Part shown: one piece after another, positions 1 through 64,000 of the stretch | Numbering within the stretch: position 1 is the first letter of the stretch | How the letters are laid out: each line of letters opens with the position of its first letter | NCBI GenBank assembly: GCA_038087875.1 | Contig: CM075982.1 | Location: 26,722,001-26,786,000, forward strand | DNA from: Malacoraja senta | Lineage: Eukaryota | DNA length: 64,000 bases | Reading direction: 5' to 3' | The notes under the pieces: generated by a model | Databases searched by the model: none | Told to the model about the DNA's origin: nothing | The model's input: only the letters and a program-made list of their open reading frames with translations | Translations under genes and position numbers: made by a program

Positions 1-890
1 TCCTCATAGAAACTGGACCATTCAACTTGCAAAAGGAAAGATCGGAGATCTGTAACCTTTAATTAGTCTGTTTTCATTTCTGTTCATGCTGCCGGAGAGG
101 GTCTCCAACATTTTCTGTATTTTAGCTTCCAGCATCTGCAATCTTAGCATTTGTCCACGGTCTTTTATCAGGTTTTGGAACACATTTACATAGCTGTTGT
201 TCGCAATTCGTTGTGCTTGTAGATAGCCAAGGAAGATGTTTTTAATAGCTGTGTTTAATAACCAAAATGAACAACATTTTTGCGAAAGCTGAAATAAAAC
301 CTTCAAAGTGAACAGTAATTAATTTTTGATTCATTCAGTAATGCCCCATTTAAACTTATGTTTCTCTAGTATAAACCTTTGCAGCCTCTCATAATGATTT
401 TTATATCTTATTGAGGTAGTAATATTTGTTCTTGCTACTTTTCAATGCTCAGGTTAATTTCTGATGGTATAGTCAAAAAGATTGTACATAGTGTTTTAAT
501 GTGAACAGAAAGTACAGTCTATGAACTCAAAATCAATTCATTATCAGCACTCTGTTCATCTCTCTCATTCATATTATTCCTTTTCTGCTGGCGTACTCTG
601 TGCTAATGGGTTCATTGATCTATTGTCCCGTGTCCTCAAACCATCTCTTTGTTTTGTACCATCAAATCCTACAAGTCAGCTTATTATTATCACCAGTTAT
701 TACCCTTTCCCCAGTCTCCTGATTTTTGTATTTGTCCAAAGTGTTTTACGTGACATTTTCTTTCCAGCTCAGCATAAGCAAGAATTTCAATACTAAGCCC
801 TGGATAACCCTGCTTTTGATCTTTTTTGCAGCATGAAAATATTTCAGATATGGTTGTGCTCTGTTTTAAACTAATGTCCTATATATGTTC

Positions 891-1067
891 GAAGATAGAC
901 ACAAAATGCTGGAGTAACTCAGCAAGACAGGCAGTATTTCTGGAGAGAAGGAATGGGTGACTTTTCGGGTCGAGACCAGTCTTGAGAAGGGTCTCGACCC
1001 GAAACGTCACTGAGTTACTCCAGCATTTTGTGTCTACCTTTGGTTTAAATCAGCATCTGCAGTTCCT
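891..1067. mobile_element. Palindromic Penelope-like/hammerhead element, internally deleted
   Basis: Inverted arms; GGGTCTCGACCC-GAAACGTC core; 14-bp TSD TCCTATATATGTTC at 877-890 and 1068-1081. Confidence 0.8.
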
Positions 1068-2857
1068 TCCTATATATGTTCCATGTCCTACATATTGCTA
1101 GTTTTTTGTGGCCTGTTTCGTAATCACTGATGTGGAACTTTGTCAGGAACTTTGTTAATCCAAGCACATTACAGTAACTTGTTGCTGAATATATTTTTAA
1201 AAAACTGCAGATACTGGAAATCTAAAATAAGAAAATGTAAAATGCTGGTAATACTCAGGGCAGGCTGCATCTGTGGGAAGAAAGTCAACATTTCGGGTCA
1301 GGGATCCTTTGCCAGAACATGTAGCTTATTCCTGTTGTGACACACAAGTAATAATTCAAGAAAGCTTCCAGTCAATAAATGAACGTCATTGGTTTTGCAA
1401 TTGTTAATTTATTTTTCCCTTGAACTGTTGTTGAACTATATTGTTCATAATATGCTTCTCAACTCCCTTTTTTCAAATTATACAAATGTACTCGGATAGG
1501 AATTGTAAAGTGGAGTTGCTGGAGACCTTGTCACTCATCTTGAATACTTGACCCAATATATAACTTGTGACATTTGAATTTGCTTTAACATGGAGGGCAT
1601 TTTATTGAGTTATACCGAAATGACAGAATGTCCTTTCCCAGCATGTTTAATGTTCTTTTCAACCGAGTTACTTTGGCATCTTTGTAAATTTTGGTCATAT
1701 TATAACTTTGACTTTTAAATATTACCAAGGTGGTATATACACATTTCAAACAATGGAAAACTGACTTGTCTTGTTTCATGCAATTCTAACGCCAGTTATG
1801 AAGAATTTTATGTTTGTACGTTATGTACTTATGATATATCCAAACATTTGTATTACTCGTCAGTAGTCTGCCAAACTATCATTGTGATAGAAAGTTGAGT
1901 TCAAGTTCGTAAGCACAGAATTGCAGGCTCTGTTATTGTTATGAGGATGCATCAAATTTCAGTCAAACATTTAAAGTCGTTCACACACTTAGTAAGTTAA
2001 AACAATAATCATGAGATTTTGAAGGAAAGCCAATAAATTTGTTCTAATACCTTGAGTCAACATTTATCCTTCAACCTCTGCTACTAAAAGTAGATTACTG
2101 TGCATACTTGTCTTGTTTTGTAGCTTACAGCAGTGGCTGTATTTTGTAAATACTTCATTAGCTCCAAATTACTCCAGAAAGGTGCAAAATACCTTATTTC
2201 CCCATTATTCCTCCACTGATAACCACAACTGCTTTGTTCCACATCATGTTCGGCCCAGACATTGTGGGCCGGTGGGCCTGTTTCTACGTTGTACCGCACT
2301 GCTCTATAGATGGTCCTTTCAGTGAATCAATTATTACTCTTCTGAACAGTTTCTTGGAGATCTCATCCAAATCTGATGTGGAGCAATTCACTTTTATCTT
2401 CCAAGCTATGTTAAAATATTTTTGTCTCTTGGTAATTTGGTACTTTCCCCCCCACCTCGAGCAGGATTTTGTCAAACATTGAAGGGAACATTAAAATAAC
2501 ACAAAATTATGGAGGAATAAATGTGTTTGGTATTTGGTTACTAAATTAGCTTATGGTTAATTATCTATTGGCTTGGGGTGGTACTTTGCAATTTACAATT
2601 ATGAAGGACTTTGATTATAACATTTCCAAAGCTCTTCATAGTGTCATGAATAGGTTTTGCAAGGGTTCTGAGAAAGTGGCTGGAGAAGAATGGAGATGTG
2701 GGTGGAATTGAAGCTGTGGGGACATTGAAACCCATGAGACTTGGGCAACTAAAGTTTGGTATGGTGCCTGAGTTGCCTGCAATAGTGAAGATCTGGATGG
2801 GCAAGTATAATGGGAAAGTTGAACCTGTACTTGGATGTGAAAAATATACATCTTCTA

Positions 2858-3013
2858 GATGCGCTGGGATGCATCCTCAGTGACGTGACCTGGGGTCATC
2901 GGGTGTTTCGGGTCTCACAACATCAGACAACCCTCACCCAGGCAACCCAGCCGGGGTTGATCAGGCCCCGACTTGCGTCCCAGCAGCAACCGCCCACGGA
3001 TTAGCCATCTTAA
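2858..3013 (-). mobile_element. 3' end of a Hero-like (RLE-type) non-LTR retrotransposon
   Basis: GC-rich insert; minus strand reads IKMANPWAVAAGTQVGA* then a ...GACCCGAAACACCC...CACTGAGGATG tail, resembling Hero 3' ends as recalled. Confidence 0.45.
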
Positions 3014-3454
3014 TAACTACTCTGCAGGGGTTGGGAGACTCTAGTGCGTGGAGGGACTGGGCTCTGTGGATAGGTTACATGAGTTGAGATTTGTGACATT
3101 TAGAATAATAGCCTGCAAAACATTTGAGCAATTGAGTCTGATGGCAACCGAGATGTACACACGGGTTCACTGTAAGATGAACCAAGGTAAGGACGGAGTT
3201 GGATGGTGCTTCAAAATTTTTTAATTGCGATGATTAAGGGAGAGGGTGAAAATATAGTTGAACAGCACTTTGGGATTGTGAATACTCCAATTACCAAAGA
3301 TTCAGTGGTCACTCAATTAGTGAGCTTATGGAGATTTTGCGAGAGGGTGTAAAAAGTTACTGAGAAGGCAGGAGAATGGGATTGAAAGGGGAAAATAGAT
3401 CAGCCATGATTGAATGATCCTATCAAGGCTAATGATGAAATAAAGCAACATTTC

Positions 3455-4069
3455 TGTTGTACGAGAATTTTGCTCGAACAGTTTGACCCATAGCGCTGTG
3501 GCCATAGTACTATGTTTAAAGCCCATTGCGCTGTGGCCGGCAGCGCTATATTTAAAGTCCATAACGCAGCGGCCGACAGCGCTCTTGTTTAAACCTTTGC
3601 GCGGCATGTCTGTAGCCTGTGTGTATTACCTTTGCACGACAAGTCTGTCACGCTTTGTGTATTACTTTGCGTGCTTGTCTGCGGCCGGTAGTTTCGAAAG
3701 GGTGGGGGAGGGGGGGGGCCTTGCTCGGATGAAAACCCCTGCCATTGGGTACAGTTTGAATTTGGGAGCAGCGCTATTGGCCAGGACTTACCTGCGGTTA
3801 TTTCAACGGCAGATTTCTGCCTGTATAAAGGCATAAAGTAAGCCATAAGGTAGTTCATGTGCGAGAGGGGTTCACTGACGGGTTGAGTCAGGATCAGTGC
3901 TGCAGACGGAGGCAGGGAGAGAAAGAGGTGTGCTGCAGTAAAACGGACCCCGCGCATACCAAGACCAAGTATCGTTTTTGTCTTGCCAATAAATCTTTGT
4001 AACAAAAACAGACGAGTGAGCCTTTTTCTGTTCTACTAGTCAGATCCTTGAACCTGTTCCCTTGTAACA
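3455..4069 (+). mobile_element. Solo LTR, 615 bp
   Basis: TGTT...AACA termini; 5-bp TSD ATTTC (3450-3454, 4070-4074); TATAAA 3824-3829; AATAAA 3988-3993; CpG-rich. Confidence 0.8.
3485..3593 (+). repeat. 3 x ~36-bp tandem repeat in the U3 part of the LTR
   Basis: Units CCATwGCGCTGTGGCC...GCTATRTTTAAA at ~3485, 3521 and 3557. Confidence 0.8.
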
Positions 4070-4604
4070 ATTTCCCAGTCCAAAAGAAATATATTTTCCT
4101 AATGAGTGCCAACCAATGTTTGTTTAAGAGCACTCGGTAGGAATATTAATGAGACACTGCAGCAATTAAATCAGAGCCTAGGTTCTCTCTGATAGTACAT
4201 TTATTATTTTAATTTGTTTCTCAATAAATAGATAATGAAATGGTGTGTGTTAATTAAGAGTTAGATGGGTTTTCTGGGATGTAGAGTTGTTTGTATGGAT
4301 TCGGTAATTATAAGATGTTATAATTTATGGCTTGGTGAATTGAGTATAAAAGTTGGGAGGTTATGCTTAAGTTATATAGGAAAATTGAACTTATTTAAGA
4401 AAATGTTAGTATATTGAAAGCAGTTCAGAAAAGGTTTGGAGACTAATAACTGGAAAGGGTGGGTTGCCTTGTGAGGAAAGTTTAGTTTAGCGATTCAGCA
4501 AGGAAACAGGCCCTTCTGCCCACCAAGTCTGCGTCGACCAATAATCTACGCACACTAGCACTATCCTACACACACTGGGGTCAAGTTACAATTTGACCAA
4601 ACCA

Positions 4605-4708
4605 TCAGTCTGAAGAAGGGTCCTGACCCGAAACGTCATTCATTCCTTCTCTCCAGAGATGCTGCCTGTCCTGCTGAGTTACTCCAGCATTTTGTGTCTA
4701 CCTTCGAT
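4605..4708 (+). mobile_element. Single-arm Penelope-like element with intact hammerhead core
   Basis: AGT-CTGAAGA-A-GGGT CCTG ACCC-GAAA-CGTC-ATT at 4607-4640. Confidence 0.75.
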
Positions 4709-4723
4709 TTTACCAAGCCAATT

Positions 4724-5016
4724 GGGCGGCACGGTGTTGCAGCAGTAGAGTTGCTGCCTCACAGCGCCAGTGACCTGGGTTCGATCCTGACTATGGATGC
4801 TGTATGTACAGAGTTCGTACGTTCTCCCCATAACCTCATGGGTTTTTTCCGAGATCTTCGGTTTCCTTCCACACTTCAAAGACGTACAGGTTTTTAGGCT
4901 CATTGGCTTGGTATCAATGTAAAATTGTCCCTTGTGCGTGTAGGGTAGTGTTAGTGTGCGGGTATTGCTGGTTGGTGCAAACTCGGTGTGCCGAAGGGCC
5001 TGTTTCCGCACTGTAA
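4724..5016 (+). mobile_element. Full-length V-SINE (HE1-like)
   Basis: GGGCGGCACGGTG head, B-box GGTTCGATCC, V-core, GCCGAAGGGCCTGTTTCC tail shared with CR1. Confidence 0.88.
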
Positions 5017-6372
5017 ACAATGCACTTACAAACCTGCATATCTTTGGAATGTGAGAGGAAACCGGAACACCCGGAGAAGCCCCACGCATGTCACGGGGCG
5101 AACGTACCGCGTACAGACAGCTCCCGTAGTCAGGATCGAACCCGAGTCTCTGGCGTGGGAGGCAGCAACTCTACTGCTGTACCTCCGTTGAAAAGCATTA
5201 GAAAGCAAAGCTTGTATCCCCTGGAATTTAGAATAAAGGACTTGTTGAAATGTATAAGATTCTGAAGAGTGTTAACAGACTGTCTGTGGAGGGTGTGTTT
5301 TCTCTTGTGGGAGAATGCTGAACTAGGAGGTCACTGATTAAAAATAAGCCATTGCCCATTTCCGAAAAATATGAGGCTTTTTTTCTCTGAAAGTTGTGAA
5401 ACTTTCCAAAATGTGGTGGAATAATGGTTATTGAATATATTTTCAGGTCAGAGGAGAGTGGATTTTTGTTAAGCAGCAAGGTGAAAGGTTACTACATACA
5501 GATTGTTAGGAATACAGAAGTGAAGCTACAATCAGATTTTCATAGTTCCCTCCATATCAGCTCCCAGCAGAACAATCCCATTAGTATCTACTTGCACTTT
5601 TGAGTTATTAACAGTAGCCATTTAACCTGCCAGCACAGGTTTGAGGGAGGAAACCGGAGCATCAGGTTGTTCAGGGAGAAAGTGCAAACTCCACATTGAC
5701 AGCACCCAAATTCAAGATTGAACTACATGAAAGTCCATGTGGCATTTGAGGCTTTGCTCGTTATTTTCCTTCGATTGCTCACCTGCCTTGTTACTTCTGA
5801 TCCGCATCTTCAAGCTTGCAATAATATTTTCCAATCTTATTTTATTCGTAAAATAGTTTAACTGAAAGGAGCTGGAGAATTTTGCATTTTGCAAAACAAT
5901 TCAATCTAAAGTGACAATTTTAGAAAACTAAGACTCTTGTGGATGAAAAATTTAGCTGGCACAAGCATATAAATATTTTGCTGACATTGTAATAGTCTCT
6001 TGCAAAGGTGTGCATTTTTTTTTCTCCCATCAATAAAGCTGTTCTTTCCCTTTGAAAATGAATTCCTTTATACATTGAACCTAGTTTAAAAATGGGCAGG
6101 TATAATTTTAGATCAACTGATTCTCACCAGGCCAATTAGTAGTATTTTGCACATTCGATTGTATTTAGTCCTGTGTTGTCCTATGTAATTTGATAGGAAT
6201 CGCGAGCTTCCTCTGATGGAAACCTAGAACTCGTGCTTTGCTCTAGTCTTGGGGTGAAATACCATAATACTTAAGAAATTGAGTGTGATTGACAGTTAAC
6301 TTTTGCATTCAGAAAATAACTTGCTGGGAAATTATCATCCATCCCTTTCAAGGTTACAGAGTTCATTAAAAG

Positions 6373-6466
6373 TCTGAAGAAGGGTTTCAATCCGAAACGT
6401 TGCCTATTTCCTTTGCTCCATAGATGCTGCCTCACCCGCTGAGTTTCTCCAGCATTTTTGTCTACC
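6373..6466 (+). mobile_element. Single-arm hammerhead element, GTT subfamily
   Basis: CTGAAGA-A-GGGT TTCA ATCC-GAAA-CGTT; 11-bp TSD TTCATTAAAAG at 6362-6372 and 6467-6477. Confidence 0.8.
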
Positions 6467-8633
6467 TTCATTAAAAGCAGGTATTTGTTGCAAACTCTAA
6501 ATTGCTTATTAATTATAATGTCCCTGTAAATGAGTAAATACTTAATCTATGTCTTGTTTCATCCATTCTTCCTTTCTCTTTGCCATACTCTGCATATTTA
6601 AGCATGGAGGAAGCCAATGCTTTCTGCGGGAGGTATATATAATTACAGAACAAGACATAAAAATTGAGCCACTGGCTCAAATCTAACAGTCTGGTTTAGC
6701 TTGGAACATTGCTTAAGATAAACTTCCTCAGCCCATTGACTACTTTTATGACTCCATATTGTATGAGATCAGTGTATTTCAAATTGAACTTTGGAAATAT
6801 CATTTTTCTACATTTGTTCTCCTATATTAGCTTGGACCTCAGTCCCAATGTTGATGAGAGTCCTGCAAGGTTGCTGGCAATCAATTTGTCCAAGGGTAAT
6901 TGTATGACATTGTTCTAATGTCCTTCTTGTTTGACTTTGCAAATATATTTAGTTATCTGGAAAAGTGCAGTTGAGAAATATGACGTCACACATGAAAACC
7001 TTGGATGGGTGAAACAGATGATCCACTGGGATAATTCTTCAGCTTACTTCAGCACAAAGTAGATGGACCATAACGTATTACAATCGGTCTAATCGAGAAA
7101 CACTGGAGGATGAAAATAAAATAAATAATGGATTAGATATTCTTGTTCGTAATTTACAGTTACTTGGCAGCTGATATGAGAGTTTTTGGCAGATATTTGG
7201 GTGCTGGTAGAAATAGCTCAGAGTGTCTAAAGACAAATACAAAAGTACTTTGTTTCCCCATTATGGCACATATTATTGTTTCTCAAAAAATGCAATCTGT
7301 ACATTTGGCACAGTTATCAAGGTTTTTTAATTGTGCTCCCAATTCCTTTTGTCAGTCTGGTAATATCTATAACATTAGAATTGGTAGATCAAATAATTGA
7401 CTCACAAAAGAGGTATTTGGAGAACATGCACAGTAAGGCAGAGAAGTCAAAATATAACTTTGAAAGCGACTAGTAAATTTAACCAAGGAAGCCAATAGTA
7501 GGTCCCGTTCTCCCATAATACCGGAGGCCATTCGGTCTGTCAAGTCTTTGCCAACTTCTCGGCAATTCAGTCAATATTTTTTTTTCCCCACTTATTTCCC
7601 CGTAATCCATTCTTTTCAATTGCCCATCATCTCCACCTTGATTTTCATACCTTCTCTAGGGATAGTTTACAGTCACCCATTAACCTACCAACCCATACAT
7701 CTTGGTGATGTGGACAGAAACTAGAGCATCTGGAGCAAGCCCACATGGTCATAGGGAGTACAGTCTCCACAGTGAGAGCCTTTAAAGCCTGGGTTGAACC
7801 TTGATATAGATGCAAGACACCAACTCTACCTGCTGCACCACTGTGTTGCCTACATAGAGGATGGGTATCGTGGCATGCATGCTTGGAACAGGGTGTGATG
7901 TTAGCAACTACATTTTGAATAGGTTGGATGAAGGAAGATCAACCAGGTGAAGATTGTAATAAATACACATTTTCAACAGCTGGGTACAAGCTATTGAGGT
8001 GCATGTGGAAGATAACATTTTTGAAAATGTAGTGCATTTAATGTTTGACTCCTGTTAATCAATGCATTGGCTTTCTGAATTCAGTGCTAAGGACAAGGAT
8101 GCATTTATGGCAGCTTAGTGAAAACCTTGTAATGTCCTTGAAATTTTAGATTCTCTGCTTCCACGAAGATAGTAGGTAAAGAATTACAGAATATTTAATC
8201 TCCTGCCTTAAATGGATGGCAATGTATGATGTGTTCGGATGGAGTGTAATTGGGATTTGTACATTGATGTTACTTCTTTATTTCTGTGCTTTTTTTTCCC
8301 TCCTTCATTAGTGGTCGAGATTGCTAGAGAGTTTTTAAAGTAATCAGCATTGATGGAATTCATATAAATTGTCTGCACTTCAACCTGGTATGTTGGTGAT
8401 CAAGGAGGGTAGAATAGAACATAGTACAGTACAAGAACAGATCATTTGGCACACAATGTCTGTGCCATATATTATGCGAAGACCAACTCTAAACCGCCTG
8501 CATGTTCCTCTGTTTGGGGAAACAAACTTGCCTTGAACATTTCCTTTAAAGTTTGCCCCTCGCCTTAAAGCTGTGCCCTCTGGTATTTGATTTTTCCATC
8601 CTGGGAGAACGGTCCTGTATTCACCATCTATGT

Positions 8634-9654
8634 AGGTATGTTACAAAACTTACCTTCAGTCGCGCTGTCATTCTGCCACTGGCCGTGTGCGCGATTTTGG
8701 CGCCTTTAAGGGGGGGGCGGGGTTAAAACGCGGGTTTCTCCCTTGTCCTGGTTGATATTTTGTTGGAGTACAAGCCTTGGCTGACAAAATCGTTCCTACC
8801 GGCGTTTTGTGAATTTTTTATTTTTATTAAATCGTCAATGTCAGCGCTACAGTAATTTTAAAAGCAGCTCCTGAAGCGTCAACGCCGATAACGGGGACGG
8901 ATTTTACACACGGGACAGGTAAACAAAAGTGGTTTCTTTAAATGTATAAAAGTGCTTCTTAAGAAGCCTTTAATTCACATTTTTTTCATGCGACACGGTG
9001 ATTTTATTCCCCGAATTAACGGCAGTATTTTTCATGCCAATAAGGGGTTAAATTCACCGCAAATCAACGTTCCAAAAGATCGCGTTCCAGAAATCCTCAC
9101 TCGCAAGATGAATTAAATCCCCATTAATTTACAGGTATTAAACATTCAATTCCTTCCATTTGGCCTGTAAATTCATGAAAATTAGATTTAAAAATTATGT
9201 TATATTGTGAATTATTGTGTGAATGTTATTTGGACACTTAGGCTATTTAAAAATGTTAATCTATTCTTAAGAAATTGATAGATGTTTAGATCTAGTAATT
9301 GAATTTTGTAATTAGCTACAATTAGGTAACTAACTAATTATATGCTTTACTTTCATGTCTTCGAAGTAAGATTGTTTCATATTTGTTTCAGAATTCTTCA
9401 ATCTATAATAACTGAAAATTTCTTTCAGTTATCATAATTTTTAAGAAAGTTATGGGCTTTTAACTGTCCTCGATCACAGCTTTTGTGTTAAGTCAATGGA
9501 AAAGCAATAGGGAACTAGATGCTAATTTCTGAGTATGATAATGGCCATAACTTTTTTAATACTGAAGATATGAAAGTGAATTAAGTGTCAAATTAAACTT
9601 CTTTTTATGCTTTATCTGATGGGATAAATTGCAGACTTTATTTTTTAAATCTCA
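8634..9654. mobile_element. Unclassified ~1-kb insertion in a minus-strand CR1 remnant
   Basis: Abrupt CpG-rich start; 8-bp direct repeat ATCTATGT at 8626-8633 and 9655-9662; CR1 sequence resumes after it. Confidence 0.6.
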
Positions 9655-10879
9655 ATCTATGTCTCTCATAATTTTGTATGCATGTCTCAGGGCCCCCCCC
9701 CCCCCCTACCTCTGGTAGGAAGATTTCAAAATCGTCTCAGGCAGCCAATTGCTGGTTTCAGAAATGTATCAAGCCTCTTCTGTTTTTACAACTACATCTT
9801 TTATGGAATTGGGAAGTATTCCAGCACATTCCCGATGTGAGCAGGGGAAGATCAGTGTGAAGAGCCAGGATTTTGCTGCTTGTTACTGAGCACCGAGGCC
9901 TTTGCCCTATTTTTGATACCACGATATTTATCAGACAGGTCTGTTCATGTTTCTGGACATGGGCAATACCCAAGATGCTGATGGTTAAGGACTTGACAAT
10001 GGTTATTTTACTCAAAGTCAGATAGCTGGCCTTTTCTCATTTGACACAGTTGTTATCTGGTGCATTCACACTGCTGTTATTCACTGCTAGTTGTCAGACC
10101 CAACCTAAAAGTACTTTTGAATTTTAGCATTAATGAGTAACTTTAATCTGTTATGAATTGATTTAGTTTTGTTTTATTATCGAGGTACAGTGAAAAGCTT
10201 TGTGTTACATGCTAACCAGTCAATGGAAAGACTACGCATGAGTACATCGAGTCGTTCACTGTGGACAGATACATGATCAAGGGAATAACGATTCCGCTGT
10301 TGGAGTAGAGGTTTAAAAGAGTGGAGTGATTGTTTACTGAAAATGTCAATCAGAACTTTTCTGCACAACTTATGATAGAGGAAAAGTAATTAATGCTGAA
10401 GAATGAAGTTGAAGAATATTGTGTTGACAATGCTTCCTTGAGGAGAAATGCAGCCATTATGGGCTGTGGATGCTGGAATCCTGAGCAAAACACAAAGTGC
10501 TGGAGGAATTTGGAGGGTCAGGCGGCATCTGGGAGACATTTTGGATCGGTTTATAAATGTTGAAGTCCTCCCATGGTGAAGGTACTGCTATGGGTGGGAG
10601 TTTCAGGAATTTGTACCCAGCCTGCCCCCTTGTCCTTGGAGGTAAAGGTCGTGGGTTTGGGAGGTGCTGTCAAGTAACACAGGCAAACAACTGCTATGCA
10701 TTTTATAGATGGTACAGATTGCAGCCATTGTGCATGGGTGATGGAGAGAAGAAATGGTTAGGGTGGTAGATGAGTTGCCAATATAGCAAGGTGCTTCTCC
10801 TAGATGTTATTGAGTGTTGGAACTGCTCACCTGAGCCAGTATGAGCCAATTTCCTTGAAATTGTACAATCCTGGGAGAA

Positions 10880-11448
10880 CGGTCAGTTGTACAAGACGTT
10901 GGTGAGGGCACATTTAGAGTATTGTGTTCAGATTGGTCACCCTGTTATAGGAACAATGTTGTTAAGCTGGAAAGGGAGCAGAGAAGATTTACAAGGATGA
11001 TGCCAGGACTCGAGGGCCTGAGCTATATGGAGAGGTTGAGCAGGCTAGGACTCTATTCCTTGGAGCACAGGAGGATGAGGGGTGATCTTATAGAGGTGTA
11101 TAAAATCATGGGTGGAATAGATAGGGTGAATGCACAGTATTTTACCCAGAGGGGAGGAATCAATAACCAGAGTACATAGGTTGATGGTAAGAGGCAAAGA
11201 TTTCATAGGAACCTGAAGGGCAACTTTTCAACACAGAGTGGTAGGGATATGGAACAAACTCTTGGAGGTGGTAGTTGAGGCAGGCACTATCGCAAAGTTT
11301 AAAAAAACATTTGGACAGGTACGTGGAAATGATAGGTTTAGAGGGATATGGACCAAATGTAGGCAGGAGGGACTAGTGTGGATGGGTCACGTTGGCCGGT
11401 TTGGGCAAGTTGGGCTGAAAGGCCTGTTTTCACACTGTATGACCCTAT
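10880..11448 (+). mobile_element. CR1 (HER1-like) LINE 3' fragment
   Basis: Broken RT C-terminus WSPCYR..KLEREQRRFTRMMPGLEGLSY.ERL..LGLYSLE.RRMRGDLIEVYKI plus tail. Confidence 0.9.
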
Positions 11449-11748
11449 GGAACAATATATTATGTTTTGATTTCATTTGTTCAGTAATTTTACAAGAAAA
11501 GCATTTTATTTAATTGTTTTTATTTATTCGTTTCTGACAGATTCATTAACTTTGTCTATCTAGGAGTTAAAATTAGGGATGCAGACTTCAAATGAACACA
11601 ATACAATCTGAAGAAGAGTCCCAACCCGAAACATTACCTCCAATTCCTCCACCGATTCTGCCTGACCCACTGAGTTACTTCAACACTTTGTGTTTTGCTC
11701 AAGATTCTTGCATCTGCAGTTCTTTGTGTCTCTAAATAACATAGGTGT

Positions 11749-11971
11749 GTAGGAAAGAACTGCAGATGCTAATTTAAATCGAAGGTAGACACAAAATGCT
11801 GGAGTAATTCAGCGGGACAGGCAGCATCTCTGGAGAGAAGGGATGGGTGACGTTTCGGGTCGAGACCCTTCTTCAGTCTGAAAAAGGGTCTCGACCCAAA
11901 ACGTCACCCATTCCTTCTCTCCAGATATGCTGCCTGTCCCGCTGAGTTACTCCGGCATTTTGTGTCTACCT
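11749..11971. mobile_element. Palindromic Penelope-like/hammerhead element, GTC subfamily
   Basis: Arms meet at CTTCTTCAG-T-CTGAA; 16-bp TSD TAAATAACATAGGTGT at 11733-11748 and 11972-11987. Confidence 0.88.
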
Positions 11972-13297
11972 TAAATAACATAGGTGTTCTGTTTGCTGGC
12001 ATTTGATGTGAATGGATTTAGTTTCAATACTAGGAAGAACTTTGTGCTTTCTGCCATGTGACTGATCATGTGCATGCACACTGGGAATATTTATAGTTGG
12101 TTGCCAGCTGCTGGTTTTTGGTATTTTGCCCACTTCTCCAACTGAGGCTTTGCTGCAGGCCATTAATGCTTGTAAACAGAAAAAAATAATGTGATCCTGC
12201 TTTGTAAGAATTTTAAACATGACAAAGTTTCGTAACAAAATTTAATAGTATTCAATTTTGCACTGGAAGTTTATATTTACAGAAATTAAAATTGAGCACT
12301 TTGTCTTTTAGTTCTTAGTACAAACAAATGGAAACAATATTTTCCTATCCATACCCAAGGCTGAAGACAAATAGAATTTTTGCTGTTGCAAATTTCACGA
12401 ATAGAACAAATGTTGTTCTGGTTAAATGCTTGAGATTCAAACATTCTGGAATTTAACTGTTTTAAGATTGTTAGATCATTTTTTATCCTTTCCAGAAGGA
12501 GGATTCATTGAGAAACAATAACACATTCTCTTTTTTTCATTTGCTGATGCTCAAGATTTGTTTTGTGGAACATCATCAGCCATAATGCAATCCTGAGTTT
12601 CTACTGCTTCTAGCGTCATTTATAACCACATTTATTTACAGACTAATAGAGGCAGTGATGTGCAAAGTGGCAGAGGTGTGAATGGTTCGCATTTAAACAA
12701 ATATTAGACAAAGACATCAATTTAATTTTGCACCTTTTAAAATATTTGCATTTTTTAAGCACGCGTTTAACATATGGCTGTATCTTCTTGCTCACTCTGT
12801 ATGTGAGGAGTTCTGCACTATTTATTTTTACGCCTTAGACAGTTTCTTATAACAGAAGAAGTATGTTGTTAGTTTGTTGTTAGAATTCCAGAGAGCACAA
12901 TGACTGCAAGATTGGTTTCTCATGTTTTGAATTAAGGGAGGCAGTCTGGGACATACTGTTGGCAAAATTAACAGCTATTATCAATTTGCCCATTCAGCAG
13001 CTTGCCTTGCAAAAAAATTGTAATCTAAATGTGCAAGGGCAAGTCCAACTATCACATGCCAGGGCAAATCCTTGCTCAGTATTGTTAGTGGGCCTTAATA
13101 CAAATACTTATTCTTTAGAAGTTTGTGGAGTTGGCTTGGCAGTACTCGGATGTGGTTTAAAATATTTAATCAACTGAAGTAAGCTACTTTCCCGTGGCAT
13201 TTGTTCCTCTGCTGTGTATTCAGGAGTAAGCATTTTCCACCCCTTCAGGGGAAAACTGCTACACATCAATAATTACATTTTTTTTAAATCATTTCAG

Positions 13298-13330
13298 GAG
13301 ACTCCAAACTCTGTTCATTTGGTGATGGAG
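13298..13330 (+). CDS. ULK2: ULK2 coding exon (1st in window), kinase hinge ETPNSVHLVME
   Basis: tttcag|GAG...GAG|gtaagt; 33 bp, phase 0-0; matches ULK2 ELPNSVFLVME. Confidence 0.93.
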
Positions 13331-14870
13331 GTAAGTGGAAAAAAAACTTTAATGGCTAAAGATTTGTAATTGCAGTACAATGTAATAGTCTGCAGTCCAA
13401 TACAACATTTTAGATTTGTCCTTCCCAAACACATCACCAACAAGGTTGTCTATCTGGTGAGCATAATTATCCACTCAGATAACTTTGCTGCTATATTAGT
13501 TCTGGTCATCCACTTTAGCTGCTCCCATTTTAACTGCACAATTCACATTTTCAGGATTAGCCTGTTAATTAGCCAATGTCTGCACTGTATATGTGATGTT
13601 ACATGGCATTTGCAGTAGAGAAAGAAATGGGAAGGAATTCCACCATCACCATTAGTCATCAATGTCTGCCACTTTGCAAGTAAATATTGTTAACAGTTTC
13701 ACAAGTCGGAGAAGGGGAGTCACGTGCGCTTGGGCACAGGCCACCTACTTTCTTTCAAGCGGAGTAGAAAATTGAGAGGCCTTTATTGCTTTGCATACTG
13801 ACACAATTTTGAAGTAATTCAAAATATATACCATTACATTTAAATCAGCAAGAAAAAACCCCAATAATTCTAAGGCTGTTACTCATGACAATAGCTGCAA
13901 TATGAATTTTGCACATATCAACTGTTCTTTTTCTTTCATTAATATGGTTAATGCAAAAACATTTAAGGCATTTCTTAAATCCATTATTATATACAGCTGC
14001 TTTTTAAATCCTTCTAGGGAGCTTTTTGTGTGCTTTGTCATCTAATTCATATAAATATGTCAAATATTATATTCTGTACCTGGGATATTATTTTATTCCA
14101 TTGTATTGATGGTAATGTTAACTAAAATAGAAAATACTAAAAATACACAACGGGTCGGGCAGTGGAGAGAGAAGTAGAGATCGTTCATAAGAACAATTGT
14201 GATCTATGGTCATTGATCTAATGGGTTAACTTTCTTATTTTCTCTCCACCCGAGCTGCTGAACTTTGCCAACATTTTGATTTTATTTCTGATTTCCAGCG
14301 TATATAGGGATTTGCTTCTAAGTACAAGAGTATTTGAATTAGAGAGTATTTTCCAAGATAATAATAGTCATATATATTCATGCAATTTCCCATGCTAAAA
14401 TGCTAAAAGTTTTATCTGTGGTCACCTCTGGTGTTCTATTTTACATTCGATATGCCATTCAACCAAGAAATATTATTTGGTCCAGGACACATAATGCAAA
14501 ATTACCTATGTGATTTAAAGATAAACAAAGACACAAAATGCTGGAAATACTCAGCGGGTCATGCAACATCTCAGGCGAACACGATTAGGTGACGTTTCAG
14601 ATTGGGACCTAACAAGGGTTCTGACCCGAAAGGTCACTTATTTGTGTTTTCTTTGATAAACCAGCAACTGCAGTTTAAAAAAAAATATTGTTTAAATATA
14701 ATTTCTAGTTAGAATATAGTGATCATTGAAGTTGGGGGGAAACATCTATAACTGGTAATTAAATTTAAGGGAAAACTGTAAATGAAGCAACAATAAAAGG
14801 TATTTTAAGTTTGTGAAGAATTGTGGCTTGAATATATAATGTTTCTTTTTGTTTTTAATTTCCCACACAG

Positions 14871-14907
14871 TACTGCAATGGTGGTGACCTGGCAGATTAT
14901 CTGCAAG
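14871..14907 (+). CDS. ULK2: ULK2 exon 2 in window, YCNGGDLADYLQ
   Basis: cacag|TAC...CAAG|gtaagt; 37 bp; ULK1/2 motif. Confidence 0.97.
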
Positions 14908-16252
14908 GTAAGTTAAAACCGTCTTGATTATAAAAGGTGTATGTATTAGTTCCTGTCCCTGTGTGGTGTTCGAAGAATTCCTGTTCTAACCTGCGATTGG
15001 ATGATAGCTGCTGCTCTCATCAGAATGCAAGTTGTAAATTCAGCATTGCCCTGTTTGTACATTTGTGTATGTGATGCTGTTTTGAAGTTGATTATTAGAT
15101 ACTTGAGAAGGGGATCAGTGATGTTGAAATGTAAAGTTTTCAGAGTTAGAGGAAAACCACCTGACCAGTTTCCCTTTTACCATTTTGTCGGTTCTCTTTA
15201 TCCTATGGCACACACAGTTGGTTTCAAGATGCTGCAGCCAGTCTTTTACTTTGAGAGAAAGCAGAGGTCACCAAAATTGGGATAATTCAACTTGGGTGAT
15301 ACACTAACTTTCATGTTATGCCAGTTAGGTCAGAACATATGATCAGTAAATTAATCTGAGTCTGCAGCCTCTAGTGTAATTTTTACAAATGTGAGACTGG
15401 AGAAAAAGTGCCCTAAAAATATAACAGGATGTAATTGTTGTAACAGTTATAACAGCACTTTTGAGAACTTTTGGGGGATTTTGTTTGCTTTCTAGTCACA
15501 ATATTGCGAAAACTAATGCCATGATGCGAGAGCATATATATTCTTAAACTAATCTAAGCAGTTGAAAGAAAGTGACAACAGAGTAAATAACCCACAGTGC
15601 ACCAATTCGTAAGCTATAAAGTATCAAATTTTTACTGGATTTATCTTCCTTTCACAACTGATCCCAGTGCCATAAATCAATATTGCATAACTATTAGGAC
15701 AGACCATTTGGTCACCAGGACAAATGCATTTTGAGGTTAAGAAGTTAAGCTATAAATCATGCATCATTCTGTTGAGGTAAAGGTGCTGTCTCCACAAATT
15801 CATTTTCTCTTTGCGATCAGAAACGCATGTCCTGCAGAATGGGAAATACCTCTTCAGTCTTGCCCTGCATTAAGTACACTACTTGTCACAAATTGTGCAA
15901 GATGATACATTTACTATTAAAAATCTGGAATGCTGTAATCATTGAGCTAGTCATGCTGCACATGTGAAGAGAATAGGAAAGTTAATGTTTCAAATTTGTC
16001 CCCATCTTCGAGACGGGTTGTTCCCACTGAAAACATTACCTCTGATATTTCCATGGGTGACACAAGTATCGCTTATTTTATTTTTGGATTTGTGATAATT
16101 TGAAGTTTTTGCTTTTGAGACTTTTATTTGTTTCAGTCAGTTTAATGTTTACACTACTGTAAGTAGCACTGAAGCCATAGCGTCTTCAATAACAAATTTT
16201 ATGAGAACTCAGTACCTTATATTTTGTATTAAAACTTTTTTATTTCAAATAG

Positions 16253-16426
16253 TCAAAGGAACACTTAGTGAAGACACCATTAGAATCTTCCTCCAGCAGA
16301 TTGCAGCTGCTATGCGAATACTTCACAACAAGGGAATAATCCATCGCGATTTGAAACCACAGAATATTCTACTTTCTTACATTAACCGGAAAAAATCTAA
16401 TTTGAATGGCATTCGTGTCAAAATAG
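16253..16426 (+). CDS. ULK2: ULK2 exon 3 in window, catalytic loop HRDLKPQN
   Basis: aatag|TC...ATAG|gtaaag; 174 bp; [42 protein letters not shown]. Confidence 0.98.
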
Positions 16427-16839
16427 GTAAAGCTGAAAGATTACTACCTTTTTTGTAAAGTCGCTCTGTGCAAAGGATTGTTCCCCTGTACCTCCTTTCC
16501 GAAGAATTGTACCGTTTTGGTTATTTATGCTTTACCAGAATATTTTAAATGCATCCTTTGCAGTTTTGCACGAGAATGCCCTTTGGAGCATGAAGCACTT
16601 TGGAAGAATGATTCTATAGGCAATAATAATAATAATATTAAGTATGAGGGGCACAGATATAGTAGACAGTCAGAATCCTTTTCCCAAGATGGAGAAATTG
16701 AATACTATAAGACATAGCTTTAAGGTGAGAAGGGCAAAGTGTAAAGGAGATATGTGGTGCAATTATTCTACCATGGGTGCATGGAACTTGCTGATGGTGG
16801 TTTTAAGCAGATATGTTAGCGCCATTAAAAGGTTTTTGG

Positions 16840-18326
16840 ATATGGGTGTTTCCGTAAATAAGTGTACCGACCTGTGACATGAGTGGCCAAATTTGAAAGT
16901 TATTAAATTATAACGAAATACCATATCATTAAAAATGGGCCTACCTATGATCATTTTGCGCTAATTTGTGATCAAAATTTGGGGGGAGGGGGAAGAGAAA
17001 AAAAAATTATTTATGATTTTTTTGTTTTACTATACATAAATGAGAAAGAATACAGTAAATTTTCATCGCATTCAATATTAATTTCCTCGAAATTTGCCTG
17101 GAACCAAAAACATGTGTAGATGTTTCAATACAGTGTGCACACTTTACAACAATATAGCAACAAGCAATGAAAGCTTAACGGAATTTTAACATTTCTATCG
17201 TAAACTAGGAACAACATTTACGAGAAATGAACGAAAAAGTGAAAAAAGATTTTTAATAACCAAGCAAAAAAAAGTGAACTCAAAGTGCCCACAACGTGAC
17301 CACTTAGATACTATCTCTTCTACTGATTTCTAAGCTCCCTTGCAAAATGTCGGCACGCAACCCACTATAAGGCCCGTAGTTCAGGTCAGGGTCATTTTAA
17401 ATCGCGATTAAAAAAAATGTTATCGCGTTGACGAGATCAGAAAACGGGAGGGACAACAGAATTAGTCATCGATAAAATAGGTGAGCAAACTAGATTTTTA
17501 TTTCATGATTTCAAGTTCTATTCATTATTAAGTATTTCCATGGAAAGCTTAAACACAAAATATAAACAATTAAAAAGAAACAATATATATATAAAAACAG
17601 TTACACTGCTTTTAAATCACACATTTCACACGTGACCAAATGTGAGCTACTCACATTTTGCTGCAAAAACTTTAGGCATCAGAAAACCAGCTAAATTATA
17701 AAAATCATAAACAAAATCAGAATTTGGCTTATGGCTAATATAGAGTTATTTAATTGCAAAATTAATGTGATCTTTATAGTATAAATTAGCCTACGGATTT
17801 GATGAAATCCTGCTTGAAAAATGTCGCCAAAAAAGGCTAGAAAACATAGGGACATATCTGATATTTTTCTTTGTAAAAATAGATTTATTTATTTTTTCTT
17901 CATCTCATTATTTTGGATACACACCATGATCTATACTATTTAAAATACAGGATATGAAACAATGGGATTACTACATTAAAAAAACGGAAAATAACCTATG
18001 TTTAAGAAGGAACTGCAGATGCTGGAAAATCGAAGGTAGACAAAAATGGTGGAGAAACTCGGCGGGTGAGGCAGCATCTATGGAGCGAAGGAAATAGGCA
18101 ATGTTTCGGGTCGAAACCCTTCTTCAGAACGTTTCGGGTTGAAACCCTTCTTCAGACAGTCTGAAGAAGGGTTTTGACCCAAAACGTTGCCTATTTCCTT
18201 CGCTCCATAGATGCTGCCTCACCCGCTGAGTTTCTCCACAATTTTTGTCTACCTAGGAAAATAACCTAGAAGTTTGGAGACCTTCAGTTTCACTGCCGAG
18301 TGTTGTATTTACGGAAACACCCATAT
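16840..18326. mobile_element. Non-autonomous TIR DNA transposon (~1.49 kb including a nested insert)
   Basis: Perfect 21-bp IR ATATGGGTGTTTCCGTAAATA (16840-16860 / 18306-18326) that includes a TA or ATAT TSD; splits a CR1 tail. Confidence 0.85.
17999..18255. mobile_element. Palindromic hammerhead element, GTT subfamily, with duplicated core
   Basis: 13-bp TSD GGAAAATAACCTA at 17986-17998 and 18256-18268; nested in the TIR element. Confidence 0.88.
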
Positions 18327-18465
18327 GTATATGGATACGCAGTGAATGGAGGGATATGAGTTATGTGCAGGTAGATAAGTGGTGGTCTTGGCATCGTGTT
18401 CGGCACAGACATTGTGGGCCAAAGGCCAGATCTTGTGCCATATTGTTCTGTCTGAATTGATTGAA

Positions 18466-18754
18466 GGATACAGCGTGGAAACAGGCCCTTTCACCCACCA
18501 AGTCCACTCCGAGCATCGATCACACACACTAGTTTTATGTAATTGCATTTTTTCGCATTCACTCCCTACACATTGGGTGCCATTTAGAGAGGCCAATTAA
18601 CCTACAAACGTGCACGTCTTTGGGATGTGGGAGGAAACCCACGGGGTCACGGAGAACCTGCAAACAACACACAGACAGCACCGAGGTCAGGATCAAACCC
18701 GGGTCTCAGGCACTGTGAGGCAGCAGCTGTACCCGCTGCGCCACAGTGCCGCCC
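18466..18754 (-). mobile_element. V-SINE (HE1-like)
   Basis: RC tRNA head, V-core and CR1-type tail. Confidence 0.85.
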
Positions 18755-20224
18755 AGCCGGCTGTTCTATGTAGCGGGAAGGTGCCTTAATTCTTATGACC
18801 CATGGATGAGGAGGAATAGACTGGACCCTCGCTCTTGTTTCGTGTCCAATGGCTGTTGCTGGAAAGCGTTCGGATTATCTGCTGATTCAGCAAGACTGCC
18901 TGGATATGCTGGTCCAACAACTTTGTGACATTGCTTTCCAGGCTGTCTCCCATGACAAATGGTTCTGGGGAACAGTTATGAATGCCGTATTGCTGGCCCC
19001 CATGAGTAGTCAAGACATTTAGGAGGATTAACTCGTTTTGTTAAAATGACAAAATAGGAACACATGGTTTGACATTAATGTGAGTGGGGGAGGGATTTGA
19101 TCCAGATCTACTCTGAGAACTTGGCACAAGCATTTTAATTATTTTTTCTTTGCTGCACCATGCGTTCTCATGGAATGTTCCAAAAATTCATCCATCAGAC
19201 TGAACAATTCCAAGCATGTTATTTTCAACTTTTGCTGAAAGGCAAGTGTGAATGTGTTGGGGTTATAAACACCCTGATGGAAAAAACACACTCATCCAAT
19301 ACTAAGCAATGTCATGCTCCACTTATGGCAATCATTTGGTAAACAGACTAATTCGGTCCAGACTGTATTTTGAGTCTCCATTTTAACACAGCTCCAAGTC
19401 ACTTGCCAAAGATACTCCTCTTGGACAGGCTTTGCATTTCCAGTATTTTTTCTGTTTTTAATCAAATTGAGTTTTTTTTAATCTGGCTTCATGATGTTTA
19501 TTTTCTGTCCAATAACTCAAGACCAGTTTCTTAAAAGGGTAATGCTTACTGAGCAGATTCGAATAAAGCTGCTTTAAATGTGCAGCTTTGTTATTGCTTT
19601 TTTTTAATGCAGCGATCATTATTTTTTAAATCATTTTTGTGTATTTGTTCATATTTCCACTGTACTTGAAATGCTGATGTACAATATTAATTGAACTAAA
19701 ATGCAAGGTTATTTTTTTAATATCTCTAGTCTAGCCACCATACACCAATTCCAATTGCGTTTATACTCCATTAGATGTAAGAAAGGCTCTTTTATTCCAC
19801 TTTCTTCCATCGTTACATCTTCAGTCCTTGGTAAAGCTGAATTGCTTTGCTTAGATTTTTCTTTTGAAAAACGACCATCTTTGTGGTATTGCTGAGCCTC
19901 AGTTACCCATGCCTTTTAGTGATACCTTTTACAAGTATGGTTTGCTTCTGAACTTCCTTATTGAAAATTATTGCACTTGGAGACCACTTTGAGCTATGTG
20001 CCTAATAACTGCCACAAGTGAATATATAACTTTAGACTTTAGGGATACAGCGCGGAAACAGTCCTTTTGGCCAACTGAGTCTGCGTCGACCAGCGATCAC
20101 TGTGCACTAACACACTACACACTAGAGACAATTTGCAATTTTACTGAAGCCAATTAACCTACCTGTACATCTTTGGAGTGTGGGAGGAAACCGGAGCACC
20201 CGGGGAAAATCCATTTTATAAAAG

Positions 20225-21125
20225 ATTAGCAAAAGTGAGTGGTTTTGCAGATAATGAGGATGGTTGTGAATGATTGCAGCAGGATCTGGATCGATTGGCT
20301 AGGTGGGCGGAGGAATGGTTGATGGAATTTAATACAGAGAAGTGTGAGGTGTTGCATTTTGGGCCGTCGAAGAAGGGCAGGACCTACACAGTAAATGGCA
20401 GGCCTCTGGGTAGTGCTGTAGAGCAGAGGGATCTTGGAGTACAGGTGCATGGTTCCTTAAAGGTGGAGTCGCAGGTAGATACGGTGGTCAAAAAGGCTTT
20501 TGACATTTTGGCCTTCATCAGTCAGAGTATTGAGTAGAAATTGGGAGGTCATGTTGCAGTTGTATAACGTTGGTGAGACCGTATTTAGAATATTGTCAGT
20601 TCTGGGCACCATGTTACAGGAAAGATATTGTCAAGCTTGAAAGGGTTCAGAGAAGATTTACGAGGATGTTACCAGGACTAGAGGGTGTGAGCGAAAGGGA
20701 GAGGTTGAGTAGGCTGGGTCTCTATTCCATGGAGCCAAGGAGGATGAGGTGAGATCTTATGGAGGTTTATAAAATCATGAGCAGAATAGATCGGGTAGAT
20801 GCACAGTCTTTTGCCCAGAGTAGGGGAATCGAGGAGCAGAGGATATAGGTTCAGGGTGAAGGGGAAAAGATTTAACAGGAATCCGAGGGGTAACTTCTTC
20901 ACACAAAGGGTGGTGGATGTATGGAACAAGCTGCCAGAGAAGGTAGTTGAGGCTGGGACTATCCCATCGTTTAAGAAACAGTTAGACAGGTACATGGATA
21001 GGACAGGTTTGGAGGGATATGGACCAAGCGCAGGCAAGTGGGACTAGGGTCGCTGGGACATTGTTGGCCGGTGTGGGCGAGTTGGGCCGAAGGACCTGTT
21101 TCCACACTGTATCACGCCATGACTA
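20225..21125 (+). mobile_element. CR1 (HER1-like) LINE 3' fragment, ~900 bp
   Basis: Frameshifted RT C-terminus (QQDLDRLARWAEEWLMEFNTEKCEVLHFG; RGNFFTQRVVDVWNKLP) plus GGGCCGAAGGACCTGTTTCC tail. Confidence 0.93.
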
Positions 21126-21171
21126 TGAATACAGTTATTGTTGTTTTAAAAAAATGCTCAAATCAGTTTAA

Positions 21172-21297
<126 letters not shown>

Positions 21298-22076
21298 TAA
21301 GCAGATGGAGATTGTCGTGAAAAGGTTGCATAATCTCATGTACCACTCTACCTTATGATTAAGTAATTCTGTGCACGTGATTTTACATTCAGGTGCTTCT
21401 GTGCTTGTATATATTTTCCAGCCTCCTTATCCCCTTTGGGTATCAAGAAATCTGTGAGAAGGTGTTACTCACTCCTTGTATACCTTTGCTCATTTGGTTC
21501 CAGAGAGTTAAACATTGTGTACCGAAGATTATTCATCCTTGCAGGTCATGTGTAATGTTTCTCGGGGCAGTAGAGAATTATAAAAATGACAGAAGTGGTG
21601 AGGATATGAATTAGCCAGTTTTATTGCAGGGGATCCTGGCAATTGATTGAACATATGAGGAAGCAGCTGGAGTAAGCCATATGGCCTTTTAGTCTTGCTC
21701 TTTCATTCAGTAAGATCAGAGATAATCCTGTACCCCAGGTTCACCTTCTCACCTGATCTCCAATTTCCATTATATTTTTGGATACAAGGAAATTAATCAA
21801 CCTTGAATCTACAGGGCAATCAAGCATTCAGAATCCTAGGGTGGAATTTTAAAGAATCCGAACACAATGAGTAAAGGACTTTCCACTTGTCCCAGCCTGA
21901 GATAATTGACCAGTGATCATGTAGTTACTCCAGATTCTTCAGTGTGAATAAACTGTCTCCGGGCACTTATCCCGTCTGTCATTCTGTGAACCTTCTTGGT
22001 TAGAACTCTCATCCTTCCAAACCCCAATGAGTGCAGGCCAGGCATACTCAATGACTCGTTCTAGATTAAACCAGAG

Positions 22077-22352
22077 CCCCTGCCTCACACCGCCAGAGTC
22101 CTGGGTTTGATACTGACCTTGGGTGCTGTCTGGACTTTGCATGTTTTCCCTGTGGATTGTGGTGCTCTGGTTCCCTGTTCCTCCGGGTGCTCTGGTTTCC
22201 TCCCACATCCCAAAGACGTGTGGATCTGCAGGTTAATTGGCCTCTGTAAATTACCCCTAACGTAAAGGGGAAATGGGATGAATGGGTGATCAGTGGTCGG
22301 CGTAGACTTGGTGGGCTGAAGGACCTGTTTCCATACTGTATCTCTAAACTAA
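22077..22352 (+). mobile_element. V-SINE (HE1-like), 5' truncated
   Basis: V-core GGTTTCCTCCCACATCCCAAAGAC and CTAAACTAAA tail. Confidence 0.8.
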
Positions 22353-22424
22353 ACACTTGCCTCAGGACGCAATGATGCATTTACTTAATGATTTGATCTC
22401 TCTTCTTTCAATAGAAGTACTGGA

Positions 22425-22746
22425 AGTTTAGTTTTGAGATACTGCATGGAAACGGGCTCTTTGGCCCGCAGAGTCCATGCCATCCGTTGATTACCCGATC
22501 ACACTAGTTCTATGTGTCCCACTTTCTCATTCACTTCCAATTCATTTGGGGCAATTTTTTATGGTCTAATTAACCTACATATCCACAAGTCTATGGGATC
22601 TGGGAGGAAACCGAGCACCCGGAGGAAACCCATGTGGTCACAGGGAGAACCTGGAAATTCCTCACAGCCAGCACCCGAAGTTAGGGTTGAACCTGGAACT
22701 CTGGCCCTGTGAGGAAGCAGCTCTACCAGCTGCCATTGTGCCACCC
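22425..22746 (-). mobile_element. V-SINE (HE1-like)
   Basis: RC consensus; inverted relative to the copy about 70 bp upstream. Confidence 0.8.
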
Positions 22747-24621
22747 AAAAGATGCAAGGTTGGAATGGGTGATTAACTGAAATTCGGCAAATCTATCAGG
22801 CTACAATAAACCTAATCAATCCTGGAGCTTGCATTGAGCTTTGTTGCAAAAGTGTAAGATGTCAGGGTAGGATGGAGAATTGGAAACATGTAAAGTGAGA
22901 GGCAGTAGGAAGTGAAATAAGACTTGCAGACAGAACAAGGGTACTGTGCAAAGCGATCACCCAATCTGCATTTCTTCCCCTCAATGTAGAGGAACCCATG
23001 CCATGAGCACCAAATGCGCAAAAGGAAGGTACAGGGGAAGGGAGTCTATGGACTTGCAATGGATTTTGGTTACTGTGACAGCCCTGAAATGAAAATACAG
23101 GATTCAACAAAAGAGGAGAGAAGAGTTTGAGCCAGAAAGTGATCGCATTGTAGTAGAAATTTGGAAGTATCTTCCATATCGTTAATTAATGCTGTGGTTC
23201 ACCAGTTGATGAACCATTCAAGTTATATGTGTGGGATGAAGGAAGCAGCTCCGCTGTGGTCAATTCCTCAAAAAGAATGTTCTACGTGTCCCATAAAGAA
23301 ACTGATGCAGCTTGCATCCATGCAGACTACCTTATATTTTGAGGAAATCGGTAGAGTTAAAGGGTAAGTTGTTAATGGTGAGAACAAATTCAGCCAGACC
23401 AAGTATAGCAGTGAAAGGGAGACACAATGGACTGCAGATGTGAGAATCTTGAACAAAAAGCATACTGCTGCAAGAATGCTCAGATTGGACTCAAAATTGT
23501 CTGTCTGTTGCCCTCCACAGATGCTGGCTGACCCACTGAGTTCCTCCAGCAATGTGTTTTTTGATGGTAGTGAATCCCAAGTCCATCCTGGTCGAATTGC
23601 AATGTACTTGCTTTTTGCATTTGCTTATTTACCTGTATGATAACTCTATGCAGATCGTAGAATAGCACAATGCACACCTGCAATTACCATTTAATTTGTT
23701 TTAAAATATTTTTTTGCTTCCAAGCCTCATATTTTTCAACTTAATGCGTGATTAAAATCTATTTTGTTATCTTCCAAACCGTACTTTTTTGCCCACTTAA
23801 CATACCCGTGCCTCTTTGAAGACTTTGCTTGCTGCTCACAACTCACTTTGGCACCAGGCTTTGCTGGCATCAGCAAACTTTGCATTTATGTGATTCATTC
23901 AGATTCTGAATTAACGAGGGCCTTAGTAACAGCTTGCCAGTGTGAATAAGACTCTTTATTCCCCGTCTCTGTGCTTCAACCAATCCTCACTCTCCTTTCA
24001 GCATTTTACTCTTATTTTGTGTAGCAACCTTCTATGAGGTACGAAATGCCCTTTAAAATGCCCAGAGCATCCATGAATTCCAATTAATCTTCTGTCTTCT
24101 TACATCCTCAAAACAAAACCTCTTGCATTTGTTGACCACAGTTCAAAAAAGTGTTGATCTTGTTAGTGATCTGATTTTCATATATGTTTGTGATAAGGTT
24201 ATCACATCCATAATAGTTTTCAGTATATTAACTGAAATTAGGCAAACTTGTTCACAGATCCCTACTTTCCTTTGCTCTACTTCCTTGGTAAAACATTGCT
24301 GCATTTTCTATTTTCCAATGTACGTGGGACTATTCCTGAATCTGAGGAATGATGAACAAAAGTTTTTTTTTCTCTAAGTTGCGATAGATATTCCACAAGG
24401 TTATTAGATGATTAGAATATGAAAGGGGAATCTGCGAATCTTCGACCATGACCGCTTATTAACTATGTATTCATGACATGAAAGTAATTTCCGATTGGAA
24501 AACATACTATACCTGATGCAAGGTTTTTTTTCAGGTGTTCATAATTGAGGGTAAGTTGGTGACTAATAATCTTTAAGAACTCGTTCTTCTTTGCTACTAT
24601 TGTTCTTTTGTTTTGTTTCAG

Positions 24622-24723
24622 GCACCTGAGGTTATCATGTCACAGCACTACGATGCCAAGGCAGACCTCTGGAGTATAGGCACTGTGGTATTTCAGTGTC
24701 TTGTTGGCAAGCCTCCTTTCCAG
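24622..24723 (+). CDS. ULK2: ULK2 exon 5 in window, APE...DLWSIG
   Basis: ttcag|GCA...CAG|gtacgt; 102 bp; [34 protein letters not shown]. Confidence 0.98.
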
Positions 24724-24828
24724 GTACGTACCAAGAAGATTAATGGATTATACCATTTACTGATTTGGACTTTTTTTAAGTGATCTGGGCTAGTTGGTGG
24801 GAAACCGTTTCAAAATCCCATTATCTGT

Positions 24829-25125
24829 GGGGCGGTACGGTGGTGCAGTGGTAGAGTTGTTGTCTTACAGCACCAGAGACCAGGGTTCGATCATGACACG
24901 GGTGCTGTCTGTACGGAGTTTGTACATTCTCCCAGTGACTTTTCTCCGGGAAGCTCCGGTTTCCTCCCAAACTCCAAAGCCATACAGGTGTGTAAGTTAA
25001 TTGGCTTTGGTAATATTGTAGATTGTCCCTAGTGTATGTAGGATAGTGTGCGGGGATCGCCGGTCGGCGTGGACTGGGTGGGCCAAAGAGCCAGTTGCCA
25101 CGCTGTATCTCTAAACAAAACTAAA
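24829..25125 (+). mobile_element. V-SINE (HE1-like), full length
   Basis: A-box TGGTGCAGTGG, B-box GGTTCGATC, V-core, tail. Confidence 0.88.
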
Positions 25126-25956
25126 TTTGTCTTGTTGGGAGGTACTTCCAGATACTTTGGGAATATTGGAAATAGTATAACTTAAAATGACCACATTTTT
25201 ATATTTGAATTCATGGGGACAAAGAAAAACAATACAAATGTAGAGCAGAGCAATATTTGTTGTTAAAAGTGACATGATATTTTGCATAAGGTTGTGGCTA
25301 AGAGAAATGGCTCCTTCAAGCGCAACTAAAAAGTGACTTACCGTTGTGCCAGTTATGCAAATTAATCTTGTGTTTTTGGCAGGCAGCTTTGCTCCTGGAG
25401 GTCATTAACTGTAAAATACTGACACGTTGAGAACACCTCCCCGAGAAGATGCAGATACTCTCAGGGCAGGGAGTGAGAAAGGGTTAATATTACAGAGGAG
25501 CATCAGTAGCGGAAGATATACTTGGTTTAGTGAGGTGCATTGGTGTGCAGGGTAGATGCTATCTTGCTCATCAGTAGGTGGAATGACAGTACGTATTTGG
25601 ATAAGTATCAACTTTTATGTCTTATGGGTCAGCTAAAAAATATTTGGATGACATTTTTATATTGCCATGTGCACCGCAGAAAAAGGAATAAAATAACTTT
25701 TTAAAAATATATTTGCGCACTTCTTCAGGATAAAGCATATTAACATCAGCTGACTGTGACATCAGAAGTGGGTCATGTAACCAGACTATGAATATAGCTA
25801 TTTGTGCAACGTTGAATAAACTGATCAGTGTTTTAGATTGTAGAATATGGGACGCATCTTCATGGTATTGGGGACACAAGGAACTGCAAATGCTGGAACC
25901 TTGAACAAAGCACAAAGTGCTGGAGGGGCTCAGTGGGTCAGGCAGCATCCTTTTTC

Positions 25957-26255
25957 ATTTAGAGATACAGCATGGAAACATGCCCTTCAGCCACCAAGTC
26001 CACACAACCTCTGTTCAGACCAGTTCTATGTTAGCCCACTGTCTCATCCACTCCCTACGCCAATTAACCTGTAAACCCGCACGCCTTTGGGATGTGAGAG
26101 GAAACCGTAGCACCTGGAGCAAACCCTCCGTCACAGGGTGAACATGCAAACTCCCTACACACACACTGCGCACACACACACACTCCCCCCCCCAAACCCC
26201 AGGGTCGCTGGCACTGTGAAGCGTCAACTCTACCAGCTGTGGCATTGTGCCGCCC
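25957..26255 (-). mobile_element. V-SINE inserted into an older Penelope-like palindrome (~25875-26360)
   Basis: RC SINE consensus with internal (CA)n; Penelope-like arms on both sides. Confidence 0.78.
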
Positions 26256-26431
26256 CATACTTAGTATAAGGGAGGGCTCCCACACAAAGTATCGCCTGTC
26301 CATTCCCTCCACAGATGCTGCCAGACCCAATGAGTTCCTCCAGAACTTCGTGTTTTGCTTTTCATGGTATTGTTCTCTTGAGTTAGCAAAATCAGAATTT
26401 ACCTTTTGACACTGGAATCTCTTTCTTGCAG

Positions 26432-26490
26432 GCAAACAGCCCACAGGATTTAAGGCTCTTCTATGAGAAGAACAAGAGTCTAGTCCCCAA
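26432..26490 (+). CDS. ULK2: ULK2 exon 6 in window
   Basis: ttgcag|GCA...AA|gtgagt; 59 bp; ANSPQDLRLFYEKNKSLVP. Confidence 0.97.
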
Positions 26491-27556
26491 GTGAGTGGGT
26501 GCCTACTTTATCTTTCTTCCTATTATCAATAATGTTAACCCAGGCTTTGGCGAAGGACCATTTCGTTTTTTTCACAAATGTGATTGGAGAACAGTACAAG
26601 TTGCACATCAAAGAATGGGTCTCTATGGAAAATACCAGACAAGCTCTGGATTTTAAGAATGGGACATCGAACAATTTTATGTCATGGTTTTGGAAGAATT
26701 GTCTGCAGATTTGTTTACAGAACTTGAATGAACAAAAAATATTGATCTTGATTTTCCGTCCAGTGGCAAAACAACTCGCTAGCCGACCTCCAGGAATCTT
26801 TCCAACACCGATCTAGCCATCATCGCCCTTTAGAGAAGCTCACCCATTTTGGTGTCTGTTGCTGCAATGATGCAGTTCATCGGTATCCCATCAATGAGCA
26901 AAAAGTTAGCTGGATAACCAGTCATATTGGAAATGCTCAGTGACTCCAATGTTAGCCCACTAATTAACATTATGTTGCTGTTGTTTATCCTTTGATTAAA
27001 CTTTTTAAAACTTGTCAAATTCTTTAACTCCAAGATATTACAGTTTGAAACATCTCCATTGAGCAGGCAGATTGTAAATTCTCCTACCACTCCAGCATTA
27101 TGCCCTAACTTTCATTTAAGTGGCACTCTCCAAACTGCAACATTTGAGTTTTTCCAATGCTTTGCATCTTCCACCTTTGAGATCTTTCTAAGTGATTTTG
27201 TTAATTTGAATCAAATTGTGTGGAGTTCTTTACCACAAACCAGAATTTCCATACTCTACATAAAACTCTTAAATCTGAAGGCAGAAGCTTTGCTATCATC
27301 AGCCTTTATTAATCCATTTAATTGGAGAACGCTAATCAGGTGCTGATGTCCTTTCTAAAATGGAGAGAAAGGATATTTTGACTGACTGAGAGATTAACCA
27401 ATAATTGTTGCGTAGGTATAGCTCGTGGTGACCCTTAGAACATTAATTTGCCCCACTGTTATATTAAAGTGTCCACGTACTTAATTTTTTTACTTTCTGG
27501 TCTGGAATAATTTATTTTTGTTTTCAATTGGTGATGTTGATTCATTTCTCAAACAG

Positions 27557-27639
27557 CATCCCCGGTGAAACTTCTGCTCATCTGGGTGGGCTACTACTCA
27601 ATTTGCTTCAGAGAAACCAGAAGGACAGAATGGATTTTG
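27557..27639 (+). CDS. ULK2: ULK2 exon 7 in window
   Basis: aacag|C...TTTG|gtgagt; 83 bp; [27 protein letters not shown]. Confidence 0.97.
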
Positions 27640-28937
27640 GTGAGTTGTTAGTTTTTTTTTAACTCATCTGTTATTATAGCTACAGTGTTGTAGGTTCAGC
27701 GGATGTCAATTCAACCTGTATGTTTCTGTATTTTGCCCTTGGATCTTCAGTTGTTAAACCTACCTGCTTGGCATGACTTGACTTCAGGTCATCTGGTATG
27801 AAGTCCTTTTTCAAGAACTTCAAGTCAAGAATATTTTCATATGCACAAGTATTTTGAAGCACAGATACAGTGAAAACCTTGCTTGCAACTGCATATAGAA
27901 TCTCAAAATATTTCACTGGTCACTCCTGTGCTCTCTGGATCAATGCTGCCCTTCTGTCCATTGATATCTTCATTTTAACATTATTGACTTTGTTTTCCAA
28001 CTCCTTGACCTTAAACCTCCTCCAACTTTACAATCCTCCAAGGTCTTTATGGTCCCGCAATTCTGGGCTTGTGCACCTTCCATTGTCTTCACTTGATCAT
28101 GGAGACCATGCTTTCAGCTGTCTGAACTACATGATCTGGAATCTCCTTCCTAAACCTCTCAGCTTCTCCAACCTCTTGAAGAGTTTAAAGGTCACATTGG
28201 ATCAAACTTTGTTATCAACCAGTTTTAACTTGGGAAAGCCTCTGAAGGCATTCCAAAGCAACACTATGGAGTAAAGTTTGACATCAAACCACATTTTGGG
28301 ACAGGTAACAAAAAAGTTGGTCAATGGGTAGTTGTTGAGGAGCATCTTAAAGTAGGAGTGGCTTGATTTTTTTGTAATGTTAAAATTGCTACATAAAAGT
28401 TAGCACCTATTTTGTAACGTACTGACAAATTAGTTTATATGCCATCATTATGATTTACATAATTATTGAGAAGAAACAGATTTTCACCCACATCCATAGA
28501 TTTTTTTGTGGTCTTGGGTTGGGATAAGTCCCATCAGGACCCTTACTGCATGCATGTTAACTTGTATGCAGGCACATTTAGGCCATGCATAGTGAGAACC
28601 CACCTGCATGAATAACGGTGCTTTCTTTGAGAATTCTGCCTACCAGTATCAGAGCTCATATATTCTTAATTGAAATTAACTTGGTAGTTAAAATGGAAGT
28701 TCTTACAATTTCTATATAGGAAAAAATAATTTTAAACTTCATTCTTTAATCCTTTCCAATTTCATTGGAAAGTAAATATTTTTGCAGCACCCTTTTGCCA
28801 AATGTTTAAGAACTCATTTATTGTTTGCAGCATTTATTCACTGAAATCTGCTCACAAGAATGGGAGAGTATTGTAAACTTCCAGAATTACAGAACTTCAA
28901 AGAAGAAACATTGACAAACTTTTGTTTTGTTTTGTAG

Positions 28938-28988
28938 AAATGTTCTTTAACCATCCTTTCATGGATCAGGCATCATCGGTGAAAAAAT
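28938..28988 (+). CDS. ULK2: ULK2 exon 8 in window, end of kinase domain
   Basis: ttgtag|AA...AAAT|gtaagt; 51 bp; EMFFNHPFMDQASSVKK. Confidence 0.95.
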
Positions 28989-31244
28989 GTAAGTCTTACT
29001 TTATTTATCAAAGTTTGTAAGCAGCTTTTACTATAATCTTGAAAAGTAATCACTGTTCTGACACCTTTGGTCACAAAGGGCAGATAACATCACAGCTAAA
29101 TGCTAAATTTCATTTCACAATAAAGAATGACCTGTGCTTCTTTCATTTAGTTTAATGAAAATTAGTGCACTGTATCGATTGAACTTTGTATCTCAGTCTG
29201 AAATGGCTATTTATCCCAGATCACATTACCCTTCAACCTTCTTATCTGATTTATATCCAAATTCTTAGAATATATGTTGTGACCTTGTACCTCCGGCATT
29301 GCTGCTTCATCTACCACAATCAATAGCAATCATTCAAAAGCAGTGACCTTATCTTGATACTGACCTGGGTGTTCTGTGAGAGGCTCTCTTTGGATTGAGG
29401 AAGTGGGGGGTGGTTGGTTGGATGATAAGATCGGATATAGATTAAATATACTGATGGTGACAATCTGAGATTCACCATAGTTTACATCTAATTGTATGAG
29501 AGATTAATCAAGTATAATATTTCAGGCTTTTGCCAGTTTTTCATTGGTGTTTAATTATATTTATTTGTTTTTCTCTTGGCTCACATTGTGCAATTCACTG
29601 GCTCAGGTTTAACTAAACTTTGTGTTTTCAGCCAATAAAATTGGAGCCGTTGATTTGGTCACTTCATGAATGGAAGTTGGTTAGAGTAGTTTAGTTTAGT
29701 ATTGTCATGTGTACTGTGTGCAGTGAAAAGCTTTTGTTTGCCTGCTGTCCAGTCAAGGAAAAGACTACACATGATTACAATCAAGTTGTCCTCAGTGCAC
29801 AGATAAAGGATAAAGTGTACAACATTTAGTGCAAGAAAATGTCTGATTAAAGATAGTTCAAAAGTTAATGCTGCTGTTGAAATAAAGATTTGAAAGAGTG
29901 GAACGATTGTAATGGATAATAGCAGAACCTCTTCTGGCGAGCAAAGAGTTTGCCACGCTCCAGCTTGGTTAAGCTTTGAAGCCCTAAACCGTATTAAACT
30001 CAGAAGTTACTGGCCTGATGAGAACTTGGATAATCAACCAGTACCTGAAGCTAGACGCATAAAGCTGGAGTAACTCAGCGGGACAGGCAGCATCTCTGGA
30101 GAGAAGGAATGGGTGACATTTCGGGTCGAGGCCCTTCATCAAACTTCCAATACCTGTAGCTCTCCTGGCGGGCCGAGGGCGGCGAGGTGGCTTCCCGGCA
30201 AGCTGCAGCTTTATCGAAACAGCAAGCCTGGCTTGTCAGCCACGGAACCAGGAACCCGGACAGGGAAGCCCAGTGAGTCCCTTGAAGACCGTGAATCGGA
30301 GAGAAGGATGGAGGGAATCGGCGACAGCGGCGGACACTGGACGGAAGGCCCGGTAAGAAGAACCGGGGACTCCCACAATCCGCACCCTCGAGGTCGGCTG
30401 CAGGAAGCACTCCCTGGTGAACAATGGCTGAAGAGGGAGGACGATTCATAGGACGACTTGAATGGAGGCGACGGCTGCAATGGGCCTTTGTGGCCAGCTG
30501 CAGCTGGGACTGTAAAATGGCAACACTTGCATATAGAATCTGGGTTGTTCTGTACATTCTGTACTAACCGGGAGACTGTGCTTACAGTCTTGCTGATCTA
30601 TCTGCAAAAAAAGTATTTCACTGTACCTTGGTGCATGTGATAATGAAGAAACCATTGAACCACTAGTGGAAGGAACTGGAAGAGTAAATCTCGTACCGCC
30701 CTGAATGCTGCTTCCGCCTGACCTGCTGTGTTCCTCTAGCACTTTGTATTATGTTTGAGTAATCTTTTCTATAGCCTGGAGAAGTTAATCAAATGCTCAA
30801 ACTATAGCTTCTGCTACTAATATTAATTAGCATTCTAACTTTGTTAAAGTAGATGCAAGATTATCAAATCCGATAATTAAATGAGAGAGAAAGAAGGTAG
30901 CAAAGGGCTTATTTCACAATTACTTTCACTTTCATGATTAGCGTGATGGTCTATTGTTACAGAGAAAAATATCGGTCAGTTGTTATCCTCCAGCTACTCT
31001 CAATTTTATTCATACCTCTTTAATTCCTTGTAAGTGACTTCAAAGGAAATAGAAGCTTTATATAATGGAAATTGTCTTTGCTCTGTCAGGATTGTCCATT
31101 TATCTTGCCCTGCTGAAGTTAGGGTGCAGTTGAATAATGTGTGTGCTTCAAATCCATTTGATCAATTAAATTAGATATTCACATGCAGAGCTGTAATAGA
31201 ATATAGTACTTGCATCTAATGGATTTGGATGATTCTATCTCCAG

Positions 31245-31339
31245 CGTGTCCTGTCCCTGTTCCTGTGCCCACGTGCCCTGGTTCCGTGTCTGGTAGTTCT
31301 TGTGGCAGCTCTCCATCTTGTCATTTTGCCTCTCCTCCA
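31245..31339 (+). CDS. ULK2: ULK2 exon 9 in window
   Basis: ctccag|CG...CCA|gtaagt; 95 bp; [32 protein letters not shown]. Confidence 0.96.
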
Positions 31340-31879
31340 GTAAGTAGCTTTATTTATTGATGCGTTATTCCCCCAAGATCCTATCTGACGAACATTTTGT
31401 CATTAATGTCAAACGATAAATTAATCTGACCTCGTCGTACTTCATTAAGCGAACCATTCGAAACAATGTAAGTGTTACTGGCTTTCGTGCACAATTAATT
31501 CTAACAAAGCAAGATTGATGTTTATTTCAGTTTAAAATAAAATCACTACTTAATCCTCGGGGAATACAAAATCTCCATTGAATAGTGATATTTAACAAAT
31601 GATTAACTTTAAGTTGCAGAATCAAAAATTGAACCAGGCTACAAGACAATAATTAGTTCGGCAATAACTTTTGTAGCCCACCAAAATGTAATACCACTTT
31701 TTGGCAAAATTAATTTATGATCTAGCTAAATTTAATTTATTTTTAAAAGAAATGAAATTAAATTACAAGTTGTGACACTGTGAATTCAAACTTTACTAGA
31801 ACGAACAAGAGAGGGTCTGTTATTGGTGTTCCATTAAGCAACCACAAGCAAATTGGTCACACCATGTGGTATCATAAAA

Positions 31880-32440
31880 CAACATAGAACAGTCCAGCAC
31901 AAGAACAGTCCCTTCAGTCCACAATGTCTGTGCCGAACATGATGCCAAGGCCAACTCTTATCTACTTGCACATTATCCATATCTCTCCATTCCCTGTGTA
32001 TACTTATGCCTATCCAAAAGGCTCTAAAATGTCTTATCTGCCTTAATCACCACCGCAGTGCATTTCAGGCACTCACCACCCACTGTGTTAAAAAAAAAAC
32101 TAAAAAAAACTTGTCCTGCACTTATCCTTTAAACTTTGCCATTTTCATCTTAAAGCTATGTCCTCTTTTGATTTTTCCATCCTCGGGGGGAGGTTCTAAC
32201 TATCTATGCCACTCATAATTTTATATACTTCAATCTGGTGTCCCAGCAATCTCCATTTGTTCCATAGAAAACAATCCAAGTCTGTCCAACCTCTCCGTAG
32301 CTAATACACCCCCTCCCCATCCAGGTATCATTCTGGTAAAACTCCTCTGCACCCTTTGCAAAGGCTCCACATGCTTCCTGTAATGGGGTAACCAGAACTG
32401 CATGCAATATTCCAAAAGTGACCTAACCAAAGTCCTTTAA
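31880..32440 (-). mobile_element. CR1 LINE 3' fragment
   Basis: Minus-strand VRSLLEYCMQFWLPHYRK..LQRVQRSFTRMIPG. Confidence 0.85.
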
Positions 32441-33145
32441 AACCTCATTCCTTTCTTTAATGCCAGCTGTGTCTGCAAGTTTAGCTACGTGTTTGAACGA
32501 CAGAGTTATGACAATTCTACTCACAAATCTAAATTCTGAGCTGGATACATAATCTTCCCATTCACTTTGATATAGTTCATTCCAATTAAAGTCAGATCTA
32601 TACAGCACGGAAACACAATCTTTGTCCCAATATGTCCATGTCGACCAAGTTGCTTAACCTAGCTACTCCCACTTGCCCGAGTCTTAAATGTTACTGCTTA
32701 ATGGCTGTTAATCTTTTATAGTTTAAATGAATATTTATATCCAAAGCTGGCATATTGCATAGTCACATGTGTTATGTGACATAGTGTTCAACTCTTTAGA
32801 TCAGGTGGAGGCAAATTAAAAGCAAATACTATCTTCAATAATAGAATTTTTCAAACATTCTTGAGTGTGTTGGTGTCTTGCGGTAACCTTGAATATGCCT
32901 CATCTTTCAAGGATTGCCCCAATATTGGATTATACTGCTGTGAGCAGAGAAATTATAAACAAGATACACTAATCAAATGTTGCTGCATGTTTTATACTGT
33001 GATCTAAATATGCAACTAATCAACAAAAGATAATGGACAAAAGTTAAGATCCAAATTCGTTTTTTGCCCAAAAAGAAACTTTGCAGAATAGCTGAAATGT
33101 TATGAGTGGGATTTCATGATTGTAAGGTTAATATCTTGTAACTTT

Positions 33146-33162
33146 CCCCCCCCCCCCCCCCC
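33146..33162 (+). repeat. C17 homopolymer forming the acceptor pyrimidine tract
   Basis: ACTTT(C)17TTCAG directly before exon 33168. Confidence 0.9.
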
Positions 33163-33167
33163 TTCAG

Positions 33168-33339
33168 TCATTACCTGACATGCAACGGATACAGGAGGAC
33201 ACTTTGTCTTCCCCACCTTTGGGTCCTCCGAACTATCTGCAGGTTTCCAAAGATTCTGCAAGTAGTGGCAGCAAGAACTCTTCGTGTGACACGGATGACT
33301 TTGTTCTTGTTCCACATAGCATCTCTTCTGATCAGTCAT
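33168..33339 (+). CDS. ULK2: ULK2 exon 10 in window, contains LIR motif DDFVLV
   Basis: ttcag|TCA...CAT|gtaagc; 172 bp; [30 protein letters not shown]...[10 protein letters not shown] is ULK2-type, not ULK1-type. Confidence 0.98.
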
Positions 33340-33850
33340 GTAAGCAACTACTCTTCATTTTGTTGGTTTTGTTTCATTCGTTTCAAATCTTTAGAGACGA
33401 GGAGGGAAAACTAAGAATCCTCGAGCAGGTTGACTGCACTTCTGTTCATACTTTTTGTTTTTTGTCCTCGGATCCTTTTACAAATCTATTTTGCATTCAA
33501 GGCTAAAATGCATTGCTGCATTGAATTTAAAATGCTTTATTCTAACGAGTCAGAATGTCCAAAATAGAGATCTTGCACTTGAATATTCAAATAATTCCCT
33601 GCACACACAAAGTCTACCATTACTATAAATATATTGAATATCTTCATATTTGCATTCATTTTTCTGCAACGATTCGCCTCCTCCTTGCCCTTTCTGAATT
33701 TGCCATGGGTCATTTGTGCAAGGACTGAATACGTCAAATGTTTTAAAATTCTGTAGGATTTCAATATTTTTATCAATTGGATTTGAGGATGCCATTCAAT
33801 TATTTGAGCATTTGGTTTTAAGGTAACTAAAATAATCCAAATTGTGATTT

Positions 33851-34045
33851 CATGTTGAAAAATCTTCACGAGTCTTCCCGTGCTTACCTGCCGTTAGCGA
33901 GTCTTCCCGAGTACCTGCCGTCAGCGCTAAGCGACGTCCCTGAGCTCCGACGTATCCGCTACGTTCATTCTCCATGCTTACCACGAGTTTGATTTTTTTT
34001 TTAACTCGGGAGAACTCTTGGAATGAACTCGTACCGTGGGACGGG
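33851..34045. mobile_element. One-ended fragment of a Harbinger-like MITE
   Basis: CpG-rich subrepeats CGAGTCTTCCCG; ends GTGGGACGGG like the TIR at 52385-52401. Confidence 0.55.
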
Positions 34046-35117
34046 TTAAAGTAATTTTTTAGAGTCTATGTAACAGTCCCAGTAACTTAGAATCCACTGA
34101 TAATAAAGTTGATTTTTTTGTTGACTCCTAGGATTTAGGTATTCCTTGCCTTGCTCCCATGTGTGATTTAATAGAAAAGAATACTAAACACAATTTGAAA
34201 GCAGCTTTTAACTTTAGGCATCAATGTGAGCATTAGACATGTTGAATATTTGCTTTAACTATTTAAGGGATCCCAGTTCCTCACAACTACTGAAGTTCTT
34301 TTACGAGGCAGTGATTGTACTGCAGATGTTCCTGTGGTTCACATACAGGTTCTTGCAAACAGTAATAATCTGTTATATTAATACAATCATAGAGGTAAAA
34401 TAACCTGGGTTAGTGGGAGAACTCACAGCTCTCTATATAGTTCCATGGGATCTTCTGTGTTTATTTGGAAAGACAGAAAGGAATTTGGTTGAGTAATTGA
34501 GAGATGGCATCTCAAGCAATACTATACTCTCTTGGCACTGCACAGCACAGGTTTCATATTGACCTTTTATCCACACAGATAAGCAAGAGGTCAACTATTG
34601 ATCTCAAGTTGACATTGAAAGGGAAAGTTAGTATTTAAAATATTACAGAGAACTGAATTCACTAAATTTATGGCTAAGTCTAAAGTGGTTCAATTAAGAA
34701 TCTGGCCAAGAGTGTTTAATTGTCCTATGTATCAAAATGGAACATTGAAATTATTTCTTACAACAGCACAACTGGTTTGTAAACACATACTCAATAGATA
34801 ACATAATAAACAGGCCAAAAGTTTGAAAGTTTATTATTTTTTTACTAGTTCCTAATTAATTATGTGCACAATATATATTACAAAAGTTTCTTCCCTAACA
34901 ACCATTGTTTATGTAGGATAAATACAGGATCAGAAAATATATTTAGATTGTTGACACAATTGCATCATCCTTTTCCAAATCCAACTTCCTTCAAGAGCTA
35001 TGGCACTCATTTGAAGCAATATTTGTAACTATTTCGATTATCTTAACCAGTTTGTGTTTATTGGAAAGGTTTTTGGTGTTCCCAACAAAGTTCAATCTGT
35101 TTTAAAACTTTGTACAG

Positions 35118-35178
35118 ATGACATGCCATTGGGAACGGTGGGCAGACGAGCTTCCAGTGAATTTTTGATGTGTGGCGG
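35118..35178 (+). CDS. ULK2: ULK2 exon 11 in window
   Basis: tacag|AT...GG|gtgcgt; 61 bp; YDMPLGTVGRRASSEFLMCG (human DMPVGTAGRRASNEFLVCG). Confidence 0.95.
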
Positions 35179-37235
35179 GTGCGTATAAATTTTTATATTT
35201 TATACTTTAGCATTGTTGTATAGAGGGAGGAAAAACTTGCAGTAATACTTCATCATTAGAACATGAAGAAAAACTAACTTCAGGGACATGTCCTGTTTGT
35301 TTTAGAATGAAATTTATTATCAATTGAAGTAAATTAAGTTGGTGTCACTTAAATAGTGACTGCTTTAAGGCTGACAGTGACCATGTTCAAAATTTATAAT
35401 GCTCGAACAAGTCTGTGGGCAAGAATTTGTCCATCCTTCATAAATCAGAGCTTGTTTGGTTTTCTTTTCCCCCCCCCAAGGAGATGGTACCAGGAATTTA
35501 AGTCTAGAAAGTAGAAACAAGGAACTACAGGGCTTTTTTTTTTTTTAAGGACACAAAGTGCTGGTGTAACTCAGCGGGTCGGGCAGCATCTCTGGAGAAT
35601 GTGGATAGGTGACATTTCGGGTCGGGGCACTCCTTCCTGATCAGAAACGTCACCTATCCATGTTCTCCAGAGATGCTGCCTTTTAAAAAAAAAAAGTAGA
35701 AGATATTCCTAACAATAAAATTCCAAGAGCCCTATTGTTTTTCCCTTTTGGCTGTTATAACAAAAATATTAGCCTAATTACAACGTATGCATGTTCAATG
35801 ACATTATGCAACTGGGTGCATTAATAATTAATTCATAATTAATGGTCCATTAATAATTCTAGCAATTTCAGAACTTTACGTTACCAATTCAGATTCGGGT
35901 GGAGGAGAAGGGAGGATGGTGGTTATGGGGAGAATAATGTTCGTGTGTCCTGTGTCAGATGAGTCGGTGGACTTTTTTTTAAATCTTGGATTTTGTTTCT
36001 TGGTGTTCAGTGTCTAACTTCAAAATAAATCTGTACCTAAACAAAATGTATCTATATCAGACTGTTTGAAAGCCATTTCACAGAGTATTTGCTATGAAGA
36101 TACTGCAGCTTTATTGACTATTTTGGGGAGCGAGCATCATTGAATATGCAATGTCTTGTGTAACTGTGACAATGGGGATCATCAGGCATGTGGAACAGTC
36201 AGGGTCTTGTGTTCAGACATGATTAAATTTGGACATGATTTCCTGACATTTGGGTGAGGTACATTTAATTACTCCAGGTAATACAAGCTTAGAGGGTGGG
36301 AAATGAAAGTAGTTTACCTTGCCTTAATGCAAGCATATCTCATGTTAGCTTGTATGATGCAACATGTGTTGCTTGTGTGAACTATGCTGGACATGTCTAG
36401 ACATATTCATTAACAATATTGATTTCCTTAAGTAACTCCTTTTTTTTGCAAACTCCTGCAAATAGTAGAAGGCAGCATTAGATGAGTGCTTGATCAACTT
36501 ACATTTATATGGTAAATCAGTGAAAACATCCCAAGGTTCTGAAGAGCATTATCATTTTTTTTAAATGATGCAATTCAAGATGTCATTAGGGCAGATGTCT
36601 AGGTGCTTGATGGAAAAAAAGTAGATTTTATATTTGAAGATGTAAAGGAAAGGGGGAGATGGGCTTTGGTGGCAATTCCTTTGCTGAGACCCTTTGCAGT
36701 TGAAGGCATAGTCCCTCACCATGGGACAGTTTATATTGGTATAGTCAAGATGGAGGGCACAGGTATTTCAGAGGATTGCTTGTTTATAAAAATTGAACAT
36801 TTAATGTATTTTGGGGAGAAGAGTGATGATGACAAAGTGGGGGTTACAGCAGTACCCGAGGAGAAAAACAGTAAAAAGTTGAAAACAAAGAACTGCGGGT
36901 GCTGGTTTATACCAAAGATAGACACAAAGTGCTGAAGTAACTCAACATCAGACAACATCTCTGCAGAACATGGCTAGGTGATGTTTTGTTTTACAGACTG
37001 GAGGAAATGTTGGTGGTTTATTGGGAATAGAGTAGAGGGACATGGAGGTGGTTCTTCTGGACTGATGAGTTTGCAGAGAGCATGAGGAGAGAGGGGGAGA
37101 AACTGGAGAAACGTGTATGTTTGAGACTAGGGCAAGATTAACTTGTTTAACCTGTTAAGCTAGAAGTGTCTTTGACACCTTTTCAAATAGCCTCTTGATG
37201 GAGATGCCTGGAGAGGAATGAAGGAACCTGTTTGC

Positions 37236-37473
37236 AGTTACAATACAACAATACAATACCATTTATTGTCATTTGAACCTCAAATGAGGTTCAAACGAAA
37301 TTTGGTTTCTGCAGTCATACAGACAAGTAAAAAGAACCAAGACACAACACAATTTACACAAACATCCATCACGGCGAATCTCCTCCTCGCTGTGATGGAA
37401 GGCAAAGTCTTATCTCTCCCCTGCACTCCCCATTCTCCTCCCGATGTCAGAGTCAGAGCCCCCGGCGGGCGAG
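37236..37473 (-). mobile_element. LINE/SINE 3' tail (Rex/Babar-like); second copy at ~52894-53012
   Basis: (CAATA)n-TTTATTGTCA RC tail with hairpin TTTGAACCTCA-AA-TGAGGTTCAAA; shared with the ~52894 copy. Confidence 0.6.
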
Positions 37474-37899
37474 TTGAAAAAAGAGTGTGTGCTCACATCC
37501 AAGGTAACCCTTAAATAGTGGGCAGTTCTTTCTGTACTCTTCCAATAATTTAACTACTATCGACCCAAATTATAATGTGTATCTATTTTTTAATAAATAT
37601 TTAATATTTGATACCTGAGATTGACCAACCCACAAAAATACATTATTTCCCAAAATTCACCTCCCTTCACATGACTCATAAAATAAAAAGTAAATTGGTG
37701 GAAAAATAAAAATCAATGTTACTTCCTCCAGGTACTGTCTAGAATCCCGAGGAAAATTATGCCACGTATTAGAATTCAGTCAGCTAAACGAGGGGGTGTT
37801 GGGTTGGAAAGACTCCTGAAGTTATGGTGAATTAATTATCAGATTCAAAATAGCAAAGTAAATACGTACTCTGATTTTGTTTCTTCACAAACCTGTTAG

Positions 37900-37992
37900 G
37901 CAGTCACCTTTAACCTCTTCAGGGGGCTCAGTAGCACTGCAGAGACCTTCCTCAGCCTCATCCAGGTCCAGCTCTTCTAGCTCAGCCAACAG
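37900..37992 (+). CDS. ULK2: Predicted extra symmetric Ser-rich ULK2 exon (12th in window)
   Basis: pyrimidine tract + gttag|G...AG|gtagga; 93 bp, phase 2-2, open in the ULK2 frame: QSPLTSSGGSVALQRPSSASSRSSSSSSAN. Confidence 0.72.
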
Positions 37993-39794
37993 GTAGGATC
38001 TTCATGTAGATTTTATAATGGAATAAAACAGTATGGGGCCGAGTTTCCATGTAGGCCACAATCAAGAGATTATACCTAAAATCAGCTTGAATTTGCATTG
38101 CTTAAGTTACTCTAAAAGTCATTGCACAATTGCAAACATTAATTCTGCCATGAGCTACCATAGTAGGCTTTGCAATGAGTAGTAACCTGGTGTAATTTTG
38201 CTAATGGAGTTGCAAAGTCATTCATCAGCAAAATTAAACCTCTAAAGACAAACTTATCACTGGACAAGCCGATGATTGGAAATGTCTGTTTTATGAAAAA
38301 AAAGTTATACTGAACATTTAATAGCTACGTTGTTATACACTAGTTGTTTTCTTAACAAACTGAAATGCATTTTGATGTGAAAAATATTTTTTAATGAGGG
38401 CAGTTTGAAGTGCATTCTTTAATCAGCAGTATCTCTACTTTAAACCAAGAAACGCTCAGTTTATTTCTAGTCAGGAGCCTGACCTGGTGAATTTTATCTT
38501 GAATCCACTGTAAAAGATTATGGGAAAGCCAATACGAATTTTTTTTGGTCAGAACTTACAGAAAATTTCCCTCTGTTTAATTATCTCTGGTCCTGAAGTC
38601 TTGTGAGAGTAAATTTGAAGAAACAAAATGAAACTTGTTTTTGACATTGATACACGGGTATTGTTAAATTCGCGATGGGCCGTGGTTTAAAAATTCCTGT
38701 TAACTATTAGCATTTCAGATCAGCATACTTCAGATTTTTGACCATTAGCCCCAATATCTGTGAAGAAATTTAACATCTTTTGGGTAGGAAAGAAAATTGG
38801 GAGGATGAGCCAAGATACACAACACTCTCTAGAAAGCAACAAAACCGACATGTTAAATGAAGCATGAAGAAATGCTTTCATGTAAAGTTCAAAATAACCC
38901 GTGTACTTGTCATCTGATATCACTGTTGTTAAAAATTATCTGTACTGATCATATTTGCAAACTTCTATGTAAGACAAGTGAGTGCAGTGAGCAGCCTCTA
39001 ATAACATAACTGATTCATTTTTCTAAATCATTATCTTTTTGTTGCACTTCTAACTCCAGAAGATATCATTTTTAAAGTTGTTTTTCTACAAATGTATAAT
39101 CATTTTATATCTACTCAATTAATCCAAAGCTGCAGACATTTTTTTTGCAGTATAAAACTTGTTGTTTTCTTCTAATCCATTTTGTCTGATCCGTTGCCAA
39201 ATGATGAATGGTCCAAGAGGGATATGGGCCAAATGCAGGAAAATGGGACTAGCTCTGGGAGACATTTTGGTTGGCATAGACTAGTTGGGCTGAAGAACCT
39301 GTTTCCATGTTGTGTAACTCCATGACTCAAAGTTTATTACTTGACGAAACAAATGTTTCATCATGGTAATATGTCATCTCACAGATGGTATCTCCTAGTT
39401 CCAGCAGACAAAACCCAGAACGAGACTCAAACTTAAACTCAATTTAAATGTGGGACAAAAGTATTACCATGCAGGATAATAAGATGTGGCTCATCAATTT
39501 GCATCTTAATTGAACAGACAGTATTTTTGTTTTAAAGTAAGTTGTGCAATTTTTCTGGGAATTGCATTCTGTTTCTTTGTATCGTCTGTATTGGAATACT
39601 TTGCATGAGTGGTGTCAGATTTGTCCTCAAACTTGGATAATGAAGGGTCAGGATCTGGCGACAAGGCCTTTCAAGCCTGTTTCACCATTCAATGTGATCG
39701 TGACTGACCAATCCTGCTGTCAACTCTTCTTTTCTGCCAGTTCCCCATAACCATTTCCTTGATCTTTCAAACATTTGGATATCTGCACCTTAAA

Positions 39795-39923
39795 CAGTGG
39801 CGGACTGGGTCTAAAAATATTGGTTGCCAGAAGACAAAGGGGGCCCACTTGATATAGGGGGCCCACTTCATCAGGGGCCCACTTGCCATCGGGCAAGCTG
39901 ACACCCTGGCCAGTCCACCACTG
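39795..39923. mobile_element. 129-bp hAT-type MITE
   Basis: 14-bp TIR CAGTGGYGGACTGG; 8-bp TSD ACCTTAAA (39787-39794, 39924-39931); internal GGGGCCCACTT x3. Confidence 0.9.
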
Positions 39924-40155
39924 ACCTTAAATATATCTGATGATTTGGCCCACACCACCAATGGGAAGAGAATCCTGGAGGTTTACTTCCCATTGAGAAA
40001 ATACATTTCTATGCGTCTGTTTTTCTTCTGATTTTCAGCACTTTTGCTTCTTTATAATGAGCAACCCAATTGCTTTTTAACCAGTTCATTGCAGAAATGT
40101 TTAATTGAAGTTGAGCCGTAGTTTTTATAGAATGGAATGTACCTTAGGGGAAAAA

Positions 40156-40490
40156 GTACACCAAGTGCTGGAGTGATTCAGTGGGTCAGGCAGAATCTCT
40201 GGAGAACATGGGGAGGTGGCGTTTTGGGTGAAGGCCCTTCTTCAGACTGATTGTGGTGATGGCAGGGAAGAAAGCTGGAAGAAAGGACAGAATGAAGCAT
40301 GGCAAGTAATAGGTAGAGGCAGGTAAGGGGAGGTTTTGATAGGCAGATGTTTGGAGAAAGGCAGGAGATAAAAAGACAGACGTTGAGGTGAGGATTGAAG
40401 AGTTGCAGCCAGAGGAAGAGGGAGGGTAAAAACAGGTATGAGTCCAGGTAGGGCACAGGGGAGGGGGGAGAAGAAGAAGGGGAGGGGGGG
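40156..40490 (-). mobile_element. Longer Penelope-like 3' remnant: pyrimidine-rich UTR plus decayed hammerhead
   Basis: Minus strand: ~240 nt C/T-rich tract then CAATCAGT-CTGAAGAAGGG..., continuing into the same arm as the short elements. Confidence 0.65.
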
Positions 40491-41662
40491 TAGTTATGTA
40501 TATCTTGAACCTGCTGTTGCTTTTACTTTTCTACATTTTATTTAACTTGCTAGTTTCAATCAAGAACATCAGACAGGGAGTAGTTAATAGTTGATGCAGA
40601 ATAAATATTGGAATATTGTAATTAAAAAACAGTAATAAAAATGATTTACTGTAATTGTGTTATAATGGTTTTAAATACAATAGTCAAGTAATTGATGATT
40701 TCAATTCTACTTTTATGTGGGAGAAAAGATTTGGATTATTACTTGTTTTATTAATTCATATTTCAAATTTTTTAAAAAACATTTGATGTTTAATATATTG
40801 AGCAATATAGATGTATTTTCAAAATTGCTTTTAACATTGATTCAAGGGATACAGCTTTTTCTCGGCTGGGCCAGCATTGAATATCCCACCCCTAGTTTGC
40901 CTCAAAAAGATACTCCAGCCTTCTTGAATCACTGCAGTCCTGAAGTATGAGTTAAGCCACAATACTGTTAGGGAGGGTATGTCAGAGTTTGACCCAGTGA
41001 CTGTGAAAGAATAGTGAATTTCCAAGTCAGGATAGTATGTGGCTTGGTGGGCAATATCTAACGGGTGGTATTCTCCTGCTTTTGCTGCCCTTGTCCTTGT
41101 AGCTGGTAGAGGTGGGGTTTGGATGGTACTGTCTAAAGAGTCTCGGTGAGTTGCTGCAGTGCATCATGTAGATGGTACAATGCATGTCAATCTGAAGAAA
41201 GATCCCAGTCTGAACCGTCGCCTGTCTAATCTCTTCACAGACGTTGGCTGAACTGAGTTCCTCCAGCACTTTGTGTTTAACTGAAACTGGAAGACTTGTT
41301 GTCTGTCTTGCTCTGTATCATACCACTTAAAGCATATAACCACTGCATCACCTCAGGAGTCCTGTTTTCAAAAGCTTCTTGTTTAACTGTGCTTTAAATA
41401 CATTTTACTGTCTGGCATATTGCCTTCAATTTGTTCAGACTAATACACGCAGCTCAATAACTTGGTGCTTTTCACATAATGTGTAATTTTCTGAGATATG
41501 GTTCAAGTCCACTGTAATTGATTTCTTATTCCTAGACAGGATGTGATCTGGGGGTTGTGAATCTGTATTACTCCTGTGTACTCCTTGAAATTTTGTTTGA
41601 TTGGAGTCTGGGGGAAAACTGTTCGGGATGAATTTGAACTATAAAGATATAGTTGGAGAGAT

Positions 41663-41903
41663 GTGTATAGGAAGGAACTGCAGATGCTGGCGTAAATCTG
41701 AAAATAGACACAAAAAGCTGGAGTAACTCAGCGGGACAGGCAGCATCTCTGGAGAGAAGGAATGGGTAAAGTTTTGGCTCGAGTACCTTCTTCAGACTGA
41801 AGGAGGGTCTGAAGAAGGGTCTCGACCCGAAATGTCACCCATTCCTTCTCTCCAGAGATGCTGCCTGTCCCACTGAGTTACTCCAGTGTTTTGTGTCTAT
41901 CTT
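41663..41903. mobile_element. Palindromic hammerhead element, GTC subfamily
   Basis: 13-bp TSD TAGTTGGAGAGAT at 41650-41662 and 41904-41916. Confidence 0.87.
41805..41840 (+). ncRNA. Minimal type I hammerhead ribozyme motif (predicted)
   Basis: Stem I GGGT/ACCC; CTGAAGA; stem II GGGT-CTCG-ACCC; GAAA; TG; TC cleavage site at 41835-41836. Confidence 0.6.
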
Positions 41904-43681
41904 TAGTTGGAGAGATATACAGCACAGAAACGGGCCTTGCTGACATCCGACACCTGTTTGTTACTTCTACATGAATCCCATAATTTTATACTCTCCACTT
42001 TCCCGTCAACTCCCTCAAGTTTGTACCACTCACCTACATACTAAGTGCAATTTACAACCAACAATTCACCTAGCGATCCATCTCATAGTCATACATATGG
42101 CCTAACTTGCCCACACTAACCGTACGAGTCTGGGATGTGACAACAAACTAAAGCACCTGGAGGGAACCCCATGTGGTCACTGGGAGAATATGCAGACTAC
42201 CCACAAGATTATAGATTGCATAACATTGCCTTTTAGAAAATTATGAAAAAAATATTTATGATTGAATAACATTTAACAATTACTTAAGCGATTCAATTGC
42301 ATTTCTTTGGGTACTAGTGCTATTTAATTTTGTTGACAATTGCTATGTCATAAATGGACATAAGCCAACTTTTTTTTGTTCCTCTGCCCCCCTCCCCTCC
42401 AGTCTCAGTTTATTTTTTTCATCTTTTTCCTGTTCAGTCATTGTATAATGCTTTTCTTCATCCAGCTGCATAAAATAAAAGCAGAAGAATTTAAGTATTT
42501 TGCACCTCCCAAAATACCACCTGCTCTCCCCCATCCACTTCCACCACCCCTCTGCAGACATCACCAGAGGGAGGTTGCCGGCCATTTAGAGGCCTAAAAG
42601 CCTGTTTGATCATTACTTAGCAAGCAGAACGTTCTGTATGGAGCAACCAGTGTTCGGTACAGTTCAGATGCCGCAAACAGAATGTTAAAGACTTCAAAAC
42701 GTTTCTGAGAAATGTTTGAGGTCTGCATAAGTTAGAGCCCAGGGGGTGATCAATGACCCTGAACTAAAAACAGGAAATGCTGAAAATGCTCAGCCGATCA
42801 GGCAGTATCTGTGGAGAGAGAATGTTTTGGGTCGATGACCTTTCATCAGAACTGCACAATGTGGTGACGTTTACAGATTGTTCATAGTGTTTACCAGGAG
42901 TACTAAATTTAATCATCACCATTCGGAAAATACAAGGAATGCTTTGTTTCCATCTGGCCACGGAAGGGTTAACTTTTTTAAAAACAAATCCAGCTTGTGT
43001 TTTCATTAGGCTGAAGTTCTTGGAAATTCAATTCAGAAAGATGACTCCACAAATAGCTTGAAGCAGGAGTGTCGTTTGCAGCCGTCATTAGCTTAAACTG
43101 AATACGGGATACTGAACGTCAGGCGGTCTGAGATACATTTGTCAGCATATGCTGCTGACCTGCTCTTGAACTATTCGTTGTTTTGATTTCCCCCCCCCCC
43201 CCCCCCACCTCCCTCACTTCCGTTGTTATGTTGATTGCCACCTTTTAAATTCTAGAATGCCATCGCTGCTGCTTTGGGACAAAGTGTTCCTAGCTGTGTT
43301 CCCTCAATTTGTTTTCTTAGAACTTCTAGATCTTATGTAATTGATGTGCCCGCATGGGGAAAGAAAGGTGGTGTGAAACACATCATGTGCATAGCTTCGT
43401 TATTCTGTTGACAACAAACTGAAGTAAAGCTTATTTGGTTAACCCAGACAAAGTTGAACGCAGGCTTGTGAAGAGCTTTGTGCAGTAGGCAGTCATATTT
43501 CAAGTGGGAGGTTGTTTACAAGACAGAAACAGTTAGCAGCTTGCCAGCTTTATGTCGAATAACAGCTACTCACTCGCTCCTTTCTATCTGACACCTGATG
43601 TATTAGTTATTTAATGGTTCCGTTTAATCAGTTACAGCCAAAATACCTGCCTCCTGACCGATTGTTGTGTTTTGACTCCAG

Positions 43682-43819
43682 GCAGTGCCCACCTCCAGTG
43701 TCTCCCCGTACTGAGTCAGCTCCAATTCCTGTCCCTACTCAGATCAGAAACTACCAGCGGATTGAACAGAACCTGCATGTCATTTCCAGCCACAACGCTA
43801 ACCCCTATGGATCACCCAG
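43682..43819 (+). CDS. ULK2: ULK2 exon 13 in window
   Basis: ctccag|G...AG|gtatgt; 138 bp; [31 protein letters not shown]. Confidence 0.97.
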
Positions 43820-44007
43820 GTATGTGATTTCTTGCTTTTCTATGTATTTTACCAGGTCACCCTAAAATGCTTGTGTGTGTTGTTCCTGTACAAAGAATCT
43901 ACAAGTGTTTCACCGACGCATAACCTGACTTCTCTTCTAAAATATAAGTACTAGTTTCATTGAGATATCCGCTAGAGCTTTCACCAGCATCTGTGCTGTG
44001 AACAAAT

Positions 44008-44232
44008 GGTGTCTGTACGGAGCTTGCTCGTTCTCCCTGTGACCACGTGGGTTTTCTCTGGATGCTCCGGTTTCCTCCCACACTCCACAGACTTGCAGGT
44101 AATTGGCTTCAGTAAAAATTGTGATTTATCCCTAGTGTGTAGGATAGTCCTATTGTACAGGGTGATCGCTGGTTGGCATGGAGTTGGTTGGCCGAAGGGC
44201 CTGTTTTTGCGCTTTGTCTCTAAAGTAAAGTC
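44008..44232 (+). mobile_element. V-SINE, 5' truncated
   Basis: V-core and tail. Confidence 0.8.
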
Positions 44233-44853
44233 TTAAAAGCTTTCATTCCCATTTGCAAGAAAAAGTGTAAAATATACAATAAACTCCCACAGCCTTTTTA
44301 ATAAAGGTTGAAATTGTTACTTGTTAGTGACTTATTTATTCAGGGAAGAAATTATATTTGCTCCATATTCACCTGAATATTTCAGCTAACTACATTCAAT
44401 TACAGAAGGAAATGGATTTTATGTTAATGTGTTTCAGCAGATCAGTGTGATGTTGCTCAGAGTGACAATGCTGGGATAATTGAGTACAGGAGCTTTCAAC
44501 TGTTGCACAGGCTTGTATAATGTGGGATGGGCACATCAAGTAATATGCAGGAAGTTGATCTTGGGAGTTTTTGCTGATGGCAGGAGCCTGCATGTCATTT
44601 GTATTGGCAACCAAGATATGCAACAATGGTGTCCTGTAGAAGCTGGTGGGAAACAGTCTGCAAATGTGGTAACAAAAGAGAATGGGTCAGGCATTGACAA
44701 GGCTCGAAGCTGGCAGGAAATGGACTGAAAACAAACAATGTGGGTAGTGAGAGCGATAGCATGCAGTTAGTCTAGTCTTTGTGTAACACGTACCTATACC
44801 TGTGTGGTCGTCTCTAACTAAGTTTAAAATTACACAGCAGACACTTAAGTCCT

Positions 44854-45075
44854 AGGTACACAAAAATGCTGGAGAAACTCAGCGGGTGCAGCAGCATCTA
44901 TGGAGCGAAGGAAATAGGTAACGTTTCAGGCCGAAACCCTTCTTCAGTCTGAAGAAGGGTTTCGGCCCGAAACGTTACCTATTTCCTTCGCTCCATAGAT
45001 GCTGCTGCACCCGCTGAGTTTCTCCAGCATTTTTGTGTACCTTCGATTTTCCAGCATCTGCAGTTCCTTCTTTAA
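44854..45075. mobile_element. Youngest-looking palindromic hammerhead element
   Basis: 94-bp arms (44854-44947 / 44949-45042), 1 mismatch, 1-nt spacer; 16-bp TSD CAGACACTTAAGTCCT at 44838-44853 and 45076-45091. Confidence 0.92.
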
Positions 45076-47911
45076 CAGACACTTAAGTCCTGTCTGATTT
45101 GAATAATGTTTCCCACGTCACAATTTATCATCTTGGCAACTTATCTCTAAATGAACAAAAAATATTGGCCTTTCTAGGAAGTCCATTTCCCAAAATCTAA
45201 AGCATAAGTTTTACTCTATATTTTGAAACATGAAGTTTCTATCTGAAGTTTACAGCATGTAAGGTGATTGGAGTCGTAGCTAGTTGAGATGAAGATACCC
45301 CACTGAGTTTGGACCTTTATGACTCCACCAGTGACGTTGTTATGCAAGTACTCCATCAGAACCTCAGTTGAGATTGAAAATAAATCATTTACTTTTCCGT
45401 ATGTTAATGTGCATCCTGCAGCTTAAAATGCATTTGTGGTCCAAAGTCTGCACACTAGTAATGTGCTGAAATAAAATGTTGAAATACTCAATATGATGAT
45501 TTGAGGCACTTGTATATAGAGCATAGAACATTACAGTGTAGGAACAGACCCTTTGGCCCACAATATCTGTGCTAAACACGATGCCAAGATAAACTTGTCT
45601 CATCTGCCTGCCCCTGATCCATATCATGTGTCTATTTAAAAGCTTCTTAAACATCATTATCATACCTGCCTCCACCACCCCTCCTGGCAGTGCATGTTCC
45701 AGGCACCCACCACTCTGTTCTAAAAAAAATCCTTGCTCCACACATCTCCTTTAAACTCTGGCCCTCTAAAAAAAGAAAATTATAAGTGTGTATCAGTATA
45801 ATAATGCTTGTAAGAATGGCATCAAACAGTCTGTAAAATCTGCTGGTCCAGTACCACTGAAGTCCAAAGCCTACTGGATTAATGGAGTTTTACTGTCTAC
45901 AGCAAGTCCCCAGAATAGCAATGAGCAGATAAAGCGACTTTGCAATGTTGCTTGTTTGCTCAATAATGGCACATTATATCATTTGGTAAAATGAGTAAAA
46001 AACCTTAGTTTCCTTTATTTGTTTTAAGGCACCCTTGAATAAGTCTCAGTATGTTGTTAAACCGTTTATTTTTTGCTTTGCTTAGTTCAAATTGTAGTAA
46101 GAAATATCAATGGGATATATTGAGCATTTACATTCTATTTCTCTAGTTTTATACAGTTCAACTATTTTCCATACAATGGAGTTTTTTTCCACCTTGGGGG
46201 TACTCCAATTATTTAATTTTCTGGTCCTTTTGATGATGTTGAAGGTGCCACGAGAAGAGGCTTGTTCATGACCAAGTAAAGCAATCTGAATTGCAGTGAC
46301 TTGGGAGTGTGTGACAAGTCAGTGGGTGTGTTGCTGGGGGTGTCCAGAATAAAGATAGAAAATATTTTAAATATATATGTAAAGGAGAAAAACCACGTCA
46401 ACATGGACTTCCCTATACGAAAATTTAGTACATGTTTCTAAGTTTACAAAATAGATTTTGCGTCAAATCTATTAAACCCAGCAACTGTAAATCGTAAAGG
46501 GCGGCAGCATTGATAGAGACAGAACTTGTGTGTTGTGCCACCTGGAGGTAGGATCTGAGGTCAGCTTTTACCGCAAACCCACGTTAAAAAAACAGTTGCC
46601 AATCTGCAAAAGAATGAAATATACATAGGACAAATCATCTGTTAGCTAGAAATTTAGCGAGAAGATAATTGCACAAAATTCAGGAAAACTTTTCTAACGG
46701 CAGGGGAATATATATATATATATGACGCAAGTGGTAGAGTAAGGGGCCGTCGATGTCGAGAAGGAGATTGACTTGCCAGCAGATGCTACTTCAGTCATTA
46801 GAAATGCACCAAGTGAAAACTTGTCTACATGGGTTATTAAGCTGATGTTCTCCTTGTCCACAAGAATGTTCAATTCGTTTTCTTTGCTAATTGCTTCTGT
46901 GTTGTAATGTCAGTGGAATCTGGTGCTTCCAAGTCATGGTAGAAAACTGCCAAACAAACCCTCCCGTCTTCCCCACCCCGCACTCGCCTGTATCCACCTA
47001 TCACCAGGTTTTATCCCACCCCTCTGCCGACGTTCTCCACCGACTACAATCAGTCTGAAGAAGGGTCCCGACCCAAAATGTCACCTATCCACATTCTCCA
47101 AAGATGCTGCCTGACCAGCTGAGTTACTCCAGCACCTTGTACTTTTTAAAAAATAATTTAAAACCAGATTCTACTCCTGTATTGCCATTGCTTTGGTAAA
47201 CTAGACTTCTATAAGACCACATTAAGATGTATTAAAGAGCTCAAAAAGCCAAGAATGTTGTGAGATAACTTGCCATTTCAAGCACGTGAAACTCTAGAAA
47301 TAATTGCCCCCTTTTCAAAAAAAGGCTGGATTAATGGAGAGTACCGAGGAAAGTTTCACGATGTAGATAGGAGCCATCCAAGGCTTTGATGCTTGGAATT
47401 TGATGCTCTGATGATTTGCCTGTTCATGCACCATCCTAGTGCTGGTTAACTTAATGGATCATCTGTCTGGTAAAGGTTCACTTTTAAAGTTCATCTCCAG
47501 TTTCAGCTCCAGAACCCACAGGAAACCCATGTGTGCACAGGGAGAACGTGCAAACTCCACATGGACATTACCGTAGGTCAGGATCAAGCCAGGGTCTCTG
47601 GCACTGTGAGGCAGCAACTAACTCTATCGGGAGGGAGGGTAGAGTTCTCTCCACACCTCTTTATTCCTCTCCCCAACCTCTTTATCCCAGCTACTCTTTC
47701 TGACTAGATGAAGGGTCCCAACCAGACCTTCACCTATTCCTCCTTGGCTTTTCTTTTTTTTTTGCTTCAGATTTCATCATTTGCAGTCTCTTGTGTGTCT
47801 GGCCCCTGATGGTTTTCATTCATCATCAGTGGTGATCCATTCTGTGTCAGCCCCCTCCCTAAACCCGTGCATTCCTTTTTTAAGATATTATTTTTTGCCC
47901 TCATGAAACGC

Positions 47912-48230
47912 GGGCGCCACAGTGGCACACCAGTGGCGGTTGAGTTGCTGCCTGATAGCGCAAGAGACCCATGTTTGGTCCTGACTATGGGTGCTGTCTG
48001 TACGGAGTTTGTACGTTCTCCCCTGTGACCACGTGGGTTTTCTCCAGGTGCTCCGATTTCCTCCCACACTCCGCAGACATACAGGTTTGTAGGTTAATTG
48101 GCTTCTGTAAAAAAAAATTGTAAATTGTTTCTCGTGTGTAGGATAGTGCAAGTGTATGGGGTGATCGCTGGGTGGCGTGGATTCGGTGGGCCGAAGGGCC
48201 TGTTTCCACGCTGTATCTCTAAAGTCTAAA
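47912..48230 (+). mobile_element. V-SINE (HE1-like), full length
   Basis: tRNA head, V-core, GGGCCGAAGGGCCTGTTTCCACGCTGTATCTCTAAA tail. Confidence 0.88.
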
Positions 48231-48321
48231 TGTAATCAGTGCTTGTGTGTACGAGCCTGAGATGGACAGCATGATGCAAATCAATGTTGTTGTGCATTCG
48301 TTATCTTCTTGAATTTCTCAG

Positions 48322-48467
48322 GTCGGGAATGGTAAAGAGATCTAACACAAGCCCAATGGGTTTCATGAAGCCAACAGGAGGGTCACCAGCCGCAGCTGAT
48401 GCACCACAAAACCCCAATCGCAGACTCTCCACTGGATCGTCCAGGCCCTATTCCCCTTCACCATTAG
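48322..48467 (+). CDS. ULK2: ULK2 exon 14 in window
   Basis: ctcag|G...TTAG|gtgggt; 146 bp; [14 protein letters not shown]...[16 protein letters not shown]. Confidence 0.97.
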
Positions 48468-49390
48468 GTGGGTAAATGGAATGCGTTCAGTATTGTATTA
48501 GAGGTTTTCTTTGTCAGATTTCTATTGCAAGTTGCAGCAAAAACCATGTAGAAGACAGTTTGCCCTGCGCATTTGCAAAGCTGATTCATATTGTAGAGGA
48601 TGTTATTTACAAGGAACTACAGTATTTGTTTAAAACAGCAGTAATCACGGAGGGGAAGAGAAGGGTTCCTACCTGAAACATCACCTGTCCATGTTCTCCA
48701 GAGATGCTGCCTGACCCGCTGAGTTACTCCAACACTTTATCCTTCTTTTTATTTTTAAATCATCATGTTTGTCCTCAAACATGTTGTATTTGTCACTCAT
48801 CCATGCTGATTCTATCAAATCAATTCATACCTCCTCAATGTTTCTGTAAATAGATACCAGTAACCTCCCTGCAATTACTGCTGTGCCTAGAATTATTTAG
48901 TTTAAGATTTTAGGCTTGTGGAATCTAGTTTTTCTTCCTTCCCTGATCAAATGATTTAATGCCATTTATAATTTTCCAATCCTGAGGAGAAATATCTGGA
49001 AACTGAGCCTTTTGAACATTATATTTCATTCATCTTCAATTTTATTATTTTTAATACATTGGAAAAGTAAGTTCAGGTAGAGATTTTATTATCTAAGTCC
49101 CTTTATTTTCTCCACTGTCTTTGTGTTACTCTAAATATTCACAAAGCTCTTCGACATAACTTATTTTGTTTCCCTTATAACACAATTACCTTCACTGAAA
49201 ACTTATTCAAAGCGCTAATTTAACACTTTTTTGGAGGGTTTTATTTTAATGGATCCACAGTTACGGCACTCTTCATTTGTAAAAAATGTCGCAGTTCGCT
49301 TTAAAAGGTCTTCATGTTAATTGAAATGCTCAGGTGATGGTGCATTAATGTTAGAATAAATGCATCTTATTAATGGTTGCATCTCCGCAG

Positions 49391-49471
49391 TTGGCACCAT
49401 CCCTGAACAGCTTAGCCACTGCTGCTGTGGTCTGCCCCAGGGACACGAATCAAGATCCAGAACACCATCAG
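49391..49471 (+). CDS. ULK2: ULK2 exon 15 in window
   Basis: cgcag|TT...CAG|gtgagt; 81 bp; [27 protein letters not shown]. Confidence 0.97.
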
Positions 49472-49918
49472 GTGAGTATTATAAGAAACAAGAGTTAAAT
49501 TCTTGCATATCAGTTGCTCTATGAAATGTGAATTAACAAGTATAAAGTGTATTGGATTAAACATCCATTCCCAACCCGTTCAGCATGAGTACTTGATTTC
49601 ATTTATGTGATCATAGCATCAAGGTGACGAACCTTTTCCATATTCAATAGCATTATTTCAAACAGTTCATGCATTCATTGGGCACTGCTATTTCTATCTA
49701 ATGAGAGATCTCTGCACGATAAGTGGACAAGCTCTGCATTAGTTCATTCCATCACAGTACATCCAATATTTTTCGACTTGTAGAACAAATTCTTGAGTCA
49801 AATGTGTCTGATATTTTGGCTGTTATTGAGGACAAACCTGAAGAGCCAATATTTGCTAAGGAGCTGGGACAGTAGGGAAACTGGAATTTTCTGGAAAGTT
49901 AAACATTAATGAGCCTTG

Positions 49919-50126
49919 AAGATGCAAGGAACTGCAGATGTCAGTTTCCCCCAAAAAACAAAGTGCTGGTGTAACTTGGTGTGTCAGGCAGCATCACTGG
50001 AAAACATGGATAGGTGACATTTGAAGTTAGGACAGTCTGAGGAAGGGCCCCAACCCAAAGTGTCACCCATCCACATTTTCCAGGAATACTGCCTGACCCA
50101 CTGAGATACTTTGTACCTTTGTGTCT
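49919..50126. mobile_element. Older palindromic hammerhead element
   Basis: Degenerate inverted arms; imperfect 14-bp TSD ATTAATGArCyTTG at 49905-49918 and 50127-50140. Confidence 0.7.
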
Positions 50127-51663
50127 ATTAATGAACTTTGCTACTCTCTTTGCAAAGTATTATGGTGCATAAAATCAACTAACTGTCCAGGCCGAGAGGA
50201 CATTGGATCTGGTGTCTTTTTCTAGTAGGGCTGTTCACTGAAGCCACGACCATGGAGAGAGTTTCAATATATTTGACTATTCCATGGGTCATTGTTAATG
50301 CTGGAGAGGTCGTTAGTTGGCAAATTACAGAGATTTGACAAAGAGGGAGGTCACTGATTCCATCTTCTGTTGATATCTGCTGACGTGCTGTAGCAAGGAC
50401 ATGAGTGAGGTAGCAGCATGAGGGTTGCATGGAAAGATTGGATATTAACCTTATTGCTCAATGTGAGTGGGATTTGAAGCTGCAAAATTGGGAGTTGGGC
50501 CAATATTGGTACTGTTGCACTGTGACGGGGTGGAAATTGGAGGAGGAGAAATATGACATTATTAGTCACGCCAAATATCTCTACGCGGCAATTTGTGGCT
50601 TATGTTCAAATGAATATTTGATTTCTGTTTGAGCAAAAATTGCAGACCATAAAATATTATTGCCATTCATTTGCAAACAATCAAGGAAAGACACTAAAGT
50701 GCCTCCTTTGCCCACCATCTTCCCTCTGGCATTCCCAGGGGGTCAAAAATGGCAGACCATGGAAGAGGCACATTCTGAAAATGAATTATTGTTTACAATA
50801 AGCTAGGACCCCTTATTCTTATGAATGTATAATGATGTATGGATTGGTGATTTATAGGGAAAAAAAATTAAACTAGGGTGCGAGGAATACGTCAATTAAT
50901 AATTTAATATAATTAATGCTTTCTTTTTAATTTCCTTTTTTTAGAATCTGACATTATTACAACATTTTTGGCATTAACTTGGGAGAAGGGAAAAGTAAGC
51001 CTTGAAAGGGAAATTTAAACGGGACAAGAGGACAAGTTCTGTGCAGATGTTCACAGGCTGACTATAAATCTGCACAGTGGTTAGGGTAAAGTCTGATATA
51101 ATTACATCAGCAAACTCATTGATGTACAAATGGCAACATTTGATTAAATGGGTAGGACACGACAATACAAAACGTGTAGGAAGGGGCTGAAGATGGTGGT
51201 TTAAACCGAAGATAGACACAAAAAGCTGGTAACTCCGGGTCAGACAAAGATATTAACTGACCCGCTGAGTTACTCCAGCTTTTTTTGGGGTCACTACACA
51301 ACAATACAAAGCCAATTAATGCAGGTAGGAAGAGTGTAGGAAAATTTAGGATTATTGTAAGAAACAGATTACCTACCACTTCATGTTTACGTCTTCAAAT
51401 CTCCTCCTGTAAATTTAGTAATACAGGATGGGAACCAGCCCTTCGGCTCCACTCATCCATGCCAACCAAGATGCTTTCCTGAGCTTGTTCCATTTGGTTG
51501 CATTTAGCGCATATCCCTCTAAACCTTTTTTATCCTTAAACCTGTCTAAATGTCTTTAAAATGTTGCACCTGTAGCCATCTCCCCCACTTCCTCTTGTAG
51601 TTCTTTTCATATATACGTAATGATTACAGCAATGTGCATCTGTGCAGAATGTTAATGGAGTAA

Positions 51664-52666
51664 GGGCAGCACGGTGGCTCAGCAGTAGATTTGCTTCCTT
51701 AAGGGCCTGTCCCACTTAGGCGACCTTATTTGTGAGTTCAGGAGACTCTGCGCTCGCCACATGGTCGCCACATGTTCGTAGGTGGTCTGTGGTGTGTCTC
51801 CTTCATGGTCGAGAGGAGTCCCCACATGGTGGTAACTATTCGCAGTCTTGGTCGCGCAAAATTTTTCAACATGTTGGTCGCCATGGAGAAAATCTATACT
51901 TTTGAAGTCGTAGTGCAGTGGTAGTGGGGTCGCCATGTCGTTGTAGGTAGTCGAGGTAGCCGTAGGAAATCTCCTTTGCTGACCGGGCATTTTAATTGGC
52001 TCATGGGGGTGAAAAAACATAAGCACGAGTTTTCAGAACCAAGGAAAACTGACTGATAATGTTATGTGCCCGCTAAACTTCATAGCTGTGTATCTCTGGC
52101 TTATTAAAAGTTGTCTGGCTTCTTAAAAGTCTCACCCCCCTCCCCGCTCTTTAAAGGACTTACCGTACACTGTGCTAGCCGTCTTTAACCGTCCTGTTCA
52201 TCGCGGGTATCACCTTGGCTTTGCACCGTGTAAATTTCAGACAGCGCTTCCCCGCTTTCCCAGGCCCCCGCCTTTGCGATGTGTGTGTGTGTGTGTGTTC
52301 TGCGCTGACGGTCGATCCAGCTCGCAGTTTTCAGGCGAGTGCCCCCGAGCTTGAAGGTTGCAGACAGTCCGCTGAAAAGTCGCGTAAGTGGGACAGGCCC
52401 TTTACAGTGCCAGAGACCCCGGTTCGAAACTAACCACGGGTGCTTTAGGAGTTAGTACGTTCTCCCCATTACCTGGGTAGATTTTCTCCGGGTGCTTCAG
52501 TTTCCTCACACTTTCCAAAGACGTGCAGGGTTGTAGGTTAATTGGCTTCGGTAAAATTATATATTGTAGTGTCTGTGGGATAGTGTTAGTGTGCAGGTAT
52601 CGCTAGTTGGCACGGACGTGTGGGCTAAAGGGCCTAATTCCGTGCTGTATCTCTAAACTAAACTAA
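51664..52666 (+). mobile_element. V-SINE interrupted in its tRNA head by a Harbinger MITE
   Basis: Head 51664-51701 resumes at 52402 (TTACAGTGCCAGAGACC). Confidence 0.85.
51702..52401. mobile_element. 700-bp PIF/Harbinger-type MITE
   Basis: 17-bp TIR AGGGCCTGTCCCACTTA; 3-bp TSD TTA (51699-51701, 52402-52404); CpG-rich. Confidence 0.9.
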
Positions 52667-52679
52667 AATATACACCACC

Positions 52680-53340
52680 TTCCGCATGGTAAACTGGCCT
52701 CTAAGGTCATTTAAATCTTTCCTGGTTTATCTTATGCTTTCTAGTTTTAGACTCCCCTACCCTGGGAGAAAGTCTATGACCATTCACCTTATCTATGCCT
52801 TTTGTATTTTATAAACCTCTCTAAGGCCCACCACTCAGCCTCTTTCACTCAAGGGAAAACCTATCCCAGTCTCTTCTCACAGCTCAAGCTTAATACAATA
52901 CAATACCGTTTATTGTCATTTGAACCTCACATGAAGTTCAAACGAAATTTGGTTTCTGCAGTCATACAACAAGAAAAGAACCAAGACTAAACACAATTTA
53001 CACAAACATCCATTCTTCATGATAATTCATTCATCATAATCACATTCTTCCTATGGTATGCAACCAGAACAGCGCACTATATTCCAGGCGGAGTCTCACC
53101 AATATCCTGTACAGCTAAAACATGGCGTCCCAACTCTTGTACTTATACCTTCTCCAATAAATGCAAGCTTGCTATGCGCCTCCTTCACTGCCTTATCTGA
53201 CTATGTTGCCCCTTTCAGGGAACCATTGTATCCCGAGGTTTCTCTGTTCTACAACATTCCCCAGGGCACTGTTATTTAGTCCTGCCCTGCTTTAACTTAC
53301 CAAAATGCATCACTGAATTCCATCTGCTATTCCTTTGCCC
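52680..53340 (-). mobile_element. CR1 LINE fragment, interrupted at ~52894-53012
   Basis: RC of CR1 RT C-terminus and 3' region. Confidence 0.7.
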
Positions 53341-54259
53341 ACTTCCCCAGCTGATCTGGATCTTTCCCTCTCATAAAAAATACTCCTTTGTCCAGGTTTC
53401 TGGTCACCTACCCTTTGTGCACTGACAGATCTTGCCTGAAAACACTTCTTCAATGTGAATACCAAAGAGATTGTAACCTTGGTTGCCACGTCAAACATAC
53501 CAATCGCAAGACTGGAATAAATCCAGTTTTGGGGACACCGCCATGTTTTATTAGTTCCCTTGACTTTGTACTGAACTGGTTACGTTTAAATCCCATTTAA
53601 AAACAAAACTGCCCACAGTTAACATGAAAATGTATCCTTGATGTCATTCAGGGAAGTGGGTGTTTTTTGAGAATGTTGCTGCATTCTGATATGCTAAAAA
53701 AAATGACATTTCCAAAACAATAATTTTATGAATCACCTATATGGTTATTACTATCTAGCATGAAGTAAGCTAGTTCAAAATGAAATGTGAAAAACAAAGT
53801 GAAATTTGTAAATAAAGCATCATTTACATCAAACATCTTGCAATCTTTCTAGATAAATTTTATTTCAAAGTGCAATTACTGACATTTTAGTATCAGTTGA
53901 GGATGACATGTTCAGAGCTTTTTATAAACTGCTTATAATTAACTTTGTATTTTCAACATTAAGTGAAAAGCAGTGTGATTTATAGAACTTCTCAAGTACT
54001 ATCTGTAAGAGCTGCAAACTTGGAATATTAAGATCTCTCAAAAAGATGTTCAGAGTTTTGATCCATGGATATAATTCTTCAAATATTCCCCGTCCACCCA
54101 AACAAAACATGCACTACCTCACCTTCATCACAGACGCCTAATAAATAACAATAATAAACCACGCAATAGCTTTGAATTCCTGTTTGTTATTCTTGTGTGT
54201 ATTATTAACAATCATCTGCACCAAATATTTTAGAAAATGTTGTATGTGAATGCATTTAA

Positions 54260-54569
54260 GTGGTGGCACAATGGTACACTTGGTAAAACTGCTGCCTCGC
54301 AGCGCCAGAGATCTAGGTTCTATCCTGACTTTGGGTGTTGTCTGTGTGAAGTTTGAACAATCTCCCTGTAACCGCGTGGGTTTCCTCCCACATCCCAAAG
54401 ACATGCGGGCTCGTAGGTTAATTGGGCTCTGTAAATTGTCCCTAGTATGTTGGGTGTGGATGCAAACATGGGATAATATAGAACTAGTGTGAATGGTTGA
54501 TCGATGGTCGGCATGGACTCGGTGGGCCGAAGGACCAGTTTCTATGCTGTATCGCTAAACTAAACTAAA
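54260..54569 (+). mobile_element. V-SINE (HE1-like)
   Basis: tRNA head, V-core, CTAAACTAAACTAAA tail. Confidence 0.85.
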
Positions 54570-54808
54570 TTTGGCTGGTTATAATTTGACAATGATTCTA
54601 TTAACTTTTTTTATTGATAATAAGAAATGAAAAATATATTTTGTAATGAAAAAGCTATTTTGTAAGTTAAGTACATTCATGACTCAGTTGATTAGGTTTA
54701 AATAATTAACATTGACATTTCTCACTGTGATGTCACATTTGTGGAGATTTAAGCTGCTATTTGTTTTCCTTCCATTTTATGAGACTAAATATAGAATATT
54801 GTTTCCAG

Positions 54809-55080
54809 GTTCACCTTCTCCTCAATCACACTTACTGGGTGCAAGACTCCAAAGTGCCCCAACTCTTACTGATATCTACCAGAGCAAACAAAAACTCCGT
54901 AAGCAGCACTCGGAGCCAGTCTATCCTCCGTCTGCAGCGTATGGCTGTAGCCATTCTCCACAGCCTGGTAGACCAGTCAGCCTTGGCACCTCCCCAACAA
55001 AACACATGGGAACATCTCCGCGAAGTTCTGACTGGCTGCATAAAACTCCCTTGCCCACTATCATTGGATCGCCAACAAAG
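54809..55080 (+). CDS. ULK2: ULK2 exon 16 in window, contains RLQSAP motif
   Basis: tccag|GT...AAG|gtgagt; 272 bp; [25 protein letters not shown]...[13 protein letters not shown]. Confidence 0.98.
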
Positions 55081-55189
55081 GTGAGTGAACGTTAATGGTT
55101 ATGCTGTTTGCTTCCATGGAAGCGAGTTGGGATAGGTGTTCCAATGCCTTTCAGATGAATTTCAGTTTAACATATGTGTGCTACCATAG

Positions 55190-55383
55190 ACTACTGCTCC
55201 ACTCAAGCTACCTAAAACTCAAGCGTCTTCCAATTTGCTTGCCTTGGCTGCACAGCAAGAATTAACTGAGAGTCCGCCAATACAGTCGAAAGCCATGCTG
55301 GAGGCCAGAGAGTTCTGCATCTGTCACCCACAAGCAAGTTCTAAACGTACAGCTTCTGAGGAGAACAAAACTACTTTTGGCAG
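55190..55383 (+). CDS. ULK2: ULK2 exon 17 in window
   Basis: catag|ACT...AG|gtacca; 194 bp, after a 109-bp intron; TTAPLKLPKTQASSNLLAL...TTFG. Confidence 0.94.
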
Positions 55384-56333
55384 GTACCATTTTCTTTATT
55401 TGGTGTCTCTGGAAATGATGTTAACCCATGTTCTGTTGTATTAAGAAAAAAAACATATACTTTCTGGGCAAGAAAAACATTGCTCCTAGAGGCTTGATGG
55501 GTTGGATCCAATCTTGTACTAACTATTGGGAGAGAGCGCAAAAGGAATTTTATTGTCCATGTGGTCTAAGCTATAACTGACTTGAGGATGACACAAGAAA
55601 CTGAGGATGCTGACTTGAAGGTGCTTCGTCCTGATGAAAGAGCCGCAAGACATTGTGGTATCCATCAGGAAAACACAAAGTGCTGGAGTAACTCAGCCAG
55701 TCAGGCAGCATCTGTGGAGGGAATGGACGGGCTCCATTTCAGGTTGGGATCCTCCTTCAGATTGGAGCCAAAACATCGCCTGTCCATTCCCTCCACACCT
55801 GCTGCCTGACCCACTGAGTTAGCTCAGCACTTTGTGTTTATCTCAAGATTCCAGCATCTGCAGTTCCTTGAGTCTCCAATGCGGTATACTTCTTCAAATA
55901 AAGTCCTGCCAGCTCTGGTTCAGAGCTGAAGAAATCCTCACAGCTGAGGAGCTGCTGCACAAATCCAGGAAACATCTGTTGTTATTGTCACCCTGGGACC
56001 ATTCACTCCGATCAAAGGAAACCAGTGACATTCTCTCTCCCATTGCTGAAATAAGTTATCAGTGACATATCTCATGGTGGGGCTATGGTATATAAATGGC
56101 TGTTTTTTTTACATTCGTGTCTACATTCAAAAGTGCTTCATTGGCTGTAAATGCCTTAACAACATCCTGAGATTCTGACTGAATCGATGTTAAGGCTTGT
56201 TATTGTTATAAAAAAATTCTCCCCTCAAATAACCCCAATATTCTGGCAAGTATATGCTCTTTAAAGTTCTTTAATCAACAGAGGAAAGACCACATTAAAC
56301 CTGGTTTAAAAATAAATTTGAATCTTTTTGCAG

Positions 56334-56443
56334 ATCTGTAAGTACTGGAAAATTATCTGATCAAGTGACAAAGACCACATTTGGAGGCCATACCTATCAG
56401 GGCAGCACCGACAGTCTGAATACCGAGCGTCCAATGGATATAG
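56334..56443 (+). CDS. ULK2: ULK2 exon 18 in window
   Basis: ttgcag|A...ATAG|gtaaag; 110 bp; [10 protein letters not shown]...[15 protein letters not shown]. Confidence 0.97.
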
Positions 56444-57520
56444 GTAAAGATAATTGCTCCTCACTTTGCTGTGATAACATCTCTTCAATTCTGGCCTTGT
56501 GGCAATGATGTCCATTTGGCTTTTGGTACCCTGTCTCTGCTCCATAAAAATATTTTATAAATACCTTCCTGCCCTTTTGTTTAAGGCTGTTGATATTTCT
56601 ATTTTTAGTCTTACTCGACCAACAGAGCAGTCAGGTGATCTTCTCCGTATTCACTGTGGAGCTGCTGCTTCAAACCTTTGATTTATTTTACAAAGGCCGT
56701 CATTAAAGGATTGTTCATTGCATGGATGTTTTGGTGTGGAGGCTTTCCAACTGATGGTCAGTGTGCTGTCAAGGTGCCTTTTCACCCAGCTGTGGCACAG
56801 CTCCCCATTGTGCATTAAATCAGCTGATTTTAAACTGGCTTGTAAATACGGAGTTTTACAGTTAACACAGACCTTCATATTGTTATACGTGCATGCAGAA
56901 ATGGCTCAATGAGAAAGTATCGGAGGGCTGCAGCTTTCCTGCACTATAAGTTCATGTAAACTACTGCAGGAGAGGGGAGCACTGAAACAAGCTTTAAAAA
57001 GCAAAGAAAAAAAATGTGTGGCAGCCTGTGAAGAAATGGTTGAGTTTAGTTTATTGTCACGTGTAACGAGGTACAGTGAAAATCTTTTGTTGCATGCTAA
57101 CCTGTCAGCAAAAATACATTACATGATTACAATCGAGCCATCCACAATGTACAGATACATGATAAAGGGAATAATGTTTAGTGCAAGAGAAATGGAATGG
57201 ATAGTTTAAGTTTTGTTGCATGTAACTGAATGATTTCTAGCATTGCAACTTTACCTTCCACTTCTGATCCTTCCTGTTATCCAGGAGAATGGGCTGTCTA
57301 AAGTCATAACTGGAGACAAAAAAGACTGCAAATGCTGCGACCTTGAGCAAAGACAAACATTGCTGAAGTAACTCAGAAGGTCAGGCAGCACCAATCTGAA
57401 GCGGGGTTCCACCCAAAACATTTCCCTCCACAGTTGTTGCCTGGCCAGTTGAGTTCCTCCAGCAGTTTGTTTTATGTTTAGCTGAAATTCCTTTACTGAG
57501 TGCGCAACTGCAGCTTGATA

Positions 57521-57737
57521 AGAAGAAGCCTCAAAATGCTGGAGTATCTCAGGCAGCATCTCTGGAGAACATAGATAGGTAAAGTTTCGGGTTGAGACCC
57601 TTCTTCAAATTCAGAGTCTGAAGAAGGTTCCCGACCCGAATCATCGCCTATCCATGTTCGCCAGCGATGTTGCCTGACCGTTGAGTTAATCCTGCACTTT
57701 GTGTCTTTTATAAAGCAGCATCTGCAGTTCCTTGTTT
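57521..57737. mobile_element. Palindromic hammerhead element (CACCTATCCATG-type subfamily)
   Basis: Inverted arms; 13-bp TSD CTGCAGCTTrATA at 57508-57520 and 57738-57750. Confidence 0.78.
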
Positions 57738-58000
57738 CTGCAGCTTAATAGGTTTTGTGTTCTACCCACTCAGTTGGCCAAATCGCATCAGAAACTCATG
57801 GGAATAATTTTGAGATGTGTTTGTTGCAACAGAATGCTATAACCCAATTAGTTCATGCATGTTTGTTTGGTGCAGAGTGGAAATAGTGCACAAAGTGTCA
57901 GCAGATTCTGTTTTGTATGTCCTCTGATGATACCTTTTGCAGTTTGCACATTTTGCACTATTTCTTCCTGTTTGCATGATTTATTTTTCTTTCTGCCCAG

Positions 58001-58153
58001 CTCCTGCAGGCGCTTGTGGTCTGACAATGGGTTCCCCTGCCATGGTGATAGGAGTAAGCCCAAGGACTGTGGTGTTCACTGTAGGTTCACCGCCAAGTAG
58101 TGTCACCCCTCCCCATAGCAGTCACATGGTCACCAGAGCAAGGACAATGTCAG
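58001..58153 (+). CDS. ULK2: ULK2 exon 19 in window, contains FTVGSPP
   Basis: cccag|CT...CAG|gtaagt; 153 bp; APAGACG...VVFTVGSPPSS...RARTMS. Confidence 0.96.
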
Positions 58154-58229
58154 GTAAGTCTTGGCTCCTGTCACAATGTAAATTGTACACCAATACTAAT
58201 CCCCCTACGGTCTTTACAGGCACGTAGAG

Positions 58230-58500
58230 ATATTGCCTCACAGCCCGAGAGATGGGGGTTCGATCCTGACCTTGGGTCCTGTGTGTGTGTGTGTGTGTGT
58301 GTGGAGTTTGCATGTTCTCCATTTCCTCCAGGTGCTCCAGTCTCCTCCTGCATCCCAAAGACGGACGGGTTCGTAGGTTCATTGGCCTTTGTCAATTGTC
58401 CCTTGTGTGTAGGGAGTGCATGCAAAAGTGTGATAAGTTGTGATAGGTCAGCGTGGACTTGGTGGGCCGATGGTCCTGTTCCATGCTGTATTGCACTAAA
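58230..58500 (+). mobile_element. V-SINE with internal (GT)n expansion
   Basis: B-box GGTTCGATCC, (GT)n at ~58279-58302, V-core, tail. Confidence 0.8.
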
Positions 58501-58960
58501 CTTCCCTCAACGTGTTATCTGAGAAAGACTTGGGGATCACAGTTGGCCTTTAAATGATTATCCAACAGACATTATTCAAAGTGATCAAACAGCCTTTATT
58601 TTAAAATAATATTATGGGCATGAAGAATGTTATCCGAAAATAGTCCTAATTTTCTGATATGTTAGAATGTGTGTTGTGCAGATTAAATATGTTTGCCGTT
58701 ATCTTTTACTCTGTCGGATATGGATCAGGTGCAGACAGATGAGTGTTAGTTTATCTTGGCATCATGTTCAGCACGGACATTGTGGGCTGAAGGGCCTGTT
58801 CCTGTACTGTAATATTCTGTGTTTGGCTGTTCTAAAGTCATTTTAAAATTCTTCTAATTTAGCTTCAGTTTACTATTGTATTTATTCTATATCCTTCATT
58901 AAGATGCTACACCTTGTGGCTGCCAACTTCTGCTTAGTTTTTCTCCCCTCTTCCTTGCAG

Positions 58961-59169
58961 TTGGCTCGGGCAGCCCGCTGGGATCTCTGTGCTCTAACAG
59001 TGGGCGGATTTACATGGGTTCCCCGCCAGGTGGTTCCATGGGTACCTCGCCTCCTGGAGTAGAGGGTCCCTCCAGTCTGAAGTACATGACGTTTGGTACC
59101 TCGCCTCCAAGTTTGGAAGGATTTATCACATTTGAAGCTCCAGAGCTTCCAGAAGAGACTTTAATGGAG
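58961..59169 (+). CDS. ULK2: ULK2 exon 20 in window
   Basis: ttgcag|TT...GAG|gtgagc; 209 bp; ...[23 protein letters not shown]. Confidence 0.97.
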
Positions 59170-59809
59170 GTGAGCTCTTTTAACAGTTCGAATTAAAAAA
59201 AATAAAACTCTCACTTCTCTTGCTCCATAAAGTGCGTGGTGACTCTCAGCTTCCAAATAAGTATCGCAATGGAACAAAGCTAATGTTGTAATCTGTACAG
59301 GCTAATGTTAATTAAACAGTACATTTTAAGTTCTTGCATTTAAGCGTAAGCTAACATGGTAATCTTTGCAATGGAAAATACAATTGTATGTGCTGTGCCT
59401 TACTGATCGTGGATTTAGATTGTTATGTTTTTGAGATTCCTAAATTACTGAACTAATCTTTTAAGTGACCTGATACTGCATTCAAGAATGTATGAAAACA
59501 CATCGGTCATTTAAATATCAGTTCCATCCCCTTCACAACACTGGACAAGTTTCCTTACTTTCCAACCTTCTTGAAAATACTCAGCATATCTGGCCGCATC
59601 TGTGGGAAGAGAAAGAGAGGTCACATTTTAGGGTGAAGACCCTCCATCTGTTCGGACTAAGCATTAGCTCTGTTTCTTTTCGCACAGAAAATAACGTGGC
59701 CTGACTTCTCTGTTTTTATTTTACATTTCCAGCGACTGCAGTTTTTGTTTGATTTTCACTTGCTTACATCTCAGTAATTTGATCTCTCAAAGGGTAATTT
59801 TTTATGTAG

Positions 59810-60270
59810 GTTATGTTTAAGTCATGTGTACCAAGATACAGCGAAAAACTTTGTTTTTCATGCTATCCAAACAGATCAGATATACCACACATAAATACAA
59901 TCAAGTCGAACACAAGTACAATAAATAGAGGAAATGGGAAGATACAGAATGCAGAATATAAATCTCACCATTGTAGAGCATCGATTCCATAGACAAAGTC
60001 TCAATGAGGAGAGGTGAATCGGACAGTACCCTAGCTCATATATGGCAGGACCATTCACAAGCCTGATAACAGAGGGAAGAAGCTGTTCCTGAGTCTGGTG
60101 GTGCGCACTTTCAAGCTTCTGTACCTTGATTATGTTAACTGCTTTTTCAAGGCAGCATGAAGTGAAGATGGAGTCAATGGTGGGCCGTCTGGTGTGTGTG
60201 ATGCACTGGGCTACATCTCCAACTTTCTGCAATTTCTTACGGTCTTGGGCTGAGCTGTTCCCAAACACAC
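59810..60270 (-). mobile_element. Rex1/Babar LINE 3' fragment
   Basis: FGNSSAQDRKKLQKV..AQ.IT...PTIDSIFTS.CL.KA.NIIK, typical Rex1 RT C-terminus, plus tail. Confidence 0.85.
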
Positions 60271-60879
60271 CCTGAGCACAAAACTTTGTTCTGTTTGTGC
60301 ATCATTGGTGCTTGCTTCTCTACCATTCATTCCTGGTGTCCTTGGAAAACCTCAATACCCAAAATACCCTCCCTCCAAGCTTTCCCATTGCAGTCATAGC
60401 TCATCTTGTTGGGGTGAATGGTGGAATGCATGAACAAAGGGAAGTTTGGATGGTATCAGCCAAAAGCCAACAACCTGAAAAAGTTGGGCTGAAGGGCCAG
60501 TTTCCATATTGTATACTGTGACTTTAATATGGAGCTAGTTTATAACACAATGAAGTGATATTGCCCAAGAGTCCTTGTGGAAAATACAATTTCACAGCAT
60601 TAAATAAAATCAGTGTCATTTAAAGTGCCTGTTGCTACGGACACATCCAAACAGAGTGAAAAGCTGTTATGACTGGCTGTGTCGAACACTCCAACACAAC
60701 TAATACAGAGCTTTCACTCTGCTCTAGCGGCAGAGTTTGTGAAGCTACTTAAAATGGTACTGCCATCAAAGGATCAACATAAATAAACTGCTTTGCACCT
60801 AGGCTTCACTGTCAGTGTTGCCTTGTTTAGCCCACTGCACAATGTGAGGAATCACGCACTCGCACACCCCACCCCCCCC

Positions 60880-61280
60880 CACCCATCTACACTTCACGCC
60901 GTCTGTGAAAGGCAGCAAACTTTATCAAAGACCTCCTCCCTACTCCCGTTGGGCAGAAGATACGGAAGCTTGAAAGTGCACAACACCAGACTCAAACAGC
61001 TTCTTCCACTCTGTTACCAGACGACTGAATGGTCCTTCCACGGTAAGATCCTCCCTCACCATAATCGGGTACGGTCCCGATTCCCCAACCAACCTCGTGG
61101 TGGGCATTGGACTTTGCCTCTGGAACTGTTACGCTACAATGCTGAGAAACTATATTCTGCACTCTGGTATCTTTCACTTCGTTCCACCTTTAGTACTTGT
61201 GTGTGGCTTGCTTGTATTCATGCATATTATCTGATTTGATTGGATAGCATCCAAACAAAATCTTTTCACTGTACCCTGAT
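60880..61280 (+). mobile_element. Rex1/Babar LINE 3' fragment, inverted relative to 59810-60270
   Basis: LLPLGRRY.SLK..NTRLK and the shared ...TTTTCACTGTACC tail. Confidence 0.8.
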
Positions 61281-61774
61281 AGAATGCTAGACTTAAACCT
61301 AGTGGCAAAGGCAGTGATGCAAAATGGATCCAAGCAGTGAGGAATATTTAAGTATGCTATCACATTTGAATTGCTGCTGTAACGTACTGTAGGTTTCCTG
61401 AAATTTCCGACAGATGTTTGTCTTATGAATTTTGTAGCCAATGCAAAATCTTCCACAAATCCCAGTGTGTTGTGATTTGTAGTTGTACAAACAAGGTAGA
61501 CGCAAAATGCTGGAGTAACTCAGCGGGATAGGCAGCATCTCTGGAGAGAAGGAATGGGTGACGTTTCGGGTCGAGACCCTTATTTGGATCCGGAATCTCT
61601 GGCGTCTTAGGGGCGCCCGAACATTTGTAAAAGACATTTCTCTGCAACATAACAGGAAATAACCAGAGATTAAGCATATTTATATTTGTGGACTCTGAAA
61701 CAGTGTGCAATGGTAGAGACGGGAAGGAAGGGGACGTTATGTGGAGAACCTGAAGGAGAGCTTATCTTGTTATA

Positions 61775-62063
61775 GAGATACAGCATGGAAACTGGCCCTT
61801 CACCCCACCGAGTCCATGCCAACCGTCGATCACACGTTCACACCCATTCTATGTTATCCCCTTTTCATTCACACTAGGAGCAATTTAGAGGCCAAATAAC
61901 CTACAAACCTGCATGTCTTTGCCATTTGGGAAGAAACTGGAGCACCCAGAGGAAACCCAGGTGGTCACAGGGAGAACGTGCAAACTCCACATAGATAGTA
62001 CCCAAGGACAGGATCAAACCCGGCTCTCTGGCACATTGAGGCAGCAACTGCGCCACTGTGCCA
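61775..62063 (-). mobile_element. V-SINE (HE1-like)
   Basis: RC consensus from tail to tRNA head. Confidence 0.82.
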
Positions 62064-63234
62064 ATATTTTGTTCTGATCTATTTAATCCCTTTAACTGAT
62101 ATAAGTGCGGTTACAACTGGACGTAAAGCTTGTCTAGTAAATGATGATGGTTACAATACTGCTGGAAATCGAACAATTAAATGCTTGAGAGACATGGATG
62201 AACAGAAACAACGGCTGTTCCCAGGTCTCCTGGTGAGCTTGCTGTTGAGCATGCTCCACTCTTGGTGGGCGGTGGCACTACGCATACATTTAGAACATCA
62301 GCTGATGCTGCTGCATCCCCAGAGTGTAAAGAACAGCTGAAGCGTAAACAAACTATCTTTGGCTATTTAAAAGGCTCCGATCTTCCTGAAAATAGTCACC
62401 AATCCCTTCATCACTTCTTGATGGCCTTTGGCCACAACTCGTGGTCAATGGAAACACATCAAAATAAAATCATCCTTTTGAGTTTTGTTTAAAAAAAAAC
62501 CTGAGTTACTGAAAAATTTCATTTTTGTTCCGATCTTGGCAATGTTTTAACATTTTCAAGTGCACACCACTTGCACATGTTAGTTTCATGTCTCTGAGCC
62601 AGCTGCCTTGTACAAAACATGTTGTGCCTTTTATTTCCAAATCATACCACCCCTATTCTGCTGCCAAGGTCTCGGCCTTTTGTGCATCACACTTTATTGC
62701 AACCCTCTAGCTCGCCATTTAAAATCTTTACTCTTTGCAGCCCGAGAACAGTTCCCATCTTTGGTCCCTTCAGTCCATGTTGTTAACTTCACTCATGGCT
62801 CTTTAAAAAAAAAAAATTGTTTAATCTACTTTAATGTTTAATGTATCAGAAACCAAACCCTTTATAAGTCAAAGCTGAATATATGACCATCTGCTGAGAG
62901 GCAGTATTTTGAGAGTTTCTTATTTTTAACTCCAGGGAAACCTCATCCCATCCCAAGGCTTCATCTTGAAGGTACGACTGAAGTTATCATTCTTAACTGC
63001 ATCAGAAAAAAAGAATATCTAGTTTCTCACAATCATTATGGTGTACCTTCAATTTTTTTTTTTAACAAACCGCCAAGGCATTAGCGTGTGAATTGTTTGA
63101 TTTCCTAAGAATAATATTCAACCTACGATTATCATCAATATAATTTACATTCAGAGCCTAAGGCTTTTATAATGATTTGTGAAACTGAAGTTGACGCAGT
63201 ACTGTTGAAATTATTGTGTTTTGTCTGACAAAAA

Positions 63235-63420
63235 GGGACATTAAGTGCTGGATTAACTCAGTGGGTCAGGCAGCATCTCTGGAAAACATGGATAGGTGAT
63301 GTTTCGGTTCAAGACCCTTCTTCAGACGGAAAAATATCCATCTTCTCCAGTGATGCCTAACCTGATGAGTTACTCAGGGGGTATTAAGAGAGATGCATAT
63401 TAACTAGCATCTGCAGTTCT
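63235..63420. mobile_element. Degenerate palindromic hammerhead element ~85 bp upstream of the last exon
   Basis: AACTCAGTGGGTCAGGCAGCATCTCTGG...GACCCTTCTTCAGAC and a partial inverted arm. Confidence 0.7.
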
Positions 63421-63505
63421 TTGTTTTCACATTATTTTCAGTCTGGGATTGTTTTAAATATAGTCAGATATAAAAATAACTTTTTCTTCTGTCTGTTGAT
63501 TGCAG

Positions 63506-63684
63506 AGAGAGCATACGGATACCTTGCGCCACCTGAATACGATGCTGACATTTGCAGAATGCATTATGGACATTGCAGCATTGAAAGGAGGCAGCTTGGA
63601 GCTGGGGACCTCAGCTGCCTCTCTGTACCAAGTCCAGGAGAGCATAGTGGTTGACCAGATCAGCCGGCTCAGCAAGGAGTGGGG
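63506..63684 (+). CDS. ULK2: ULK2 exon 21 in window, start of EAT/tandem-MIT domain
   Basis: tgcag|AGA...GG|gtcagt; 179 bp; [11 protein letters not shown]...[17 protein letters not shown]. Confidence 0.97.
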
Positions 63685-63829
63685 GTCAGTATTTGTGTTG
63701 TTGATCACATTGTCTGGGGAAAATCTCAAATCGAACTGCGGCTTAAAATTATGCTGGACTGAAATTTAGATTATTTAGCATTTGGGTTAATTAATGCGAG
63801 TTTATATTATCCATTCAATGTGCAAATTT

Positions 63830-64000
63830 CTTTAGTCAGATGGTAGTGTGTGGAATTCTTTGCCACAGAAGGCTGTGGAGGCCAAGTCAATGGATATTTT
63901 TAAGGCAGAGATAGATAGATTCTTGATTTGTATGGGTGACAGGTTAAGGGGAAAAGACTGGAGAATGGGGTTAGGAGGGAGAGATAGATCAGCCATGATT
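63830..64000 (+). mobile_element. CR1 LINE 3' end running off the window
   Basis: GTGTGGAATTC..GCCACAGAAGGCTGTGGAGGCC...GATCAGCCATGATT; same tail type at ~3370-3415. Confidence 0.8.

What the first reader, a model, noticed from the sequence alone, without database searches (positions are those of the whole stretch)
44838..45091. Mobile ~220-bp palindrome carrying back-to-back hammerhead ribozymes on both strands
Seen: two 94-bp arms with one mismatch meet at CTTCTTCAG-T-CTGAAGAAG, flanked by a 16-bp TSD. Each strand reads out of the centre as CTGAAGA-A-stem II-GAAA-CGTT (plus strand GGGT TTCG GCCC). That is the hammerhead core (CUGAnGA, stem II, GAAA, NUH), with stem III reduced to the palindrome ACGT. 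Roughly 25-30 related copies occur in the window. Across the better-preserved copies the stem II pairs are kept while the loop varies (CTCG, TTCG, CCTG, CCCG, TTCA). Established: minimal type I hammerheads are hallmarks of Penelope-like retroelements and cleave as dimers. Inference: this is a non-autonomous, TPRT-mobilised Penelope-dependent SINE-like family whose unit is a two-ribozyme fold-back. In either transcription direction the antisense arm is made first and could sequester the ribozyme in a long hairpin, a built-in safety catch that might explain tolerance in introns. Caveat: stem I is only 2 bp in this copy.
Basis: partly seen in the sequence, partly recalled or inferred. Interest (0 to 1): 0.85.

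Follow-up and report, generated by a model that had tools for sequence, protein, structure and literature searches.

The report
Palindromic mini-Penelope insertion with hammerhead cores
A 222-bp palindrome in a cartilaginous-fish intron is one recent jump of a very abundant short retroelement that carries the hallmarks of Penelope-like elements, including a minimal hammerhead-ribozyme core; the palindrome was most likely made at the moment of insertion and is not an inherited two-ribozyme device.

Summary
At 44854-45075 two 94-nt arms with one mismatch meet at a single T. The right arm carries an extra 33-nt tail, and a perfect 16-bp target-site duplication flanks the whole element. Contigs from two related species run straight from 44837 to 45076, so the whole palindrome went in as one event. 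The window holds 47 related arms at about 34 loci (6.7% of the sequence). Thirteen pairs are head-to-head and none are tandem. Each arm has a minimal hammerhead core of the type described for Penelope-like elements (PLEs). Six intact motifs occur, all inside the family, against none in 200 simulated windows. Between subfamilies only loop II and the cleavage-site base vary. Rfam finds no hammerhead, stem I is 2 bp and covariation is weak. The tail on one arm only, the adjoining inverted copy and the variable duplications (8-16 bp) match published PLE insertion signatures. Apex junctions differ between copies of one subfamily, arms can be unequal, and single-arm copies exist. So the fold-back is made anew at each insertion, probably from two cDNAs primed on both nicked strands. 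No autonomous PLE could be linked. The scan has noted this family many times elsewhere in this genome. Verdict: a new member of a known kind.

The parts
44838..44853 (.). Left copy of the 16-bp target-site duplication CAGACACTTAAGTCCT
   Evidence: Sister-species contigs hold only one copy of it and join 44837 directly to 45076.
44854..44947 (-). Tail-less arm, family positions 2-95 read on the minus strand. It ends at the inner 3' terminus (...GTGTACCT).
   Evidence: It has one mismatch to the other arm.
44920..44947 (-). Minimal hammerhead core on the minus strand (CUGAAGA-A-GGGU UUCG GCCU-GAAA-CGU-U). The predicted cleavage is between 44920 and 44919.
   Evidence: Descriptor hit. Not detected by Rfam.
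44948..44948 (.). Single central base (T) of the palindrome. It is family position 1, hammerhead position 2.1.
44949..44976 (+). Minimal hammerhead core on the plus strand (CUGAAGA-A-GGGU UUCG GCCC-GAAA-CGU-U). The predicted cleavage is between 44976 and 44977.
   Evidence: Descriptor hit. The core positions do not vary between subfamily consensuses.
44948..45042 (+). Tailed arm, family positions 1-95.
45043..45075 (+). 33-nt 3' tail, present on this arm only (TTCGATTTTCCAGCATCTGCAGTTCCTTCTTTAA-like).
   Evidence: Genome-wide, family contigs end either at 45043/44 or at 45077 and then run into AT-rich unrelated flanks. The PLE 'tail' is described in PMC8557442 and PMC11167929.
45076..45091 (.). 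Right copy of the 16-bp target-site duplication.
11737..11992 (-). Fold-back copy B: tailed arm 11751-11876 (minus), tail-less arm 11877-11976 (plus), and a perfect 16-bp duplication TAAATAACATAGGTGT. It was inserted directly after the tail of an older single arm (11607-11728).
17990..18270 (-). Fold-back copy C with a 13-bp duplication TAGGTTATTTTCC. Its apex holds an extra 29-nt piece (18128-18156) that runs from family position 1 to the predicted hammerhead cleavage site.
41656..41921 (-). Fold-back copy D with a 13-bp duplication ATCTCTCCAACTA and a 12-nt filler at the apex.
878..1084 (+). Fold-back copy A with duplication ATATATGTTC. The arms are unequal and the tailed arm has an internal deletion.
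6362..6478 (+). Single-arm, tail-less copy (6373-6467) flanked by the 11-bp duplication TTCATTAAAAG. It starts exactly at TCTGAAGA.
49924..50134 (.). Fold-back copy H. The tailed arm starts at family position 18 and the tail-less arm at position 1, with an 8-nt filler. The duplication is ATTAATGA.
63230..63425 (.). Fold-back copy K. The tail-less arm covers positions 1-97 and the tailed arm starts at position 33, with an 8-nt filler.
57506..57750 (+). Fold-back copy F with a 13-bp duplication CTGCAGCTT(G/A)ATA, inserted into the tail of the older pair J (57322-57513).

Best explanation
The element is a young insertion of a short, very abundant retroposon: an arm of about 95 nt with an optional tail of about 33 nt. 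This unit corresponds to the 3'-terminal module of a Penelope-like element, that is, the hammerhead core followed by the region holding two alternative reverse-transcription start sites.

Inferred mechanism. A PLE reverse transcriptase/GIY-YIG endonuclease supplied in trans makes a staggered break, which gives the 8-16-bp duplication. Both exposed 3' ends then prime cDNA synthesis on copies of the same short RNA. One cDNA starts at the outer site and so carries the tail. The other starts at the inner site and has no tail. Both run towards the RNA 5' end, which lies one base before CUGAAGA, and the two cDNA ends are joined there, sometimes with filler or truncation. This yields a head-to-head palindrome in one step.

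Ribozyme status. The hammerhead core is inherited from the source lineage, where it is under constraint. In this short form it lacks the 5' strand of stem I, and in a fold-back transcript it is locked in a 94-bp hairpin. It is therefore most likely not an active ribozyme here.

Shown: mobility, the architecture, the motif and formation of the fold-back anew at each insertion. Inferred: the PLE enzyme, priming on both strands, and ribozyme inactivity.
For: - Single-step insertion: sister-species contigs join 44837 directly to 45076, with adjacent record coordinates 506|507 and 641|642 (repeated).
- Family size: 47 arms at about 34 loci.
- Orientation: 13 head-to-head pairs with a gap of 12 nt or less, and no tandems.
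- Tail asymmetry: exactly one arm is tailed in 10 of 11 pairs. About 40% of single arms are tailed, so chance gives P=0.004.
- Two 3' termini about 33 nt apart, each followed by AT-rich flanks, are seen genome-wide.
- Duplications vary from 8 to 16 bp and average 70% A+T.
- Two younger copies sit at the tails of older copies.
- Published PLE signatures match: an adjoining inverted 5'-truncated copy and a 30-40-bp tail often at one end only (PMC8557442); a purified PLE protein that nicks and extends both strands and starts reverse transcription at two internal sites that delimit the tail, about 110-120 nt downstream of the hammerhead (PMC11167929); a minimal hammerhead with an extra base between positions 9 and 10.1, a G10.1-C11.1 pair and a palindromic helix III (PMC4209133).
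- Fold-back formed anew at each insertion: apex junctions differ within a subfamily (B is perfect, D has +12 nt, A lacks 9 nt; E is perfect, C has +29 nt). In the unequal pairs A, G, H, I and K the tail-less arm is always the more complete. Single-arm copies with their own duplications exist. Variants private to E are present in both arms.
- Hammerhead motif: 6 hits against 0 in simulations. None of 24 constrained positions vary between subfamily consensuses, against 23 of 72 other positions (Fisher P=6e-4).
Against: - No PLE ORF (RT plus GIY-YIG) lies in the window, and none could be searched for in this genome. The link to a PLE enzyme therefore rests on signatures alone.
- Rfam models do not recognise the motif. 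Stem II covariation is weak. Stem I is 2 bp.
- In vitro, the published PLE showed no difference in start-site choice between the two strands (PMC11167929). The strict pattern of one tailed and one tail-less arm is therefore not explained by simple independent priming.
- What defines the sharp 5' end one base before CUGAAGA is unknown. It is not the predicted cleavage site.
- Pair J appears to carry a tail on both arms.
Confidence: 0.68

Rival explanations
1. The fold-back itself is the heritable unit. A master palindrome would be transcribed as a hairpin RNA and copied as a whole by target-primed reverse transcription. Single arms would be truncated copies.
For: - The fixed architecture, with the tail-less arm on the left and the tailed arm on the right, recurs in 10 of 11 pairs.
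- Most apexes lie at the same base.
- The whole palindrome of E entered in one event.
Against: - Apex junctions differ between copies of the same subfamily.
- The unequal pairs H, K, G, A and I cannot come from a symmetric master by 5' truncation.
- About 15-20 subfamily-diagnostic differences are all mirrored in both arms, which would need paired changes in a master.
- Single arms with their own duplications start exactly at the apex base, and a reverse transcriptase has no reason to stop there on a hairpin RNA.
Confidence: 0.1
2. Copy-back from one template. A single cDNA primed at the outer site reaches the RNA 5' end. The polymerase then turns round on the nascent cDNA and copies it back as far as the inner site. 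This gives a palindrome with one tail.
For: - It explains in one step why exactly one arm has the tail.
- It explains why E and B are perfect palindromes with a single central base.
- The long-form sequence around the apex is a natural small palindrome, TCAG-T-CTGA.
Against: - In the unequal pairs the tail-less arm holds 5' sequence that the tailed arm lacks (H positions 1-17, K 1-32, G 1-13), so it cannot have been copied from that arm.
- Fillers of 8-12 nt occur at several apexes.
- The published enzyme nicks and extends both strands (PMC11167929).
Confidence: 0.15
3. A miniature inverted-repeat DNA transposon (cut-and-paste), or a LINE-dependent SINE, in which the hammerhead-like string is a coincidence.
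For: - It has terminal inverted symmetry, a small size and flanking duplications.
- Rfam finds no hammerhead.
Against: - Duplication length varies from 8 to 16 bp.
- The element is asymmetric, with a tail on one side.
- Single arms insert on their own.
- There is no tRNA, 5S or 7SL head: Rfam gives no hit anywhere in the window. There is no poly(A) or microsatellite tail.
- The complete motif is not expected by chance (0 in 200 simulations), and its constrained positions are invariant between subfamilies.
Confidence: 0.04

Closest known systems
Penelope-like element insertions with an adjoining inverted 5'-truncated copy and a 30-40-bp tail at one end (Craig et al. 2021, PMC8557442; Evgen'ev and Arkhipova 2005, as cited there)
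   Same: Head-to-head inverted copies, a tail on one side only, variable target-site duplications, insertion next to older copies, and a hammerhead in the terminal region.
   Different: Both copies here are cut down to the last 95-128 nt. There is no ORF and no pseudo-LTR tandem. The 5' boundary is sharp, one base before the hammerhead core. The copy number is very high (6.7% of this window).
Minimal hammerhead ribozymes of PLEs (Cervera and de la Pena 2014, PMC4209133; Lunse et al. 2017, known to me only through the review PMC6765202)
   Same: CUGANGA and GAAA boxes, an extra base between positions 9 and 10.1, a G10.1-C11.1 pair, helix III reduced to a 4-nt palindrome (ACGU) that implies action as a dimer, and GUC/GUU at the cleavage site. 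That paper also noted pairs of motifs on opposite strands 100-700 bp apart.
   Different: Helix II is only 4 bp, against 6-8 bp in many PLE motifs. Helix I is 2 bp or absent in the short form. The two motifs are only about 1 nt apart, at the apex of a perfect palindrome.
PAc (Anolis Poseidon) in vitro system (Frangieh et al. 2024, PMC11167929)
   Same: The hammerhead is followed about 100-120 nt later by two reverse-transcription start sites that delimit the tail. Both DNA strands are nicked and extended. Targets are AT-rich.
   Different: That is a full-length autonomous element studied in vitro. It showed no strand bias in start-site choice, whereas the genomic fold-backs here pair one tailed arm with one tail-less arm.
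Animal non-LTR retrozymes (Cervera and de la Pena 2020, PMC7229834; Li, Clavereau and Pollet 2026 preprint, 10.64898/2026.07.22.740005)
   Same: Short non-autonomous hammerhead-bearing repeats proposed to derive from PLE terminal regions.
   Different: Retrozymes are head-to-tail tandem arrays with canonical type I hammerheads, and they give circular RNAs. This window has no tandems; the copies are dispersed single arms or head-to-head pairs.
Twin priming of human L1 (Ostertag and Kazazian 2001; from my own knowledge)
   Same: The second target strand also primes cDNA synthesis, giving an inverted 5' segment within one insertion flanked by a duplication.
   Different: In L1 the two segments come from different parts of one RNA, so no palindrome forms. 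Here both arms copy the same region from defined start sites.

Membership tests
Penelope-like element derivative (non-autonomous or 5'-truncated) | Optional 30-40-bp tail at the 3' end, typically on one side of the insertion only | tested here: met
   The 33-nt tail at 45043-45075 is on one arm only. The same holds in 10 of 11 pairs. Two 3' termini are seen genome-wide.
Penelope-like element derivative (non-autonomous or 5'-truncated) | Inverted 5'-truncated copy adjoining the 5' end | tested here: met
   There are 13 head-to-head pairs, no tandems and no true tail-to-tail pairs.
Penelope-like element derivative (non-autonomous or 5'-truncated) | Target-site duplications of variable length, at AT-rich targets | tested here: met
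   Ten duplications of 8-16 bp average 70% A+T. Family flanks are AT-rich. The empty site is shown in two sister species.
Penelope-like element derivative (non-autonomous or 5'-truncated) | Tendency to insert into or beside pre-existing copies | tested here: met
   B lies directly after the tail of the arm at 11607-11728. F lies in the tail of pair J. This is only two cases.
Penelope-like element derivative (non-autonomous or 5'-truncated) | An autonomous partner that encodes RT plus a GIY-YIG endonuclease and shares this 3' module | not testable with these tools
   The window has no ORF of 161 aa or more. No eukaryotic genome collection can be searched. Metagenome and viral scans for the module found nothing.
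Hammerhead ribozyme (type I, PLE minimal variant) | Conserved core boxes CUGANGA and GAAA, and an NUH cleavage triplet | tested here: met
   CUGAAGA, GAAA and GUU (GUC in the older subfamilies). There are 6 intact motifs against 0 in simulations. The core is invariant between subfamily consensuses.
Hammerhead ribozyme (type I, PLE minimal variant) | Helix II closed by G10.1-C11.1 and supported by covariation | tested here: inconclusive
   The helix is present: 4 bp, with 89% of cells paired. Shuffled columns give 87%, and only 3 cells change on both sides. This is conservation, not covariation.
Hammerhead ribozyme (type I, PLE minimal variant) | Extra base between positions 9 and 10.1, and a palindromic 15.1-16.1 segment that allows a dimer | tested here: met
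   There is an A after CUGAAGA, and ACGU follows GAA. These features are listed in PMC4209133.
Hammerhead ribozyme (type I, PLE minimal variant) | Helix I of about 4-6 bp flanking the core and the cleavage site | tested here: not met
   Only U2.1-A1.1 and G2.2-C1.2 can pair in this copy. Short-form copies lack the 5' strand altogether.
Hammerhead ribozyme (type I, PLE minimal variant) | Recognition by the curated covariance models (Rfam Hammerhead families) | tested here: not met
   No hit at gathering score in the window, and none at E up to 10 on 44800-45120.
Hammerhead ribozyme (type I, PLE minimal variant) | Self-cleavage | not testable with these tools
   There are only indirect hints. 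One is the 29-nt apex piece in copy C, which ends at the predicted site. The other is the recurrent fold-back joint 44918|44978, one base past that site.
Animal non-LTR retrozyme | Head-to-tail tandem repeats of the hammerhead unit | tested here: not met
   No same-strand adjacent arms occur, apart from a 29-nt partial piece in copy C.
MITE / cut-and-paste DNA transposon | Symmetric terminal inverted repeats with a duplication of fixed length | tested here: not met
   The element has an asymmetric tail, its duplications vary from 8 to 16 bp, and single arms are mobile.
LINE-dependent SINE | A polymerase III head (tRNA, 5S or 7SL) and a LINE-type or A-rich 3' tail | tested here: not met
   No Rfam family matches anywhere in the window. 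The 3' end is the 33-nt tail, with no A-run or microsatellite.

The most novel reading that the evidence does not exclude
The conserved hammerhead core in these short elements may be kept to pair two template RNAs, not to cleave them. The pairing would run through the ACGU helix III palindrome, inside a dimeric reverse transcriptase/endonuclease. The two broken target strands would then each copy one template, giving head-to-head palindromes. On this reading the fold-backs are natural footprints of two-template, two-strand target-primed reverse transcription. Rare fold-backs that start at the cleavage site, and the 29-nt apex piece in copy C, would record occasional real cleavage in vivo.
Probability: 0.12. 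Interest if true: 0.8.

Novelty: new member of a known kind. Interest (0 to 1): 0.5.

Why it matters
How Penelope-like elements integrate is the least understood case among the retrotransposon classes. The tail, the inverted copies and the role of the hammerhead are all still described as enigmatic.

This family offers many tiny, datable insertions in which both ends, both reverse-transcription start sites and the junction of the two copies can be read directly. It gives in vivo support to the in vitro finding that both target strands are nicked and extended.

It also adds a constraint that the in vitro work did not show: one tailed arm is paired with one tail-less arm, and the tail-less arm is the more complete.

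For genome annotation, a repeat that makes up about 7% of this window and forms perfect hairpins about 95 bp long inside introns is a likely source of assembly breaks, spurious microRNA calls (as the Rfam E-value hits here show) and double-stranded RNA.

Tried and rejected
- Rfam at gathering score over the whole window and at E up to 10 on the locus gave no hammerhead. The microRNA-model hits (mir-577, mir-722 and others) lie far below their gathering scores and only reflect the perfect hairpin, so I rejected them as microRNA genes.
- Stem II covariation is too weak to use. Most variation is decay after insertion.
- Scans of metagenome and viral contig collections for the hammerhead module found nothing, so no full-length parent was obtained.
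- A full-text search for four characteristic strings of the family found only unrelated primers. Searches for a description of this family in cartilaginous fishes found none. Lunse et al. 2017 is not held in the library.
- The upstream regions of the older long-form copies (40246, 47054) are C/T-rich but do not align significantly with each other. The long form could therefore not be delimited.
- A polymerase III internal promoter as the cause of the sharp 5' end: the stem II region only loosely resembles a B box, there is no room for an A box, and a T-run precedes the 3' ends. Rejected as unsupported.
- A type III hammerhead built across the fold-back, with the long arm pairing serving as helix III: the segment between the would-be cleavage site and the core does not form a helix I next to the core. 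Rejected.
- The second sample of the source species (X20) has too little depth at the junctions to show whether the insertion is polymorphic.
- The runs guessed to be RNA are contigs only, so they cannot show transcript ends or cleavage.
Full report
**Observation**

- Two arms of about 94 nt (44854-44947 and 44949-45042) are complementary except for one CpG-to-TpG difference. They meet at a single T (44948) within CTTCTTCAG-T-CTGAAGAAG.
- The perfect 16-bp repeat CAGACACTTAAGTCCT flanks the element.
The element is asymmetric, because the right arm continues for 33 nt (45043-45075) before the duplication.

**Proof of mobility**

I laid public contigs on the locus.
- In each of two related species (coded E and F), a contig of about 1.1 kb aligns to 44303-44837 and then directly to 45076 onwards. 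The record coordinates are adjacent (506|507 and 641|642).
- These contigs lack exactly one duplication copy plus the whole palindrome and tail.
- Second runs of the same two samples repeat this.
- The flanks differ by about 3.5-4.5% between species, whereas the two arms differ at 1 of 94 positions.
- The complete fold-back therefore entered this lineage recently and in a single event.

**The family**

- A profile built from the arms finds 47 arms at about 34 loci, covering 6.7% of the window.
- Summed contig depth over the element is about five orders of magnitude above the flanks in all three species. This is not a copy number, but it shows a very abundant family.
- Adjacent arms are head-to-head in 13 cases with a gap of 12 nt or less, and are never in tandem. 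The only tail-to-tail neighbours are younger copies that sit at the tail of an older one: B after 11607-11728 and F inside pair J.
- Duplications of 8-16 bp flank fold-backs A, B, C, D, E, F, H and I. They also flank single arms such as 6373-6467, which starts exactly at TCTGAAGA.

**Architecture**

- Arms end either near family position 96 (…GTCTACCT) or near position 128, after a tail that contains CAGCATCTGCAGTTCC.
- Genome-wide, family contigs leave the reference at just these two places and run into AT-rich unrelated sequence.
- In 10 of 11 pairs exactly one arm has the tail. About 40% of single arms are tailed, so independent choice would give this with P=0.004.
- These features match published signatures of Penelope-like elements. 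An inverted 5'-truncated copy often adjoins the 5' end, and a 30-40-bp tail is often present at one end only (PMC8557442).
- The tail corresponds to the stretch between two internal reverse-transcription start sites. These lie a little over 100 nt downstream of the hammerhead in a purified PLE that nicks and extends both strands at AT-rich sites (PMC11167929).

**The hammerhead**

- Each arm reads CUGAAGA, an extra A, a 4-bp helix II closed by G10.1-C11.1 with a tetraloop, GAAA, and then CGU followed by C or U.
- A15.1-C-G-U16.1 therefore forms the palindrome ACGU. Cleavage would follow GUC or GUU.
- These are the traits listed for PLE minimal hammerheads, including the extra base after A9 and a helix III that can form only in a dimer (PMC4209133).
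- A descriptor with these rules finds six intact motifs, all in this family, and none in 200 simulated windows.
- Between three subfamily consensuses, none of the 24 core and helix positions vary, against 23 of 72 other positions (Fisher P=6e-4). The only changes inside the motif are in loop II and at the cleavage-site base, C or U, both of which are allowed. This points to constraint in the source lineages.
- Against full membership: Rfam models do not detect it. Covariation in helix II is weak. Helix I is 2 bp in this copy, and the short form lacks its 5' strand altogether.

**Is the fold-back the unit?**

The evidence says no.
- Copies of one subfamily have different apexes. B is perfect with a central A, D has 12 extra nt and A lacks 9 nt. 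E is perfect with a central T, while C has 29 extra nt.
- In pairs A, G, H, I and K the arms are unequal. The tail-less arm is always the more complete. In H, for example, it starts at position 1 while the tailed arm starts at position 18, and in K at 1 against 33.
- A symmetric master cannot give these by truncation. Copy-back from the tailed cDNA cannot create sequence that this cDNA lacks.
- Variants private to E, and all subfamily-diagnostic differences, are mirrored in both arms. This follows automatically if both arms are copied from one kind of RNA at insertion.
- The best model is therefore two cDNAs, one primed on each strand of the staggered break, joined at or near the RNA 5' end.

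**Consequences for the ribozyme idea**

- The full transcript of either strand folds into a 94-bp hairpin of -184 kcal/mol (z=-27). Single arms have no significant structure.
I read it as a by-product of integration, and the short form probably could not cleave in any case.
- Two hints suggest that cleavage does occur somewhere in the life cycle.
  - The extra apex piece in copy C runs from position 1 to the predicted cleavage site, within 1 nt. This is what a template jump onto a cleaved 5' fragment would give.
  - The most recurrent alternative fold-back joint among near-identical family contigs is 44918|44978. There both arms start one base past the cleavage site. It is seen in 1, 2 and 6 contigs in three species.
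  - Both are suggestive only.

**Unexplained**

- More than half of the arms start at position 1, one base before CUGAAGA, and not at the cleavage site.
- Older long-form copies continue upstream through a C/T-rich stretch that ends in AATCAG. This looks like a 3' splice acceptor, and in Drosophila virilis Penelope an intron ends at the 5' edge of helix I (PMC4209133).
- I could not establish whether the sharp end reflects a transcript start, RNA processing or a stop to reverse transcription.
- The strict pairing of one tailed with one tail-less arm is also not predicted by the in vitro work.

**Comparison and novelty**

- This is a PLE-type insertion reduced to its terminal module. It is not a retrozyme (no tandems) or a MITE (variable duplications, asymmetric tail). 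It is not a LINE-dependent SINE either (no polymerase III head, no A-rich tail).
- I found no description of this family in the searchable literature. Its kind is nevertheless known: dispersed minimal hammerheads, some paired on opposite strands, were reported in 2014, and inverted PLE copies are textbook.
- Other readers of this scan have flagged the same family many times elsewhere in this genome.
- I rate it a new member of a known kind. It has real value as a natural record of PLE integration.

Noticed in passing
window 18128-18156 (minus strand): The apex of fold-back C holds an extra 29-nt piece that runs from family position 1 (TCTGAAGA…) to GAAACGTT, the predicted hammerhead cleavage site (within 1 nt). 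The full arm restarts at CTGAAGA directly after it. This looks like a template jump onto a ribozyme-cleaved 5' fragment.
   Followed up: partly
window 44918|44978 (joint seen in contigs of three species): Among near-identical family contigs, the most recurrent alternative fold-back has both arms starting at position 31, one base past the predicted cleavage site. It occurs in 1, 2 and 6 contigs.
   Followed up: partly
window 44950-44958 with 45066-45074: The 5' end of the arm (UGAAGAAGG, part of the hammerhead core) is complementary to the end of the tail (CCUUCUUUA). The predicted fold of a single tailed arm closes with this 9-bp panhandle. The older subfamilies keep 5-7 bp of it.
   Followed up: no
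window 44960-44974; also 18100-18115 and 6384-6399: In the youngest subfamily, the loop II change from CUCG to UUCG creates an alternative hairpin, GUUUCG/CGAAAC. It competes with helix II and would sequester the GAAA box.
   Followed up: no
window 40247-40400 (minus strand) and 46900-47053: Older copies continue upstream of position 1 through a C/T-rich stretch of 150 nt or more that ends in AATCAG. This resembles a polypyrimidine tract plus a 3' splice acceptor. The two upstream regions do not align significantly with each other.
   Followed up: partly
window 4480-4605, with about 12 further copies (for example 22288-22372, 25006-25122, 48134-48230): A different abundant interspersed repeat (…GGCCCTTCTGCCCACCAAGTCTGCG…) lies just upstream of the arm at 4609. 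It is probably a SINE.
   Followed up: no
window 45520-45700: Another high-copy repeat: summed contig depth is about four orders of magnitude above the flanks in all three species.
   Followed up: no
window 44905-44992: With relaxed thresholds, Rfam microRNA models (mir-577, mir-722, MIR1507 and others) match the palindrome at E about 1e-9 to 1e-10, far below their gathering scores. Fold-backs of this family will produce spurious microRNA-precursor calls.
   Followed up: yes
window 57322-57513: Pair J seems to carry a tail on both arms. It is the only exception to the rule of one tail per pair. Its own duplication could not be found because fold-back F is inserted in its right tail.
   Followed up: partly
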